Positions 1-64,000 of a stretch of 64,000 nt of DNA are shown here, piece after piece. A model generated the notes under the pieces. The model was given only the letters and a program-made list of their open reading frames with translations, made no database searches and was not told the DNA's origin. Location of the stretch: the NCBI GenBank assembly GCA_016209225.1, contig JACQWO010000003.1, positions 13,298 to 77,297 on the forward strand. Reading direction: 5' to 3'. Made by a program: the position numbers and the translations under genes. Position 1 is the stretch's first letter, and the number at the start of each line of letters is the position of its first letter. This DNA comes from Desulfobacterales bacterium. GTDB taxonomy: Bacteria; Desulfobacterota; UBA8473.

Positions 1-370
1 CTATCCGAGCTTTAATAGGGCGATAACCGGGCTTCGTTATAAGGCATTTTCATGTTTAGTCAAGCCGGTAGCAAAGAAAAAGCTTTGTCAGGTTGTTGAA
101 TCAGCAGTGAAAAAGAATTCCCTTGAGAAAGAAAAGATACTAAAAGAGACTGTTCCGAAAAAACTGAGGATTCCTTTAACTACTTGTAGTTAGATGTAAT
201 TTGTGATCATTCTAATAAAACTGCAATAAGCATTGTTTTTATGGTCTTTTGGTAAGGTGATTCTTGTAGAATCAAATAGTTACAGATAATCTTATATTAT
301 TTGTATTCTCTCTTTGTAACTCAATACAACCAATAGAGAATACATAATTAAAAATCAAAGGAGGTTTTAA

Positions 371-1537
371 ATGGATTTTTCTTACACGAAGGAACAAGAG
401 GTATTGAAGAATGTAGTGCGGGAATTTTGTGATAAAGAGGTAGCCCCAAGAGCAGCGGAATTTGATAGAACAGCGGAGTTTGACTACAGCATTATTGAAA
501 AGCTTTCCAAACAAGGACTCTTAGGTGTAATCATGCCCAAAGAGTACGGTGGCATGGGAGGCAGCCATGTAGATCAGGCGATAATCTGTGAAGAGATTGG
601 CCGGGATTCTTTGACGGCAATGGTGGCAACTAATATGGCGTGGTATATGGCATATGAGTGTTTGGTAGTCGGAACAGAGGAAAATAAAAAGAGATGGATT
701 CGGTATCTGTTTGATGGAAAAAAGATGGGCGCCCATGCCGGTACTGAGGCCGATGCAGGAACTGATGCAGCATCAGTCAGAACCTGGGCTAAGCTGGAAG
801 GGGATGAATGGGTCATCAATGGCACAAAATGGTTCGTTTCAAACCTTGGCAAGGCAGACTTCTATTTTATTACCCTGCGTACGGCTGATAGTCGTTACGG
901 TGGAATAAGCACAATACTGGTGGAAAAAGACACTCCCGGTATGACTATTGGTAGAAGAGTAGATCTTATAAGCAACCGGGCTATCAGCAATGGCGAGTTG
1001 ATTTTTGAAAATTGCAGAGTACCCAGAGAGAATTTGATTGGCAGACTCAACAAGGGTTTTCTCGACATGATGGTACTGTATGATGTAATAAGGCTTTACC
1101 TGGCTATAGGAGCAGTTGGAATAGCAAGGGGCGCCCTGGAAGAGTCCTTGAAATTTGCTCAGGAACGCCGACAGTTCGGTAAGCCTGTTGGGGAGTTCCA
1201 AATGATCAGAGCAATGCTTGCCGATATGGCTACAGAGATTGATGCTGCACGACTCATGACATACAGAGCCTTAGATATGGAAGAGAAGGGACTCAGACAT
1301 ACAAAGGAGACTTCTATGGCAAAACTCTATGCCTCCGAAATTGCTGACCGGGTGACCTATAAAGCCGTACAGATACACGGAGGATACGGACTTACGATGG
1401 AATTTCCTGTGCAGCGTTATTGGAGAGATGCTAGGCTTTGTTCTATAGGTGAAGGGACGAGTGAAATCCAAAGACTGATAATTGCTGCCGAACTGTTAAA
1501 GAGTCAGAATATCGTACTCGATTCGGCCCTTGATTAA
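371..1537 (+). CDS. acyl-CoA dehydrogenase
   Basis: 388 aa ORF with an N-terminal MDFSYTKEQ...FCDKEVAP region and a C-terminal ...YGGYG...EGTSEIQ signature typical of the ACAD family. A strong AAAGGAGG ribosome-binding site sits 8 nt upstream. Confidence 0.9.
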   Translation: MDFSYTKEQEVLKNVVREFCDKEVAPRAAEFDRTAEFDYSIIEKLSKQGLLGVIMPKEYGGMGGSHVDQAIICEEIGRDSLTAMVATNMAWYMAYECLVVGTEENKKRWIRYLFDGKKMGAHAGTEADAGTDAASVRTWAKLEGDEWVINGTKWFVSNLGKADFYFITLRTADSRYGGISTILVEKDTPGMTIGRRVDLISNRAISNGELIFENCRVPRENLIGRLNKGFLDMMVLYDVIRLYLAIGAVGIARGALEESLKFAQERRQFGKPVGEFQMIRAMLADMATEIDAARLMTYRALDMEEKGLRHTKETSMAKLYASEIADRVTYKAVQIHGGYGLTMEFPVQRYWRDARLCSIGEGTSEIQRLIIAAELLKSQNIVLDSALD

Positions 1538-1550
1538 ATGGTGGTATTCT

Positions 1551-2327
1551 ATGAATATAGTGGTTTGTGTGAAACAGGTGCCTCAAGAGATTCGGATAAA
1601 TAAAACAAAGGGCACTTTGATCAGGGATGGGATAAAAGGGGTTATTAACCCCTGTGACAAGAATGCAATAGAATTAGCGGTAACCTTGAAAGAGAAGCAT
1701 GGAGGTAAGATAACGCTTGTCTCTATGGGACCAAAGGATGTGGAAAATACCCTGACCCACGGGTTAGCCATGGGAGCGGATCAGGCGGTTCTTATCTGTG
1801 ACAGGGTATGTGCCGGTGCTGATACCCTGGCTACTGCGTTCGCTTTGGCAACGGTTATAAAAAAACTGGATGATGTTCAATTAGTGCTCTGCGGCAAAGA
1901 GACCGCTGACAGTGGTACGCAACATGTAGGGCCACAGGTTGCCCATTATCTGGGAATCCCACAGGTTACATATGTTGTAAACCTGTTAATTGAAGGCAGT
2001 AAAATACGGGCAAAAAGACAGTTGAAAGATGAATATGAGACCGTGGAAGCAGGGCTACCGGCTTTGGTTACTGTTGTTAAAGGGATAAATGAACCGAGGA
2101 TGCCGACCTATCTTGACATCTACGAAGCTTCAAAAAAGGATACTCATAAATGGTGTGCAGAAGATCTCGGTCTGAAAGAGGATGAGGTGGGCATCCAGGG
2201 GTCACCCACAAGGATTACTAAAGTCTTTGCACCGGAGGCCAAAAGGGAGTGTAAAATGCTCAGGGGTTCGATAGAGGATATATCCAGCAGTTTAGCCAAT
2301 GACCTAAAAAGTAAGGGATTAGTATGA
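1551..2327 (+). CDS. etfB: electron transfer flavoprotein beta subunit
   Basis: An internal Met gives the canonical EtfB N-terminus MNIVVCVKQVP. The ORF-track start at 1530 is probably too long. The gene is tightly coupled to the acd gene upstream. Confidence 0.9.
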   Translation: MNIVVCVKQVPQEIRINKTKGTLIRDGIKGVINPCDKNAIELAVTLKEKHGGKITLVSMGPKDVENTLTHGLAMGADQAVLICDRVCAGADTLATAFALATVIKKLDDVQLVLCGKETADSGTQHVGPQVAHYLGIPQVTYVVNLLIEGSKIRAKRQLKDEYETVEAGLPALVTVVKGINEPRMPTYLDIYEASKKDTHKWCAEDLGLKEDEVGIQGSPTRITKVFAPEAKRECKMLRGSIEDISSSLANDLKSKGLV

Positions 2328-3301
2328 AAGAAATGGACCGGTATAGAGGTGTTTGGGTATTTGCAGAATGGAAGGACAGCCAGGTAATAAAGGGTAGTCT
2401 TGAACTCTTGTCTTTGGGGCGAGGACTTGCCGATGAGCTTCAGGTAGAACTGTCGGTTCTTTTGATGGGGGATCGTTTAGGCGGCATTCCGGAGGAATTG
2501 ATATACTATGGGGCAGATGTAGTATATGTGATAGAGAACCCTATTCTTGAAAGGTATACTACATCTCCCTACCATAGAATCCTATGTGATTTGATCAGAG
2601 AAAACAAACCAGAGATAGTCCTCTTTAGCACCACGCATCTTGGTATGGATTTGGCTCCCAGGGTAGCCTGTGAACTGAAGACAGGCCTAAGCGCTCACTG
2701 TGTGGACTTAAAGATGGATAAAGAAAATAGACAGTTGCTTCAGATTTGCCCGTATTTTGATTATATGGCGACTATTGTAACCGATACAAGGCCGCAAATG
2801 GCTACTGTTCAGCCTGGCATAACCTCTCCACCAAGGCGAGATGATTCCAGGCAGGGAAAGACAGTAAGGGTTGAATTCAAGATAGAACCCGGAGATATTA
2901 AGATCGTTGAGGTGGAGGCAAAAAAGGAAGAGGATACCGAAAAGATCGAAGAAGCGGATGTTATTGTTGCCGTGGGCCGTGGGCTTAAAGATATGCGCTT
3001 GGCTGAGGAATTGGCTTCTGTTCTTGGGGGAGTCCTTGGTGCGACCCAACCCATTACCGAGGCCGGCCTGTTACAGGAATCTCGTATGATAGGACAAACA
3101 GGCAAGATCGTTCAGCCGAAGTTGTATATTGCCTGTGGAATTTCCGGTGCAGGGCAGCACATTGTAGGAATGCAAAATTCAGGCACTATCGTAGCCATAA
3201 ATACTGATGAAAAGGCCCCTATATTTAAGGTAGCCGATTATGGTATCGTTGGAGATGTTTCTAAAGTAATACCGGCACTCATTGAGTCTTTGAAAGGTTA
3301 G
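2324..3301 (+). CDS. etfA: electron transfer flavoprotein alpha subunit
   Basis: Overlaps the etfB stop. The ETF-alpha FAD-binding C-terminal region reads GISGAGQHIVGM. Confidence 0.9.
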   Translation: MKEMDRYRGVWVFAEWKDSQVIKGSLELLSLGRGLADELQVELSVLLMGDRLGGIPEELIYYGADVVYVIENPILERYTTSPYHRILCDLIRENKPEIVLFSTTHLGMDLAPRVACELKTGLSAHCVDLKMDKENRQLLQICPYFDYMATIVTDTRPQMATVQPGITSPPRRDDSRQGKTVRVEFKIEPGDIKIVEVEAKKEEDTEKIEEADVIVAVGRGLKDMRLAEELASVLGGVLGATQPITEAGLLQESRMIGQTGKIVQPKLYIACGISGAGQHIVGMQNSGTIVAINTDEKAPIFKVADYGIVGDVSKVIPALIESLKG

Positions 3302-3474
3302 AGGAGCGCCTCCATCCATCCGTCTTTACCTTTCTCCACCATTATATATGTCGTTCGTCTAACTCCGGTCACTCCTTATAAACCCATCTTCTAAATTAAA
3401 CCAAAAAATAAACTGTAATTCGGATTACTACCAAAATTAACCTTGCAAATTGAAAGTGTTTGTTTTAATATTCA

Positions 3475-4629
3475 ATGATGATAACACGAAAGGTACAAAA
3501 AACCGTTGAACTTTCTCTGAAACAATATCCTGTTGTTGGAATCCTGGGACCCCGTCAGGTTGGTAAGACGACCCTGGCAAGAGCCATACAAAGTATTCTG
3601 ATACAAAAATCTGTTTATTTAGATTTGGAATTGCCTTCGGATTTGAGTAAACTCCAAGATCCTGAATTGTATATGGGGCAGTTTAAAGATTGTCTTGTGA
3701 TTATAGACGAGATACAGAGAATGCCAAACCTGTTCCCGCTGATGCGGGCGCTGGTTGACCAAAAACGAGTGGCAGGAAGATTTCTTATCTTGGGTTCAGC
3801 ATCGCCGGAGTTGCTCAAACATGCATCAGAGAGTCTGGCGGGGCGCATTATTTACCACGAACTATCACCGCTGATTTTGGAAGAAACCGGTTATGAACGA
3901 ACACAGCAATTGTGGCTCCGGGGAGGCTATCCTCTAAGTTATTTAGCAAATACCGAAGAAGAGAGCATCTCCTGGCGGGAGGCTTTTATCAAGACTTATC
4001 TCGAGATGGACATCCCGCAATTGGGCATTCACGTACCGGCAACGCAGCTCAGAAGATTCTGGACCATGCTTGCTCATGTTCATGGTCAGCTATGGAACGC
4101 ATCACAGATTGCCAAAAGCCTTGGGGTTTCATCCCCCACGGTGCGAAATTATCTGGATATACTTGAAGATACATTCATTGTCAGAAGATTGCCGCCTTTT
4201 TATGCAAATATTAAGAAACGTTTGGTAAAATCCGCCAAGGTGTACATTCGGGATTCAGGCTTGCTTCATGCCTTGTTGAAAAATCGGACTTTGGATGATT
4301 TATACAGTCATCCTTCATCAGGCAATTCATGGGAGGGCTTCGTAATTGAGCAGATTATCGGCATAATCCCTGAATACTGGCAAAGCTTTTTTTATCGAAC
4401 AAACGCAGGGGCAGAAATTGATCTTTTGCTCCTTGATCACAGGAATGAATCAATCGCTGTAGAGATAAAGTATTCCCTGAGTCCGAAGGTTGAAAGAGGC
4501 TTCTGGAACGGTATGGAAGACTTAGGTTGCAAAAAGGGATTTGTCATTTATCCGGGAGATGAAATATACCCGATTGGTAAAGATGTTTTTGCCCTGCCAG
4601 TTAAAAATATGGGGAGAATTTTTGAGTAA
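3475..4629 (+). CDS. AAA+ ATPase with a C-terminal DUF4143-type PD-(D/E)xK-like nuclease domain
   Basis: The Walker A motif reads GPRQVGKTT. The C-terminal segment EIDLLLLD...AVEIKYS matches a D...E.K nuclease motif. The gene lies in an AT-rich accessory stretch. Confidence 0.75.
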   Translation: MMITRKVQKTVELSLKQYPVVGILGPRQVGKTTLARAIQSILIQKSVYLDLELPSDLSKLQDPELYMGQFKDCLVIIDEIQRMPNLFPLMRALVDQKRVAGRFLILGSASPELLKHASESLAGRIIYHELSPLILEETGYERTQQLWLRGGYPLSYLANTEEESISWREAFIKTYLEMDIPQLGIHVPATQLRRFWTMLAHVHGQLWNASQIAKSLGVSSPTVRNYLDILEDTFIVRRLPPFYANIKKRLVKSAKVYIRDSGLLHALLKNRTLDDLYSHPSSGNSWEGFVIEQIIGIIPEYWQSFFYRTNAGAEIDLLLLDHRNESIAVEIKYSLSPKVERGFWNGMEDLGCKKGFVIYPGDEIYPIGKDVFALPVKNMGRIFE

Positions 4630-5106
4630 CTTTTTATGATCATGCGATATATTGGGGAAAATCGGGGCTTCACCATGGTAGAGGTGGTGGTGATGTTGAG
4701 CATAGCATAGAAATCATTGAGGCAGGAGAAGTCTTAGACTTTTTTACGCCACCAAGGGAAGATTATCTATAAAAAGGGTATAACCAATCGTTTCACACGG
4801 ATGCTCATTCTTCGCGCCGGTGAACTCAGTCGATGCCAAGAATCAAAACCATAAACTGTGTGGGATATAATTATGAATATGAATCTGCCATCAGGTCTCC
4901 GACAAGTTTTGGAAGTCTACAGGCTTGTCCGTCACGTCGTCCAAGAATAAAACATTCCTGAAGAGGCGAGACGAGAAATGTCCGAAATCAAGAAACAGAT
5001 TGACACTGCATAATGAGTTGGTCCACAGGGTGCGGCAGAACAGCGTTCCGCGTCTTTGTGCTAGGTAACAAAAACATCTAATATAATGGGCCGCAGGGAG
5101 GCCAGT

Positions 5107-5379
5107 ATGGAATTTGAGTGGGACACCAAAAAAGCTGTCGCAAATGTCCAAAAACATGGCGTCACATTTCAGGAAGCAGCGGCAGTCTTTGGAGACCCGT
5201 TGGCTATTACATTTGGAGACCCGGATCATTCCACGAATGAAAACCGATATATCACTTTTGGGCTATCACCCCAAAAACGATTGCTCATTGTTTCCCATAC
5301 AGAACGTGGTGAGCGAACAAGAATCATAAGCGCGCGTCTTATGGACCGCAAGGAGAGGAAAATTTATGAAGAAGGTTAA
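5107..5379 (+). CDS. brnT: BrnT-family (RelE-like, DUF497) toxin
   Basis: MEFEWDTKKAVANVQKHGVTFQEA matches the BrnT N-terminus. An AGGGAGG ribosome-binding site precedes it. The gene overlaps the downstream antitoxin gene. Confidence 0.7.
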   Translation: MEFEWDTKKAVANVQKHGVTFQEAAAVFGDPLAITFGDPDHSTNENRYITFGLSPQKRLLIVSHTERGERTRIISARLMDRKERKIYEEG

Positions 5380-5614
5380 AGAATCTGATGAACTTCGTCC
5401 TGAGTATAGGCGGGAAGATTTAGGTCAGGGAATCCGCGGCAAGTATTTTGAGGCTTATCAAAAAGGCACCAACCTAGTGCTCCTCAGCCCTGATGTAGCA
5501 AAGGTCTTCACTACAGAAGAAGCCGTCAACGAGGCGTTAAGGTCGCTCATAAAGGTCGCGCAGAAATCAGCTGGCCTAACAAACCACTACCTTAAGGCAA
5601 AAAGAGTCAAGTAA
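5366..5614 (+). CDS. brnA: BrnA-family antitoxin (ribbon-helix-helix)
   Basis: 82 aa ORF overlapping the end of brnT. The sequence EYRREDLGQGIRGKYF is typical of BrnA, and the ribosome-binding site is AAGGAGAGG. Confidence 0.65.
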   Translation: MKKVKESDELRPEYRREDLGQGIRGKYFEAYQKGTNLVLLSPDVAKVFTTEEAVNEALRSLIKVAQKSAGLTNHYLKAKRVK

Positions 5615-5727
5615 AGATTTAGTTTCTCCTTAGGAACGTTGTATAAAATCTCCTTTCAAGCCCTTTGGTAAGTGTTTCTCAACTGGCAACTCTACCAGGG
5701 CAAGAAAGGGGACGTTGTCCAAAGTTA

Positions 5728-5991
5728 TCACTTTTTCTCCTCATCCTTCATTCTCCCTATCGCCATCCCTATCGCTGAGGTCCCTACTCCTAAATTCCTC
5801 GCTATCTCCGCCATCGAAAGCCCCATCTCTTTACTCAAATAGAAGGCAACTTCCCCCCTCACCTTCGTAAGATCAGCAGCAGTATCGAAGACCCATCGGT
5901 GATCCAGGCCATCCTCAATCACCTGGGTATCTGGCTCGTCAGGTCCAGGCCGACGCCGAAAATCGGATTGCTCAACCGGAAGATTGGCCAA
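5728..5991 (-). pseudogene. truncated transposase-like fragment (C-terminal DnaA-C-like helix-turn-helix, as in RAYT/IS200-associated proteins)
   Basis: 87 aa ORF ending ...LSMAEIARNLGVGTSAIGMAIGRM. No HuH catalytic part lies upstream. It sits at the boundary of the AT-rich island. Confidence 0.3.
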
Positions 5992-6098
5992 CCCGATACA
6001 TACCTTCCATTATCACTGATACCGCACCCCATATTTTGTGGTAATTATCCCATTGACACACAAAACTACTTGTCTTATGATTCGTCCGTCATAAAGCA

Positions 6099-8672
6099 AT
6101 GTCTTATCAATTCAATTTTTATGAAACCGTCATAAAAACTGGCTTATATTTAATCATGGAAACCATACATAATCCTCAATTACAACTTGCTTTTGATTTT
6201 GTTCAATACACCGGAAAGAATGTTTTCCTTACCGGGAAAGCCGGTACAGGCAAAACTACTTTTCTTCATGACTTAAAGAAAATATCTCCCAAACGCATGA
6301 TTGTTGTAGCGCCAACAGGCGTTGCTGCTATTAATGCCGGGGGTGTGACTATTCACTCGTTTTTCCAGATGCCATTTTTACCTTACGTGCCTAAAGAACA
6401 AACAGGAAATGAGATAGTTAATAAAGATGGTGATAAGCAAGATACTACCCGTATTCAAAAATTTGGCCGCAATAAAATAAATATTATTAAAAGTCTTGAC
6501 CTGCTTGTAATTGATGAAATAAGCATGGTCAGGGCTGACCTTCTTGACGGTATTGATGAAGTGCTGCGGAGGTTTAAAAACAGGTATAAACCATTCGGCG
6601 GTGTTCAGTTGCTTATGATAGGCGATCTTCAGCAGTTAGCACCTGTAATTAAAGAAGACGAATGGAACATTCTTAAAAATTTTTATGATACTGTGTTTTT
6701 CTTCAGCAGCAAAGCCTTACAGAAAACCCAATATGTAAGTATTGAATTAAAACATGTTTACCGCCAGAGCGACCAGGCTTTTATCGAAATTCTTAATAAA
6801 ATACGTGATAACAGTTTAGACCCCGAAACACTCCGTGAGTTAAATAAAAGGCACATCGCCGGATTCAACCCTGATGAAAGTAAAGGCTATATTACTCTTA
6901 CCACGCATAATATCCAGGCGCAGGAAATAAACAAATCCAAATTGAATAAGCTGAAAGGGAAGGCACATGTTTTTACTGCAACCGTGGATGGCGATTTTCC
7001 TGAATATTCATACCCAACCGATTTCGAACTTACACTCAAAACAGGTGCCCAGGTTATGTTTGTTAAAAATGACATTTCCCGTGAGAAGCTATATTATAAT
7101 GGTAAAATAGGTATTGTTACCAATTTTAAAGAAGATACTATTATTGTAAAATGCCAGGACGATTTAACCGAAATACCGGCACAAAAACTTGAGTGGCAAA
7201 ACACAAAATACTCAATTAATGCTGAAACAAAAGAAATACAGGAAACTGTTGCCGGCTCTTTCTGGCAGTATCCGTTAAAATTAGCATGGGCCATTACCAT
7301 ACACAAAAGCCAGGGATTAACTTTTGAGAAAGCTGTAATTGACGCTAATGCCGCCTTTGCATACGGACAGGTTTATGTTGCCCTAAGCCGCTGCAAAACT
7401 CTTGAAGGACTGGTTTTGAGCACTCCCATTTGTTCTCGTTGCATAAAAAGCGACCCGACAGTTTCGGCATTTACTACCGAAGTTGAACAAAATCCACCCG
7501 GCAATAAGCTTTTAAACGATTCGAAAAATGCCTTTCAGCGCATGCTGCTCGAAGAACTATTTGACTTTAGCCCTATACAAAGACGTTTAGGCTATTGTTT
7601 AAAGCTGATGAACGAAAATATTACAAGCCTTCATGTTAGTTTTCGTGATACTTTTGAAAGAATGAATGTATCTGTAAAAACTGAAATATCTGAAGTTGCG
7701 GAAAAATTCAAACCTCAAATGGAACAGCTTATTGCACAACAAAATTCAATTGAAGAAAATGTTCCTTTGCAGGGACGAATTAAAAAAGCATGTGCTTATT
7801 TTGCTGAAAAAACAGAAAGCCTTGTTTGTGAGGTATTACAGAATGCATCCATTGAAACAGATAACAAAACCGTACAAAAAGCAATCAGGGATGTGTTGGG
7901 TCGGCTGCGTGAGGAATCTTCTGTTAAACTATCCTGCCTGAAAGTTTGCCAGGCAGGCTTTATAATTAAAGATTACATGGAAACCCGGGCAAAATCTGCC
8001 ATTGAAAAACCTGAACCAAAACGTGTGCGCAAAACTGCTGTTGAATCAGTGCCGGAATATATTGTTCATCCGAAACTCTATGCAATTCTGAAAAACTGGC
8101 GTAATGACAAAGCAGATGAACTTGATGTGCCTGTATTTTTTATTTTACCGCAAAAAGCGATGATAGCTCTTATAAATAAACTACCCGTATCAACAGTAGA
8201 ACTGAGAACCGTAAAAGGAATTGGAAATAAAAAGATAAAACAATTTGGCATAGAAATACTTGAATTAATTTCGGCGTACTGTAAAGAAAATAATATTAAA
8301 ATCCCCATGCAGGACATTGAAACATCAACACCACAAAAGACTAAAAAGCCAGATACAAAAAAAACAAGCTATGATTTGCTGAAAGCCGGAAAAACCATTT
8401 CAGAAATAGCTACTGAAAGGAATATGGCTGTTTCGACAATAGAAGGACACCTGGCACATTTTGTGGGCACAGGTGAATTAGACGTGCATCAGTTTGTTAC
8501 CCCGGAAAAAACCACTTTAATTTCCGATTACTTTATAAGTAGTCAAAGCACTTTATTAACACCTGCAAAAATCGTCCTGGGCGAACAGGTTTCTTATGGC
8601 GAATTACGGTTGGTTTTAAAGCATTTGGAATATAAAGGACAGATAGTCAAGATGCAAAAAATGGGATATTAA
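6099..8672 (+). CDS. Pif1-family SF1 DNA helicase with C-terminal HRDC-like and helix-turn-helix domains (Bacteroidetes type)
   Basis: Walker A reads GKAGTGKTT. The Pif1 motifs VAPTGVAA and LVIDEISMV are present, and the C-terminal region reads ...VPVFFILPQKAMIALI...VKGIGNKK. GC content is about 36%, against about 45% for the flanks. Confidence 0.8.
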   Translation: MSYQFNFYETVIKTGLYLIMETIHNPQLQLAFDFVQYTGKNVFLTGKAGTGKTTFLHDLKKISPKRMIVVAPTGVAAINAGGVTIHSFFQMPFLPYVPKEQTGNEIVNKDGDKQDTTRIQKFGRNKINIIKSLDLLVIDEISMVRADLLDGIDEVLRRFKNRYKPFGGVQLLMIGDLQQLAPVIKEDEWNILKNFYDTVFFFSSKALQKTQYVSIELKHVYRQSDQAFIEILNKIRDNSLDPETLRELNKRHIAGFNPDESKGYITLTTHNIQAQEINKSKLNKLKGKAHVFTATVDGDFPEYSYPTDFELTLKTGAQVMFVKNDISREKLYYNGKIGIVTNFKEDTIIVKCQDDLTEIPAQKLEWQNTKYSINAETKEIQETVAGSFWQYPLKLAWAITIHKSQGLTFEKAVIDANAAFAYGQVYVALSRCKTLEGLVLSTPICSRCIKSDPTVSAFTTEVEQNPPGNKLLNDSKNAFQRMLLEELFDFSPIQRRLGYCLKLMNENITSLHVSFRDTFERMNVSVKTEISEVAEKFKPQMEQLIAQQNSIEENVPLQGRIKKACAYFAEKTESLVCEVLQNASIETDNKTVQKAIRDVLGRLREESSVKLSCLKVCQAGFIIKDYMETRAKSAIEKPEPKRVRKTAVESVPEYIVHPKLYAILKNWRNDKADELDVPVFFILPQKAMIALINKLPVSTVELRTVKGIGNKKIKQFGIEILELISAYCKENNIKIPMQDIETSTPQKTKKPDTKKTSYDLLKAGKTISEIATERNMAVSTIEGHLAHFVGTGELDVHQFVTPEKTTLISDYFISSQSTLLTPAKIVLGEQVSYGELRLVLKHLEYKGQIVKMQKMGY

Positions 8673-8788
8673 AGATCAGTCTTCGGAGATGGGGACACCA
8701 TACTGGTTTTTGAAATATTAGAGATAATTGAGGAGATAACGTCCTTCTTAACATATTTTCAGCAAAAATAGAGAGGAGGCTAAAGGTC

Positions 8789-9124
8789 ATGTATGTCGGC
8801 AGAACAAAAGATGTAAAAGTGGACCAGTTGCCTATGGAGGGGGTTAAGAAGGCAACCATCCAATGGCTTATATCCGAAAAAGAAGGGGCTAAACATTTCG
8901 CCATGAGGCTTGTAACCATCAAAAAGGGGGGTGTTATCCCTCTACATTCTCATTCGCAGGTACATGAACAGTATATCTTGAAAGGACAAGGAATAATCTT
9001 TACCAATGATTCTCAAAGAGAGCTAAAACCAGGTGGTTTTGTGTTTGTGGATGAAAACGAGGCTCACGGGATGAAGAACACAGGTAATGAAGACCTTGAG
9101 GTCATATGTTGTGTGAATCTATAG
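8789..9124 (+). CDS. cupin domain protein
   Basis: 111 aa ORF with the cupin metal-binding motifs HSHSQVHE and GFVFV. A GAGGAGG ribosome-binding site precedes it. Confidence 0.8.
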   Translation: MYVGRTKDVKVDQLPMEGVKKATIQWLISEKEGAKHFAMRLVTIKKGGVIPLHSHSQVHEQYILKGQGIIFTNDSQRELKPGGFVFVDENEAHGMKNTGNEDLEVICCVNL

Positions 9125-9335
9125 TAAACAGATTAATGCTACTTACGGAAAAGCACGAAAAGACGATTCTGTGAAGGCAATTATTATTACTGGTGCGGGT
9201 ACTTCTTTTAGTGCAGGACTGGACTTGGTCGCATATTGTGGTAAATACAGCCTGGTATTATGCCCCAAACTTTGCAAGACGTCCTGCATTGGCAAGTATA
9301 ATGGTCATCAGATTAACAGTAGGCTGGCGGCCTAA
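9117..9335 (+). pseudogene. enoyl-CoA hydratase (crotonase) remnant
   Basis: An open frame with no start codon encodes ...DDSVKAIIITGAGTSFSAGLDL, the crotonase oxyanion-hole region. The rest of the gene is absent, and the fragment overlaps the 3' end of apgM. Confidence 0.35.
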
Positions 9336-10466
9336 CCCTCCCTGGATGCAGCTTATCTCATCGAATTTTGTCACCTGATCAACCCGACAAAACTTAGAAT
9401 TAAGTATTACCGGAAGGGTATGCCAGCTATGACCACCCCACTTTGCAGGGGTAGAATGGTCCCCGGTTACCACCAGTACATCAGGGTTTAGTTCGGTTAT
9501 TTGTGGTAAAAAGCCATCAACCTCTTCAATCACCTTCACCTTGGCATCAAAATCCCCATCTTCTCCTCGGGAATCAGTATGTTTGATGTGTAGATAGAAA
9601 AAATCATAATTGTTGTACTGGTCTTTCAATGCCTTAAATTCATCTTCAATGCCCTCCAGAGATGGAAGAACAGTCATCCCCAGTAACCGGGCTATTCCTT
9701 TATACATAGGATAAGTGGCTATGGCAAGGGACTTCAAGCCAAACCTCATTTCTAAAGAAGGATATGCCCTATGTTTGGCAAATCCCCTGAGGAGGATCAT
9801 ATTGGCCTTCTTTTCATCAGCCAGTATTGATTTGGCCTGAGACAGAAAGTCCGAAGCCAAGTTAGCCGTTGCTTTTGATTCGGGATTATTGGCCTTGGGT
9901 TCTAAAGGGAATAATCCAACCTTTTGAGGATCCGTATCTTCTATGTCTCCTTCAAGACCGTCTCCCCTTAATACCAGTACCGCCCTGTGTTCTTTGACTG
10001 GTTCAACAAGAACCTCAGTATTGCCAAGCTTGGCATTTTCTCTTAGTTTTGCACATATCCTATTGTTTTCAGAGGTGGTTATTCTGCCTGCCCTGCGGTC
10101 AATGACCCTCCCTTCTTTGTCGATGGTTGCATAGTTTATCCGAGCTACCACATCTCTGGGTGTTAAAGGAAAAGCTATTCCAGATGCCTCTAGAATTCCC
10201 CTTCCAATATTGCTTTCGAAAGGATCATAACCGAAGAGGGCGAAATGAGAGGGGCCACTTCCAGGGGTGATTCCTGGGGCAATAGGGTCCAATAAACCGC
10301 AGATAGAGTTTTTAGCCAATTCATCCAGGTTGGGTGTGTGGGCAACCTGCAGTTCGGTTCCCCCTTTTCCTTCCACTTCTAGCCCACCGACCCCATCTAA
10401 AATGAGATACACTATCTTAGTGTCATTTTTTATTACCAGTTTTTCAAGAAGACCAGGTAAAAGCAT
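9258..10466 (-). CDS. apgM: cofactor-independent phosphoglycerate mutase, archaeal type
   Basis: 402 aa ORF. IVYLILDGVGG, plus HT...G and GDHSTP, match the ApgM/COG3635 metalloenzyme family. The ribosome-binding site is GGGGGAG. Confidence 0.85.
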   Translation of the reverse strand: MLLPGLLEKLVIKNDTKIVYLILDGVGGLEVEGKGGTELQVAHTPNLDELAKNSICGLLDPIAPGITPGSGPSHFALFGYDPFESNIGRGILEASGIAFPLTPRDVVARINYATIDKEGRVIDRRAGRITTSENNRICAKLRENAKLGNTEVLVEPVKEHRAVLVLRGDGLEGDIEDTDPQKVGLFPLEPKANNPESKATANLASDFLSQAKSILADEKKANMILLRGFAKHRAYPSLEMRFGLKSLAIATYPMYKGIARLLGMTVLPSLEGIEDEFKALKDQYNNYDFFYLHIKHTDSRGEDGDFDAKVKVIEEVDGFLPQITELNPDVLVVTGDHSTPAKWGGHSWHTLPVILNSKFCRVDQVTKFDEISCIQGGLGRQPTVNLMTIILANAGRLAKFGA

Positions 10467-10489
10467 TTATTTCTCCCCCGTTCAAACCT

Positions 10490-10642
10490 GATGGACTCGT
10501 AAAAAGTCAAAATTGGGATGGCAAAGTAAAAAGCTCCAGATGCAAGGCGCGCAAATCCTGAGGAGTGAAGCGTACTTATAGTTACGCTGCAACGACGAAG
10601 GATGCAGTGCAACGCCGCAGATGGACTTTTCAAGAAGCCATC
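10490..10642 (+). repeat. MITE-like element, copy 1 (153 bp, terminal inverted repeats, 6 bp target-site duplication AAACCT)
   Basis: Identical AAACCT hexamers lie at 10484-10489 and 10643-10648. The terminal inverted repeat is GATGGACTCGTAAAAAGTC, matching the reverse complement of the other end. The two ORFs called inside it are artefacts. Confidence 0.8.
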
Positions 10643-11408
10643 AAACCTTCTTTTCTACAAACGCATAGGCATTATGATTGTGAATGCTCTCAAAGTTTTC
10701 TGCCTCCACACTAAACCAGGTAATATTTGTATCGGCATCGAGCTTAGAGGCTACATTCCTGACCACGTCTTCAACAAACATAGGATTTGAATATGCCTTT
10801 TCTGTAACGAATTTTTCATCGGACCTTTTAAGAAGGGAGTAGACTTCACTGCTCGCTGACTCCTCAACATATTTTATAATGTCTTCAATCCAGAGAAATT
10901 TTTCGAAACGCAGTTTAACTGATGCTTTACCCCTCTGATTATGGGCGCCATCCTGGCTAATTTCTTTAGAGCAGGGGCATAAGGTGGTGATGGGGACGTC
11001 TACCTGAATATATAAATCTCTCTCTTCATTGTGGGATGCACAAAATTTGCAGGTATATTCCATCAGGCCCTTTGCTTTCGAAACAGGAGCCCTTTTCTCT
11101 ATAAAATAGGGAAATTCTATCTCCAGGTGAGCGGATTTGGCATTGAGTTTTTCTTTCATCTCGTCAATTATGGTAAAGAGGGTCTTGATGTTTATTCTTC
11201 CCCTGTACTCATTCAGTATCTCAATAAATCTACTCATGTGGGTCCCCTTGAAATGGTGGGGAAGGTTGACATACATATTTATGTTGGCTATTGTATGTTG
11301 AGTCTTATTCTTCCGATCTAAAACGATGATCGGGTATTTGATATTTTTCACACCGACTTTCTCAATCTCTATATTCCGATGGTCAGCTTGGTTTTGAATA
11401 TCGATCAT
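10641..11408 (-). CDS. folE2: GTP cyclohydrolase I type 2 (FolE2/MptA family)
   Basis: 255 aa ORF with the DUF198/FolE2 signature ...CPCSKEISQDGAHNQR. The ribosome-binding site is GAAGAGGAG. Confidence 0.9.
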   Translation of the reverse strand: MIDIQNQADHRNIEIEKVGVKNIKYPIIVLDRKNKTQHTIANINMYVNLPHHFKGTHMSRFIEILNEYRGRINIKTLFTIIDEMKEKLNAKSAHLEIEFPYFIEKRAPVSKAKGLMEYTCKFCASHNEERDLYIQVDVPITTLCPCSKEISQDGAHNQRGKASVKLRFEKFLWIEDIIKYVEESASSEVYSLLKRSDEKFVTEKAYSNPMFVEDVVRNVASKLDADTNITWFSVEAENFESIHNHNAYAFVEKKV

Positions 11409-11431
11409 CTCCTCTTCCCCGCTCTACTCTT

Positions 11432-11584
11432 GATGGACTCGTAAAAATTCAAAATTGGGATGGCAAAGTAAAAAGCTCCAGATGCAAGGCGCACAAATCC
11501 TGAGGAGTGAAGCGTACTTATAGTTACGCTGCAACGACGAAGGATGCAGTGCAACGCCGCAGATGGACTTTTTAAGAAGCCATC
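11432..11584 (+). repeat. MITE-like element, copy 2 (target-site duplication ACTCTT/ACTCTC)
   Basis: About 96% identical to copy 1. It was inserted between the queD stop and the folE2 ribosome-binding site, and its last two bases plus the first base of the duplication form the queD TGA stop. Confidence 0.8.
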
Positions 11585-11957
11585 ACTCTCCTTCATAATA
11601 AGAGGCACAGGAACCCTCAGATTCCCAGACAGCTACCCTGCTTATTACAACATTACCATCGTTGATCTCTTTTTCTAAGTTCTTGAAGATATAAGCCGCA
11701 ATATTCTCAGAAGATGGGTTTAACTCAGCAAAGTAAGGAAGTTCATTTAGATACGTGTGATCTAATCGGTTTAAAATGATCTGGGTTTTTTCCTTCAAGA
11801 TTCTGAAATCTATTGCCATACCAGTGCCATCCAGTTTTTTTGCCCTTGTATGGACGTCTACTCTAAAGTTATGCCCATGGAGACCTTCACATTTGCCTCC
11901 GTACTCCCTAAGGCTATGGGCAGCAGAAAACCCTGATTTAATCATTACCTCATACAT
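11583..11957 (-). CDS. queD: 6-carboxy-tetrahydropterin / 6-pyruvoyl-tetrahydropterin synthase family
   Basis: 124 aa ORF with a CEGLHGH motif, matching the Cx3HGH zinc site of the PTPS/QueD family. Confidence 0.8.
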   Translation of the reverse strand: MYEVMIKSGFSAAHSLREYGGKCEGLHGHNFRVDVHTRAKKLDGTGMAIDFRILKEKTQIILNRLDHTYLNELPYFAELNPSSENIAAYIFKNLEKEINDGNVVISRVAVWESEGSCASYYEGE

Positions 11958-12717
11958 TGAACACCTCTCCTTGTTTTAAGGTAGTAATACTTCGGTTTTT
12001 TATTTCTGCAAGATCATGTTCCAGTTCAGGAAGGTGCTGAGGTTTCATGTGAAAGACAAGGATGGATGCGTCAGGGCTCTTTAATTTATCCAATTGATCT
12101 TTTAGCATCGAAGGGGTGAGATGTCCACTAATCTCAGCCAGCTCACTTAAACGATTTGGGAAAGATGTTTCTATAAATACTGCCTTTAGGTCAGGTAACT
12201 TATTGGCTTCTTCCCAAATCTTGTCGGTAGTGCCTGTATCGCCGGTATATACAATGGAGCTCTTTTTATCCCTGATTATATAGCCCACAGCATCCACTGC
12301 GTGATTGACAGGAATGGCAATGACAGTTAGCCCGGCAATACAGATAGGCTCCCCTGTTTTTATCGGTTTAAACTGCAAGATAGGCTTTTCTATAGTAGGG
12401 AGGACGGTAAAATCCGGGTATATTTTATCGTTCAACAGGTGGGATTTTATATTATCAATGACTTCGGGAATGCTGATTATTTCTACTGAGGTGTTGTTTT
12501 CCCCTACAATTAAATTATCGGCCAGGAAGAGGATATCCTTTGTGTGATCGAGATGAGAGTGAGTGACCAGGATACTGCGGATATTCATCTGCTCGTCCAG
12601 GGTTAAGGCAGACGTTATTGTCCCGGCATCAAGAAGTAGAGTATCATTAATGAGAAATGTTGTACTATGAAAACCCTTCAGTTCCGCTCCATAACAACCA
12701 AGTACTTTTATTTTCAC
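11950..12717 (-). CDS. MBL-fold hydrolase, resembling class II cyclic-nucleotide phosphodiesterases
   Basis: N-terminal KIKVLGCYG and a HSHLDH metal-binding motif. The gene overlaps the queD start, in the same operon as folE2 and queD. Confidence 0.65.
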   Translation of the reverse strand: MKIKVLGCYGAELKGFHSTTFLINDTLLLDAGTITSALTLDEQMNIRSILVTHSHLDHTKDILFLADNLIVGENNTSVEIISIPEVIDNIKSHLLNDKIYPDFTVLPTIEKPILQFKPIKTGEPICIAGLTVIAIPVNHAVDAVGYIIRDKKSSIVYTGDTGTTDKIWEEANKLPDLKAVFIETSFPNRLSELAEISGHLTPSMLKDQLDKLKSPDASILVFHMKPQHLPELEHDLAEIKNRSITTLKQGEVFNV

Positions 12718-12780
12718 GTGTACTCCTAAATACTGAAAGGTTTCACCACTTTAGTGGGCTTTACTGTCTGCTTCAACTTT

Positions 12781-13488
12781 TTATCCTATTCCATCCTTTA
12801 GGCTTTTGACAAACTGCCCCACCTTTTTAACCATATCGGGACTATTTAAGTTATCTTCGATAATCTTTACAATAGCGCTGCCTACGATTACTGCATCAGC
12901 CCACTTAGCTACTTTACCGGCTTGCCCAGGGGTTGAGATACCAAACCCTACCCCAACCGGAAGGTCTGTAAGTTTCTTAACCTTGGTCACATAGATTAGT
13001 TTTATTCTCTCTTCATTACTGGTAGGGGCTGTTAAGAATATAATATCCAGGCCAGCCTTGTCAACATAAACCTTTAATTCGTCTACTTCCTCAGGGGGAA
13101 GATCGACTATAAGTACACCATCTACGCCAGCTTCTTTGGCATCTCTGGAAAATTTTTCAGCACCATAAGTAAAGAAAGGGTTGTAATAACCGAATAGTAT
13201 GATGGGTATCTCTGTATTCATCCGTATTTCACTGACTAAATATAGAACGTCCTTCAAGGAGACACTGTTTGCCAATGCCCGTTCTGAGGCGCGCTGTATT
13301 GTGGGTCCATCTGCCATGGGATCAGAAAAAGGAACACCCAGTTCGATGATGTCTGCCCCACTCTCCTCCAGTTGAAAAATGAGTTTCTTTGTTAATTCCA
13401 GAGATGGATCTCCTGCAGTAATATACGGAATTAGTGCCTTTCCATTATTTGCGCTTAACCTTTGAAAAACCTTGGTTATCCTAGTCAT
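12781..13488 (-). CDS. trpA: tryptophan synthase alpha chain
   Basis: 235 aa ORF with the TrpA signatures LIPYITAGDP and ELGVPFSDPMADGP. Confidence 0.95.
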   Translation of the reverse strand: MTRITKVFQRLSANNGKALIPYITAGDPSLELTKKLIFQLEESGADIIELGVPFSDPMADGPTIQRASERALANSVSLKDVLYLVSEIRMNTEIPIILFGYYNPFFTYGAEKFSRDAKEAGVDGVLIVDLPPEEVDELKVYVDKAGLDIIFLTAPTSNEERIKLIYVTKVKKLTDLPVGVGFGISTPGQAGKVAKWADAVIVGSAIVKIIEDNLNSPDMVKKVGQFVKSLKDGIG

Positions 13489-13623
13489 AATTATAATTGT
13501 ATAGAAATTTCCTTTCTAAAAATTTGGTTCTTCTCCCGCTTAGCCCTTACAGGGCAACCACAAGGGATTGCCCCTACCCCTTGAATCCTTTATTTCAAAT
13601 TGCAACTTTTTTGGAGATGATCC

Positions 13624-14811
13624 TTATATTTTAACCCCCAGGGCTTCGGCTACTGTATTTATATCTTTATCTCCCCTACCTGACAGATTGACGATTATAA
13701 CCTTCTCTTTGTCGAGTTTTGGGGCTAATCTCATTGTATAGGCGATAGCATGGGCGCTTTCCAGTGCAGGTATGATACCTTCAGTTATGGTCAAGAGCCT
13801 GAACCCATCGAGCGCCTCTTTATCAGTGACGGAAGCATATTTTACTCTGCCGATGTCATGGAAGTAGCTATGTTCAGGACCTACCCCAGGATAATCTAAA
13901 CCAGCAGCAATGGAATGGGTATGCTTGATCTGACCATTTTCATCCTGCAAGAGATAGGTTTTGCTTCCGTGGAGGACCCCAACGCTTCCATCCAGGATAG
14001 AAGCTGCGTGCTTACCCGTATCAATGCCAAGTCCAGCAGCTTCCACGCCGGTCATTCCTACTTCCACATCATCCTTAAATGGATAAAATAAACCCATTGA
14101 ATTACTTCCACCACCGACACAGGCAATTAGATGGTCTGGCAATCGTTTCTCCACCTCTAATATCTGCCTTTTTGTTTCCCTGCCAATTACGCTTTGAAAA
14201 TCTCTAACCATCATAGGGTATGGGTGAGGACCTGCCACAGAACCAATAATATAAAAGGTATTATAAATATTGGTAACCCAATCCCGCATAGCCTCGTTCA
14301 TAGCGTCTTTTAATGTATTAGTCCCGGACGATACGGGCTGAACCTTGGCACCCAATAGCTTCATCCGAAAGACATTTAATGACTGGCGCTTTATGTCCTC
14401 CACGCCCATATATATCTCGCATTCCAGTCCAAACATAGCAGCTACAGTTGCAGTAGCTACCCCATGCTGACCTGCCCCGGTTTCTGCTATAATGCGGGTT
14501 TTGCCCATCTTCTTAGCCAGAATGATCTGACCCAGAGTATTGTTTATCTTATGGGCACCGGTATGACACAGGTCTTCTCTTTTAAGATAGATCTTGGGTC
14601 CTCCCAGTCTTTGGGTCAGTCTTTCGGCTAGATATAGAGGGGTTTCTCGTCCGACATATTCCCTGAGATAGTAGTTAAGCTCCTCTTGAAATTCTCTGTC
14701 ATCTTTGTGTCTGTAATATGATTCCTCTAATTCTAAGAGGGCGGGCATTAGAGTCTCTGCTACATATCTTCCCCCATATATCCCAAAATGCCCCTTTTTA
14801 TCAGGTAACAT
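13624..14811 (-). CDS. trpB: tryptophan synthase beta chain
   Basis: 395 aa ORF carrying the PLP-lysine motif HTGAHKINN and the GGGSN loop. An AGGAAGGA ribosome-binding site precedes it. Confidence 0.95.
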
Positions 14812-14833
14812 ATAATTTTCCTTCCTGTTGCTT

Positions 14834-14857
14834 ACGGTTCACAGTTCACGGTTGAGG
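14834..14857. repeat. tandem heptamer array (ACGGTTCAC AGTTCAC GGTTGAG) upstream of trpB
   Basis: Three TTCACGG-like heptamers lie about 12 nt upstream of the trpB ribosome-binding site. Four other sites carry the same motif family. Confidence 0.5.
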
Positions 14858-14864
14858 AGTTATC

Positions 14865-14990
14865 GAGTAACTATTCAGGCACAAAGAGACAAAGGCACAT
14901 AGGCACAAAGGAGATCAGGGTCGTTTCGTTGTTTTTTCCTTCTTTGTGCCTTTGGTACTCTGTGCCTTTGCGCCTGCCTGAATAGTTACT
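14865..14990. repeat. complex palindromic repeat built from GGCACAAAG-type 9-mers and flanked by an AGTAACTATTCAGG arm
   Basis: The outer arms GAGTAACTATTCAGGC and GCCTGAATAGTTACT are complementary. The inner arms are inverted arrays of GGCACAAAG and CTTTGTGCC, and the region overlaps the trpF stop. Confidence 0.6.
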
Positions 14991-15601
14991 TGCTTTTTAA
15001 CTATTTTTATAAACTCTTCTAACTTAGCACGATCCTTTTTGCCTGGTTTAGATTCAACTCCACTGCTTACATCCACCCCATAGGGTTCTGCTGTCTGGAT
15101 TGCTTTCATAACATTGCCAGGATTAAGCCCTCCTGCAAGGATAACTCTGCCGGCAAATCTTTTTGCCTCAGAAGCGAGTTCCCAATTGAAGGCTTTTCCG
15201 CCCCCCCCATAGATTTCTTCATAATATGTATCGAGTAATACAGCGCTTACCTGATAAAAGGGAATAACCTCAAGGCACTTTCTGTCATTAATACTGAATG
15301 CTTTTATCACTTTTTTGTCGAAATGAGAACAGAAATCCGGTGATTCATTGCCATGGAACTGGAGGATGTCCAGGCAACAGTCTGCACTAATCTCTCTGAC
15401 TCTATCCTCTTTCTCATTAACAAACACCCCTACCGAGGATACGAAAGGGGGAAGCTTACGAATTATTTTCTTAGCCGCATCCTTTCGAATATAACGGGGG
15501 CTGTCTTTACAAAACACAAAACCCAGGGCATCAGCCCCAAGGTTTGCTGCCCAGGTAGCATCCTCTATATTGGTTATTCCGCAGATCTTGATCTTTGTCA
15601 T
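14915..15601 (-). CDS. trpF: phosphoribosylanthranilate isomerase, with an unusual 27 aa Lys-rich C-terminal extension
   Basis: MTKIKICGIT and the GVDVSSGVE motif identify TrpF. The last 81 nt of the gene are encoded by a palindromic repeat region. Confidence 0.9.
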   Translation of the reverse strand: MTKIKICGITNIEDATWAANLGADALGFVFCKDSPRYIRKDAAKKIIRKLPPFVSSVGVFVNEKEDRVREISADCCLDILQFHGNESPDFCSHFDKKVIKAFSINDRKCLEVIPFYQVSAVLLDTYYEEIYGGGGKAFNWELASEAKRFAGRVILAGGLNPGNVMKAIQTAEPYGVDVSSGVESKPGKKDRAKLEEFIKIVKKQVTIQAGAKAQSTKGTKKEKTTKRP

Positions 15602-15637
15602 TTACACCAGGACTAACCCCTCCTGAAAAGTGATCCA

Positions 15638-16342
15638 TCAATGGAAGGTCTTATCATTATTCTTCCCACCATCGATGATTTTATAACGCCTTTTAACCCT
15701 TGACCACTTCCATCTCATATAGTACCGGTATAAGAATCTCCATATACCATGGTAATTCAAGTATATTATACCAAAAACCATCCCCCCCAGGTGAGCAATG
15801 TGGGCAATGCCTCCACCTGTTCCAGCTATGGATGCATAGAGCTCAATTGCCCCAAATATCATAACAAAGTATTTTGCCTTGATGGGAAAGAATAGATAAA
15901 TATAAATAATGCGGTTAGGGAAAAACCAACCATAGGCTAAAAGGATACCATAGATTGCTCCAGACATTCCAATAGTAGGAATAAAGAGGTTAGGGGTTAT
16001 AAGCACAGTACATATTGCGGCACCAATGCCGGTAATAAAAAAGTACCTTAGAAATACCCTGGAACCCCAGTACCTTTCCAATTCACAGCCAAACATCCAA
16101 AGGGCAAAGAGATTAAATAATAAATGAAAAAATCCTCCGTGGAGGAATATATAGGTCCCCAATTGCCAAAGAAAATATTTCTGCCATACCAGAGCAGGAA
16201 CCAATCCAAAGATCAGGTTCATCTGCTGACCAACTATTGCTTGAAGCAAGAAGACCGCCCCTGATATGATTAAAAGCTTCTTAACAGTAGGGGTCATTGA
16301 AGGCCCAAAGGAAAGATATGGCCTTCGAGAGTAGTATTCCAT
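15638..16342 (-). CDS. rhomboid family intramembrane serine protease
   Basis: Multi-pass membrane protein with the active-site GMSGAIYG motif and a downstream AHLGG (His) motif. Confidence 0.85.
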   Translation of the reverse strand: MEYYSRRPYLSFGPSMTPTVKKLLIISGAVFLLQAIVGQQMNLIFGLVPALVWQKYFLWQLGTYIFLHGGFFHLLFNLFALWMFGCELERYWGSRVFLRYFFITGIGAAICTVLITPNLFIPTIGMSGAIYGILLAYGWFFPNRIIYIYLFFPIKAKYFVMIFGAIELYASIAGTGGGIAHIAHLGGMVFGIIYLNYHGIWRFLYRYYMRWKWSRVKRRYKIIDGGKNNDKTFH

Positions 16343-16358
16343 CTTATATTCCTTTTTG

Positions 16359-16429
16359 GGTAACCGTTTACGGTTACCCGTTTACGGTTTGTATTCTAGT
16401 AACTGTTAACTGTAAACCGTAAACGGTTT
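16359..16429. repeat. heptamer/palindromic repeat (GGTAACC GTTTACG GTTACCC GTTTACG ... AACCGTAAACGG)
   Basis: Direct TTTACGG heptamers plus an inverted partner lie in the divergent intergenic region 15 nt upstream of the rhomboid start. The region also contains AGTAACTGTTAAC, resembling the AGTAACTATTCAGG arm at the trpF repeat. Confidence 0.5.
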
Positions 16430-16571
16430 TGAAGGTTGAGGTACAAATATACCTGCTCCTTTTCTCAAGTCAAGGTATTTTTTCAGTACAAATAACTATT
16501 TGACAGTGAATGGATTGGATGCTAATCTTCGTATCAAAGTAAGTTTTTTATTTTTCAGGAGGAAATAGAGC

Positions 16572-17213
16572 ATGACGACAATACTCCTTGTTCGACATGG
16601 AGAGACCGATTGGAACAAACAGCAGGTATTTCGAGGAAGGATTGATGTACCCCTTAACTCTGTGGGGCTTGAACAGGCAAGGGCAACCGGTGAAGCCCTC
16701 AGTAATTACAAGATAGATGCAATTTATTCAAGCCCTTTGAGCAGGGCTATGGAGACAGCCAATGCCATCGGTAGGTCCCGCCCCTGTATCTCGATAAAAG
16801 AGGCAGAGGGTTTTATCGATATTGACTTTGGAAAATGGCAGGGTATGCCACATGACAGGGTAAATGAAGAACATAAGGAGCTTTATAATAAATGGCAAAG
16901 AGAACCTCATAATGTTAAGATGCCTGATGGTGAAAGCCTGGATGAGGTAAAACTCCGATCTATGGGAGCTCTAAATGACATACTTGCCAGACATGAAAAT
17001 GAGATCGTCGCAATCGCCTCACACAGGGTAGTAAATAAGGTGATTCTGTGTGCCGTACTGGGGCTGACCAATCAACATTTCTGGTGTATAAGACAGGATA
17101 CATGCGCAATAAACATATTCGACAACTCAGAGAGAGGATTTATTGTCTCTGTGATAAATGATACCTGCCATATCAAAGCACTGGCTGACAGCGCAAACAG
17201 GGCGGATTTTTAA
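16572..17213 (+). CDS. histidine phosphatase family protein (phosphoglycerate mutase-like)
   Basis: The sequence LLVRHGETDWN carries the RHG catalytic motif. The ribosome-binding site is AGGAGG. Confidence 0.8.
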   Translation: MTTILLVRHGETDWNKQQVFRGRIDVPLNSVGLEQARATGEALSNYKIDAIYSSPLSRAMETANAIGRSRPCISIKEAEGFIDIDFGKWQGMPHDRVNEEHKELYNKWQREPHNVKMPDGESLDEVKLRSMGALNDILARHENEIVAIASHRVVNKVILCAVLGLTNQHFWCIRQDTCAINIFDNSERGFIVSVINDTCHIKALADSANRADF

Positions 17214-17308
17214 GTAAGCGTTCATCTGTTAGCCATCAGGTCTCAGTAAAAAACAAATCCTTTAGCTTTTTTAAAAAGCCATTATATGTTTTGATAGAAG
17301 GTTCTGGT

Positions 17309-18085
17309 ATGTTAGTAGATTCTCACGCCCACCTGGATTTGCCTGAATTCGATGATGACCGAAATGAGGTTATCAAAAGGGCAAAAGATAGCGGAATAGA
17401 CTATATCCTTAATATTGGGATCAATTCGGATTCATGCATCAACACCATAAAACTGGCAGACTCTTACGATTTTATCTACGCATCCATTGGTATACATCCC
17501 CATGATGTAAAAAATATAAACAAAAACACCTATGCGGTTTTAAAGTCACTTGCCAATAACAAAAAAGTACTTGCTTTTGGAGAGATTGGCCTTGATTTTT
17601 ACCGTAATCTCTCTCCAAAGGGTACTCAAATCAAGAGGTTTCGAGAACAGATCAACCTAGCCAATGAATTAAAGCTTCCTGTTATAATCCATAATAGAGA
17701 TGCCCATAAAGAGACCCTGGAGATTTTGAAAGAAGACGGCGCCAAGAATCTGGGAGGGATTATACACTGTTTCTCAGGCGATTACTCTATGGCGAAGAGT
17801 TGTATAGATATGGGGTTTTATATCTCAATTCCTGGTACGATAACTTTCCCTAAGGCTGTAGAACTTCAGGAGATAGTAAAAAAACTACCCCTCTCAAAAA
17901 TAATGATCGAGACCGACTGCCCGTTTCTCACACCCGTTCCCTACCGGGGTAAGAGAAACGAACCCTCTTTTGTAAGATATGTGGCGGAAAAGATAGCTTC
18001 CCTTAAAGATACGTCCTTTGAAAAGGTGGCAGAGATTACGTCCCAAAACTTCAGAAGCCTTTTTGCTTCCTCACTAATCCCCTAA
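17309..18085 (+). CDS. tatD: TatD family metal-dependent DNase
   Basis: The canonical start MLVDSHAHL is at the internal ATG; the ORF-track start at 17291 is a TTG. IGLDFYRNLS and IIHCF (contains a His) are also present. Confidence 0.9.
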   Translation: MLVDSHAHLDLPEFDDDRNEVIKRAKDSGIDYILNIGINSDSCINTIKLADSYDFIYASIGIHPHDVKNINKNTYAVLKSLANNKKVLAFGEIGLDFYRNLSPKGTQIKRFREQINLANELKLPVIIHNRDAHKETLEILKEDGAKNLGGIIHCFSGDYSMAKSCIDMGFYISIPGTITFPKAVELQEIVKKLPLSKIMIETDCPFLTPVPYRGKRNEPSFVRYVAEKIASLKDTSFEKVAEITSQNFRSLFASSLIP

Positions 18086-18120
18086 ACACATTGTTTCGCA
18101 AGTAAGGTTGTTAATCCTCT

Positions 18121-18324
18121 CTATAAAACCGCCACTTTTTTCTTGTATGCCTTCCCCAGGTGATCCACAATGTTGCCGATCAGGTTATCTTGATTCTTAT
18201 CCTTCATGACTTTGCGATAGATGTTTCCATGGCAGAAAGCCGACTGTTCCACTTCTGTAAAATAGTTACCCGGGTTACGGTTCAGAACCAGCTTTCCAGT
18301 TAGTTTATTTCTTTTTTCTTCCAT
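18121..18324 (-). pseudogene. catalase remnant with an N-terminal truncation and an internal deletion
   Basis: 67 aa ORF containing the catalase motif LVLNRNPGNYFTEVEQSAF. This is fused directly to a catalase C-terminal-like segment, NLIGNIVDHLGKA. It encodes under 15% of a catalase. Confidence 0.6.
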
Positions 18325-18452
18325 TGACGGCCTCCTTTCTTTGTTTATAAGGTTACATCTGTATAACGCTGCGTATGAGGAGCATACTTTTACGAAAACT
18401 GCATCAGTTCTCTCCGTCTGCTTCCATATGCTTGGTTATGAAATGATCTGTT

Positions 18453-18911
18453 TTAGTGAGAACCTGCCACTGCTTTTATAAGTTCGTCAATCTTGTGGTC
18501 TAATTTTTCAACTGCCAACCAATAATCGTGCATCTTAGAATTGCTGACATCAGTCATCTTCTCTTTCTCAACGTCGATCTGAATCAGCTTATCACCTTTT
18601 GCTTTGACTATCTTCCATGTCTTTTTAATATCAGATAGAGCAGATGCCTTTTTGTCATTTAATTGCATAGTCTCCAGAGCGGAGATCATCCGGTTTATAG
18701 TATCGATATCGTCTTTATAGTCTTGCAATGCTATTCGCTGGTCATTGCGAGCACGGTCAGCGATATGAAAATAGATGGCAGCTGCCGACTCCCATAGGTT
18801 GGCTTCTATCTTGCCCAGTAGAAGCGTTGCCTTCCCTTCGGCAGCATGCACCACAGATAACGATGTAAAGATTATCAGCGCTATGATAATAGCATTAATG
18901 TATTTTTTCAT
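18453..18911 (-). CDS. exported alpha-helical hypothetical protein with a signal peptide
   Basis: 152 aa ORF. The N-terminus has a hydrophobic signal sequence ending VHA-AEG, and the rest is a predicted helical bundle. I recognise no family. Confidence 0.55.
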   Translation of the reverse strand: MKKYINAIIIALIIFTSLSVVHAAEGKATLLLGKIEANLWESAAAIYFHIADRARNDQRIALQDYKDDIDTINRMISALETMQLNDKKASALSDIKKTWKIVKAKGDKLIQIDVEKEKMTDVSNSKMHDYWLAVEKLDHKIDELIKAVAGSH

Positions 18912-18993
18912 AATAGAATGCTCCTTTGCTTTTGTTGGTTTTTTTATTTGTTAGAGATTTCAACATAGAACTGTTCTATTCAATCATTTGCTT

Positions 18994-19520
18994 TCACCTC
19001 CTATCAAAGCATAATGCACCATGCACAAGCACTTCTATAAATGGATTATCACTCATTTCACCATTCCAGTACCGTGATGCACGCTCCTGCCATTGGTCTT
19101 GAGAACCGTTTAACCAAATTGTATCTGCTCGGGAAAAATTTGACCCCTTTATTATTCTGCATTCATGAACTTCTTTGGGATCGTTTTGAAACCATTCTGC
19201 TTGGGCTCTTTCCGCCAAGCTATATTCATCAAAAACATATAAAGTTTTGATTCTTGGAGGGAGGTGGGGGAAATTTTTCGTCTGACTTCCTCGAATAACC
19301 TTTCTTCTAAATCTTCTATTCTTGACAAAGAATACAGAGTTTGAGCATTTTCGAGATGTGGCTCAGCTGCAATACCTACCGAAATAGATAGCAAAGCCCC
19401 CTTCCCGACCCGAACATTATTCTTAAACATATCCACATTAAATCCTGATGGCGGTACGAGGTGCCAATATACTTGGTCTCTAATTTCTTTTAGCCCCCAA
19501 CAAGTATTTACTGTTGCCAT
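18994..19520 (-). pseudogene. hypothetical gene apparently split by a frameshift (two overlapping ORFs)
   Basis: ORFs 19152-19520 and 18994-19218 overlap by 67 nt in different frames on the same strand. I recognise no family. Confidence 0.3.
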
Positions 19521-19633
19521 TATTTTGTGCCTTTATGCATAACAATTAAATATTACGAACTTAATCAATGATATTTGCCATTAATATGTGTCATAATTTT
19601 TAATGGAAAAACAAGAAGTTAGAAGGTAGTAGT

Positions 19634-21121
19634 TTAGTTCTTTATCTTCCAGATTGTGCCTTCAGGTTTGTCTTCCAGAGTAATACCCTTTTCGGTCAGT
19701 CGATCTCTAATATCATCTGCCAGTGTCCAGTTTTTCTCGGATCTTGCCTTCACCCTCTCTTCTATCAAACGAAGGATTTCCTTTTCATCTATCTCTATCT
19801 CAGATATCCCTTTTAGCTTCTGTTTCTCAAAATAATCCTCCGGGTCTGTGTTGAATAAACCAAGAACAGAGCCAATCTCCTTTAATGTCTCTCTTCCATA
19901 TTTCAATATGCCAATGGAGCTCGGTGACCTGTCAAATCCTGTTGTGTCGCTTATATACCTGTTCAGGAGTCTTACCCCCTCATAGATGTGACCGATGGCA
20001 AGGGCAGTATTGAAATCATCGTCCATTGCCTCTTCAAATTTTACAGAGAGAGCAGATAATGTTTCGTATAAATCCTTCTCTATTTTAGTCAGATTCTCCA
20101 ATGGGAGATTTTTGTCCTTGTTTTTGCTCCCTGTAAAATCATCTATGTTTTTTAAGGTAGTATATATCCTATCCAGACCTTTTTTAGCCTCTTCTATATT
20201 TTTATCAGAGAAATCTACAGGACTCCTATAATGATTTGATAGCAGGAAAAGGCGAATCACTTCCGGATGGTATCGCTCAAGTATCTCCTTTATGGTGAAG
20301 AAATTTCCAAGGGATTTGGACATCTTTTCTTTGTCAATATTGACGAAGCCATTATGTACCCAGTATTTAACAAAAGGCTTACCAGTAGCCCCCTCCGATT
20401 GGGCTATCTCATTTTCATGGTGAGGGAATATAAGGTCCTTTCCACCACCATGTATGTCAAATGTCACTCCAAGATACTTCTGGCTCATTGAAGAACATTC
20501 TATATGCCATCCAGGTCTCCCCTTTCCCCAGGGGCTATCCCAGGAAGGCTCCCCTGGTTTGCTTGCCTTCCAGAGGGCAAAATCCATGGGGTTTTCCTTC
20601 CTCTCATCTATTTCCACCCTGGCACCCGCATACATTTCCTCGATGGTTCTTCCGGAAAGCCTTCCATACCCCTGGAATTTGCTTACTGAGAAGAAGACAT
20701 CATCTTCTATCCTGTATGCATATCCGTTTTCAATAAGCCTCTCGATGGTCTTAATCATATCCGGGATATGGTCTGTTGCCTTTGGTTCTATAGTTGGGGG
20801 GGCAATTCCCAGTAGTTGCATATCCTTGTTAAACTCTTCTATGTATCTTTCCGAGATCTCCTGACAGCTGACCTTTTCACTGTTTGCCCTGTTGATTATT
20901 TTGTCATCCACGTCTGTGAAGTTTCTCACATAGGTTACCTCATAACCCTTATGCTTGAGATACCTGAAGATGACATCAAAGACAATTGTTGAACGGGCAT
21001 GACCGATATGGCACAGGTCATATACCGTAACGCCACAGGCATACATTCCAACTTTGCCTTTTTTTAAAGGTTCGAAGTCCTGTTTGGTTTTTGTCAGCGT
21101 GTTATATACCCTCAATGTCAT
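19634..21121 (-). CDS. cysS: cysteinyl-tRNA synthetase
   Basis: 495 aa ORF with HIGH (CHIGHARS) and KMSKS motifs and zinc-binding Cys residues typical of CysRS. Confidence 0.95.
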   Translation of the reverse strand: MTLRVYNTLTKTKQDFEPLKKGKVGMYACGVTVYDLCHIGHARSTIVFDVIFRYLKHKGYEVTYVRNFTDVDDKIINRANSEKVSCQEISERYIEEFNKDMQLLGIAPPTIEPKATDHIPDMIKTIERLIENGYAYRIEDDVFFSVSKFQGYGRLSGRTIEEMYAGARVEIDERKENPMDFALWKASKPGEPSWDSPWGKGRPGWHIECSSMSQKYLGVTFDIHGGGKDLIFPHHENEIAQSEGATGKPFVKYWVHNGFVNIDKEKMSKSLGNFFTIKEILERYHPEVIRLFLLSNHYRSPVDFSDKNIEEAKKGLDRIYTTLKNIDDFTGSKNKDKNLPLENLTKIEKDLYETLSALSVKFEEAMDDDFNTALAIGHIYEGVRLLNRYISDTTGFDRSPSSIGILKYGRETLKEIGSVLGLFNTDPEDYFEKQKLKGISEIEIDEKEILRLIEERVKARSEKNWTLADDIRDRLTEKGITLEDKPEGTIWKIKN

Positions 21122-22665
21122 TCTGTTTTTCTCCTGTCGAAATAGAATTCTCCTGGTTCTTCCCGAAGCTTCCTCAACTCATCCTTTTTTACACGGTGGG
21201 TCAATGTTCTTGGAAAATCCGTTCTATATACAATATATCGGGGAACTTTAAAATAGGCCAGCCTTTCTTCACAGAACTGTATCAACTCCATAGGAGGTAC
21301 GGTTTTATGGGTCTCTCCCTCTTTAAGGATAACATATACCTTTACCTCCTCGCCCCGAAGCTCATCAGGAAATGCAATGACAGCCGCTTCCTCTACCTTT
21401 GGATGAGATCGGATCACCTCTTCTACCTCCAGAGAGGAGATATTTTCACCGCTCCTTCTTATAATATCCTTTTTCCTGTCAACAAAATAGAAGAAGTTGT
21501 CCTCATCTCTATAGGCATTGTCCCCTGTGTGGAACCATCCCCCTCTCATTGAGGTTGAGGTAGTCTCGGGGTCTTTATAATAACCTTTTAAGACCATAGG
21601 TCCTCTCATAACAATCTCACCTACTGTGCCTGCGGGGACTTCTCTGTCATCTTTGTCGAATATCTTGATCTCATTGGGACCATGGGGTCTCCCGCATGAG
21701 CCCTTTTTATGGGGACCATTGATGTGCTCGATGGTTATCCCCCCTTCACTCATCCCCCAGTCCTGAAGCATCTTACATTCCCATCTCTTACCCAGACGCT
21801 CTGCAAGTTCAGGATGCCCGGCGCTCAACGCAACCCGAAGGGTATTATTCTTTTCATCCTCTGTGACCGGCAATTTGTCCAAAAAGGCAAGGATTGCCCC
21901 TATACAGTGAAATACCGTAACCTTGTGTTGATATGCCTGCTCCCAGAATTGCCGTGGGTGAAAACGGTCTATGAGGACAAGACTTGCACCACTGATTAAA
22001 GATGTCATAGTGATAACTACTTGGGCACCGATATGGAAGAGTGGAAGAACACAGATAAAACGGTCTTTTGAGGTTACAAGAAGGTTATCCTTAATCGATT
22101 CTGCAAAGGCGATATAATGGAAATGGCTGAGTACACACCCCTTTGGTTCACCGGTTGTCCCTGAGGTATACATGATGGAGAGAACATTTTCTCCTGTAAG
22201 TTTTTCTTCCGGTATTCGGATGCTTTCCTCGTTTATAATCAGGGAGAAATTGATTACCTCCGGATGCTCCTTATTTCCTACACAGAAAACAGCCTTTAAA
22301 TGGGGAAAATGCCTTCGTTTTTTCTGAATGATGTCTTCATAGAGGCCAGGCTCCGTAATCAATGTGTTTGCCTCGGAGTGGTCCAATATATAGGAAGCCT
22401 CTCTTTCTTTAAAGGCTACGTTTATGGGGACCATAATTGCACCCAGCTTGGCTATTCCAAACCAACTATAGAGAAATTCAGGGCAGTTGTTGAGAAACAA
22501 AGCCACCCGGTCTCCCTTTTTTACACCTTCTTTTTTTAATGCAGATGCCACACTATTGACCCTTTTACCAAAAGTGCTGTAAGAAATTTCGTCATCCTTG
22601 AAGAAGAGAAAGGTCTTATCGGGTTGAATTTTTATCTGGCGTTTCAATACGTCATTCAGATTCAT
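21118..22665 (-). CDS. AMP-dependent synthetase/ligase (fatty-acyl-CoA ligase, FadD-like)
   Basis: 515 aa ORF with the AMP-binding motif YTSGTTGEPKG and a C-terminal ...GK region. It overlaps the cysS start. Confidence 0.85.
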   Translation of the reverse strand: MNLNDVLKRQIKIQPDKTFLFFKDDEISYSTFGKRVNSVASALKKEGVKKGDRVALFLNNCPEFLYSWFGIAKLGAIMVPINVAFKEREASYILDHSEANTLITEPGLYEDIIQKKRRHFPHLKAVFCVGNKEHPEVINFSLIINEESIRIPEEKLTGENVLSIMYTSGTTGEPKGCVLSHFHYIAFAESIKDNLLVTSKDRFICVLPLFHIGAQVVITMTSLISGASLVLIDRFHPRQFWEQAYQHKVTVFHCIGAILAFLDKLPVTEDEKNNTLRVALSAGHPELAERLGKRWECKMLQDWGMSEGGITIEHINGPHKKGSCGRPHGPNEIKIFDKDDREVPAGTVGEIVMRGPMVLKGYYKDPETTSTSMRGGWFHTGDNAYRDEDNFFYFVDRKKDIIRRSGENISSLEVEEVIRSHPKVEEAAVIAFPDELRGEEVKVYVILKEGETHKTVPPMELIQFCEERLAYFKVPRYIVYRTDFPRTLTHRVKKDELRKLREEPGEFYFDRRKTE

Positions 22666-22973
22666 GGTCTCCCCTTGGGAATCTGCTGAGCACTAAAAAT
22701 ATCTTTGTTTTCATCATGGGATCATTATATAATAAGATCAATTGCTGTCAAATTAAATCCAGACCATTTGATATAAATCTCTTCAAGTAACGTAACCATC
22801 AGTTGACAGAGTGGAATCTGAATGTTTACAAAAAGGTCATTTGTCCATGCAGTCTTTTCTCTTTGTAATTTCTTGGCGATCGATTTTCCTTGTCTTTCCA
22901 AGTAGTTGTCGTTTTATCAAGTACGTTTTCCCCTTTGGCACGATTTTTGAGTTATCTAAAAAATTTATAGGGG

Positions 22974-23918
22974 TTGTCAGGTTTTCATATGTTTGAATCT
23001 AGAGTTGATGCCCTTTATAGAATATTAGAAGATTGTGCTTTATGTCCAAGGCAATGCCACGTCAACAGGAGAGTCGGCCAGTTGGGTTACTGCAATGCCG
23101 GATTTAACTTGAAGGTGGCGAAGGTGATTTCCCACTTGGGTGAAGAGCCGGCAATTTCAGGAAACAAGGGTTCCGGTGCAATATTCTTCAGTCACTGCAA
23201 CCTGAGATGTAGCTTCTGCCAAAACTATCAGATAAGCCAACTGGGGATGGGGGAAGAGATGACTCCTGAATATCTTTCAAAAAGGATGCTTTCACTCCAA
23301 AATTCCGGTTGCCATAACATAAACCTGGTGACACCAACACCGTACTTGCCCCAGATAGTAAGAGCCATTTCAATGGCGAAGGCTAATGGTTTGAAGATAC
23401 CGATTGTATATAATACAAACGGTTATGAAAGAGTAGAGACCTTGAAATTACTGGAGGGGATAGTGGATATATACCTTCCTGATGCCAAATACGGAAGTAA
23501 TAAGGCTGCCTCTTTTTATTCTGGTGTAGAGGACTATTTGGAACATAATATATCGGCTTTGAAAGAGATGAAGAGGCAGGTTGGTAATCTTAAAGTGAAC
23601 AATATGGATATTGGAGAAAAAGGTATTATCGTAAGACACCTGGTACTTCCAGGAAATGGCGCAGAATCCTTTTCTCTTTTAGATATGGTTGCTGGAGAAC
23701 TGGGGACAGACATCTCTATAAGTCTTATGGGACAGTACTTTCCCAGGTATAAGGTATTGGATAGTGAGGCACTGGGAAGAAGACTAACCAATGAAGAATT
23801 TGAGGAATACCACTTCGCCCTGGAATCAAAGGGCTTTGAAAATGGATGGGTCCAGTACCCCGACGAGGTTGATGGTGGTTTTCTGCCTGATTTTCAAGTG
23901 AAGGATGGGTGGAATTAG
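22974..23918 (+). CDS. radical SAM protein, PflX-like (COG1313)
   Basis: An N-terminal CALCPRQCHVNR motif, plus CNLRCSFCQN as the CxxxCxxC radical-SAM cluster motif. Confidence 0.8.
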   Translation: MSGFHMFESRVDALYRILEDCALCPRQCHVNRRVGQLGYCNAGFNLKVAKVISHLGEEPAISGNKGSGAIFFSHCNLRCSFCQNYQISQLGMGEEMTPEYLSKRMLSLQNSGCHNINLVTPTPYLPQIVRAISMAKANGLKIPIVYNTNGYERVETLKLLEGIVDIYLPDAKYGSNKAASFYSGVEDYLEHNISALKEMKRQVGNLKVNNMDIGEKGIIVRHLVLPGNGAESFSLLDMVAGELGTDISISLMGQYFPRYKVLDSEALGRRLTNEEFEEYHFALESKGFENGWVQYPDEVDGGFLPDFQVKDGWN

Positions 23919-23923
23919 AACGC

Positions 23924-23947
23924 AAAAATGAATGAATGTTCATTTTT
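23924..23947. promoter_or_regulatory. AT-rich palindrome AAAAATGAA-TGAATG-TTCATTTTT sharing the core TGAATGAA-NN-TTCATT with the site at 63736
   Basis: Perfect 9 bp arms. It lies 6 nt after the radical-SAM stop, is followed by a T7 run, and sits about 150 nt upstream of hdrC. It is either an operator or a weak intrinsic terminator. Confidence 0.35.
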
Positions 23948-24002
23948 TTACTTGACGACACGTAACTTGCGTGTTACAAGTAATATCGTAACTGCGAAGA
24001 AC

Positions 24003-24065
24003 GATAGGCTGTAGCCTATTAGCCTGTAGCCTAACAGCCTTCAGCCTAACGACCTGTTAATCAAC
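24003..24065 (+). promoter_or_regulatory. AGCCT/AGGCT pentamer array upstream of hdrC, duplicated at 29236-29400
   Basis: The sequence GATAGGCTGTAGCCTATTAGCCTGTAGCCTAACAGCCTTCAGCCTAACGACCTG ends 30 nt before the hdrC ATG. A near-identical sequence lies before the flxB-like gene. Confidence 0.4.
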
Positions 24066-24094
24066 TAAATAGTTTAACAGAAGAGAGTTTAACA

Positions 24095-24658
24095 ATGATA
24101 TACCAATTAAATGCCGATGTAAGAAATTTTGGGAAAACCATATCTAAACTCAGTGATGTGGATATATATACCTGTTATCAGTGCGGGAAGTGTACTGCCG
24201 GTTGTCCCATTGTGATGGAGATGAGCCATACCCCAAATCAAATAATGAGATTGATTCAACTGGGACTAAAAGAAGAGGTTTTGAATTCTCTGACACCCTG
24301 GTTGTGTGCCGCTTGCGAAACCTGTACAACCCGTTGCCCTAAAGGGGTGGACATCGCCAAGATTATGGATACCCTGAGGATACTTGCTCGCAAAGAGGGT
24401 TATCAGTCTAAGGAACCAAATGTAGTGAAGTTCAATGATATTTTCTTGAACTGTATAAAGGACAAGGGAAGATTGCAGGAGACGCATTTGGCTATGGTGT
24501 ATAACTTAAAAACCAAGCAGTTTTTTAAGGATGCTGATATAGGCCGGAAGTTATTTATGAAGGGAAAGATATCCCTTTCCAGTGATAAAATAAAAGGTAC
24601 GGATGCGATGAAGAGTATCTTTGAGAGATCAAGGGCGTTTTTGGGCAAAGGGGAATAG
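24095..24658 (+). CDS. hdrC: heterodisulfide reductase subunit C
   Basis: Two 4Fe-4S motifs, CYQCGKCTAGCP and CAACETCTTRCP. Confidence 0.85.
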   Translation: MIYQLNADVRNFGKTISKLSDVDIYTCYQCGKCTAGCPIVMEMSHTPNQIMRLIQLGLKEEVLNSLTPWLCAACETCTTRCPKGVDIAKIMDTLRILARKEGYQSKEPNVVKFNDIFLNCIKDKGRLQETHLAMVYNLKTKQFFKDADIGRKLFMKGKISLSSDKIKGTDAMKSIFERSRAFLGKGE

Positions 24659-24661
24659 ATT

Positions 24662-25537
24662 ATGGTATATGGATATTATCCAGGCTGCTCCTCTCATGGT
24701 ACGGCCAAGGAATATGATATTTCAACAAAGAAAGTTTGTGAGAGATTAGGATTGAAACTGGAAGAAGTGAGAGATTGGAACTGTTGTGGTGCCTCGCCAG
24801 CCCATGCTACCAGTGAAGAACTCGCCCTGGCATTACCCTTCAGAAATCTGGTCCTGGCTGAGAAACAAGGTCTGGATAGCATAATGTCCACTTGTTCCGC
24901 CTGTTACAATCGCCTTAAAGTTGCCCATGAGACACTGAAAAAAGCTCCTGAGATATTGAATAGAATGAGCGAAATAGTTGGAGAACCTTATAATAAGACT
25001 CTTAAGGTTATTCACTTCCTGGATCTTATCTCGAAGGAGTTTGGTGTAGAGAAAATAAAGGAAAGTGTGGTAAAGCCTTTAACGGGTTTAAAGGCTGTAT
25101 CATATTATGGTTGCCTTTTGACAAGACCCCCAAAGCTGGTATCTATTGACCCGGATGGAGAAAATCCCACTATAATGGAGGAGATTATAGAGGCATTGGG
25201 GGCAGAATCACCTTATTGGTCTCACAAAACGGAGTGCTGTGGCGCCAGTTTTGCCCTGGATAGAACGGATATTGTCTTGAGGTTGAGCAACGAAATTCTA
25301 AAAGCTGCCAGGTTTGCTGATGCGGATTGCATTATTGTTGCCTGTCCTTTGTGTTTTGCCAACCTGGATATGAGACAGTCACAGATAGCTTCCAAATATG
25401 GTATTAATTATTCCTTACCTGTCTTATTTATTTCCGAGTTGATGGGTGTAGCTATAGGAATGGGCAATAAGGAACTTGGGATTGATAAGCATATTGTTAG
25501 TGCAAAGAATCTATTAAAAGAAAAGGATTTGATCTAA
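24662..25537 (+). CDS. hdrB: heterodisulfide reductase subunit B (two CCG domains)
   Basis: The two Cys-rich CCG motifs read CCGASPAHA...CSAC and CCGASFAL...CPLC. Confidence 0.9.
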   Translation: MVYGYYPGCSSHGTAKEYDISTKKVCERLGLKLEEVRDWNCCGASPAHATSEELALALPFRNLVLAEKQGLDSIMSTCSACYNRLKVAHETLKKAPEILNRMSEIVGEPYNKTLKVIHFLDLISKEFGVEKIKESVVKPLTGLKAVSYYGCLLTRPPKLVSIDPDGENPTIMEEIIEALGAESPYWSHKTECCGASFALDRTDIVLRLSNEILKAARFADADCIIVACPLCFANLDMRQSQIASKYGINYSLPVLFISELMGVAIGMGNKELGIDKHIVSAKNLLKEKDLI

Positions 25538-25585
25538 AAAAAGGACTTTGGAAAGGTATCCCTTCAAAGTCCTCAATCTAAAGAA

Positions 25586-25741
25586 GATGAAGTCGTAAAA
25601 AGTCAAAAATCAGATGGCACAGTAAAAAGCTCTAGATGCAGCAAGGCGCGCAAATCCAAAGGAATGAGGCGTACTTACCTGCACGCTGCAATGACTGAGG
25701 ATGCAGCGGAACGCCGCAGATGGACTTTTTACAAAGCCGTC
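25586..25741 (+). repeat. MITE-like element, copy 3 (diverged, about 85% identity; target-site duplication AAAGAA)
   Basis: AAAGAA hexamers lie at 25580-25585 and 25742-25747. The element sits between hdrB and hdrA, 17 nt upstream of the hdrA GTG start. Confidence 0.7.
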
Positions 25742-25758
25742 AAAGAAGGGGTGTCACT

Positions 25759-27729
25759 GTGTCAAAAATTGGAGTATTTATCTGTCACTGCGGTGTCAAT
25801 ATCTCAAGCACGGTAGATGTAGAAAAGATTACTGAAGAGTTGGCCAAAGAAGATGGGGTGGCCTTCGCAACAGAATATAAGTACATGTGTTCTGACCCAG
25901 GGCAGAAGATCATCAAGGACGCCATTAAAGAGCACAACCTTGACGGAATAGTGGTAGCCTCCTGCTCTCCCAGATTACATGAGAGAACATTCCAGTTGTG
26001 TATAGAGGCAGGCGGTCTGAACAGATACAAACTCGAGATGGCCAATATTCGAGAGCAGTGTTCCTGGGTACATAAAGACAAAGAATTCGCAACAGAAAAG
26101 GCTAAAGACCTGATCAAGATGGCTGTAGCCAAAGTTCGAAAGAACCAGCCTCTTACCCGGTTTTCCATCCCGGTTTTTAAAAAGGCACTGGTAATCGGTG
26201 GAGGTATTGCCGGGATGCAGGCATCCATAGACATCGCCAAGGCTGGATACAAAGTCACCTTAGTGGAAAGGACTCCGACTATTGGCGGGAGAATGGCGCA
26301 ACTGGACAAGACATTTCCTACCTTAGACTGCTCTGCCTGAATACTTACACCCAGGATGGTGGAGTCATCCCAAAACGAAAATATAGAGATACTTACTTAT
26401 TCAGAGGTTGAAGAAGTCAGTGGATATATAGGCAACTTTGATGTAAGGATTCGCAAAAAGGCCCGTCTCGTTGACATGAAGAAGTGCACAGGATGTGGAA
26501 CCTGTTATCAGAAATGCCCTGTAAAGGTTCCCAGTGAATTCGATATGGAGACAGGCATGAGAAAGGCCATATATATCCCCTTTCCTCAGGCTGTTCCGAA
26601 TGTGCCTGTGATCGATAAGGTAAACTGCAGGATGTTTACCAAGGGAAAATGCCAGATTTGTCAGAAGCTCTGTCAGGCAGAGGCAGTAGATTACGAACAG
26701 GAAGACGAGGTCATTGAAGATAAATTTGGTGCCATTGTAGTGGCAACGGGGTACGACCTTTTCGATGCCAGTGTCTACGGTGAGTATGGTGGTGGAAGGT
26801 TTAAGGATGTTATTAGCGGACTCCAACTGGAGAGGCTGATAAGCCCGGCCGGCCCCACAGGGGGTCATATAGTTAGGCCTTCAGATGGCAAGGAACCGAA
26901 GAATGTTGTCTTTATCCAGTGTGTTGGATCTAGGGATCCTGAAAAAGGATTTCCTTATTGTTCCAGCGTGTGTTGCATGTACACAGCGAAACATGCGGTA
27001 TTGCTTAAGGAACATATACCCGATGTTCAGACGAACATCTTCTATATGGATATCAGATCAGCGGGGAAGAACTATGAGCAGTTTGTGCAGCGAACAATGG
27101 AACAATACGGTGCGTTGTATATCAGAGGAAGGGTCTCAAAGATTTATCAGCGAGGGGATAAATTAATAGTTAAAGGGGCAGATACCCTGGCAGGCAGCCA
27201 GGTAGAGGTAGAGGCGGATTTAGTTGTGCTGGCTACGGCGATAACTGCGCGCCACGATTCAAAGGAATTAGCCAAAATCCTGGGTATCCCTTATGATCAG
27301 TTTGGATTCTTCACGGAGTTGCACCCAAAACTGGCTCCGGTTGAAACGGTCACATCCGGTGTCTTTCTGGCAGGTGCCTGTCAGTCTCCTAAAGATATTC
27401 CAGATACTGTCGCTGCTGCCAGCGGCGCTGCAGTGAAGGTTGCAGCCCTTTTCAGCGGTGACTTTCTGTCGATGGAGCCACTAGTCTCAACTATAGATAC
27501 CTCTGTCTGTTCTATGTGCAAGGCATGTATTGAGGTATGTCCTTACAAAGCTATCCAGGAAGAAGAGATTACCCTACGGGATGGAACCAAGAAAAAGCAG
27601 CTCAAGGTACTGGAAAGCGTATGTCATGGGTGTGGGGCATGTGTTTCCACCTGCAGATCTTCCTGTATTATGCTGAAAGGGATGACCGACGAACAGATCT
27701 TTGAGGAGTTGATGGCAGTAGCTCAGTAA
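25759..27729 (+). CDS. hdrA: heterodisulfide reductase subunit A, selenocysteine-containing (Sec encoded by TGA 26338-26340)
   Basis: ORFs 25720-26340 and 26356-27729 share a frame and are separated only by TGA. The TGA falls where Cys-containing HdrA has the second Cys of FPTLDCS-x-C-ILTPKMVE. The true start is probably GTG 25759 (MSKIGVFICHCG), with AAGGGG as ribosome-binding site. The FAD site reads GGGIAGM and several 4Fe-4S motifs are present. Confidence 0.8.
26354..26370 (+). other. candidate bacterial SECIS-like hairpin (GGATG-GUGGAGU-CATCC) 14 nt downstream of the hdrA UGA
   Basis: Five bp stem with a 7 nt loop containing GG and U, at about the spacing seen for bacterial SECIS elements. 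The stem is short. Confidence 0.35.
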
Positions 27730-27740
27730 TTATAAAGAGG

Positions 27741-27762
27741 GGTAACAGGTTACAGGGTTCAG
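27741..27762. repeat. tandem heptamer array GGTAACA GGTTACA GGGTTCA G upstream of mvhD
   Basis: From the same motif family as the arrays at 14834, 16359, 43253 and 60952. Confidence 0.4.
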
Positions 27763-27842
27763 TTGTCAGAGCTCAGGAAAATACTTTAGCCTGCCTGACA
27801 CCCGATCCCTGACCCCTGTGAACTTTACAAAGAGGTTGTGCT

Positions 27843-28280
27843 ATGGAAGAAACAAAATGGGAACCAAAGGTAGTGGGGTTTTTGTGTCACTGGTGTAGTT
27901 ATGCCGGCGCAGACCTGACCGGTTCAGCTCGCATGGAATATCCCCATAACATAAGGATCATAAGAGTTCCCTGTTCTGGAAGGATAGACCCTATGTTTAT
28001 TCTAAGGGCACTGCAAAACGGACTTGACGGTGTTTTGGTTTCTGGTTGTCACCCGGGGGATTGCCATTATCAGTCTGGGAATTTTCATGCAAGAAGAAAA
28101 TTTGCAGTGACCAGGAAGCTCCTTGAATACGTCGGGATTGAACCGGAGAGGGTTCAGTTTAGCTGGGTTGCTGCATCTGAAGGACCTAAAATGGCTCAGG
28201 TAGTGAAGGAATTTGTGGAGGGAGTGAGGAAGGTAGGTCCCAACAGACTTTTTAAGGATGAGATAAAAGATGGAGAATAA
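27843..28280 (+). CDS. mvhD: methyl-viologen-reducing hydrogenase delta subunit homolog (MvhD/FlxD)
   Basis: 145 aa ORF with the MvhD Cys pattern FLCHWCSYAGADL...RVPCSGR...SGCHPGDCHY. Confidence 0.85.
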   Translation: MEETKWEPKVVGFLCHWCSYAGADLTGSARMEYPHNIRIIRVPCSGRIDPMFILRALQNGLDGVLVSGCHPGDCHYQSGNFHARRKFAVTRKLLEYVGIEPERVQFSWVAASEGPKMAQVVKEFVEGVRKVGPNRLFKDEIKDGE

Positions 28281-29220
28281 ATTAAAGGAAGAGGCCAGGA
28301 AGCTATTAAAGGAAGGTAAAGTTGACTACATAGTGGGGTACGGAAAGGGAACCGTTAAGTTTAGAACTTCCCCATTGATAACTAATAAAGAAGAGGATAT
28401 TGAAGGCCTAGTTATTAATCCTTTTATAGCAAACAATCTGAGCAGATACCCTGCTGAGATAAAAGGGAAGTTAGGAATAGTAGTAAAGGGTTGCGACTCC
28501 AGGTCTCTTGTTAGCCTTATACAGGACAACAAAGTGAAGAGGGATGACATTGTAATATTGGGAGTCCCCTGCGAGGGAGTGGTTGACATAAAGAAATTAG
28601 TGGAACAAATCGGTGCAGATATTGATCAGGTAAAGGAGATAGATAAGGAAGGCGATAACCTTATTGTAAAAATGGATGGTTCAAAAAAGACAGTTCTCTT
28701 TGGAGATGTGATATTTGACAAGTGTTTTGGGTGTGAGTATCCAACCCCTCTCGAATACGACATACTCTTAGGCAGTGAAGTATCTCCAAGGGTTGAGTTA
28801 GAAAAGAGCCTGAAGAAGATAAAAGAATTTGAAGATATAAATGCTCCGGAGAGATGGAGATATTGGAAGGAACAGTTCAGTAAATGTATTCGCTGCTATG
28901 CCTGCAGAAATGTCTGTCCTGCATGCTTCTGCGAAAGATGTTTTGTCGATGTAAACATCCCGCAATGGATTACTACGTATGGAAGTTGGCAGGACAATCT
29001 CGTATTTCAATTGATAAGAACCCTCCATGTTGCAGGGAGGTGTTCAGACTGTGGAGAATGTGAACGGTCATGCCCTGTGGGGATCACTTTGAGAAGTTTG
29101 CAGAGGAAGATGGTGGAAGAGGTCAAAGGCCTTTTCAATTACGAGACAGGTGTGGATAAGGATGCTCCCCCGGTCTTTACCCATTATGAGGCTACAGATC
29201 CAGAGGAATTTATTAAATAA
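28270..29220 (+). CDS. iron-sulfur protein of the Flx module (FlxC-like)
   Basis: 316 aa ORF overlapping the mvhD stop. The C-terminal 4Fe-4S motifs read CIRCYACRNVCPAC and CSDCGECERSCP. Confidence 0.6.
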   Translation: MENKLKEEARKLLKEGKVDYIVGYGKGTVKFRTSPLITNKEEDIEGLVINPFIANNLSRYPAEIKGKLGIVVKGCDSRSLVSLIQDNKVKRDDIVILGVPCEGVVDIKKLVEQIGADIDQVKEIDKEGDNLIVKMDGSKKTVLFGDVIFDKCFGCEYPTPLEYDILLGSEVSPRVELEKSLKKIKEFEDINAPERWRYWKEQFSKCIRCYACRNVCPACFCERCFVDVNIPQWITTYGSWQDNLVFQLIRTLHVAGRCSDCGECERSCPVGITLRSLQRKMVEEVKGLFNYETGVDKDAPPVFTHYEATDPEEFIK

Positions 29221-29235
29221 GGTAACTACTTAGGT

Positions 29236-29400
29236 GGATAGGCTGTAGGCAGTTAGCCTGTAGGAAAAAATAGGAAATTGCATTTGAGTTGGATGTTCCC
29301 TAATGCGATTAGAAAATGGTGGAGACCGAGAAGGTTCTGAGCGCCTTGATTCGGTCAATGCATGACTAACAGCCTTCAGGCTTCAGCCTAAACAACCTGA
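29236..29400 (+). promoter_or_regulatory. second copy of the AGCCT/AGGCT array, split by an approximately 100 bp insertion, upstream of the flxB-like gene
   Basis: GGATAGGCTGTAGGCAGTTAGCCTGTAGG at 29236-29264 and TAACAGCCTTCAGGCTTCAGCCTAAACAACCTG at 29368-29400 align to 24003-24055. The array ends 25 nt before the ATG. Confidence 0.4.
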
Positions 29401-29425
29401 GTAGTTACAAATAAGAGAGATAACT

Positions 29426-30439
29426 ATGGGTTATAAGAAGATCAAAAAAGACCAACTGAATACATTTCTTAGCGAACTGAGCAAGGACTATACAGTAGTT
29501 TTGCCTTCCCGATCAGGAGGACAGGTAGTTTTCGCCCCCTGGGATGGTAAAAATACGGATTTTCTTGACTGGTATAAAAATACAATTATACCCCCTAAAG
29601 CCCTTTTTTTCCCTCCTGTAGAGGAGATGTTTCGTTTTCGTAAGGGGGAAGAGGGATACGAGATAGAGGAGTTAATGCCTGATAAAAGGCAGCAGATTAT
29701 CTTCGGCATAAGGCCATGTGATGCCAGGGCTTTAAAGATCATAGATATGTTATTTGCCGATACTTATAAGGATCCTTATTACCTCAGGAGAAGGGAAAAT
29801 AGTCTTCTTGTCGGTTTGAGCTGTAACGAGCCTTGCGATACCTGTTTTTGCGCCTCCCTGGATATCTCTCCAGGGCAATCTGAAGATGTAGATATATTGT
29901 GTACGGATGTTAGCGATAACCTTTTAATAGAGGCTATATCCGAGAAGGGAAGTAATCTACTATCTGAGATGAGTGGGCTTTCTGATGCCGGCAGTGAGGA
30001 AGAGTCAAAGGCAAAAGAGATGAGGAAATCGGCAAAAGAGAAAATAGCCAGACAGATAAACTTATCCGGGTTACAGGAGAAGATGAGGTCAAATTTTGAA
30101 AACAGGGAGTATTGGGAGAAGGCATCAAAGAAATGCATGGCATGCGGTATATGCACCTATGTATGCCCAACCTGTCATTGCTTTGATATAAATGATGAAA
30201 ATAGGAAGAAGGAGGGCAAAAGGGTAAGGAGCTGGGATAGCTGTAAGTTCCCATTGTTTACCAGAATGCCTATGGAGAACCCCCGTCATGAAAAATGGAG
30301 GCGGATGAGACAGAGGTATCACCATAAGTTTGAATATTATCCTATGAATTTCGGTACCATAGCCTGTACCGGATGTGGAAGGTGCATAAGAGAATGTCCT
30401 GTGAATGTGGATGTTACAGAGATAATAGGAGGGATATAG
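29426..30439 (+). CDS. AsrA / sulfhydrogenase-beta-like iron-sulfur protein (FlxB-like)
   Basis: 337 aa ORF with the family N-terminus (...PPKALFFPPVEE...) and the C-terminal 4Fe-4S motifs CMACGICTYVCPTCHC and CTGCGRCIRECP. Confidence 0.65.
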   Translation: MGYKKIKKDQLNTFLSELSKDYTVVLPSRSGGQVVFAPWDGKNTDFLDWYKNTIIPPKALFFPPVEEMFRFRKGEEGYEIEELMPDKRQQIIFGIRPCDARALKIIDMLFADTYKDPYYLRRRENSLLVGLSCNEPCDTCFCASLDISPGQSEDVDILCTDVSDNLLIEAISEKGSNLLSEMSGLSDAGSEEESKAKEMRKSAKEKIARQINLSGLQEKMRSNFENREYWEKASKKCMACGICTYVCPTCHCFDINDENRKKEGKRVRSWDSCKFPLFTRMPMENPRHEKWRRMRQRYHHKFEYYPMNFGTIACTGCGRCIRECPVNVDVTEIIGGI

Positions 30440-30455
30440 GAGCTTTAGTTTAACG

Positions 30456-30501
30456 TCTCGGAATTTCTATCCCGATAAAATTGGGGCCTGAAATTCCGAG
30501 A
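30456..30501 (+). other. 12 bp perfect-stem hairpin (TCTCGGAATTTC...GAAATTCCGAGA) between the flxB-like and flxA-like genes
   Basis: No T-run follows it, so it is probably an intra-operon RNA structure rather than a terminator. Confidence 0.4.
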
Positions 30502-30604
30502 TAATTCAGAATTCAGGAGTCAGAATCCAGAAGAAAAGCGTATTCTTAGAGGGGAACTATAGTCCATGATGGTTGCGGTTGAAAAGGATAAAGGAGATTC
30601 GTTG

Positions 30605-31441
30605 ATGGAAGGTGACAATGTTTATATACCTCACGTAATGAAAATTGAAAAGGTAATCGAGGAGACCCAGAATATTAAGACCTTTCATTTTAATTTCAAG
30701 GACGAAACCCAGAAGGCTCAATTCAGCTTTAAATCAGGGCAATTCGCTGAATACTCTGTATTTGGGGTAGGAGAAGCCACCTTCTGTATATCTTCAAGTC
30801 CCACAAGGATGGACCACTTAGAATTTAGTGTAATGAGAGTAGGAAAGGTAACCCAGGCTATCCATGAACTCCAGGAAGGAGACGAGATAGGTTTTAGGGG
30901 ACCATACGGGAACTGGTTTCCTTTAGATTCGATTCAGGGGAAGAATCTTGTCTTTGTTGGTGGAGGCATTGGTTTGGCGCCTTTGAGGTCTTTGATCTGG
31001 AATGTCCTCGATAACCGTGATATTTACAAGGACATAGTTATCCTATACGGTGCAAGAAGCCCAGCAGACCTCTCTTTCAAATATGATTTAGAGGCATGGG
31101 ACAAAGATGATAGAGTCAATATGTACACCACTGTGGATAGGGGAGATGAGAGCTGGACTGGCAGAGTGGGACTTATCCCGCCGGTTTTAGAAGAGATAGG
31201 CCCTTCTCCAGAAAATACTGTGGCAATTACCTGCGGTCCTCCCATAATGATAAAATTTACACTGCAATCGTTAGAAAAATTGGGGTTTACCCATGATCAG
31301 ATAATAACCACCCTTGAGATGAGAATGAAATGCGGTATAGGTAAATGTGGAAGATGCAACATTGGGAATATATACGTATGTAAAGATGGTCCTGTCTTTA
31401 CATATTCCCAGATCCGTAATTTCCTTTCTGATGAGTTTTAA
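30605..31441 (+). CDS. FAD/NAD(P)-binding oxidoreductase with a C-terminal 2Fe-2S cluster (AsrB / sulfhydrogenase-gamma / FlxA-like)
   Basis: An FNR-like fold carrying the FAD-site motif RVGKVT, followed by the C-terminal motif CGIGKCGRCNIGNIYVC. I chose the start at 30605 because of its AAAGGAG ribosome-binding site; the ORF track starts at 30566. Confidence 0.7.
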   Translation: MEGDNVYIPHVMKIEKVIEETQNIKTFHFNFKDETQKAQFSFKSGQFAEYSVFGVGEATFCISSSPTRMDHLEFSVMRVGKVTQAIHELQEGDEIGFRGPYGNWFPLDSIQGKNLVFVGGGIGLAPLRSLIWNVLDNRDIYKDIVILYGARSPADLSFKYDLEAWDKDDRVNMYTTVDRGDESWTGRVGLIPPVLEEIGPSPENTVAITCGPPIMIKFTLQSLEKLGFTHDQIITTLEMRMKCGIGKCGRCNIGNIYVCKDGPVFTYSQIRNFLSDEF

Positions 31442-31652
31442 CCTTACATCCCCTCTTATATTCACCCCAATCTTCACACCTAACTGGAGCATCGTTTCCC
31501 CTTTTGCTAGAAGACCTGCAATATAAACCTAAAATACCCTTTGATCTCACAAGTGCCTGACTTTTTGTACGTGAATTCACCCCTTAAGATGTTATCTCAC
31601 TGTCTTGTTTTTAAGCTTAGTTCACAGAAATCATCCTCTGACAATAATTTTA

Positions 31653-31680
31653 TTGACTATATCGCTAAAATGTGTTAAAT
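31653..31680 (+). promoter_or_regulatory. candidate sigma70 promoter for carD (TTGACT, 16 bp spacer, TTAAAT)
   Basis: Hexamers read from the sequence about 45 nt upstream of the carD ATG. Confidence 0.35.
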
Positions 31681-31722
31681 TTCATCAAAAAAAACAATTA
31701 AAGAAGAGGGAGGTACTATCGG

Positions 31723-32205
31723 ATGTTTAAGATCGGAGATATAGCCGTATATCCTTCCCATGGCGTAGGGGTTATTCAGTCTATCGAGAACAAAAAGATT
31801 TTCGAGAATGAACAGACATTCTTTATATTCAGGATATTGGACAGTGACATGACTATAATGATTCCGATAAATAATATTGCAATGGTTGGGTTAAGAAGGG
31901 TGATTCACCTGGAAGAAGTTCCCAAAGTATACGACATATTAAAAAAGAAAGACATTGAGATTGAAAATCAAACATGGAATAGAAGGTATCGTGAGTATAT
32001 GCAAAAGATAAAGAGCGGTTCAGTATTTGAGGTGGCCGAGGTTCTTAGAGACCTCTTCATCTTGAAACTAGAAAAAGACCTTTCTTTTGGGGAAAGAAAG
32101 ATGTTAGATTCAGCCAGGAATCTTTTGGTAAAAGAACTCTCCATTGCTCAAAATAGTTCTGAAGAGATAATAGAAGGTAACATTATGAGTATTTTTAATT
32201 GTTAA
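31723..32205 (+). CDS. carD: CarD/CdnL family RNA-polymerase-binding transcription regulator
   Basis: 160 aa ORF. MFKIGDIAVYPSHGVGVI matches the CarD_CdnL_TRCF N-terminus. The ribosome-binding site is GAGGGAGG. Confidence 0.85.
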   Translation: MFKIGDIAVYPSHGVGVIQSIENKKIFENEQTFFIFRILDSDMTIMIPINNIAMVGLRRVIHLEEVPKVYDILKKKDIEIENQTWNRRYREYMQKIKSGSVFEVAEVLRDLFILKLEKDLSFGERKMLDSARNLLVKELSIAQNSSEEIIEGNIMSIFNC

Positions 32206-32404
32206 GATGTTGCCCTTATGCGTGTGAACTATATCTTACCTATAATTAAGCTTTTTTTACCTAGCCATTTATCCCTGCCCACAGGAGAGGGGTGAATGGC
32301 TGATTTTCATGTGCAGAATCTGACTTGGGGTCTGACCCGACATTTGGATTATATTGCCACGGGGCTGACCCCAAATGCACATAAGAAAGGAGGTGACACT
32401 AAAT

Positions 32405-33436
32405 ATGGGTACTACTGTTTTACGTATTTTTTTGATTTTATCCTGCTCGGCTGTTGGTTACTATACTGCTTATGAGTTTTTGAATTCTGTATACCCAGCA
32501 TTGTCGGGAGCAATAATAGGTTCAATCATTTCAGCCGTAATCCTTATCTTAGAACAACGCATTGTGAGATATCCTTTGAGGGCTATAATCGGAGGGGCCA
32601 TAGGGTTAATCGCTGGTCTTATTGTAGCAAATCTGTTTTCCTATGTATTTTTGCTGGGGTTGCTTAAAGGGCAGGTACCCGGTCTTTTAGTCCATATATT
32701 AACAAACTTCATAATCGGATATCTAGGCTTAAAAATAGGGAGCAAGAAAGGAGAAGAACTTCATCTCTCTGATTTAACGAAGCTTTACAAGAGACAACCT
32801 CTGGGAGAAAGTCCTAAGATATTAGATACCAGCGTGATAATAGATGGCAGAATAGCCGACATCTGCGAAACTGGTTTCATTGAGGGAACATTTATCATAC
32901 CCCAATTTATTCTTCAAGAATTACAGCATATTGCTGATTCTTCTGATTCAATTAAGCGAACCAGGGGCAGGAGAGGTTTAGATATTTTGAATAAGATGCA
33001 AAAACAGGTTGACCTTGACGTAAGAATAGTGGAACATGATTTTCCAAAGATAAAGGATGTTGATACCAAGCTGGTAGCCCTGGCTAAAGAAATGAACGCA
33101 AAGGTTATTACTAATGATTTCAACCTGAACAAGGTGGCAGAACTTCAGGGTATCTCTGTCTTAAATATAAACCAACTGGCAAATGCTCTCAAACCGGTGG
33201 TTTTGCCGGGTGAGGTTATGAATGTCAGGATACTGAAAGAGGGTAAGGAATCAGGACAGGGGGTGGCATATCTCGATGATGGTACTATGGTTATAGTAGA
33301 TAATGCAAAAAAGTATATGGGGAAAAACATTGGGGTAACAGTGACCAGTGTTCTTCAAACTACTGCTGGCAGGATGATTTTTACTGAATTAAAAGACGAA
33401 GCACCGGCTGAGCTTGTTCATAATTTAGGGTACTAG
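32405..33436 (+). CDS. PIN/TRAM domain protein (YacL-like)
   Basis: An N-terminal membrane helix, a PIN domain ([11 protein letters not shown]) and a C-terminal TRAM domain. I chose the start at 32405 because of the AAAGGAGGTG ribosome-binding site. The yacL-ispD-ispF gene order is conserved. Confidence 0.85.
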
Positions 33437-33579
33437 TAGAGCGTTTCGTAATTAAGATGTCATATCGACCGAAGGGAGATATCTTCTAACAATGCATATT
33501 CATTAAGATTTCTCGCTTTGCTCGAAATGACAGTATTGCATATGTATTTATGGAACGATAATCTAGTTAAGAGGATTAC

Positions 33580-34281
33580 ATGAGGGTTATTGCCCTGATC
33601 CCCGCTGCTGGTGTGGGGAAAAGGATGGGTACAAGTATTAATAAGCCGTTTCTTCATATAGGCAATAAACCAGTCTTAGCTCAAACCCTTTTAAGGTTCC
33701 AAGATTCAACAAGTATCAGTGAAGTTTATGTTATTGTCTCCAAAAAAGACGAAATACGTTGCAGAGAAAATATAATAAAGCAGTACAATTTAAAAAAAGT
33801 TACTAAGATAGTTATAGGTGGTATTGAGAGACACGATTCTGTTAAGAACGGCCTGGATGCAATCGAATCGAAGTGTGATATAGTGATGATACACGATGGC
33901 ATTCGCCCATTTATTACCACTCAACTAATAGATAAATCCATATCAAAGACCCTCAAATATGATGCATCTGTAGTTGCCATTCCAATAAAAGAAACAGTTA
34001 AAGCCATTTCTCCTAATGGAGAAATAATAGAAACATTGGATAGGAATAAGCTCTGGCTTGCCCAGACTCCTCAGACTTTTAAGTATGACATTATAAAAAG
34101 GGCTTACGAAAATGCCTTTGAAAAAAATATCTGCTGTACTGACGATTCATCCTTGGTAGAGCTTTTAGGAGTACAGGTTAAAATCATAATGGGTTCTTAT
34201 GAGAACATCAAAATTACAACGCCGGAGGATTTGACTATAGCCGAGGCTTTTTTAAAAAATCAAGAAACTTTAGGCACTTAA
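33580..34281 (+). CDS. ispD: 2-C-methyl-D-erythritol 4-phosphate cytidylyltransferase
   Basis: IPAAGVGKRMG matches the IspD N-terminal motif. Confidence 0.9.
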   Translation: MRVIALIPAAGVGKRMGTSINKPFLHIGNKPVLAQTLLRFQDSTSISEVYVIVSKKDEIRCRENIIKQYNLKKVTKIVIGGIERHDSVKNGLDAIESKCDIVMIHDGIRPFITTQLIDKSISKTLKYDASVVAIPIKETVKAISPNGEIIETLDRNKLWLAQTPQTFKYDIIKRAYENAFEKNICCTDDSSLVELLGVQVKIIMGSYENIKITTPEDLTIAEAFLKNQETLGT

Positions 34282-34302
34282 CTTGAGGTTTGGGGCTGGA
34301 TT

Positions 34303-34782
34303 ATGAAAGTAGGTTTTGGTTATGATGTTCATCAATTGGTAGAGGGCAGGAAACTCATATTGGGCGGTGTAGAGATACCTTATAAAGAAGGGTTGATGGG
34401 ACATTCTGACGGCGATGTTCTTCTTCATGCTATTTGTGATGCTTTACTGGGGGCTATCGGAGCGGGTGATCTGGGTAAACATTTTCCTGAAAACGATCTG
34501 AAATCTAAAGGCATATCCAGCTTAGAATTACTGCAGGTAGTGAAAATTTTAAAAGAAGATAGAGGATTCAGGACAAACAACATTGATTGTACCGTAGTAG
34601 CCCAGAATCCCAAGTTGGCTGAATACATACCCAGGATGGAGAAAAGTATTGCCGGGGTTTTAGGTATCGATGCCAAAAAAGTTAATGTAAAGGCTACTAC
34701 CACAGAGGGATTGGGCTTCACTGGTAAGGGAGAGGGGATAGCTGCCTATGCAGTGGTCTCGGTTAGGTCCATCGAGTTTTAG
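34303..34782 (+). CDS. ispF: 2-C-methyl-D-erythritol 2,4-cyclodiphosphate synthase
   Basis: The conserved IspF motifs GYDVH and HSDGDV are present. Confidence 0.95.
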   Translation: MKVGFGYDVHQLVEGRKLILGGVEIPYKEGLMGHSDGDVLLHAICDALLGAIGAGDLGKHFPENDLKSKGISSLELLQVVKILKEDRGFRTNNIDCTVVAQNPKLAEYIPRMEKSIAGVLGIDAKKVNVKATTTEGLGFTGKGEGIAAYAVVSVRSIEF

Positions 34783-34932
34783 AACCATAGACTGACTGCC
34801 AGAAGAAACTCGAATAAGAAAGTGTTACTGCAACCATACGATTGAAGGCTAAGAATAACACTGTTGTTGGTGACTTAGATATGTTTAGATATAGTTAAAA
34901 GAGTATTAGGGGATTTTTAGAGGGAAATTTTA

Positions 34933-35754
34933 ATGACTGTTTTTCAAGCGATTGTCCTTGGTATCATTCAGGGTTTAACGGAATTTTTGCCTATTAGCAG
35001 CTCAGGCCATTTGGTTATCGCACAGCATTATTTAAAGGGGTTTAATCAGCCAGGACTTCTATTCGATGTTTTATTGCATATGGGGACATTATTTGCTGTT
35101 TTGATATATTATTGGAGGGATATTATCGGTATTCTGAGATCATTCACTACTAGGTTGGGGACACTGGGGGGGCGTAAAAATGGTGATTTTGACACATTTA
35201 AGCCACAGCGGAGACTGGGATTATTAATTATTGTCGGAACCATACCCACTGCAGTGTTAGGGTTTTTCTTCAAGGATTACGTTGTGATATTATTCTATTC
35301 CGTAAAGTTAACTGCTTCCATGCTGATTGTAACGGGTATTCTTCTGGCCATTGCTGACCACGTCAAAGAAAGAAAGCGAAAAGTAAGCTCTTTAACTTTT
35401 AAGGATTCTATCCTTATTGGTTTTGTTCAGGGAATCTCTATTACGCCTGGTATCTCTAGATCAGGTTCTACAATTGCTACTGGTCTTTTCCGAAAGATTG
35501 ATGATGAAGATGCGGCAAAATTTTCTTTCTTACTGTCGATTCCAGCGATACTTGGCGCAATCGTACTGGAGATCCCACACTTCTCTCACGTCCAGGCTGG
35601 TGAAATTCCAGCCTATCTGTTGGGTACCCTGAGTGCTATGCTAACAGGTATTCTTGCCATAAAATTCTTGATTAGAATGCTAAAGCAAGAGAGGCTAAGA
35701 TACTTTGCTTATTACTGCTGGCTTCTTGGATCAGCAGTAATAGTCTTTGGTTAA
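34933..35754 (+). CDS. uppP: undecaprenyl-diphosphatase
   Basis: LTEFLPISSSGH matches the BacA/UppP signature. The protein is polytopic. Confidence 0.9.
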   Translation: MTVFQAIVLGIIQGLTEFLPISSSGHLVIAQHYLKGFNQPGLLFDVLLHMGTLFAVLIYYWRDIIGILRSFTTRLGTLGGRKNGDFDTFKPQRRLGLLIIVGTIPTAVLGFFFKDYVVILFYSVKLTASMLIVTGILLAIADHVKERKRKVSSLTFKDSILIGFVQGISITPGISRSGSTIATGLFRKIDDEDAAKFSFLLSIPAILGAIVLEIPHFSHVQAGEIPAYLLGTLSAMLTGILAIKFLIRMLKQERLRYFAYYCWLLGSAVIVFG

Positions 35755-35827
35755 TCTCTATGATATGTTTTAAAAGCTCTCGTTTCTAAATTAATATAGG
35801 TTCATCTCCCCAAGAGTGGGTCGATGA

Positions 35828-35998
35828 AAAGGATTCAAGGGGTCAAGGATTCGGGTGGAATGATTTGGATTATATTAAAGCCGGAGAACTCAAGAAACTT
35901 CAGGCAGATATAGGAGAAGTTGAAAGGATGCTTAAAGCATTGACTAAATCATTAGAAAACAAACACTTGAATCCTTGAATCCTCGAATCCTATACCAC
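35828..35998. repeat. inverted arrays of tandem octamers (GGATTCAA GGGGTCAA GGATTCGG ... TTGAATCC TTGAATCC TCGAATCC) upstream of ftsK
   Basis: Two 24 bp arrays, each the reverse complement of the other, separated by about 100 bp. They lie 60-230 nt upstream of the ftsK start. Confidence 0.4.
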
Positions 35999-36060
35999 TT
36001 TATTCCAACTAATTGGGAGAAGAACCTTAATATAAAACTATCAGCCAAATTGGAGGTGAG

Positions 36061-38295
36061 ATGAATAAGATAATATCGTTCATCTCTAAAAACAGGATAA
36101 TAAGGGAAGTCTGTGGATTAATAATCTTTGCCGTAACTGTTTTTATCACTTCCAGCCTAATATCTTATGACCCGACAGACCCATCATTTAATAACTATGT
36201 CCCTAATGTAATTAAGGTTAATAACCTATGGGGGGTTGTTGGGGCTTATTTGTCTGACGGCCTTTTACAGGTTTTTGGTTTAGCTTCTTATCTCTTTTCG
36301 ATTATTCTATTTGTTGTTTCTTTCCGATTATTTGTTAGGAAAGAGGTCAAATTCAATTTATACAAGTTGATAAGTTTTGTCTTCTTGCTGTTATCAACAA
36401 CCGGAATTTTGAGCATGGGAGTTACTCAGATAAATTTTTTTGACCAGCCAATCATTGCGGGAGGAGTTTTAGGTGGGGTTTTGGTAAGCGAACTAGTGAG
36501 ATACTTCAATAAAATGGGGGCTTATACGCTACTCATTTTAGCCTTTATATCCTCTTTAATGATTAGTGCAAACATATCTTTTGTATGGCTTGTAAATAAA
36601 ATCAGAGATTTATTAGCGAATACATTAGAGCGTTTTAAGAGTGGTTCTATCATATATAGAGGGAGATCCAAACGTGCCATGGGAAAATCATCGACCATAG
36701 AAAAAAAGAAGATGCCCTGGGTTTCTCCCCCCCCTGTCATTACAGATTCTTCAGGCAAGGATCAAGGAACAAAAGAAGGGAATGCCTTAATACAGGAAGA
36801 ATTTGACTTCCCGAAGCCAAAAGGGACTTATCAATTACCTCCCCTGTCGCTTTTAGAAGACCAGGAACAAAGGACTGCCAAGGTAGATAGAGAGAGTTTA
36901 ATAATGAACTCCAAGATTCTTGAGAAGAAACTCTCCGATTTCGGGGTAGAAGGAAGGGTTACAGAAGTTAGCCCTGGCCCTGTGATAACCATGTATGAAT
37001 ATGAGCCTGCACCGGGGATTAAGATCAACCGAATAGCAAATCTGTCTGATGACTTGGCACTGGCGCTTAGTGCGATCAGTGTTAGGATAGTAGCCCCTAT
37101 CCCTGGCAAGTCTGTTGTAGGGATAGAGATACCAAATTCTATCAGAGAGGCGGTTTTTTTTAAGGATGTAGTCGGTCAAGAGACTTACCAGAAAGCCAAT
37201 TCAAAACTTACTATAGTTTTGGGGAAGGATATATTCGGAAACCCCGTGGTCACAGATCTTGCAAAGATGCCGCATTTGCTGATAGCCGGGGCGACAGGAA
37301 CAGGCAAGAGTATCTCTGTAAATTCAATGATCTGTAGTCTTTTGTATAAGGCCACCCCAGAAGAAGTGAAGATGATAATGATAGATCCCAAAAGGCTGGA
37401 ACTCTCAGCATATGATGGGATTCCACATCTTTTAAACCCAGTAGTAACTGAACCCAAACAGGCTGCTAAGGTATTGAAATGGTTAGTTGAGGAAATGGAA
37501 CGCAGGTATCGGCTGCTGGCAGAAAAAGGGGTTAGAAATATAGACCGTTATAACCATAAGTTGGAAAGTGAATCAACGGGTTCCGCACGGATAGTCCTGG
37601 ACATAAAGAAGGATCATTCATTGGATGAGGAAGGCGAACCCAAAGAGCGACACAAAAGGTTACCTTATATTGCGGTAATTATAGATGAGTTAGCGGATCT
37701 GATGATGATTTCATCGAAGGAAGTGGAGGAATGCATAGCCAGGTTAGCTCAGATGGCAAGGGCGGCCGGGATTCACATGATCGTTGCCACACAGCGTCCT
37801 TCTGTAGATGTATTAACCGGCATGATTAAGGTGAATTTTCCTGCCAGAATTTCTTTCCAGGTGTCGTCCAAAATAGACTCACGTACTATTCTGGATGCAA
37901 ACGGTGCAGAACACCTGTTAGGATCAGGAGATATGCTTTTCCTGTTGCCAGGCACCTCAAAGCTCCAACGAATTCATGGGGCGTATCTTTCTGAGGGGGA
38001 GGTTAAAAGGGTAGTTGCTTTTATTAAAGTGCAAAGTCCACCAGCTTATAACCAATCTATTCTTGAGCATAGAGGAGATGTTTATTCCAAAACCGATAAT
38101 GAGTATGACGAAAAGTATGATAATGCCGTGGAATTGATTGCTAATGCAAGACAGGCTTCAATTTCAATGATACAAAGGCATCTGAGAATAGGTTATAACA
38201 GGGCGGCTAGAATAATTGAAAGGATGGAAGAGGAGGGAGTAATTGGCCCGTCAGACGGGGTTAAGCCAAGGGAGGTTTTGATAAAAAAGCTTTGA
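36061..38295 (+). CDS. ftsK: DNA translocase FtsK
   Basis: N-terminal membrane helices, the Walker A motif GATGTGKS, and a C-terminal gamma winged-helix domain. Confidence 0.9.
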   Translation: MNKIISFISKNRIIREVCGLIIFAVTVFITSSLISYDPTDPSFNNYVPNVIKVNNLWGVVGAYLSDGLLQVFGLASYLFSIILFVVSFRLFVRKEVKFNLYKLISFVFLLLSTTGILSMGVTQINFFDQPIIAGGVLGGVLVSELVRYFNKMGAYTLLILAFISSLMISANISFVWLVNKIRDLLANTLERFKSGSIIYRGRSKRAMGKSSTIEKKKMPWVSPPPVITDSSGKDQGTKEGNALIQEEFDFPKPKGTYQLPPLSLLEDQEQRTAKVDRESLIMNSKILEKKLSDFGVEGRVTEVSPGPVITMYEYEPAPGIKINRIANLSDDLALALSAISVRIVAPIPGKSVVGIEIPNSIREAVFFKDVVGQETYQKANSKLTIVLGKDIFGNPVVTDLAKMPHLLIAGATGTGKSISVNSMICSLLYKATPEEVKMIMIDPKRLELSAYDGIPHLLNPVVTEPKQAAKVLKWLVEEMERRYRLLAEKGVRNIDRYNHKLESESTGSARIVLDIKKDHSLDEEGEPKERHKRLPYIAVIIDELADLMMISSKEVEECIARLAQMARAAGIHMIVATQRPSVDVLTGMIKVNFPARISFQVSSKIDSRTILDANGAEHLLGSGDMLFLLPGTSKLQRIHGAYLSEGEVKRVVAFIKVQSPPAYNQSILEHRGDVYSKTDNEYDEKYDNAVELIANARQASISMIQRHLRIGYNRAARIIERMEEEGVIGPSDGVKPREVLIKKL

Positions 38296-38353
38296 GATGT
38301 TTACCTTCCGCTCATCAAGATGGGTACAAAGGAAAGAAATCTAGGAGGTTGTT

Positions 38354-38572
38354 ATGGAAACTCTGAGAGAAGAGGTTAATGCGAAATTAAGACATATCCT
38401 TCATGATATTAAGGCCCTTCAAAAAACCATAATCAATCTAAGACAGGGAGAAAAGAAGGCTGATAAGGAGCGTGTTTCAAAATGGCTACTTTTGGGAAAG
38501 GAAATATCCGGTAACTGGGAAGGAGCTACCGCAGTAGATGAAATAAGAGAACAAAGAGAAAAGAGATGGTAG
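38354..38572 (+). CDS. putative antitoxin partnered with the downstream PIN toxin
   Basis: 72 aa ORF overlapping the PIN gene start by 7 nt (last two codons plus stop). I recognise no family, so the call rests on context only. Confidence 0.4.
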   Translation: METLREEVNAKLRHILHDIKALQKTIINLRQGEKKADKERVSKWLLLGKEISGNWEGATAVDEIREQREKRW

Positions 38573-38979
38573 AAGCATTCACCATAGACAGCTCAGTAAT
38601 CGTGGCATCTCTTCTCGAACAGGAAAGAGAACATCTCAATGCTCTGAGCATATGGAGAGAAGTGATTACAGGAAATGCTATCGCAATAATGCCTTATACT
38701 GTTCTTGTTGAAGTCGTGGCCGCCGTCAGGCGTAGGACGGGACAGAAGGAACTTGCGCAAAAGGTAAAAGAGGAACTGCTCTCCACGGATACAGTCAACT
38801 TCGTTATCATAGACCCAGAGTCTGCATCGGATGCATCCGATATTGCCATAGAATTGGGAGTAAGGGGAATGGATGCAGTAGTGATTCAGACAGCCAAGGA
38901 ACACAAGACAACACTTGTAAGCCTTGATAAGGAGATGACAGAAAGGTCAGCCACGATTGTTAAGATAAGAGTTTTGTAG
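38566..38979 (+). CDS. PIN-domain ribonuclease toxin (VapC-like)
   Basis: 137 aa ORF with the PIN acidic residues (IDSSVIV ... IDPE ... D). Confidence 0.7.
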   Translation: MVEAFTIDSSVIVASLLEQEREHLNALSIWREVITGNAIAIMPYTVLVEVVAAVRRRTGQKELAQKVKEELLSTDTVNFVIIDPESASDASDIAIELGVRGMDAVVIQTAKEHKTTLVSLDKEMTERSATIVKIRVL

Positions 38980-39185
38980 CAAAGAAATAGGAAGCACCCA
39001 TTAACGTGCTGTTGGCATTTACCGGAATGTGTGTATTCCTTCCGTTTGCGGTGTTAACCGACAAGTGAGTATAATTATATTAATGGGTTATACCGATTTA
39101 TTTTACAAAAAAGCCTATTTTTGCTACACTCGTTTTGTCGCTTAATAACATCGTTAACCATAAACGATAAATAAAGAGAAATAAT

Positions 39186-39797
39186 ATGGATATTTTTATT
39201 TGGCCTTTAGTTGTTATTGTTATTAGTTTTATTGCAATGATTATCTTTAGATCTGCCCTTTCTCGTCTTATTGATCGTGTTTCTAAAGCCAGTAAAAATG
39301 GTATATCCTTCGATAGGGGGCAAGAGAGGGGAATACCAGAAACACCTCCTTTGTCCTTCGATGATCTTATGAAACTCCCAATCACAGCGTCTATTCTTGA
39401 TAGAGAAAAATATCTTAAAACCTATATCGAAACGCTTAAACTTAAATCCGATAGTGAAAAAACTGATGTTCTTATCCGGTTTCTCTCTTTTTCCCGTCTT
39501 GAAGTAGAATTTAATAATATTTCCTATCATATTTTTGGTAGCCAAGTTGGTCTCCTTAATCATTTATCGGGTAATTTATATGGCTTAACATTGGCACAAA
39601 TTGAACCAATTTATAATCTGGCAAAAGAAACATACCCATCTTCTTATGAAGATAGAACCCTTAATGACTGGCTTAATTATTTGATAACTAATAATCTGAT
39701 AATACAAAACAACGATAGAATAATTATCACTCAATATGGCAAAGATTTTTTAAAACATCTCATAGATACAAATCAAGTATATGAAAGATACGGTTAA
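39186..39797 (+). CDS. orphan membrane-anchored hypothetical protein with a possible C-terminal winged-helix domain
   Basis: 203 aa ORF with an N-terminal transmembrane helix, encoded in a markedly AT-rich stretch from about 39000 to 39950. I recognise no family. Confidence 0.45.
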   Translation: MDIFIWPLVVIVISFIAMIIFRSALSRLIDRVSKASKNGISFDRGQERGIPETPPLSFDDLMKLPITASILDREKYLKTYIETLKLKSDSEKTDVLIRFLSFSRLEVEFNNISYHIFGSQVGLLNHLSGNLYGLTLAQIEPIYNLAKETYPSSYEDRTLNDWLNYLITNNLIIQNNDRIIITQYGKDFLKHLIDTNQVYERYG

Positions 39798-39837
39798 CAA
39801 CAGGATCAAGCCGTCCCTGAAAAGCGGGCGGCTTATC

Positions 39838-39938
39838 CTGAACGTTGAGCCTGTAGAAAAACCCTGGATTTCTCTAACAATTACTTTATTAGATAGCAGA
39901 TTTATGATACTATCAATACAATAATATGAAGTCAAACC
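39838..39938 (+). repeat. direct repeat A (about 100 bp), partner of 40822-40917
   Basis: About 85% identical to the partner, and both share the core TAGAAAAACCTGGATTTCTC...AATTACTTTATTAGA...GTCAAACC. Confidence 0.6.
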
Positions 39939-40166
39939 GTTTAACCTTTACACAGGGAGATTGCAGTGGCCCGGTACAAAGATTATTCCTATTCCCAGGG
40001 AAAGTTCATCCCCATCTTTTTCGAGAAACAACTCCTACCAGGCACCTTTGAGTATTCCCTGAATCAAATTAACAACCTGAAAAAGTCTAAGCTGGTCGGA
40101 AAACTAATTCTCTGCCAAAGGACTTCTTCTACAGGCTTGGTATAGATAAAAACAAGAGGATTAACG

Positions 40167-40379
40167 TTGATGGAAAATGAACTACCTCGTATAAATAAGA
40201 CAGTACTGATAGTCACTCAACTTGGTGATGACAGTGAAGAAAAGCAGTATTGGCTGTCACAAACGATAGCCGACCGTTTTAATGCAATTGAATACAACCG
40301 GAGAATGGTTTATGGCATCCATAGAACTTCATCCAGACTTCAAAGACTTCTTGAGACTGCTGAACTCTTACAGCGTTGA
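40167..40379 (+). CDS. small hypothetical protein, possibly the partner of the nucleotidyltransferase
   Basis: 70 aa ORF overlapping the next gene in a different frame. This is a weak call. Confidence 0.25.
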   Translation: MMENELPRINKTVLIVTQLGDDSEEKQYWLSQTIADRFNAIEYNRRMVYGIHRTSSRLQRLLETAELLQR

Positions 40380-40761
40380 GTACCTTGTAGTCGGAGGATA
40401 TGCGGTGGGTTACCACGGTTATCCCCGTGCGACTGGAGACATGGATGTTTGGATTGCAGTCAGCGATGTAAATGCCGAGAGTACGGCAAAGGCTTTCCAT
40501 GCTTTCGGGATACCGGAACCGGAGACAACGAAACGGCTCTTTACTGAAAAGGACAAGGTTATCCGAATGGGTATCCCCCCGGTTCGGATTGAAGTGATAA
40601 CCGGGGCCTCTGGTGTCGAATTTGATGAATGTTACAAACGCCGTGAAATCGTGGAGATTGACGATGTTCTGGTAAACTTCATTTCGTTGGATGATCTGAA
40701 GTTAAACAAACGAGCAGCAGGTAGGCATAAGGATTTAGAGGATATAGAACATATCCCATAA
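40282..40761 (+). CDS. minimal nucleotidyltransferase-fold protein
   Basis: YLVVGGYAVGYHGYPRATGDMDVW carries the hG[GS]...D.D nucleotidyltransferase motif. The protein may start at Met 40312. Confidence 0.55.
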   Translation: MQLNTTGEWFMASIELHPDFKDFLRLLNSYSVEYLVVGGYAVGYHGYPRATGDMDVWIAVSDVNAESTAKAFHAFGIPEPETTKRLFTEKDKVIRMGIPPVRIEVITGASGVEFDECYKRREIVEIDDVLVNFISLDDLKLNKRAAGRHKDLEDIEHIP

Positions 40762-40821
40762 CAACCGCATCAACCAGTACTGACAATTCCGCTGCGCTCC
40801 TTTACAGCCGGTTACACGGAG

Positions 40822-40917
40822 CCTTGAACCTCTAGAAAAAACCTGGATTTCTCCGATAATTACTTTATTAGACGGCAGGTTTATGGTACTATCACTGCAA
40901 TAATATTAGGTCAAACC
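40822..40917 (+). repeat. direct repeat B (partner of 39838-39938)
   Basis: As for repeat A. It is followed by the hairpin CTGCCTGACAGGCAG. Confidence 0.6.
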
Positions 40918-40964
40918 CTGTCTGCCTGACAGGCAGGCGTTTAATCTTTTGACAAAGATATAAG

Positions 40965-41684
40965 ATGAAAAAGCTTTTTATTGATAATTGGAAATCTATA
41001 GAAATCTATCGGTTTATTCTCCTTTTTGGATTAGTATTAATACTCTCGGTTTCTTCCCCCAAACCGGCTTCATGTATTCCTCTGGAAGAAATAGTTGCTA
41101 AGGTTCAAGGGGTTTATCAAAGAACAAAGGACTTTAAAGCCGAGTTCATTCAGGAGTCTACCCTGAAATCCGTTAATAAAACTCAAGTGGCAAAGGGGAA
41201 AATATACTTTAAAAATCCAAGTAAACTGCGTTGGGATTATTATCATCCTAATAAACAGGAGATTGTTACAGACGGGAAGACCCTTTGGATGTATATATCT
41301 CAGGATAAACAGGTGATGATAAGTGAACTGTCAAAGGTATATCGCTCGAATACCTCTACTTTTTTCCTGTCTGGGATGGGAAATCTCAAGAGAGATTTTG
41401 ATGTCCAATTGGTTGAGCCGACTCAAAAAAACGAAGAGAAAGGCTACCTGTTGAGGCTCGTCCCTAAAGAATCTCAGTCGAATCTTAACGAGCTGTTTCT
41501 TTTAGTAGATAAAGTTACCTTTCAGGTAATGGAGACCTATTTTTACGATTTCTATGGAAACCTTATTCGAATTAAATTCAAAAATCCCGTTATAAACCGA
41601 GGATTGTCAGATTTAATATTCGTCTTCACCATCCCTAAAGGTGTTGAGGTTATAGAACCTCCTCAGATGTCCCAGGATCAATAA
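40965..41684 (+). CDS. LolA-like outer-membrane lipoprotein carrier protein
   Basis: A signal peptide plus the LolA-fold motifs (...FKAEFIQES...GKIYFKNPSKLRWDY...). Confidence 0.75.
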   Translation: MKKLFIDNWKSIEIYRFILLFGLVLILSVSSPKPASCIPLEEIVAKVQGVYQRTKDFKAEFIQESTLKSVNKTQVAKGKIYFKNPSKLRWDYYHPNKQEIVTDGKTLWMYISQDKQVMISELSKVYRSNTSTFFLSGMGNLKRDFDVQLVEPTQKNEEKGYLLRLVPKESQSNLNELFLLVDKVTFQVMETYFYDFYGNLIRIKFKNPVINRGLSDLIFVFTIPKGVEVIEPPQMSQDQ

Positions 41685-41808
41685 AAACTTTGTATATGTT
41701 ATGCTTATTGTGATGTATATTCAGAAAGTGGTAAATCCCTAATTTCCCACCATAATTACTCATAATCAGCAAATCCGTTAAGGTATATCAAAAAGGCAAA
41801 AATCTCCT

Positions 41809-43152
41809 ATGGAATTAAAAGAACGTGTGAGCCTGGTCAGTCTGGGTTGTCCGAAAAATCTTGTTGATACTGAGGTAATGCTGGGATTATTAATTGAAAA
41901 CGGCTACCGGGTATCCCAGCGAGAGGAAGAAGCTGAAATAATCATAGTTAACACTTGCGGCTTTATTAAAGAGGCAAAAGAGGAGTCTATAGAGACAATA
42001 CTGGAATTGGCAGAACTCAAGAAGAAGGGGAACTGCCGTCTCTTAGTCGTAGCAGGGTGTCTGCCACAGCGTTATCAGGATGCCCTTGTAGAGGAACTGC
42101 CTGAGGTAGATATTTTTATCGGTACCGGAGAGTTTCAAAAGGTGGTTGAAATTTTAGACAAAGTAAAGGAATCTGCAAATCCGTTAAAAAGTTATATTGG
42201 TGTTCCCCAGTTTATATACACCGATAAAACCCCCAGGGTGAATACCTTTTCTGATTATAGTGCTTATGTCAAGATAGCGGAAGGGTGTTCTAATTCTTGT
42301 TCTTATTGTGTTATCGGGAAAATACGGGGCAAATTTCGCAGTAGACCCCCGGACCATATTATAAGTGAAGTTAAAAATCTGGTGAGAATGGGGGTAAAAG
42401 AGATTAACCTAATTGGGCAGGATACTACCCTATATGGCAGAGACCTTAATCCAGTTACAGATCTGGAAGAGTTGTTGAGGAGATTGACTAAGGTTGACAA
42501 ACTTGAATGGATTCGTACCTTATATACCCATCCTGCCCATTTTACTGAAGGTCTGGTTAAGGTAATAAAAGAAGAGGGAAAGGTCTGTAACTATATAGAT
42601 CTGCCAATACAGCACATCAATAATAAGATATTAGAAGCTATGAACCGAAAGACAAAGGGTAAGTTTATCCGGAAATTGATAGAGAGGCTGAGAAAAGAAA
42701 TCCCAAATATCTGTATTCGTACCTCTCTGATCGTTGGGTTTCCGGGGGAGACTGACGAGCAGTTTGAGGAGTTGTTGAAATTTATTAAGGACGTAGAATT
42801 TGATAGACTGGGTGCCTTTGAGTATTCCAGGGAAGAGGGTACACCGGCATCTACCTTTTCAGATCAAATTTCGAAAAGAATAAAGACAAAAAGATACAGA
42901 AGATTAATGGAAACCCAGAAAGAGATTGCATTGAGGAATAATAAAAGACTTATAGGTACTACTACAAGGGTTCTCATAGAAGGAATAAATGAGGATACTG
43001 GATTATTGAAAGGAAGAATCCCATCACAGGCTCCGGAGATAGATGGGGTAACGTACCTTGCCAAGGGTCAGGCGGATCCGGGTGAAATTTTTGATGTTGT
43101 TATTACGGATGTCCATGAGTATGACTTGATGGGAAAACTAATAATCAAATAA
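41809..43152 (+). CDS. rimO: ribosomal protein S12 methylthiotransferase RimO (MiaB-like radical SAM)
   Basis: An MTTase N-terminal domain (SLGCPKN), the radical SAM motif CSNSCSYC, and a C-terminal TRAM domain. Confidence 0.8.
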   Translation: MELKERVSLVSLGCPKNLVDTEVMLGLLIENGYRVSQREEEAEIIIVNTCGFIKEAKEESIETILELAELKKKGNCRLLVVAGCLPQRYQDALVEELPEVDIFIGTGEFQKVVEILDKVKESANPLKSYIGVPQFIYTDKTPRVNTFSDYSAYVKIAEGCSNSCSYCVIGKIRGKFRSRPPDHIISEVKNLVRMGVKEINLIGQDTTLYGRDLNPVTDLEELLRRLTKVDKLEWIRTLYTHPAHFTEGLVKVIKEEGKVCNYIDLPIQHINNKILEAMNRKTKGKFIRKLIERLRKEIPNICIRTSLIVGFPGETDEQFEELLKFIKDVEFDRLGAFEYSREEGTPASTFSDQISKRIKTKRYRRLMETQKEIALRNNKRLIGTTTRVLIEGINEDTGLLKGRIPSQAPEIDGVTYLAKGQADPGEIFDVVITDVHEYDLMGKLIIK

Positions 43153-43167
43153 AATGCCATTTTTAGA

Positions 43168-43195
43168 TTGACAAAAGATGAATATTTTGTATTAT
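43168..43195 (+). promoter_or_regulatory. candidate sigma70 promoter (TTGACA, 16 bp spacer, TATTAT with upstream TG)
   Basis: It lies downstream of the rimO stop and about 110 nt upstream of the dksA-like gene. Confidence 0.4.
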
Positions 43196-43252
43196 CCGTT
43201 TCCTAATCAGATGCTATTGCTATTGAGAGATGTATACCATGGTAATTCGTAT

Positions 43253-43273
43253 CCGTTCACAGTTTACGGTTGG
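43253..43273. repeat. heptamer array CCGTTCACAGTTTACGGTTGG in the dksA-like 5' leader
   Basis: From the same TTCACGG-family motif as the other four arrays. Confidence 0.4.
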
Positions 43274-43307
43274 CAAAAATTAAAATACAATTTAAAAGGG
43301 AGCTGTT

Positions 43308-43721
43308 GTGTACGAATCAGCAAAAGAACTATTACTGAAAATGAAAGAAGATATACTAAACGAGATAATAGAGAGTATGAAGGAGGAGTCAAGCAAGTCC
43401 CGGTTTGAATTGGGGGATATCATGGATTTAGCTGGTGATGAAAGGGACAGAGAACTATCCCTTCTGCTGTGCGATCGTGACAGGAAGAAAATTATTGAAA
43501 TAGAGGAGGCATTGGAAAAGATTGAGGAAGGAACATATGGTGTTTGTGAAAGATGCAGAAAAAAAATCAATGAGAATCGATTAAAAGTAATGCCTTTTGC
43601 TCGGTTATGTGTGCCTTGCAAGAGCGAGTTAGAAAAAGAAGAACCCAAGATTAAGAGAGTGAGTGAGGGAGTGGTTTATCGGAATCTGGTATATATGGAT
43701 ACTGAGGAAGACGAAGATTAG
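43308..43721 (+). CDS. DksA/TraR family C4-type zinc-finger protein
   Basis: CERCRKKI...CVPC matches the C4 zinc finger. The start codon is GTG. Confidence 0.75.
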   Translation: MYESAKELLLKMKEDILNEIIESMKEESSKSRFELGDIMDLAGDERDRELSLLLCDRDRKKIIEIEEALEKIEEGTYGVCERCRKKINENRLKVMPFARLCVPCKSELEKEEPKIKRVSEGVVYRNLVYMDTEEDED

Positions 43722-43740
43722 TTAAAGGATAAATACTAGG

Positions 43741-44748
43741 ATGAGAAGGATACTGAGTACTAGAAGAGGACTGGAAATTATATCGAAGTTCGAAAAATCA
43801 AAGATCCTTGTAATCGGTGATATAATGGTAGATCAGTTTGTATGGGGAAAGGTATCCAGAATTTCTCCTGAAGCCCCTGTTCCTGTGGTTAACGTTACCT
43901 CCGAGAGCCTGCTTTTGGGTGGTGCCGCTAATGTAGTAAACAACATTTGCTCTTTGGAGGGAAAGGTACTGGTGTGTGGAGTAGTTGGAAATGATGAGAT
44001 GGGGAATAAACTAATTGGTGATCTCAGGAATATGGGAGTTGATCCTGATGGAATAATTATTGAGAATAACCGCCCTACCACGGTAAAGACAAGAATAATA
44101 GCCCATAGCCAACAGGTAGTTAGGTACGATCGTGAAGATATCTCAGAGATTGCTCTTTCCAGTATGCATAAGGTCATTTCGTACCTCAGAAAGAATTTGA
44201 ATGGTTTAGATGCCGTTATTATATCAGATTATGGAAAGGGGGTAGTCTCTGAACAACTTATCAGGGAAGTCCTCCGTATTGTCAGGGACAACGAGAAGAT
44301 CATATCCGTTGACCCAAAGGTAAGCAAATTTTCTTTTTATAAGGGTGTCACAGTAATCACGCCTAATAATAATGAGGCTAGTGAGGCTTCTGGTATTGAG
44401 ATTAAAGATGAGGATACTTTACTGCGAGTTGGGGAGATTTTGTTAAATAAATTAGCCTGTAAATTGCTTTTAATCACTCGTGGTGAAGAAGGTATGACTT
44501 TGTTTGAGGACAACGGAGACGTAACTCACATTCCAACTCTGGCAAAAGAGGTCTATGATGTGACTGGAGCTGGTGACACAGTAATAAGCGCTCTGACACT
44601 GGGATTAACAGTAGGGGCTTCTTTAAAAGAGGCAGCAGTTATTGCCAATTACGCCGCCGGGATTGTAGTAGGAGAGATAGGAACAGCTGCAGTAACCAGG
44701 GGTGAGTTAATAGAAGCAATAAAGAGAAATAAAGTCAGAAAAGGATGA
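43741..44748 (+). CDS. rfaE: D-glycero-beta-D-manno-heptose-7-phosphate kinase (RfaE/HldE domain I, PfkB family)
   Basis: A ribokinase-like fold with the GAGD motif (VTGAGDTV). Confidence 0.8.
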   Translation: MRRILSTRRGLEIISKFEKSKILVIGDIMVDQFVWGKVSRISPEAPVPVVNVTSESLLLGGAANVVNNICSLEGKVLVCGVVGNDEMGNKLIGDLRNMGVDPDGIIIENNRPTTVKTRIIAHSQQVVRYDREDISEIALSSMHKVISYLRKNLNGLDAVIISDYGKGVVSEQLIREVLRIVRDNEKIISVDPKVSKFSFYKGVTVITPNNNEASEASGIEIKDEDTLLRVGEILLNKLACKLLLITRGEEGMTLFEDNGDVTHIPTLAKEVYDVTGAGDTVISALTLGLTVGASLKEAAVIANYAAGIVVGEIGTAAVTRGELIEAIKRNKVRKG

Positions 44749-45272
44749 GTAAACCTAAGACTCCTGAGTCAGTTAAATTGATAGCAAGTGTATTTTCCCA
44801 AACCCAAGAGTTGATTACGGCGGTCATAAAAGAGTTATCTAAGAAATTTGGCAGTGTTGATTTTATTTCCGAGATATTCCCTTTTGAATTCACATCATAC
44901 TATGAAAAAGAGATGGGTGAGGGTTTAATTCGGAGGTTTTTCTCATTTAATAAGATGGTTTTGCCCTATAGTCTGTCCCATATAAAACTCTATACCAATA
45001 AAATAGAAGGGCATTTTTCTAACCATCAGGGAAACAGAAGGTTGAACATTGACCCTGGTTATATTTCTTTAAGCCATCTCATACTGGCAACAGGAAAAGG
45101 GTATGCTCACAGACCCCATTTAAGAGATGGGATATATGCTGATTTAACCCTGATATATGAAGATAAAAGCTTTCATGCTTTAGATTGGACATATCCTGAC
45201 TATAGGTCTAAAGATATAATAGAATTGATGAATACAATTAGAAAAAAATATGTGTTTCAACTTAAGGGTTGA
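44745..45272 (+). CDS. conserved hypothetical protein (DUF4416-like)
   Basis: The motifs NIDPGY and LATGKGYAHR are present. The DUF4416 assignment is from memory and needs a profile search. Confidence 0.5.
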   Translation: MSKPKTPESVKLIASVFSQTQELITAVIKELSKKFGSVDFISEIFPFEFTSYYEKEMGEGLIRRFFSFNKMVLPYSLSHIKLYTNKIEGHFSNHQGNRRLNIDPGYISLSHLILATGKGYAHRPHLRDGIYADLTLIYEDKSFHALDWTYPDYRSKDIIELMNTIRKKYVFQLKG

Positions 45273-45286
45273 AAGAGAAGAGAATT

Positions 45287-46171
45287 ATGTTAAAGAGTAT
45301 GACAGGGTATGGCTCTGGAGAATGTGTCTTCGAAGGTGGTCGTATAGTTGCTGAGGTTAAATCGGTTAATCACAGGTATATGGATATCTCTTGCAAGGTC
45401 CCCAAGAGATTTTCTCCTATGGAAAGTCAGGCAAGAAAGACTATCTCCAAGAGATTTTCCAGGGGGCGCTTTGAGGTTACTATCCAATCAGATTTTGACG
45501 TAGGAGAGAACCAGAGGCGAGGGTTTGAATTAAATCTTCCTTTAGCGCAAGAATATTGTTCTGTTTTAAAAGAGTTAAAAGACAAATTACATCTGAGTGA
45601 AGAAATCAGCTTAAGTTTGCTGGCAGGGGTTAGGGATATAATCGTTGTTAAAGATATAGAATCTAACCAGGAAGGGGAGGAAAAGGCATTTAATGAAGCG
45701 TTTAACGATGCCTTAAATTCTCTGGAAAGGATGAGGGAATCTGAAGGAGAAATACTTTACAAAGACCTTTTGGAGAGATTGAATAGCGTTGAAAAGCTAA
45801 TTGACAGCATTAGGGTTAGGTCCCCGCAGGTATTGGTATTTTACAGAGATAGACTTGCTAAAAGAGTTAAGGAACTGGGCGAAGTTTTTGAACTTGATCC
45901 TCAGCGACTTAACCAGGAAATAGCCTTCCTTGCAGAAAGGAGTGATATTACTGAAGAGCTGGTTCGTATCACAAGTCATCTTGAACAATTCAAGATGATA
46001 ATGAGCACTTATGACTCTGCAGGAAGAAAATTGGATTTTCTGCTTCAAGAGATAAATCGTGAAGTCAATACCATAGCGTCCAAGGCCAACGATGCAGATA
46101 TTTCCCAGAAAGCAGTAGATATCAAAAGTGAGATGGAAAAGATAAGAGAGCAGATTCAAAATATAGAATAA
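45287..46171 (+). CDS. yicC: YicC family stress-induced protein
   Basis: The N-terminus MLKSMTGYG matches YicC. The start is the internal ATG of the ORF-track call. Confidence 0.85.
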   Translation: MLKSMTGYGSGECVFEGGRIVAEVKSVNHRYMDISCKVPKRFSPMESQARKTISKRFSRGRFEVTIQSDFDVGENQRRGFELNLPLAQEYCSVLKELKDKLHLSEEISLSLLAGVRDIIVVKDIESNQEGEEKAFNEAFNDALNSLERMRESEGEILYKDLLERLNSVEKLIDSIRVRSPQVLVFYRDRLAKRVKELGEVFELDPQRLNQEIAFLAERSDITEELVRITSHLEQFKMIMSTYDSAGRKLDFLLQEINREVNTIASKANDADISQKAVDIKSEMEKIREQIQNIE

Positions 46172-46208
46172 CTTATATCAAGTATTCTAAATTCTAAAAA
46201 GTCGGAGG

Positions 46209-46472
46209 ATGTCGATGAGTTTAAAATTATTAAATATCGGATTTGGAAATGTAGTTGTGTCATCAAGGGTGGTAGCAATTGTTTCTCCTAGTTCTGCCCC
46301 CATGAAGAGGCTGAAAGATGAAGCAAAAAAGGATAAAAGACTTATAGATGCTTCTCAGGGAAGGAAGACCAGGTCTATTATTGTTACCGATAGTAACCAT
46401 GTTGTGCTATCTGCGGTCCAGGCAGAAACGGTTGCGCAAAGATTCGATTCTGATGATTCAAAGATAACTTAA
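46209..46472 (+). CDS. DUF370 / RemA-like protein
   Basis: 87 aa ORF ([10 protein letters not shown]...). The gene order yicC, DUF370, gmk is conserved. Confidence 0.8.
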
Positions 46473-46502
46473 AACCTGAACCCACCTATCAGACTGATTT
46501 AA

Positions 46503-47114
46503 ATGAACAAAAAGGGATTGTTATTTATAATATCAGCTCCATCTGGTGCTGGCAAAACATCCTTGTGTAAAGAGGTTGTAAAATTCTTTCCTAACTTATA
46601 TCACTCAGTGTCTTGTACTACAAGGCTTCCTCGGCCAGGAGAGAAAGATGGTGAAGATTATCTTTTTGTCTCTAACGATAAGTTCCAGAAGATGATAGAT
46701 GATAGGAGATTTGTCGAATGGGCTGAGATTCATGGTAATAGATATGGAACAACCATAGATTCGTTAAAAGAGTACCGGCATAAGGGAATTGACATAATTC
46801 TCGACATAGATGGACAGGGGGGCAGACAACTTAAGAATGAGTATCCAGATGGCATCTATATATTTATTCTTCCCCCTTCATGGAAGGATTTGGAAGAGAG
46901 GTTAAGATTAAGGAGTACAGATAGTGATGAGGATATTGAAAAGCGGTTAAAAAATGCAAAAGAAGAACTTCAGTACATTTATAACTATGATTACATAGTG
47001 GTGAATAATGATTTAGAAGAGGCAGTATCCGCACTGAAATCAATAATAATTGCGGAGAAGTGTCGAAAAGATAGGGTTTTACCGTTGGTTAAGGGTCTCT
47101 TTCAACTGCCCTAA
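46503..47114 (+). CDS. gmk: guanylate kinase
   Basis: The P-loop reads SAPSGAGKTS, and the sequence shows the guanylate kinase fold. Confidence 0.95.
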   Translation: MNKKGLLFIISAPSGAGKTSLCKEVVKFFPNLYHSVSCTTRLPRPGEKDGEDYLFVSNDKFQKMIDDRRFVEWAEIHGNRYGTTIDSLKEYRHKGIDIILDIDGQGGRQLKNEYPDGIYIFILPPSWKDLEERLRLRSTDSDEDIEKRLKNAKEELQYIYNYDYIVVNNDLEEAVSALKSIIIAEKCRKDRVLPLVKGLFQLP

Positions 47115-47119
47115 AGTTT

Positions 47120-47272
47120 GATGGACTCGTAAAAAGTCAAAATTGGGATGGCAAAGTAAAAAGCTCCAGATGCAAGGCGCGCAAATCCTGAGAAGTGAAG
47201 CGTACTTAGGGGTACGCTGCAACGACTAAAGATGCAGTGCAACGCCGCAGATGGACTTTTTACGAAGCCATC
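47120..47272 (+). repeat. MITE-like element, copy 4 (target-site duplication AAGTTT)
   Basis: AAGTTT lies at 47114-47119, overlapping the last base of the gmk stop, and again at 47273-47278. The copy is about 97% identical to copy 1. Confidence 0.8.
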
Positions 47273-47314
47273 AAGTTTTAATAATATGCTTTATTAATAG
47301 AGAGGGCAAATTTA

Positions 47315-48055
47315 GTGCTAGTTAAAGGGCTTGACCCGAAGGATAGGCTTATTATAGCCCTGGATGTAGATAACCTCCAAGATGTTAAGAGACTGGTAGA
47401 GCAACTTCGGGATTATGCAGGAATTTTTAAAGTCGGTAAGCAACTCTATACCAATACCGGGCCTGAGATTTTAGAGATAATCCACAAAAATGGGGGGAAA
47501 GTATTCTTAGACTTAAAGTTTCATGATATTCCCAATACAGTTGCCAAAGCTGGACAGGAGGCTGTTAAGCTTAAGGTTTTTATGTATAATCTTCACGCCC
47601 TTGGTGGTTTTGATATGATGAAAATGGCTGTTGATTTTACAAAGACCAAAGCCAAGGAACTGAATATTCCAAGACCTATTGTGTTGGCAGTGACACTGCT
47701 TACCAGCTTGAATGAAAAGGATATTAGAGAGGTTGGGATCAACTATTCAGTAGATGAGGAAGTTCTCCGACTGGCTAAGCTTTCCAAAAAAGCAGGGGTT
47801 GACGGTGTAGTAGCTTCCCCCAGAGAAGTTAGGATAATCAGAGAAAGCCTCAATGAAGACTTTATAATTGTGACTCCTGGAATAAGACCAAAACCTGAAG
47901 TCATTGATGACCAGAAACGGATTATGACTCCTAAAGAGGCGATACTAGCAGGTTCGGATTTTATAGTAATCGGTCGTCCTATAATTGAAGCTTCAGACCC
48001 GGTTGAATCGGCTAAAGGGGTTTTAGAGGATATGAAAAAAGGATTGGTTGTGTGA
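47315..48055 (+). CDS. pyrF: orotidine 5'-phosphate decarboxylase
   Basis: The start codon is GTG with ribosome-binding site AGAGAGGG. The catalytic Lys lies in VFLDLKFHDIPNT. Confidence 0.9.
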   Translation: MLVKGLDPKDRLIIALDVDNLQDVKRLVEQLRDYAGIFKVGKQLYTNTGPEILEIIHKNGGKVFLDLKFHDIPNTVAKAGQEAVKLKVFMYNLHALGGFDMMKMAVDFTKTKAKELNIPRPIVLAVTLLTSLNEKDIREVGINYSVDEEVLRLAKLSKKAGVDGVVASPREVRIIRESLNEDFIIVTPGIRPKPEVIDDQKRIMTPKEAILAGSDFIVIGRPIIEASDPVESAKGVLEDMKKGLVV

Positions 48056-48073
48056 GTTTCATGGGAGGAGTCT

Positions 48074-48583
48074 TCATTTTTTCTCCACTCCAAAATGCCT
48101 TTCCCATTCATCCAAAAGCTGATGCTCTTTTGGACATTCCAGATAGTTTTCTATTCTTCCTATATTAAAATCCCCCAAGGTTTCCACTCCAAAATTTCTA
48201 CTCCAGAGCTTTTTAATTTTGTGTTGTTTTTGAATATCTTTATATCTGCCCATGATCAAGAACGATGTCCTCTCCCTTATATCCTTAACTACATTAGGTA
48301 TGAAATGTGTGGGCTTGGTGCCCAGAATCAGATGGGTATGATTTGGGTGAATAACCAAACCGAAAAGCTCATATCCCTTTGTGGTGGTAACCTCTTTAAA
48401 GATTGCCTCCAATTCTCTTGATATTTCATGGGTAATTATTGGCAGATATCTGGGGGTAAAAAGGATTAGGTGGTAATAGATTCTGTAAACGACGTTTAAA
48501 GATTTCTCCCAATGAATCTCTCTTACGGGCTGGAAATAGGACGACAGGATAGTGTTTATCATAATCTCCTCGCAAAAGATCAA
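48074..48583 (-). mobile_element. tnpA: IS200/IS605-family element: Y1 HuH transposase TnpA
   Basis: HuH reads HPNHTHLIL, the N-terminal beta-strand YHLILFTPRY is present, and the C-terminus reads LWSRNFGVETLG...ENYLE. The gene sits 18 nt after the pyrF stop. Confidence 0.75.
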
Positions 48584-48939
48584 GCTTATGCTTTTTCTAA
48601 ATGGATAGAACTATAACCAATTTTATCTTCTTAGTCAATAAGTTATCTGAATAGGCAAGACTTGCCAGAATATAACCGATATTAAGGAGGCTCCATGAAT
48701 GCCTTATTTGAGGAATAGATACCTGCCTAGCCATAAAAATGCATGCAATATATTTTTCTTGACTTCCAAAACCCTTTAACCTATTATTTTCCTTAAAAAA
48801 GTCAGTTTTTGTAAAGTATATTAGAACTGATATCTTTGCATATTATCTAATACTGTTTCAAATAAATTTGGATAAGATTTGTAGGTGTAATGCTAGGAAA
48901 AGTAATGTGTCCAAAAACCTCTAAATTGGATATAGATAT

Positions 48940-50355
48940 ATGACAATGGATCAAAGTAAAGATAATGCCATTGAGAGACTTTTCCATGAAGTGCAAGACA
49001 CCAAGTATCAAAGGTACCCGCATAATGGACTCTGTGTTGTAATAATATCTGGTCTAAATAACACCAGTAAAGCGGCACTCTTAAACAGAGATCATATCAT
49101 TTGGCACTTCCCTTTCACTATTGGAAGAACCTCACCGGAGGACAGATTTGCTTTTAAGTGACAGGATCTAATTCTTGCTGATAACAGGCCCTACCGTATT
49201 TCACGACAACACCTTTCCGTAGAAAGACGCGAAGATCAAATAGCTCTGGTCGATAGGAACAGCAAATTCGGATCGTGGGTTAACAATACTTTACTTGGGA
49301 AGAATGCAGCAGGTGGTAAGGAGGAGATAACGCTGAGGTATGGGGAAAATGAGGTCATTTTAGGAGGGCAAACTTCTCCCTTTATTTTTCAAATGCGAGT
49401 CATAAAAAGCGAGGACGTAGATGTTCTTTATGACTATGTTAAATGGCGGGATCATATGATCCCTGTCGCAGCACTTTACATCCGACTCTGTCATGCCACA
49501 AGTGATATCATTACCTCTTCGAACTATGATACCCACGATCGGATACAAAGGGCTTTGGATCTAGTAGTGGGTATCATTGCTTATCCAGAAACTATAGACA
49601 TGCTGTATTATTACTCTGCCCATCCTGATACGTTTGAAGACTTAATTGTTGCTCACTCGGTCAATGTAGCTATCTATACCATTAAAATGGCTCTTAGTTT
49701 ATCCTACTCCAAGGATGAGGCAACAATAATAGGCGTAGCCGCCTTACTTCATGATATTGGTTTGTATGATATTCCTAGAAGTATCATAGACAAAAGGAGA
49801 ATTATCTCCAAAAAAGAATACGATGTTATAAAGAAACATTCGAACATAGGTTACGAAAAACTTCTAGAAGTTGCCAATGATTACAAGCTTATTCCCCAGA
49901 TTGCTCTTGAACATCATGAACGTGTGGATGGCAACGGTTATCCCAACGGGATTAAGAAACTCTCGGATAATACAGAACTTATTGGGATGATAGATTTCTT
50001 TGAGGCAGTGACCCATTATCGTCCCCAAAGGGGCCCAATAACTCCTCATGAAGGCATTAAAATACTATTGGACCTGAGACATAGCGTGTTCAGCATTAAC
50101 CTGACTAAGGCTTTCCTCAATGTGTTCTCCACCTTTCCTGCATATAGTGTTATTCGTTTGAATTCGGGAGAAATAGGACAGGTAGTAAAAGTCAAGATAA
50201 ACTGGCCCCTCAGACCTACGGTCAGGATGCTCTTTAGAAACGATGGTCAACCGATAGAGGGAGAAAAAGAGATTGACCTCGTACAGAATAAAGACCTTTT
50301 CATTGCCAAAGATATCTCAGATCGTGTATTCATCGATAATTATTTCAAGTTATAG
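48940..50355 (+). pseudogene. FHA-domain / HD-GYP phosphohydrolase gene interrupted by an in-frame TGA at 49159-49161
   Basis: ORFs 48940-49161 and 49393-50355 share a frame, and the intervening 231 nt are open. The TGA falls inside an FHA domain (...FTIGRTSPEDRFAFK-TGA-QDLILADNRPYRISRQHLSV...). Confidence 0.5.
49393..50355 (+). CDS. HD-GYP domain protein (minimal ORF downstream of the TGA)
   Basis: The HD motif (LLHDIGL) and the GYP motif (HHERVDGNGYP) are both present. Confidence 0.7.
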   Translation: MRVIKSEDVDVLYDYVKWRDHMIPVAALYIRLCHATSDIITSSNYDTHDRIQRALDLVVGIIAYPETIDMLYYYSAHPDTFEDLIVAHSVNVAIYTIKMALSLSYSKDEATIIGVAALLHDIGLYDIPRSIIDKRRIISKKEYDVIKKHSNIGYEKLLEVANDYKLIPQIALEHHERVDGNGYPNGIKKLSDNTELIGMIDFFEAVTHYRPQRGPITPHEGIKILLDLRHSVFSINLTKAFLNVFSTFPAYSVIRLNSGEIGQVVKVKINWPLRPTVRMLFRNDGQPIEGEKEIDLVQNKDLFIAKDISDRVFIDNYFKL

Positions 50356-50421
50356 CAGGGTAGTGGTTTCGTTAGATAGTGGCGGAAGGTTCCTTCCGGG
50401 GGTACAGAAGATATTTAGATA

Positions 50422-51459
50422 TCAAGGGAAGGGAGTAAGGTTATCTATCCCTGAATCTTCAGAGAGTCCACACATAATATTCATATTTTGAACCGCCTGA
50501 CCTGAAGCACCCTTAACAAGATTGTCTATTACCGATATTACTATTATCCTTTTCGTTCTTGGATCGAATTGGATACCTATATCACAGAAATTGGTGCCTT
50601 TTACAAAGGATATATTGGGAAAGTTACCTTCGGGATATATCCTGACAAATCTCTCTTTCTGATAGAAGTCTGTGTATATCCTTATCAGCTCTGATGTCGA
50701 GATATCTTTAAGAGATTTTGAATATATAGTACTCAGTATACCTCTGTTTGTTGGTATCAAATGCGGGGTAAAAGAGATAATTATTTCTTCACCAGCAAGG
50801 AGGCTTAACTCCTGTTCCATTTCAGGGGTATGCCTGTGCTGTCCTATCTTATATGCCTTAAGCCCTTCATTAACTTCACAGAAAAGATATTCCGTTGACG
50901 CTTCCCGGCCTGCTCCTGAGGCACCTGACTTAGAGTCCACAACTATGCTCTTTAAATCTATCATCTCGTTCTTCAGTAAAGGAGCCAGGCCAAGTATGAC
51001 ACTGGTTGGATAACAGCCTGGATTGGCAACCAGTGTTGCCTTTCTTATTTCAGCCCTGTAGAATTCAGGGAGACCATAGACGGCATCCTTCAAGAGACTT
51101 GGAAAGGTGTGTTTACAATACCACCTTTCATAAACCTCATGATCATTAAAACGGTAATCTGCACTCAAGTCTACTATTTTTTTCCCCTTCTCAATGAATT
51201 GGGGAACTATATCCATGGCTACCTTATGGGGTAAGCACGAAAATACGAAATCCGAAAGATCACAGATTGCTTCTGTAGATGGGTGAATGAATTTAATATC
51301 CATCTCTCCTGTAAAGACTGGGAAAGCCTCTGACAGCCTAGCTCCATTAAACCTTCTCGATGTCAATGCAGTGATTTCCACACCGGGATGTCTGAGCAGA
51401 AGTCTGATCAATTCCTGACCGGTATATCCACTGGCACCTATTACAGCAACTCTTAGCAT
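50422..51459 (-). CDS. argC: N-acetyl-gamma-glutamyl-phosphate reductase
   Basis: MLRVAVIGASGYTGQEL and a catalytic Cys region identify ArgC. The internal Met start has a GGAGAG ribosome-binding site; the ORF-track start is 60 nt too long. Confidence 0.9.
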   Translation of the reverse strand: MLRVAVIGASGYTGQELIRLLLRHPGVEITALTSRRFNGARLSEAFPVFTGEMDIKFIHPSTEAICDLSDFVFSCLPHKVAMDIVPQFIEKGKKIVDLSADYRFNDHEVYERWYCKHTFPSLLKDAVYGLPEFYRAEIRKATLVANPGCYPTSVILGLAPLLKNEMIDLKSIVVDSKSGASGAGREASTEYLFCEVNEGLKAYKIGQHRHTPEMEQELSLLAGEEIIISFTPHLIPTNRGILSTIYSKSLKDISTSELIRIYTDFYQKERFVRIYPEGNFPNISFVKGTNFCDIGIQFDPRTKRIIVISVIDNLVKGASGQAVQNMNIMCGLSEDSGIDNLTPFP

Positions 51460-51522
51460 CTTTCTTTCTCTCCAACAAAAAAAGGAAGGCCAGAGGGGCC
51501 TTCCTTTTGGCGCAGCCAAACT

Positions 51523-51915
51523 CTATCTTTTTGAGTACTGGTATTTCGCTCTGGCTCCTTTTTGCCCGTATTTTTTTCGTTCTTTGACCCTAGAATCCCT
51601 GGTAATAAACCCAGCTTTTTTTAAGACAGAACGAAAATCACCGTTTATCTCCAATAATGCCTTTGTAATACCGTGTCTTATTGCTCCAGCCTGCCCGGAG
51701 ATTCCCCCGCCATGAACATTGGCAAGGACATCATACTTCCCTGCTGTATCGGTAAATTCAAATGGTTGTTGTATAATCATCTTCAAGATTTCACGTTTAA
51801 AGTATTCATCAAGGGATTTATTGTTAATCTTAAATTCACCACTACCTGATCTCAACCAAACCCTGGCAATGGATGTCTTTCTCTTGCCTGTTGCGTAGAA
51901 CCTATCTTCTGCCAT
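51523..51915 (-). CDS. rpsI: 30S ribosomal protein S9
   Basis: 130 aa ORF with the C-terminus ...KYQYSKR. Confidence 0.95.
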
Positions 51916-51981
51916 TATAAAAACTCCTCAATTCGGTAGTTCAAAAATTTACCGGAAAGTGATATGAAAGTCGCCATTTTT

Positions 51982-52410
51982 TTAAATAGTTAATATTTCA
52001 GGGTTCTGAGCCTGGTGAGGATGTTCTTCTCCGGCGTATACCTTTAGTTTCTTAATCATATTTCTGCCAAGGCTATTCTTTGGCAGCATACCTTTGACAA
52101 CCAGACTTATAAGGTCTTCGGGTTTTTTTTGTTGTAACTTTTCTGCAGTAGTCGATTTAAGTCCACCAGGATATCCGCTGTGGCGATAATAAACCTTTTG
52201 TTTCAGCTTCTTGCCTGTTAGGAGAACCTTTTCTGCATTTATTACAATTACAAAATCGCCAGTATCTACATGGGGAGTATAGATAGGGTTGTGCTTGCCT
52301 CTCAATCTCACAGCGATTTCACTTGCCATTCTCCCAAGTATTTTTCCATTGGCATCTATTAGGTACCATTTTCTTTCAACTTCACTCTTCTTAGCACTGA
52401 AAGTCTTCAT
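51982..52410 (-). CDS. rplM: 50S ribosomal protein L13
   Basis: [20 protein letters not shown] matches the canonical L13 N-terminus, which begins at the internal Met. Confidence 0.95.
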
Positions 52411-52479
52411 TGTATGCTCCACACTTAAGATAATAAGTTTCATAACTTAATATATTCCCTCACTTTTGTCAAGAAAAAT

Positions 52480-52920
52480 ATGGAGTTTGCCGTGTTAAAG
52501 TTACTTATGCCTTATCACCTCAAGCTAAAGGTAGAACGTTCTTATCAATGGCTTCAAGACAGACTCGTAAGAACCTGTGTACGGGAAGATGTCAAAGATA
52601 TTAGACACGCCCAAACAATTCTTCATCGCAAACTTCAACGATACAACTACAGGCAAGTTCACTCAACCACCCAGGAGGTTCCTTACTATCGGTTTCAAAG
52701 GGCCCTTAACGAAGGCAAATCCCTGTTCCGAGAATTTAAAGTACCTTATATATCTCTTAACGGGATACAACTAAAAGTCAAAAACGCTACCCCCAGAGAG
52801 ACGGTCTCCCTCCGGATTTATCCCCTTAATCAAACCGTCTCTGAGTTTAGACTCTGGCATCAAAATCCTGAAGAGCACTCAAGGGGTACGCGCTCGCACT
52901 GTATCCTGCCCCGTGCTTGA
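52480..52920 (+). pseudogene. C-terminal remnant of a DDE (rve-type) transposase (IS21/Mu-like C-terminal domain)
   Basis: ...LQRYNYRQVHSTTQEVP resembles the end of the integrase core, W.YN.ERPH..LG..TP. A Mu/IstA-like C-terminal domain follows. No catalytic DDE part lies upstream, and the gene is adjacent to the tRNA. Confidence 0.45.
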
Positions 52921-52939
52921 CACGGGGCAGGATACAGTG
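52897..52939. other. perfect 19 bp stem hairpin (CACTGTATCCTGCCCCGTG / CACGGGGCAGGATACAGTG, loop CTTGA)
   Basis: Read directly from the sequence. The 3' arm merges into the partial MITE. Confidence 0.6.
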
Positions 52940-52972
52940 CAACGCCGCAGATGGACTTTTTACGAAGCCATC
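52931..52972 (+). repeat. partial MITE copy (the 3' terminal 42 bp only)
   Basis: GATACAGTGCAACGCCGCAGATGGACTTTTTACGAAGCCATC matches the last 42 bp of the full copies with a single mismatch (GATACAG versus GATGCAG). Confidence 0.55.
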
Positions 52973-52995
52973 AAAGTTGATTTTGGGGGATTTTT

Positions 52996-53072
52996 TGGTG
53001 GCGGTGCAGGGATTTGAACCCCGGACACTGCGGATATGAGCCGCATGCTCTAACCAACTGAGCTACACCGCC
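52996..53072 (-). tRNA. tRNA-Met (anticodon CAT), with CCA encoded
   Basis: A cloverleaf reads directly from the sequence. The acceptor stem is GGCGGTG/CACCGCC, the D-arm GCTC-AGTTGGTTA-GAGC, and the anticodon loop CUCAUAU. I cannot tell elongator Met from Ile2 (lysidine) by eye. Confidence 0.8.
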
Positions 53073-53177
53073 ATAGATAGGCTAATTTCTGATGCTGTTG
53101 ATTTATTTATGCAATAGTTATGCTCGCTTGTAACGGGTCATCATAAGTTTTCAAACCGTCAAATGGTCAGCTTTAGA

Positions 53178-54836
53178 TCAATTTATTAATTTATAGACTA
53201 AGACATAACTCTTGTCACCTTTAAAGATTGAGCCAATAGAGGTTTGGATAATTCCAACCACTAATTCATCTTTTCCGTCGTTATCTACATCCTTAATTTG
53301 AAAGTCCGCAATATACCCATAAATCTTTTTTGTTCTCCAATTCTCTGATAAACCCAGACCATCCCAGGTTAGACTATAAATTTCGCTGTCTTTATACATT
53401 CTAGTTCTTTCAAATAACTTTCCAGCACCTGGAATATTTCTTACAACAACTACTTCATTTTCTCCTTTATGATTTTGAACCAGTATCCGATTTTGAAGGT
53501 ACAATCTAGTTTCAAGCCCTTCAGTGGCATCAGTTGGCTTTGTACCGCTTAGATACTTAGTTAAAAAGTTCTTTGTCCCTCCATATATTTCATCACTCTT
53601 CCACATTAACTCTCCGCTATTAGAAAAAACCTTCAAGTTGTCATAATTATCGATCAGAACAATCTCCTTTTTTCCGTCTTTATCAACATCAATCAAGTTG
53701 AAACCATACACTATGGCACCCGGGGGGAGGGAAATATTTTGTTCTTCCATGTATTTGTTGTCTTTCCATATCAGTTGAGTTACACCACCGTAAAAAATAC
53801 CATCCAGCCCTACCTTTTGGCCAAGAAGCATGGAACCATTTTTGGACGTCTCAATCACCTTAAAAAAATAGTTGATGCCTGTTGCAATCTTTACAAAATC
53901 TCCTTTTTGGAACTCTATAACAAAGGAGTCCAGTCTGGTATCGACAAGGTTGGTTACAAAGATCTCTGAAATTCCATTTTTATTAATATCGGCAACATCA
54001 ATGGATAGATAGTTATCAGATTTCTTTCCTTTAATCTTTTTTATCAATGTCAGCCTATCTTCTGAGTATCTATATATCGATATGCTGTTATTGTCCATAA
54101 CAACCGTTTCATTCTTTCCATCCCCATCCACATCTCCAACAGCAATACCTTTAATCTCCAGGTCCAGTCTTTGACTCTTCCAAAATCCCTTCTTGAGACG
54201 CAGAGGATCACCAGACATTACAAACTCAGAACCGGTATCGGAAGAAGTGCCTTTCCCCTTTTTAGAAACAAGAAATTCTGACATAAAAGCAGATGCCTCT
54301 GCACTGGCAGTAGGAGGTGGAGGAGAAGATGAATAGACAGGATAAGGTTTACCTGTAATCCTGGAATTGGCCTTCAAAGCAAACTCACTGATTTCAGGAA
54401 TTACATTATCCAGTCCTTTGCTTGTGGCGAATAGAGACGTAACAGACTTTTTCTCCTTCAGGTCAAACATCTTGGCATCAATACTAACACTCTCACCTAT
54501 CTTAGTCAGGCTGCCCGAAATAATAAAATCCACACCAAGCTGAGTGCCGATCTTCTTTATTACTTCTTCAGTTATGGGACTCTCGTGAATTCGAGACAGG
54601 ACTTCATTTACTTGTATACCCTCAAGAACTACAACCTTATCCTCTACAGAAATCCTGGATGTAAGCATATCCAGGATCCCCTTCTTCAGATAATCCAAAT
54701 TTTCTGAGCTGTTTATCTGGAATGGAAGCACAGCTACCTTCACTATGTTATCAGCATAAGTGATTGAGTGAAATATAAAGAGATATAATAGGATTAAGGA
54801 AGATAGTTTAATAAATTTTAGAGTCACCTTCTTCAT
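53178..54836 (-). CDS. exported FG-GAP repeat protein
   Basis: A signal peptide plus repeated DVDGDGKNE, DVDKDGKKE and DVDNDGKDE calcium-binding FG-GAP motifs. Confidence 0.7.
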   Translation of the reverse strand: MKKVTLKFIKLSSLILLYLFIFHSITYADNIVKVAVLPFQINSSENLDYLKKGILDMLTSRISVEDKVVVLEGIQVNEVLSRIHESPITEEVIKKIGTQLGVDFIISGSLTKIGESVSIDAKMFDLKEKKSVTSLFATSKGLDNVIPEISEFALKANSRITGKPYPVYSSSPPPPTASAEASAFMSEFLVSKKGKGTSSDTGSEFVMSGDPLRLKKGFWKSQRLDLEIKGIAVGDVDGDGKNETVVMDNNSISIYRYSEDRLTLIKKIKGKKSDNYLSIDVADINKNGISEIFVTNLVDTRLDSFVIEFQKGDFVKIATGINYFFKVIETSKNGSMLLGQKVGLDGIFYGGVTQLIWKDNKYMEEQNISLPPGAIVYGFNLIDVDKDGKKEIVLIDNYDNLKVFSNSGELMWKSDEIYGGTKNFLTKYLSGTKPTDATEGLETRLYLQNRILVQNHKGENEVVVVRNIPGAGKLFERTRMYKDSEIYSLTWDGLGLSENWRTKKIYGYIADFQIKDVDNDGKDELVVGIIQTSIGSIFKGDKSYVLVYKLIN

Positions 54837-54848
54837 AATTCTCCACCC

Positions 54849-55250
54849 CTATTTCTCGCTTATCTCTATTAATACTCCAAAAGTTGATTTGGGGTGCAAA
54901 AAGGCTATCTTTGCCCCTCCTGCTCCCCTTCGGGGAGTTTCGTCAATCAGCTTCACACCCTTTTCTTTTAGCTCTCTCAATGCCTCTTCAATGTTTTCTA
55001 CTTGAAAGCAGATATGCTGAATCCCCTCTCCTCTCTTTTCGATAAACTTAGCTATAGCTCCCTCTGGAGACGTGGATTCCAACAACTCCAGTTCACTGTC
55101 TCCTATTGGTAGAAATACGGTAGTAGCCTTTTGCTCTTCCACGGTTTCTGATCCAACAGACTTCATGCCCAGTATATCTTCATAGAACTTCAAAGCCGGA
55201 GCACAGCTTTTTACTGCTATACCGATATGATCAATCTTCTTTATCTTCAT
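54849..55250 (-). CDS. mce: methylmalonyl-CoA epimerase (VOC/glyoxalase family)
   Basis: MKIKKIDHIGIAV...HICFQV identifies the family. The start is at the internal Met. Confidence 0.8.
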   Translation of the reverse strand: MKIKKIDHIGIAVKSCAPALKFYEDILGMKSVGSETVEEQKATTVFLPIGDSELELLESTSPEGAIAKFIEKRGEGIQHICFQVENIEEALRELKEKGVKLIDETPRRGAGGAKIAFLHPKSTFGVLIEISEK

Positions 55251-55354
55251 TTGTTCTCCCTTTTCACTTCGTGAGCATTCACCTATCACCCGTCAGCTTT
55301 CAGCAAAAAAACAAATCCTTTAACCTTTCACCTTTTGCCTTGTTTATTATAACA

Positions 55355-56320
55355 CTATACATTGGCGTTCTTTGATATCCTTTTGGCTATCGTCTCTACT
55401 GTCTTTTTTGTTAATAGATATGGATCTTCCTTTTTGTTTACGATATCCTCCAGGCGCTGTTCAAAAAAATCCTTATTTTCTGCTATTAAACCATCAAGAT
55501 ACCGGTATATTTCGTGTTCGATCATCTTAATTATTTCGCATCGGATCCTTTCTTTCCGTCGGCAAGCCAGCATACCGCTTTTAATCAAAAAATCTCTATG
55601 TTCATTAATCTTTTCAACAAGGGTGCCGATACCCTGATCCTCTGTTGCCACAGTCTTAATGATGGGAGGGGTCCATTCTCTCTCAACTGAACTCAGTCCT
55701 AACATCATCTTAATCTCTGTAACCAGTCTGTCAGCGCCATCCCTATCAGCCTTATTTACTACAAATATATCTCCAATCTCCATAATGCCGGCCTTTATTG
55801 CCTGGATATCATCGCCTCCACCTGGCATTACAACGAGAATCGAAACATCAGCAGTTCTAACAATGTCCACCTCGTCTTGCCCAACCCCTACAGTCTCAAT
55901 TATAATATAATCCTTACCATAGGCATCGAGGATCTTTACCGTGTCCGATGTTGCCCTGGAGAGACCACCCAGACTTCCTCTGGTAGCCATGCTGCGAATG
56001 AAAACATCCTCATCACTACTTACTCCCTGCATCCTTACCCTATCACCTAACAATGCCCCACCGGTAAACGGACTTGTTGGATCAATAGCTATAATTCCCA
56101 CAGTATGGTTCTGACGCCTAAGCTCTTTTGTAATCCTATCAGTCAGCGTGCTTTTGCCTGCTCCAGGAGGTCCGGTAATACCAATTATATAGGCATTGCC
56201 AGTAAGAGGATATATCTTTTCCATTGCCTCAATCCCACCAGGCATCTCGTTTTCCACTAAGGTAATGAGCTTGGCTAATGCCCTAACCGACCCCTTACGT
56301 ACCTCATCAACCAATTCCAT
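55355..56320 (-). CDS. meaB: methylmalonyl-CoA mutase-associated GTPase MeaB/ArgK
   Basis: The P-loop GITGPPGAGKST, the internal Walker B-like motif ILVVMPGGGDD, and NKAD. Confidence 0.9.
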   Translation of the reverse strand: MELVDEVRKGSVRALAKLITLVENEMPGGIEAMEKIYPLTGNAYIIGITGPPGAGKSTLTDRITKELRRQNHTVGIIAIDPTSPFTGGALLGDRVRMQGVSSDEDVFIRSMATRGSLGGLSRATSDTVKILDAYGKDYIIIETVGVGQDEVDIVRTADVSILVVMPGGGDDIQAIKAGIMEIGDIFVVNKADRDGADRLVTEIKMMLGLSSVEREWTPPIIKTVATEDQGIGTLVEKINEHRDFLIKSGMLACRRKERIRCEIIKMIEHEIYRYLDGLIAENKDFFEQRLEDIVNKKEDPYLLTKKTVETIAKRISKNANV

Positions 56321-56359
56321 AGTAGCTCCCCAATCTATTCTGTTAAATATACCAAATAT

Positions 56360-56782
56360 TTATACCTGAGACAGGCTCTCTCTAATGTAGTTTATTAGTG
56401 TTTGAGAAGACATACCAGGCCCAAAAATCTCAGAGATTCCGAGTTTTTTTAACTCAGGAACGTCGTCTTCCGGGATAATGCCCCCCCCTAAAACCAATAT
56501 ATCACCTAGACCCTTTTTTTTCAAGAGTTCCATTATCCTCGGAAACAAAAAACCATGGGCTCCTGAGAGGATACTCAACAAAATGGTATCTACATCCTCC
56601 TGAAGAGCTGCATCAACAATCTGTTCCGGGGTTTGACGAATCCCTGTGTAAATAACCTCCATCCCTGAATCTCTTAAAGCCCGAGCGATAACCTTAGCGC
56701 CTCTATCATGGCCATCCAACCCGGGTTTGGCCACCAAAACCCTAATCCTTCTATCCTGATTCATCCAGGTCCTCCTTCCCAA
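56360..56782 (-). CDS. acyl-CoA mutase B12-binding small subunit
   Basis: A cobalamin-binding DxHxxG motif ([10 protein letters not shown]) in a 140 aa ORF. Confidence 0.85.
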
Positions 56783-56815
56783 ATCGCCCCTTTTATTGCA
56801 TAGATCAAAGAACCT

Positions 56816-58471
56816 TCATATTACCGAGGTTCCCTCATATTCACCAAAGACTTCTCGGAGCACATCACATGTCTCACCCAATGTTGCATAGGCTTTAACC
56901 GCCTCGATTATCGGAGGCATTAAATTGGCATACCCTTCAGCAGTCTTTCTTAATGCTAAGAGAGTGGATTGAACCTTTTGATTATCCCTATCTGTTTTAA
57001 GTTCTTTGAGCTTTTTTATCTGAATAGCTCCAACCTCAGTATCAACCTTTAGCAAACCTTTGGGAAGTGGTTCCTCTACCTGGTAACTATTCATCCCTAC
57101 CACCACTTTTCCTCCAGACTCCACTTCTTTTTGATAGCGGTACGCACTCTCTTGAATCTCCTGTTGAATATAGCCCTTTTCTATAGCAACAGCAGCTCCT
57201 CCTAATTCGTCTATCCTCTCAATATAGTCGGTTATCTTCTCCTCCATCTTTTTTGTCAGACTCTCTATATAGAAAGAACCGCCCATTGGATCCACTGTGT
57301 CGGTAACCCCGATCTCATGGGCTATTATCTGCTGGGTTCTCAAAGAAAGACGTACTGATTCCTCTGTTGGCAGTGCTAAGGCTTCATCAAAGGAGCATGA
57401 AGCCAAGGATTGAGCGCCTCCCAATATCGCTGCCAGGGTCTGGAATGCTACCCTTACAACATTGTTGAGTGGTTGTTGGGCAGTTAGTGCACTGCCGGCT
57501 GTCTGGGTATGAAACCGAAACATCCATGATCTGGGGTCAGAAGCCCCAAATCTTTCCTTCATAATCTTTGCCCATAGCCTTCTGGCAGCCCTATATTTGG
57601 CTATCTCCTCAAAGAAGTTATTATGAGTATTAAATATCCAGGAAATTCTTGGAGCGAAGTCATCTACCCTCAACCCAGCCTTTATCCCCGCATTTACATA
57701 CTCAATAGCATCTGCAAAGGTGAAGGCTATCTCCTGTACTGCCGTGGCACCGGCCTCCCTCATATGATAGCCTGCTATATTTATAGTATTCCATTTAGGT
57801 ACATGTTTTGAGCAGTACTCAAATATATCGGTAATCAACCTTAGGGACGGACCCACCGGAAATATATATGTTCCTCTGACCGTATACTCCTTTAATATAT
57901 CGTTTTGAATCGTGCCGTTCAGCTTCTCAGGGCCTATCCCCTGTTTCTCTGCAACTGCTAAATACATTGCCAGGAGTATGGCGGCCGGGGCATTAATAGT
58001 CATAGACGTACTCAATTTATCCAAAGGGAGTCCGTTGAAAATCGTTTCCATATCAGCAAGGGAATCAACTGCTACCCCTACCTTTCCTACCTCACCCTGG
58101 GAAAGAGGATGATCCGAATCATAGCCAATCTGGGTAGGCAGATCGAATGCCACACTCAGTCCTGTTTGTCCCTGTTCAAGGAGATACTTATATCGTTTAT
58201 TGGTTTCGTCTGCTGTTCCATACCCGGAATACTGTCTCATTGTCCACAGCTTTCCAAGATACATTGATGGATGGGGAGCTCTAGTAAAAGGATATTCACC
58301 CGGGAAGCCTATCTCTTCAAGATAATTGATATCTTTGGTGTCATCCACAGTATAAAGGGGCTTAATCTCCATACCCCAATCCGTCTCAACCTTCCTGAAG
58401 GTATGCTTTCCCATGCAATCTTTGTTCCACCTTTTTGTTTCTTCTTGTATCTTTTCTATATCCTCTTCCAA
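56816..58471 (-). CDS. methylmalonyl-CoA mutase family large catalytic subunit (split-type)
   Basis: 551 aa ORF with a TIM-barrel substrate-binding domain. The split architecture is typical of archaeal MCM and of IcmA/IcmB. Confidence 0.85.
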
Positions 58472-58536
58472 TGCTAAATCCTCCCACGAGGGCTTCTATA
58501 CTCAAAAAATTGACCGTCGGTCTTTCTGTGCCTTCA

Positions 58537-58767
58537 TTACCCTATTACAGCAATAACCGTATCCGCCTGAACCGTCTGCCCCACTGATACATTTAATTCT
58601 TTTATTGTGCCAGACACAGGAGCAACCACTGGAATTTCCATCTTCATTGCCTCCAATAATGCCATCTGACTGTTCTCTTCTACCTTATCTCCAACTTTTA
58701 CATCTACTGCTACTATCTTTCCCACCATGGGAACCACTACTGGTGTTCCTTTAGATTCATCAGCCAC
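58537..58767 (-). CDS. biotin carboxyl carrier protein (biotinyl domain)
   Basis: 76 aa ORF with the EAMKME biotinyl-lysine motif. Confidence 0.75.
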   Translation of the reverse strand: MADESKGTPVVVPMVGKIVAVDVKVGDKVEENSQMALLEAMKMEIPVVAPVSGTIKELNVSVGQTVQADTVIAVIG

Positions 58768-58810
58768 TTGAGTTTTACCTCCTTCTTTTAATTACGCTTC
58801 TATTAATCTC

Positions 58811-59593
58811 TCACCTTCCCACAAACTTGGGAGCCCTCTTTTCAACGAATGCTGTCATCCCTTCTTTCTGATCAGCGGTTGAAAAGGCAACTCCCATTGC
58901 ATCGATGTCTCTGTATACCCCATCCGGATCAGGAGAATCCTGAGCTTCATTAAGGGCTTGTTTAGCCAGCTTTAAAGTAATCCCACTCTTTGATGCAATA
59001 TTACGGGCCAAGGACTTAACCTCATCCAAAAACTTATCTGCAGGGAAGACCCTGTTTGCCAATCCAATATCTTGGGCGGTCTTTGCATCAATAGGGTCTC
59101 CAACGAAGACCAACTCTTTCGCCATCCTCATCCCAACAGCTCGGGCTAAACGATACATTCCCCCCGCGCCAGGAAACACCCCTATTTTTATTTCAGGGAC
59201 ACCAAATTTTGCTTTTTCTGATGCAACTATAAAGTCACAGGCCAAAGCCAGTTCACACCCCCCTCCAAAGGCAATTCCGTTTACTGCGGCTATCACTGGC
59301 TTAGGCATTCTCCCAATGGCCTCAAATGAATCGAACAATGCCCTGGCCCATTCTCTGGCTTCACAGGAGTTAGCATCTTTAAGTTCTTTTATGTCTGCGC
59401 CAGCGGCAAATGCCCTTCCCTGACCGGTTACAATAATAACCCTCACTTCATCGTCTTCCCTTAAGATTTCTGCTGCTTTTCTCAGGTCTCTACCCACTTC
59501 GGCATTGAGGGCATTCAACGCATCAGGCCTATTCAGGGTTATAACTGCTAGTCCGCCCTCATCTTTTGAAACTATTATGTTCTTATATTCCAT
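58811..59593 (-). CDS. enoyl-CoA hydratase/isomerase (crotonase)
   Basis: GQGRAFAAGADI and AAVNGIAFGGGCELALACD match the crotonase fold. Confidence 0.9.
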   Translation of the reverse strand: MEYKNIIVSKDEGGLAVITLNRPDALNALNAEVGRDLRKAAEILREDDEVRVIIVTGQGRAFAAGADIKELKDANSCEAREWARALFDSFEAIGRMPKPVIAAVNGIAFGGGCELALACDFIVASEKAKFGVPEIKIGVFPGAGGMYRLARAVGMRMAKELVFVGDPIDAKTAQDIGLANRVFPADKFLDEVKSLARNIASKSGITLKLAKQALNEAQDSPDPDGVYRDIDAMGVAFSTADQKEGMTAFVEKRAPKFVGR

Positions 59594-59649
59594 AACAACC
59601 TCTCCTTTTTGACGTCATCCCTTACTGACTTCCACACAACAGCGGGCTC

Positions 59650-59673
59650 AACAGCGGGCTTAAGCCCGCTGTT
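59650..59673. promoter_or_regulatory. perfect 24 bp palindrome AACAGCGGGCTT|AAGCCCGCTGTT, with an extra direct half-site at 59638-59648
   Basis: It lies 57-80 nt upstream of the crotonase start and downstream of a TTGACA hexamer (reverse complement at 59763-59768). I read it as a candidate operator. Confidence 0.4.
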
Positions 59674-59788
59674 ATATGTTCAACATTGAACCAATGAAAC
59701 CAATCAAACAACTCTATTCACCTGTGTCTAAAAAGGAAATTCCTATACGATCTAATTACTATTGTCAAGGGGGTTTTAGAGAATTTTT

Positions 59789-60931
59789 TTAAACGCCCAG
59801 TTCTCTAGCTATGACAATCTGCTGAATCTCTGAAGTCCCTTCAGTAATGGTTAGAAGTCTTGCATCCCGCCAATGGCGCTGAACAGGATATTCCATTATA
59901 TATCCATATCCACCATGTATCTGCATGGCTTCACTGGTAACCCTTTGAGCCACCTCACTCGCGTAGAGTTTTACCATTGAGGCCTCTTTCATACAGTCTT
60001 TCCCCTGATCAAACAACCAGGATGCCCTATATGTCAACCACCTGGCAGCCTCAATCTCCATCGCCATCCTGGCCAGTTTGAATTTGGTTACCTGAAAATC
60101 CTTTATGGGTTTGCCAAATTGAACCCTTTCACCAGCATATCGAATGGATGCATCCAAGGCCGCCCTTGCTACCCCGATACACCTTCCACCATAGGAAATC
60201 CTTCCACTCTTGAGGGTGGCTATCAGGTAGGGGAACCCCTTCCCTTCCTCTCCCACCAACTTATCTTGTGGAACCCTGCAGTCTTCGAAGAGCAACTCTG
60301 CAGTGTCAGCCGAACGGTTCCCTACTTTCTTCAACTTTCTGGTAACAGAATAACCAGGGGTGCCTTTATCCACGATGAGTATGCTTACTCCGCCTTTGGA
60401 ACCCTTGCTTTTGTCAGTGTATGCAGCCACACAGATATAATCGGCAATACTTCCATTGGTGATGAATATCTTCCTGCCATTTATCACATAATGATCCCCA
60501 TCCTTTACTGCCGTTGTCTGTATTGACGCTGCATCAGAACCAGCATTGGGTTCTGTGAGGCCAAAGGCTGATATCCTCTCACCTTTAATGGCCGGGACAA
60601 GGTACTCCTGTTTCTGTTCCTCTGTCCCATGCTCAAGAATCATGGACGTACCAAGGCTAGATTGGACAAGAAGTCCGGAACCTATCCCAGAGCACACCCG
60701 CATAAGCTCTTCTATGTAGATATTTTCAGTGAGCTTATCTGTCCCTGCAGCGCCGTACTTTTCAGGATACCTGACACATAGGAAACCCAGCTTTCCAGCC
60801 TTGGGAATTATCTCCACAGGATAGACCTCTGTCTCTTCTGCCTCTTCAACCAGTGGTCCTATCTCATTTTCAGCGAAGTTTTTTATTGCCTCCCTAAATA
60901 TCCTTTGCTCCTCTGTAAACTCAAAATCCAT
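59789..60931 (-). CDS. acyl-CoA dehydrogenase
   Basis: 380 aa ORF (MDFEFTEEQ...EGTSEIQ). The ribosome-binding site is AAGGAGGGG. Confidence 0.9.
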   Translation of the reverse strand: MDFEFTEEQRIFREAIKNFAENEIGPLVEEAEETEVYPVEIIPKAGKLGFLCVRYPEKYGAAGTDKLTENIYIEELMRVCSGIGSGLLVQSSLGTSMILEHGTEEQKQEYLVPAIKGERISAFGLTEPNAGSDAASIQTTAVKDGDHYVINGRKIFITNGSIADYICVAAYTDKSKGSKGGVSILIVDKGTPGYSVTRKLKKVGNRSADTAELLFEDCRVPQDKLVGEEGKGFPYLIATLKSGRISYGGRCIGVARAALDASIRYAGERVQFGKPIKDFQVTKFKLARMAMEIEAARWLTYRASWLFDQGKDCMKEASMVKLYASEVAQRVTSEAMQIHGGYGYIMEYPVQRHWRDARLLTITEGTSEIQQIVIARELGV

Positions 60932-60951
60932 TTTGTCCCCTCCTTAAGTAG

Positions 60952-61008
60952 TTCAAGGTTCACGGTTCACGGTTCAGGATTTAACGGTGAACGGTAAACG
61001 GTGAACGG
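60952..61008. repeat. tandem heptamer array of about 8 units (TTCAAGG TTCACGG TTCACGG TTCAGG at TTAACGG TGAACGG TAAACGG TGAACGG)
   Basis: It lies in the 5' leader immediately upstream of the acd ribosome-binding site, between the thiolase stop and the acd start. Confidence 0.55.
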
Positions 61009-61019
61009 ATACATCCTCT

Positions 61020-62201
61020 CTAACCGAGATCATTGCCATATAACATTACACAGGATACAGAAGGATGTCCCCCAAGGGTATGAGCCAATCCAATTTCAGC
61101 ATTTTTAACCTGGCGCTTATCCCCTTTCCCCTGTAACTGTTTGTATATCTCATAGCTCATCCGGAGTCCACTTGCCCCAACAGGGTGACCAAAACACTTG
61201 AGCCCACCATCAGTATTGACAGGAAGCTCCCCATCAAGAGCAAAAGTTCCGGCATCGATATCCTCTTTTGCCTTCCCTTTGGGGCTAAACCCCAGATCTT
61301 CATAAATAATAAGCTCAGTAATAGTAAAACAATCATGAACTACAGCAAGGTCTATCTCCTTGCGAGGGTTTTTAATACCTGCCTGCTCGTATGCCTGTTT
61401 GGCTGCTATTTGAGTCACTTCAAAACCTGTCCAATCAAACCCTGGCTGGAAATGAGGCATCATGCTATTTTGAGAAAGTCCTATCCCTTTTATATAGATA
61501 GGATCATCCCTGAACTTCTTAGCCAGGTCAGCCCTGGTAATAATCGCCACAGCAGCGCCATCGCTGTTACCGCAGCAATCAAACAATCCAAGGGGCCAGG
61601 CAATAATAGGAGCTTTTACGGCTTGCTCCAGGGTAATCTCCCTCTGAAAATGGGCCTTTGGATGCATACTCCCGTTTTTGTGATTCTTGACTGCGATCTT
61701 GGCTATAGTTTCTTTGCCTTCCTCTGGACTAAGACCATAGGCATGAAAATACCTGGTAGCAATAAAGGCAAAACTACTGGGGGCTGTTCTCCGCATCTCC
61801 ATCACAGGATGCATCCCCCGCCCAACTCCCAACCCTGGAAAACCTGTATCCTTGAGTTTTTCAAAACCAACGGCGATGGCAATATCATACATGCCGCATG
61901 CCACAGCAAAAGAGGCATTCCTCAGTGCCTCATGCCCGGTGGCACACCAGTTCTCCACTCTGGTTATGGGTATCCCCTGAAGTTTGAGGGGGTCGGCCAA
62001 AGCAAGGCCTCCCATCCCTATCCAATGGGCACCGACTGTTCCAAGCCAGGCAGCCTGAATATCCTTAGGATCGATACCCGCATCCTCATATGCCTCATAA
62101 GCCGCCTCTATTATCATATCTTCAGGGCCTTTATTCCAGTTTTCACCAAACTTACAACACCCCATCCCGATTATGGCAATCTTATCCTTGATACTTTCCA
62201 T
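61020..62201 (-). CDS. thiolase (SCP-x / archaeal-type acetyl-CoA acetyltransferase, the partner of DUF35 proteins)
   Basis: IAIIGMGCCKFGE carries the active-site Cys. The C-terminal motifs GHPVGASG and the Cys and His residues are present. Confidence 0.85.
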   Translation of the reverse strand: MESIKDKIAIIGMGCCKFGENWNKGPEDMIIEAAYEAYEDAGIDPKDIQAAWLGTVGAHWIGMGGLALADPLKLQGIPITRVENWCATGHEALRNASFAVACGMYDIAIAVGFEKLKDTGFPGLGVGRGMHPVMEMRRTAPSSFAFIATRYFHAYGLSPEEGKETIAKIAVKNHKNGSMHPKAHFQREITLEQAVKAPIIAWPLGLFDCCGNSDGAAVAIITRADLAKKFRDDPIYIKGIGLSQNSMMPHFQPGFDWTGFEVTQIAAKQAYEQAGIKNPRKEIDLAVVHDCFTITELIIYEDLGFSPKGKAKEDIDAGTFALDGELPVNTDGGLKCFGHPVGASGLRMSYEIYKQLQGKGDKRQVKNAEIGLAHTLGGHPSVSCVMLYGNDLG

Positions 62202-62213
62202 TTTGTTCCCTCC

Positions 62214-63629
62214 TTATCTTGCCGGCCTGCACTTCCAGAAATAGTTATAAAAACCCCCTTCTCTGTGAAATCTTCTGAAAGTCATCTCCACTGGCAAACC
62301 TACCTTAACCTCTTTTGGATTACAGTCGGTCATCAGGCAATAGATTCTTGCCCCCCCTTCCTCTGATTCGACAATTGTCTGAACTGTTGGAGGATCTACA
62401 CCACCAGCAAGGTTATCCAAAGAATAGGTAAACACCTTCCCCTTCTTATCAGAAAGTCTCACCTCTTCAAACTCATCCCGAGAATGACACCCAAAACACA
62501 CCCTCTGAATTGGGAAAGAAACAAGCCCACAGTGTTTGCATTTGCTCCCGTGGCAGCGTAAGACCCACTTTTGGGTTCTCCACATTACCGATGCTGAGGG
62601 GAAAAGCTTTATAAACTCCTCTGGCAGGGATACAAGCTGCCGATAAGCAAGGTATTTTTCGTAACTAGACAACATCATCTTCAATCCCACACCCCTTTTG
62701 ACCCCTCGCTTGTTTTTTGCTTTTTCAATTGCATCCGTTACCTGTATAACAAAAGCATCGCTTCCATCTCCATAGCTAGCCAGGAGAATCCTATCACCGG
62801 GTTTTGCCTCTTCCAGGGCTGAAACGAGAAGAACCAAAGGCTGCGCACTCCCAACATTTCCAACGGTCGTAATTAAAGGATCCTGAAGCTGGGTCTTGGG
62901 ATCAAAACCCAGGCTCTTTGCCAAATCTATATGACTTCGGGCATCAGGGGTGTACATCACCACTTTGGTAAAATCCTTCGGCGTCAACCCACTTTTCTTC
63001 ATGATCCCAGAGATTGCCGCCTTCATATTCTTTGTGTAACCATTAATCAATACCCAACGATCTTCCCATGAACGGACAAAAGTATCCTGATCTGTTCTCC
63101 AAACATCGGTAATATCATCAGACACGGAGTAAACATCTTCTATAGTGGCTATAACATCTGAATCTCCCAGAAGAAGGGCTGCTGCACCATCTCCAAAGGT
63201 CTGCTCATCAACAGAACGAGGAGTCCCAAGCCTGCAGTCAGCGGCAGTTACCATGATACTCTTTGCTTCACCACTTTTGATGGTATTGAGCGCCGTTCTC
63301 ACCGCAGAAGTCCCTGCCCGAAGAGAGTTAGCAAAATCACTCGTCCAGATTTCCTTGTTTAAATCGGCAACGGTAGCCACTATGGACGAGCATGCCTTCT
63401 CCTTATACGGCGAAGTTGTTGAGGCAAAGAACAACCCTTCAACCTCTTGGCGATCTTCTCCATTTAAACAGTTTATAGCGGCCTCTACAGCCATAGTCAG
63501 GCTATCCTCATCATAATTGGCAACGCTCCTTTCGCCACCTATGGAACGGGTGCCCCATGCATTACCGATCATATCTCTATTCATTCTAGAGATGGGTATA
63601 TACGCCCCGTATGATTTGATTCCAACCAT
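62214..63629 (-). CDS. HMG-CoA synthase-like condensing enzyme fused to a C-terminal DUF35 (zinc-ribbon + OB-fold) domain
   Basis: The N-terminus MVGIKSYGAYIPISR resembles archaeal HMGCS. The C-terminal 125 aa carry CxxC...CxxC (CHGSKCKHCG...CFGCHS) and an OB fold. Confidence 0.75.
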   Translation of the reverse strand: MVGIKSYGAYIPISRMNRDMIGNAWGTRSIGGERSVANYDEDSLTMAVEAAINCLNGEDRQEVEGLFFASTTSPYKEKACSSIVATVADLNKEIWTSDFANSLRAGTSAVRTALNTIKSGEAKSIMVTAADCRLGTPRSVDEQTFGDGAAALLLGDSDVIATIEDVYSVSDDITDVWRTDQDTFVRSWEDRWVLINGYTKNMKAAISGIMKKSGLTPKDFTKVVMYTPDARSHIDLAKSLGFDPKTQLQDPLITTVGNVGSAQPLVLLVSALEEAKPGDRILLASYGDGSDAFVIQVTDAIEKAKNKRGVKRGVGLKMMLSSYEKYLAYRQLVSLPEEFIKLFPSASVMWRTQKWVLRCHGSKCKHCGLVSFPIQRVCFGCHSRDEFEEVRLSDKKGKVFTYSLDNLAGGVDPPTVQTIVESEEGGARIYCLMTDCNPKEVKVGLPVEMTFRRFHREGGFYNYFWKCRPAR

Positions 63630-63735
63630 AATTACCTCCTTAACCTAAAAAACATAAATAAAAAGCTTTCGTATCTCTTAAAATTAAAAAAAATAAAGAG
63701 AACCCTTTATAAACGGCAAGATTAAAGAAAAAATC

Positions 63736-63753
63736 TGAATGAACATTCATTCA
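63736..63753. promoter_or_regulatory. palindrome TGAATGAA-CA-TTCATTCA overlapping a minus-strand candidate promoter (-10 at 63755-63760, -35 at 63778-63783)
   Basis: Perfect 8 bp arms. It sits immediately downstream of TAATTT/TTGACA hexamers on the minus strand, about 110 nt upstream of the HMGCS-DUF35 start. Confidence 0.35.
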
Positions 63754-63905
63754 AAAATTACCACACACATCGAAGGTTGTCAAGATTTTTATCGTCTCTT
63801 ACCCTCTTAATAGATACGATATATTGGCCTTTCAATGTACGCTTTTTTACAACTGGGGCAACGACTAGGAGGGGTGAATCCATCACCGATGAGTGGTCAT
63901 ACACC

Positions 63906-64000
63906 TCACGATCCACCATAGCCTATCTTTACTCTTTCACCTTCCACTATAACCGGCACTTCCCGCACTCCATTGGAAACCTTGAGCATTTCCTTAAGTT
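63906..64000 (-). CDS. partial 3' end of a glutaredoxin-like gene, truncated by the window edge
   Basis: The C-terminus ...GVREVPVIVEGERVKIGYGGS* resembles the glutaredoxin VP.I..G..IGG region. Confidence 0.35.
   Translation of the reverse strand, partial: LKEMLKVSNGVREVPVIVEGERVKIGYGGS

Follow-up and report, generated by a model that had tools for sequence, protein, structure and literature searches.

A fused HMG-CoA synthase-like–DUF35 protein and its partner thiolase, encoded in a beta-oxidation and methylmalonyl-CoA operon of a Desulfobacterales bacterium, most likely form a fatty-acid-degrading thiolase complex

Two adjacent minus-strand genes in the window (the whole stretch of 64,000 nucleotides that was analysed) most likely encode a thiolase complex that degrades fatty acids and belongs to a bacterial type described recently, and not a mevalonate-pathway enzyme. 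The upstream gene (62214..63629) encodes a protein of 471 aa, beginning MVGIKSYGAYIP, in which an archaeal HMG-CoA synthase (HMGCS, HMGS)-like domain is fused to a DUF35 module; the downstream gene (61020..62201), 12 nt away according to the ORF coordinates, encodes an SCP-x/archaeal-type thiolase of 393 aa. The best explanation, to which we assign a probability of about 0.7, is that the pair forms a heteromeric 3-ketoacyl-CoA thiolase of degradative function, in which one subunit is a non-catalytic scaffold, encoded in an operon for acyl-CoA beta-oxidation. The architecture, a tetrad-less HMGS-DUF35 fusion with an intact ACAT, is already known: PMC12960953 describes the same class and reports assays of it. 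New in the window, compared with the published class, is the genomic context, a conserved operon behind a FadR-box-like operator.

The fusion is borne out by domain searches. Residues 1–335 (nt 62625-63629, minus strand) form a thiolase-fold domain resembling archaeal HMGCS and PhlA (Pfam, NCBIfam), residues 336–355 a poorly conserved linker, and residues 356–471 (nt 62214-62564, minus strand) the DUF35 module of a four-cysteine zinc ribbon and an OB fold (Pfam). The archaeal-type HMGCS model NF003274 (NCBIfam) matches residues 1–333 with 248.3 bits against a cut-off of 244; zf-ChsH2 (PF12172, residues 361–385) and OB_ChsH2_C (PF01796, residues 390–452) both score above the Pfam gathering threshold, and the zinc-ribbon cysteines C364, C367, C378, and C381 are invariant in 28 aligned homologues. 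Of the Pfam families that the preliminary description of this DNA had expected, those for DUF35 (PF12172/PF01796) are thus present, but the HMG_CoA_synt families (PF08540/PF01154) are not matched; the N-terminal domain hits ACP_syn_III_C instead (34.8 bits). Taken formally this is a KAS-III/FabH score, which had been named as evidence against an HMGCS-like domain, yet it is uninformative because ACP_syn_III_C is the best Pfam match of a genuine archaeal HMGS (6esq_I), too. By structure the domain groups with archaeal HMGS, PhlA, and MucA: with an AF2 monomer model of the 471-aa protein (pLDDT 84.9), the top Foldseek matches were the HMGS-like subunits of these three solved complexes (TM 0.82–0.88), with TM 0.88 to 6esq_I and 0.84–0.85 to PhlA. 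By sequence, the best PDB matches of the domain are PhlA (5m3k_A, 149.6 bits) and archaeal HMGS (6esq_I, 139.7 bits), and the DUF35 module matches the archaeal DUF35 protein (6esq_E) with 64 bits. A FabH/KAS III identity was considered and rejected, with leucine at the cysteine position and TIGR00747 at 48 bits against a cut-off of 292.

The catalytic residues of this domain are lost. Aligned to HMGS of M. thermolithotrophicus as reference, the tetrad E82/C114/H238/N270 reads T71/L103/Y226/N258 in the 471-aa protein, asparagine alone being kept. Among the 120 closest homologues the glutamate position is occupied by threonine (117) or serine (3) and the cysteine position by leucine (116), isoleucine (3), or proline (1), with neither glutamate nor cysteine in any of them (0/120 each); the same two residues are missing from three aligned distant full-length fusions of about 33% identity, from Azoarcus, Rhodococcus, and Variovorax. 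Because glutamate, cysteine, and histidine of the tetrad are gone, the domain cannot be an HMG-CoA synthase, and this half of the protein is, as judged from the alignment, catalytically dead. Two components of the archaeal channelling complex had been said to be fused here; the fusion stands, the active HMGCS component does not. In the close-family alignment, motifs specific to the family (D175-x-W177-R178 ... W188-E189-x-R191) are invariant in the dead domain; they are kept in slightly relaxed form in the 33%-identical relatives, are missing from archaeal HMGS and PhlA, and map to the only segment of the domain that is disordered in the monomer model; the terminal Y-F-W-K of the scaffold is counted among the family-specific motifs as well.

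The thiolase, in contrast to this dead domain, appears from its sequence to be an intact catalytic subunit of the active type. It passes NF004810 (NCBIfam; 547 bits, cut-off 403), in agreement with the SCP-x type first assigned to it, and has Cys86 in WCATG, His289-Asp-Cys291-Phe292 (HDCF), and Gly338-His339-Pro (GHP); C86, HDCF, and GH are kept in 80/80 partner thiolases examined. Its best solved relative is the thiolase of the archaeal complex (6esq_A, 220 bits), with 160.8 bits to the BbsAB structure (7pxp_C) and 119–125 bits to PhlC. Thiolases are reversible enzymes, and the archaeal relatives run in the condensing direction.

The gene pair heads an operon on the minus strand, whose further members, listed in the preliminary description, were all confirmed: a short-chain/butyryl-CoA (Bcd)-type acyl-CoA dehydrogenase (ACAD) of 380 aa (59789..60931; Pfam, PDB), with C. 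difficile Bcd (5ol2_C, 388 bits), 4l1f, and 1buc as best PDB matches and no NCBIfam equivalog at cut-off; a short-chain enoyl-CoA hydratase (crotonase, ECH) of 260 aa (58811..59593; ECH_1, 244.8 bits), with PRK05809 (short-chain enoyl-CoA hydratase) as best NCBIfam model at 285 bits, below the cut-off of 394; a free-standing biotinyl carrier protein of 76 aa with an EAMKM motif (58537..58767), best model NF004547 at 65 bits, below the cut-off of 75; a split methylmalonyl-CoA mutase, with a catalytic subunit of 551 aa (56816..58471; PF01642, 750 bits; TIGR00641, 784 bits) and a B12-binding subunit of 140 aa (56360..56782; PF02310, 86 bits); the mutase-associated GTPase MeaB of 321 aa (55355..56320; PF03308, 319 bits); and methylmalonyl-CoA epimerase of 146 aa (54849..55289; TIGR03081, 160.7 bits, cut-off 115). 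The beta-oxidation set is incomplete in the window: neither in the operon nor among scanned window ORFs of at least 140 aa did a gene for a 3-hydroxyacyl-CoA dehydrogenase turn up. Etf genes also lie within the window. So do ispD (33580-34281) and ispF (34303-34782), as reported earlier, and since these encode enzymes of the MEP pathway, a mevalonate role for the pair is not supported.

Upstream of the fusion gene, whose ribosome-binding site AAGGAGG was read from the sequence at 63641-63635 (minus strand), lies a putative promoter (63755..63783, minus strand) consisting of TTGACA (63783-63778), a 17-nt spacer ending in TGG, and TAATTT (63760-63755). It was left unlisted by a consensus scan because the -10 hexamer fits at just 3/6 positions; the region is conserved in the loci of relatives L006, L007, and L009. 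A perfect 18-bp palindrome, TGAATGA-N4-TCATTCA (63736..63753), begins 1 nt past the -10-like hexamer and 107 nt upstream of the fusion start codon, overlapping the predicted transcription start. It is the sole exact match within the window and is found upstream of the fusion gene in 10/10 close-relative loci, with invariant half-sites and a variable central 4 nt; when up to two mismatches were allowed, 1.0 Mb of fetched loci held 11 matches, 10 of them these upstream sites. The box of the TetR-family regulator FadR (YsiA) of B. subtilis is WTGAATGAMTANTCATTCAN (PMC5397183); the window site, TTGAATGAATGTTCATTCAG, fits the Bacillus box at 19/20 positions. The palindrome is probably the operator of a TetR-type FadR-like regulator. 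A search for a TetR-family regulator gene in the window and, for L006, over the 8 kb upstream gave none, so this assignment is based on likeness to a box from Firmicutes.

Pairing of the two genes is conserved. Of 85 related loci, which span Desulfobacteria, Dehalococcoidia/Chloroflexota, Spirochaetota, and Latescibacterota, 82 have a same-strand thiolase gene downstream of the fusion gene, the remaining three contigs being cut short; this gene directly adjoins the fusion gene in most loci, with a hydratase gene inserted between them in a subgroup of Dehalococcoidia. The same operon was found in relatives at 81–96% identity. Within the fetched flanks, ACAD and/or ECH homologues occur in 51/85 loci, although both are large paralogous families in these phyla and part of this association could be due to chance; a mutase homologue occurs in 18/85, 10 of these outside the close clade. 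Values of dN/dS are 0.07–0.23 for the HMGCS-like N-domain, 0.03–0.04 for DUF35, and 0.025–0.056 for the thiolase, a pattern consistent with a constrained but non-catalytic N-domain. Copies from Azoarcus, Rhodococcus, and Variovorax adjoin genes of beta-oxidation type (MaoC, SDR, ACAD, ECH, CoA-transferase, and Etf) in varying combinations, and two family members are Rosetta-stone fusions, one with an SDR plus SCP2 domain behind the DUF35 module and another with two SCP2 domains. The window pair is carried by an uncultured Desulfobacteria lineage, its close relatives are MAGs from tar biofilm and groundwater, and the copies from cultured organisms belong to degraders of hydrocarbons and xenobiotics, in which they are located on catabolic megaplasmids. 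Several sources label the homologues hydroxymethylglutaryl-CoA synthase, a frequent misannotation of the fused HMGS-DUF35 family.

In the proposed mechanism the 393-aa thiolase would be the only catalytic subunit, with Cys86 as acyl-accepting nucleophile assisted by His289/Cys291 of HDCF and His339 of GHP. The HMGCS-like domain, devoid of the Glu/Cys/His required for Claisen condensation but with its thiolase fold retained, would act as non-catalytic scaffold, and the fused zinc-ribbon/OB module as the clamp that, in the solved archaeal, PhlACB, and MucABC complexes, holds thiolase and HMGS-like dimer together and contributes to a shared CoA-binding chamber. By analogy with relatives, the scaffold is presumed necessary to hold the thiolase soluble and in the right shape, because their lone thiolase subunits are insoluble and, where assayable, inactive; MucB alone, for instance, is both (PMC12960953). 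The operon would be repressed by the TetR-type FadR-like regulator, with relief by acyl-CoA, and would serve to break down short, odd-chain, or 2-methyl-branched acyl-CoA by beta-oxidation; acetyl-CoA and propionyl-CoA would be the products of the thiolase step, the latter being converted to succinyl-CoA via the methylmalonyl-CoA route. The earlier suggestion of a role in acyl-CoA thiolysis or condensation instead of mevalonate synthesis holds. A purely scaffolding role leaves the invariant motifs of the dead domain unexplained. These motifs and the natural SDR and SCP2 fusions bear on a further possibility, which we regard as unlikely, that the dead HMGS-like–DUF35 protein is a hub docking the enzymes of the preceding beta-oxidation steps onto the thiolase, or that the tunnel of its former active site, now lined by these motifs, has acquired a new ligand-binding or catalytic role. 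If the hub were real, a pseudoenzyme would be the core of a metabolon for beta-oxidation in bacteria, with the CoA-bound intermediate passed through the shared CoA chamber.

The complex could instead condense, in reverse beta-oxidation or ACP-independent fatty-acid synthesis of archaeal style, with acetyl-CoA (or propionyl-CoA supplied by the mutase branch) added by the thiolase to an acyl-CoA while the scaffold passes the 3-oxoacyl-CoA onward. The nearest solved thiolase, 6esq_A, is indeed a condensing enzyme; KT/DUF35 pairs of S. acidocaldarius drive condensation and recruit the downstream enzymes (bioRxiv 10.1101/2024.07.05.601840), a recruiting role that SDR-fused family members would fit, and the Bcd-type ACAD and Etf encoded in the window are reversible in anaerobes. 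The complex of P. fluorescens, however, with the same architecture, made no HMG-CoA, formed no acetoacetyl-CoA from acetyl-CoA, and only cleaved acetoacetyl-CoA, an activity abolished by H294Y in its HDxF motif (PMC12960953); the HMGS whose activity provides the pull in the archaeal complex is dead here, the operator resembles the repressor box of fatty-acid degradation, and a reductase or dehydratase of the (R)-specific synthetic type is missing from the operon. On balance we consider condensation improbable. Degradation of a more unusual CoA ester by a BbsAB-like thiolase, alkyl- or aryl-succinate-derived, alicyclic, or dicarboxylic, in anaerobic hydrocarbon degradation, with the mutase and biotin protein serving carbon-skeleton rearrangement and decarboxylation instead of propionyl-CoA assimilation, is likewise rather doubtful. 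It would draw on the partnership of SCP-x thiolase and DUF35 common to BbsAB (7pxp_C), on the recurrence of mutase-like genes near members, some just 42–43% identical to the window mutase (L013, L027, L046), and on the tar-biofilm, groundwater, and megaplasmid settings of relatives. Membership of the BbsAB type, to which the pair had been likened, is nevertheless contradicted by the models for BbsA (NF053627, 28 bits against 250) and BbsB (NF053628, 168 against 750); mutase, MeaB, and epimerase have the scores of proteins from an ordinary methylmalonyl-CoA pathway, the epimerase above the TIGR03081 cut-off, ACAD and crotonase are nearest to short-chain enzymes, and neither glycyl-radical synthase nor bbs-like or bss genes were found in the window.

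With PhlA as the top PDB sequence match of the N-terminal domain and the tetrad missing as in PhlA and MucA, the complex might be a Friedel-Crafts C-acyltransferase of the PhlACB/MucABC type, serving secondary metabolism by acetylation of a small-molecule acceptor; but PhlC and MucB have lost HDxF and have a remodelled acceptor pocket (PMC12960953), while HDCF is intact here and in all partners examined, the thiolase is far nearer to archaeal ACAT than to PhlC, and scanned window ORFs of at least 140 aa showed no PKS or NRPS domain, which makes this very unlikely. That the protein is a true HMG-CoA synthase joined to its DUF35 partner and supplying mevalonate synthesis or another pathway would agree with the NF003274 score, 4 bits above cut-off, and with the name given to homologues, but is hardly credible with Cys replaced by Leu, Glu by Thr, and His by Tyr and with ispD and ispF in the window; the archaeal complex with the corresponding four residues mutated (mut4) is inactive and the fusion of P. 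fluorescens makes no HMG-CoA (PMC12960953).

[quoted passage not shown] The sole biochemistry for this class is that of the P. fluorescens protein, and its likeness to the window pair is judged by described features: HMGS and DUF35 in one polypeptide, loss of the tetrad, an adjoining thiolase with Cys/HDxF/GHx, and the absence of PKS/NRPS neighbours. The window copy differs in that it comes from uncultured anaerobic Desulfobacteria (other proteobacterial fusions being about 33% identical over their full length), keeps the asparagine of the tetrad, and sits in an ACAD/crotonase/methylmalonyl-CoA operon behind a FadR-box-like operator. With the archaeal thiolase/HMGCS/DUF35 complex it shares the fold of all three components (220 bits for the thiolase; 139.7 bits and TM 0.88 for the HMGS-like domain; 64 bits for DUF35), the thiolase Cys/HDxF/GHx, a DUF35 zinc-ribbon/OB protein, and adjacency of the genes; unlike in that mevalonate complex, the HMGS module is dead and fused to DUF35, and the reaction likely runs towards thiolysis instead of condensation coupled to channelling.

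PhlACB (P. protegens, 5M3K/5MG5) and MucABC (S. macacae, 9VBO/9VBT) likewise have a tetrad-less structural HMGS-like subunit in a tripartite complex with DUF35. In contrast to the window pair, their PhlC/MucB lack HDxF and transfer acetyl groups to small-molecule acceptors, PhlA and MucA are not fused to PhlB and MucC but separate from them, and their genes lie in PKS (type III) or NRPS-PKS clusters, whereas the neighbours in the window are beta-oxidation and methylmalonyl-CoA genes. BbsAB (G. metallireducens, 7PXP) also combines an SCP-x-type thiolase with HDxF and a DUF35 zinc-finger subunit on which the thiolase depends, and belongs to a modified beta-oxidation pathway of an anaerobic organism (benzoylsuccinyl-CoA); it is without an HMGS-like module, and the window is without bbs or bss genes. 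In KT/DUF35 of S. acidocaldarius, finally, the thiolase is soluble and active only with DUF35, which serves as assembly hub (bioRxiv 10.1101/2024.07.05.601840); that system differs from the window pair in being archaeal and synthetic, in having no HMGS-like module, and in recruiting an NADPH reductase and a MaoC dehydratase.

The gene pair was recovered on the minus strand as the preliminary description had it, with an ORF of 471 aa (62214..63629; the fusion) and, 12 nt downstream, an ORF of 393 aa (61020..62201; the thiolase). A thiolase-fold domain forms the N-terminal part of the fusion, ahead of a DUF35 module (zf-ChsH2, 361-385; OB_ChsH2_C, 390-452; according to Pfam). Residues 1-333 match the NCBIfam model for archaeal-type HMG-CoA synthase (NF003274) at 248.3 bits, only 4 bits above the cut-off of 244, and the proposed HMGCS::DUF35 fusion holds as an architecture. 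The 393-aa protein scores 547 bits against NF004810 (cut-off 403) and is thus an SCP-x/archaeal-type thiolase, as had been suggested. Among solved structures, its top relative is 6esq_A of the Methanothermococcus thiolase/HMGCS/DUF35 complex (220 bits); the C-terminal part of the fusion matches the archaeal DUF35 protein 6esq_E (64 bits), and the N-terminal domain scores similarly against PhlA (5m3k_A, 149.6 bits) and archaeal HMGS (6esq_I, 139.7 bits). The AlphaFold monomer model of the fusion (pLDDT 84.9, pTM 0.87) is nearest in fold to archaeal HMGS within the complex (TM 0.88), followed by PhlA (0.84-0.85) and MucA (0.82-0.84), with FabH (~0.78) and stand-alone bacterial HMGS (~0.72) ranked lower.

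The catalytic tetrad of archaeal HMGS consists of E82/C114/H238/N270, and the quadruple mutant is inactive (PMC12960953). The corresponding positions in the fusion are T71/L103/Y226/N258 (MAFFT alignment). Among the best 120 homologues, the Glu position is occupied by Thr (117/120) or Ser (3/120), the Cys position by Leu (116/120), Ile (3/120) or Pro (1/120), and none of the 120 has His at the His position. Glu, Cys and His are likewise missing in the ~33%-identical full-length fusions of Azoarcus sp. KH32C, Rhodococcus sp. DK17, and Variovorax paradoxus. Judged by these residues, the HMGCS-like domain is catalytically dead. The preliminary observation was confirmed and its interpretation supported only in part. 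On defining features, the fusion was rejected as a true HMGCS and as a member of FabH, of the PhlACB-type acyltransferases, and of BbsAB. The comparison of FabH with HMGCS scores for the N-terminal domain had been set beforehand as a refuting test, and the Pfam match was indeed of the FabH type. ACP_syn_III_C is likewise the top Pfam match of genuine archaeal HMGS, so this comparison is uninformative and was dropped as an argument against HMGS ancestry.

Ratios of dN/dS against relatives were 0.07-0.23 for the dead N-terminal domain, 0.03-0.04 for the DUF35 module and 0.025-0.056 for the thiolase; the dead domain is looser than its catalytic partner, yet clearly under purifying selection. The fusion is a clear case of a pseudoenzyme kept by purifying selection as obligate partner of a former pathway neighbour. 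Family-specific residues D175, W177, R178, F184, V185, W188, E189, and R191 are invariant in the dead domain, as is the C-terminal YFWK of the fusion, and the relaxed motif D-x-[WF]-R ... W-E-[DEN]-R-[WF] is kept in the 33%-identical proteobacterial and actinobacterial fusions. By sequence comparison, these motifs are missing from archaeal HMGS and PhlA. The stretch of the N-terminal domain that the monomer model leaves unplaced (pLDDT <50) coincides exactly with residues 172-193, which suggests a contact element for a partner or ligand and allows for the dead domain having a more active part than that of a simple scaffold.

The thiolase has its motifs intact (Cys86 in WCATG; His289-Asp-Cys-Phe292; Gly338-His339-Pro), and each of the 80 extractable partner thiolases keeps the Cys, HDCF, and GH positions. 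A same-strand thiolase gene follows the fusion gene in 82 of the 85 fetched loci, the remaining three contigs ending too early; the fusion stop and thiolase start are ~10-30 nt apart in most of the 85, and an enoyl-CoA hydratase gene sits between the two in a Dehalococcoidia subgroup. A single scan of species-representative genomes yielded confirmed relatives in at least 575 contigs, each database search returned >6,500 sequences, and the family comprises 669 clusters at 50% identity (E 1e-30 or better). Among the matches listed, the nearest is a Desulfobacteria MAG (96% identity), followed by Deltaproteobacteria and Thermodesulfobacteriota MAGs (81-94%) and by Dehalococcoidia/Chloroflexota, Spirochaetota, and Latescibacterota relatives (53-66%). 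For the assembly look-up, P0008, P0003, and P0049, all close homologues, stood in for the window protein. A homologue search seeded with the Azoarcus fusion gave no Pseudomonas among its best 120 matches; Aromatoleum, Azoarcus, and Variovorax were present. Two divergent fusion and thiolase pairs occur in each of two genomes, MAG CSMAG_2901 (loci L010/L083) and MAG UBA2777 (L014/L059), with copies in one example 84% and 53% identical to the window protein; such duplicates suggest paralogous complexes with different substrates. A 723-aa homologue (P0170; HMGS-like, ATP-grasp, and molybdopterin-binding) was excluded as an apparent chimeric gene call.

The pair heads a conserved operon, and all genes named in the preliminary description were located: acyl-CoA dehydrogenase (ACAD; 59789-60931), crotonase (58811-59593), a 76-aa biotinyl carrier (58537-58767), mutase large subunit (56816-58471), B12-binding subunit (56360-56782), MeaB (55355-56320), and methylmalonyl-CoA epimerase (54849-55289); ispD (33580-34281) and ispF (34303-34782), also named there, are present. 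The ACAD is closest to butyryl-CoA/short-chain dehydrogenases (5ol2_C, 388 bits), and the crotonase to a short-chain enoyl-CoA hydratase model, below its cut-off. No 3-hydroxyacyl-CoA dehydrogenase gene was found in the operon or among the scanned window ORFs. In 81-96% relatives the gene order is fusion, thiolase, ACAD, crotonase, biotin protein(s), split mutase, MeaB, and epimerase; in distant relatives only the two-gene core is constant. Homologues of the ACAD and/or crotonase lie within the fetched flanks of 51/85 loci, and mutase homologues occur in 18/85, 10 of them outside the close clade. The Azoarcus, Rhodococcus, and Variovorax pairs adjoin varying combinations of beta-oxidation-type genes (MaoC hydratases, SDRs, ACADs, crotonases, CoA-transferases, Etf). 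Between crotonase and biotin carrier (window 58472-58810 compared with loci L001, 14856-17395, and L002, 6378-8891), the 81-85% relatives carry a 64-aa ORF and a 640-aa 5S-transcarboxylase/OadA-like gene (domains HMGL-like, PYC_OADA, biotinyl), and the window and its 94-96% relatives (L006, L009) only the 76-aa carrier; the carboxyltransferase gene was either lost from the operon in the window's clade or never there.

Several other genes of the window were recorded. A 552-aa FG-GAP-repeat protein without NCBIfam match (53178-54836, minus strand), odd company for a metabolic operon, is encoded 12 nt past the epimerase gene, between the acyl-CoA operon and rplM/rpsI (51982-52443, 51523-51915) and argC (50422-51519). 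At the other window end lies a Bcd/Etf-type module (371-3301, plus strand) in which a second ACAD gene (371-1537) is directly followed by EtfB (1530-2327) and EtfA (2324-3301). An iron-sulfur/flavoprotein gene run (24095-31441, plus strand) resembles the Hdr/Flox-type electron-transfer clusters typical of sulfate reducers. Its products include a 4Fe-4S dicluster protein, a CCG-domain (HdrB-like) protein, MvhD/FlpD (27843-28280), a DHOD-B-type FAD/NAD/FeS protein, and additional Fer4 proteins; its FAD/NAD-binding and ferredoxin-domain ORFs (25720-26340, 26356-27729) possibly represent a single HdrA-like gene that is split or frameshifted. An AMP-forming acyl-CoA ligase (21118-22665, minus strand) overlaps the end of cysS; its best model is a long-chain-fatty-acid--CoA ligase subfamily, below cut-off, and it may provide the activating step of the fatty-acid pathway. 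The guanylate kinase/YicC region and the gene of an HD-domain protein flank that of a 169-aa IS200-type Y1 transposase (48074-48583, minus strand). Upstream of the operon, a gene running off the window end (63906-64000, minus strand; product ending in VREVPVIVEGERVKIGYGGS), also present in loci L007 and L009, looks by eye to encode a small glutaredoxin-like protein.

Upstream of the fusion gene lies a promoter-like site (TTGACA, a 17-nt spacer ending TGG, TAATTT), which a simple sigma-70 scan did not report and which is based on the perfect -35, the spacer length, the TG motif, and conservation. One base after TAATTT follows the perfect palindrome TGAATGAATGTTCATTCA (63753-63736, coding strand). 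It agrees at 19/20 positions with the box of the B. subtilis TetR-family FadR (YsiA), WTGAATGAMTANTCATTCAN (PMC5397183). The window holds no other exact match to the palindrome. Each of the 10 close-relative loci has it ahead of the fusion gene, the half-sites never changing and the central tetranucleotide varying; across 1.0 Mb of fetched DNA, these make up 10 of only 11 matches with <=2 mismatches. No TetR regulator turned up in the window or in the 8 kb upstream in L006. A second FadR-like palindrome (TGAATGAATGTTCATTTT, 23929-23946, between a radical SAM gene and the Hdr-like cluster) was rejected as an operator because it has 2 mismatches and is within chance expectation, two or more such matches arising in 7/100 shuffles. 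In L006, a 96%-identical Desulfobacteria MAG locus, the 5' untranslated region between operator and ribosome-binding site (~7680-7975; window 63630-63700) holds an insertion of ~250 nt, flanked by a repeated TTTTAGGTTAAGGAGGTAATT-like stretch, which looks like a small inserted element or duplication.

The most likely mechanism, to which we assign a probability of about 0.7, is a heteromeric degradative 3-ketoacyl-CoA thiolase completing the beta-oxidation of short, odd-chain or 2-methyl-branched acyl-CoA. The two proteins would form a physical complex in which the thiolase subunit does the chemistry, in the thiolytic direction, and the dead HMGS-like::DUF35 subunit supplies a dimeric platform and a zinc-ribbon/OB clamp; by analogy with the solved archaeal, PhlACB, and MucABC assemblies, the dead subunit probably also contributes half of a shared CoA-binding chamber. 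Propionyl-CoA would be converted to succinyl-CoA through the co-transcribed methylmalonyl-CoA pathway genes, and the operon would be under acyl-CoA-responsive repression, presumably by a FadR-like regulator.

A condensing role in reverse beta-oxidation, for which the analogy with archaeal KT/DUF35 speaks, appears unlikely. Slightly less credence is given to a specialised BbsAB-like thiolase for unusual CoA esters, against which both the BbsA and BbsB model scores and the ordinary methylmalonyl-CoA pathway genes speak. Friedel-Crafts acyltransfer is highly improbable given the intact HDxF motif, and true HMG-CoA synthase activity, with both Cys and Glu missing, is the least probable reading of all.

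The conserved operon and the fatty-acid-type operator give the fused class, which published work left without a physiological role, a concrete, testable hypothesis: in anaerobes, it would act as a 3-ketoacyl-CoA thiolase for short, odd-chain or branched-chain substrates and supply the methylmalonyl-CoA pathway. The main practical value lies both in this hypothesis and in caution against HMG-CoA synthase labels across a very large family. Database names of its members vary (HMG-CoA synthase, KAS III, OB-fold protein, zinc-ribbon protein), and with the marginal HMGCS-model pass such names can lead reconstructions from Desulfobacterota/Chloroflexota MAGs to infer a mevalonate step wrongly; Thr/Leu for Glu/Cys is the residue check that tells the dead scaffold from true HMGS.

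The fused HMGS-DUF35 and ACAT (thiolase) architecture is already in the literature. Mining found HMGS, ACAT, and DUF35 genes co-localised at 1,030 bacterial loci, of which 1,001 lacked PKS or NRPS neighbours (Nat Commun 2026;17:2196, PMC12960953). The P. fluorescens representative, a distant relative of the window pair and the source of the only biochemistry on this class, has a fused HMGS-DUF35 without the tetrad and an ACAT with Cys, HDxF, and GHx; its complex formed neither HMG-CoA nor acetoacetyl-CoA from acetyl-CoA and cleaved acetoacetyl-CoA, an activity nearly abolished by H294Y in HDxF (PMC12960953). MucB, the thiolase-like subunit of MucABC, is insoluble alone and inactive even if solubilised, and the archaeal thiolase is also insoluble alone (PMC12960953). 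In the authors' view, the fused class is an intermediate stage of evolution that no defined pathway has yet recruited (PMC12960953). The oestrogen-degradation proteins of PMC8913865 were set aside as MaoC-DUF35 (ChsH2-like), a different architecture. Two natural fusions in the family, P0204 (911 aa; HMGS-like, DUF35, SDR, SCP2) and P0218 (722 aa; HMGS-like, DUF35, two SCP2 domains), have domain sets that echo peroxisomal MFE-2 and SCPx. The window pair is a new, distant member of this recently described kind of bacterial thiolase complex.
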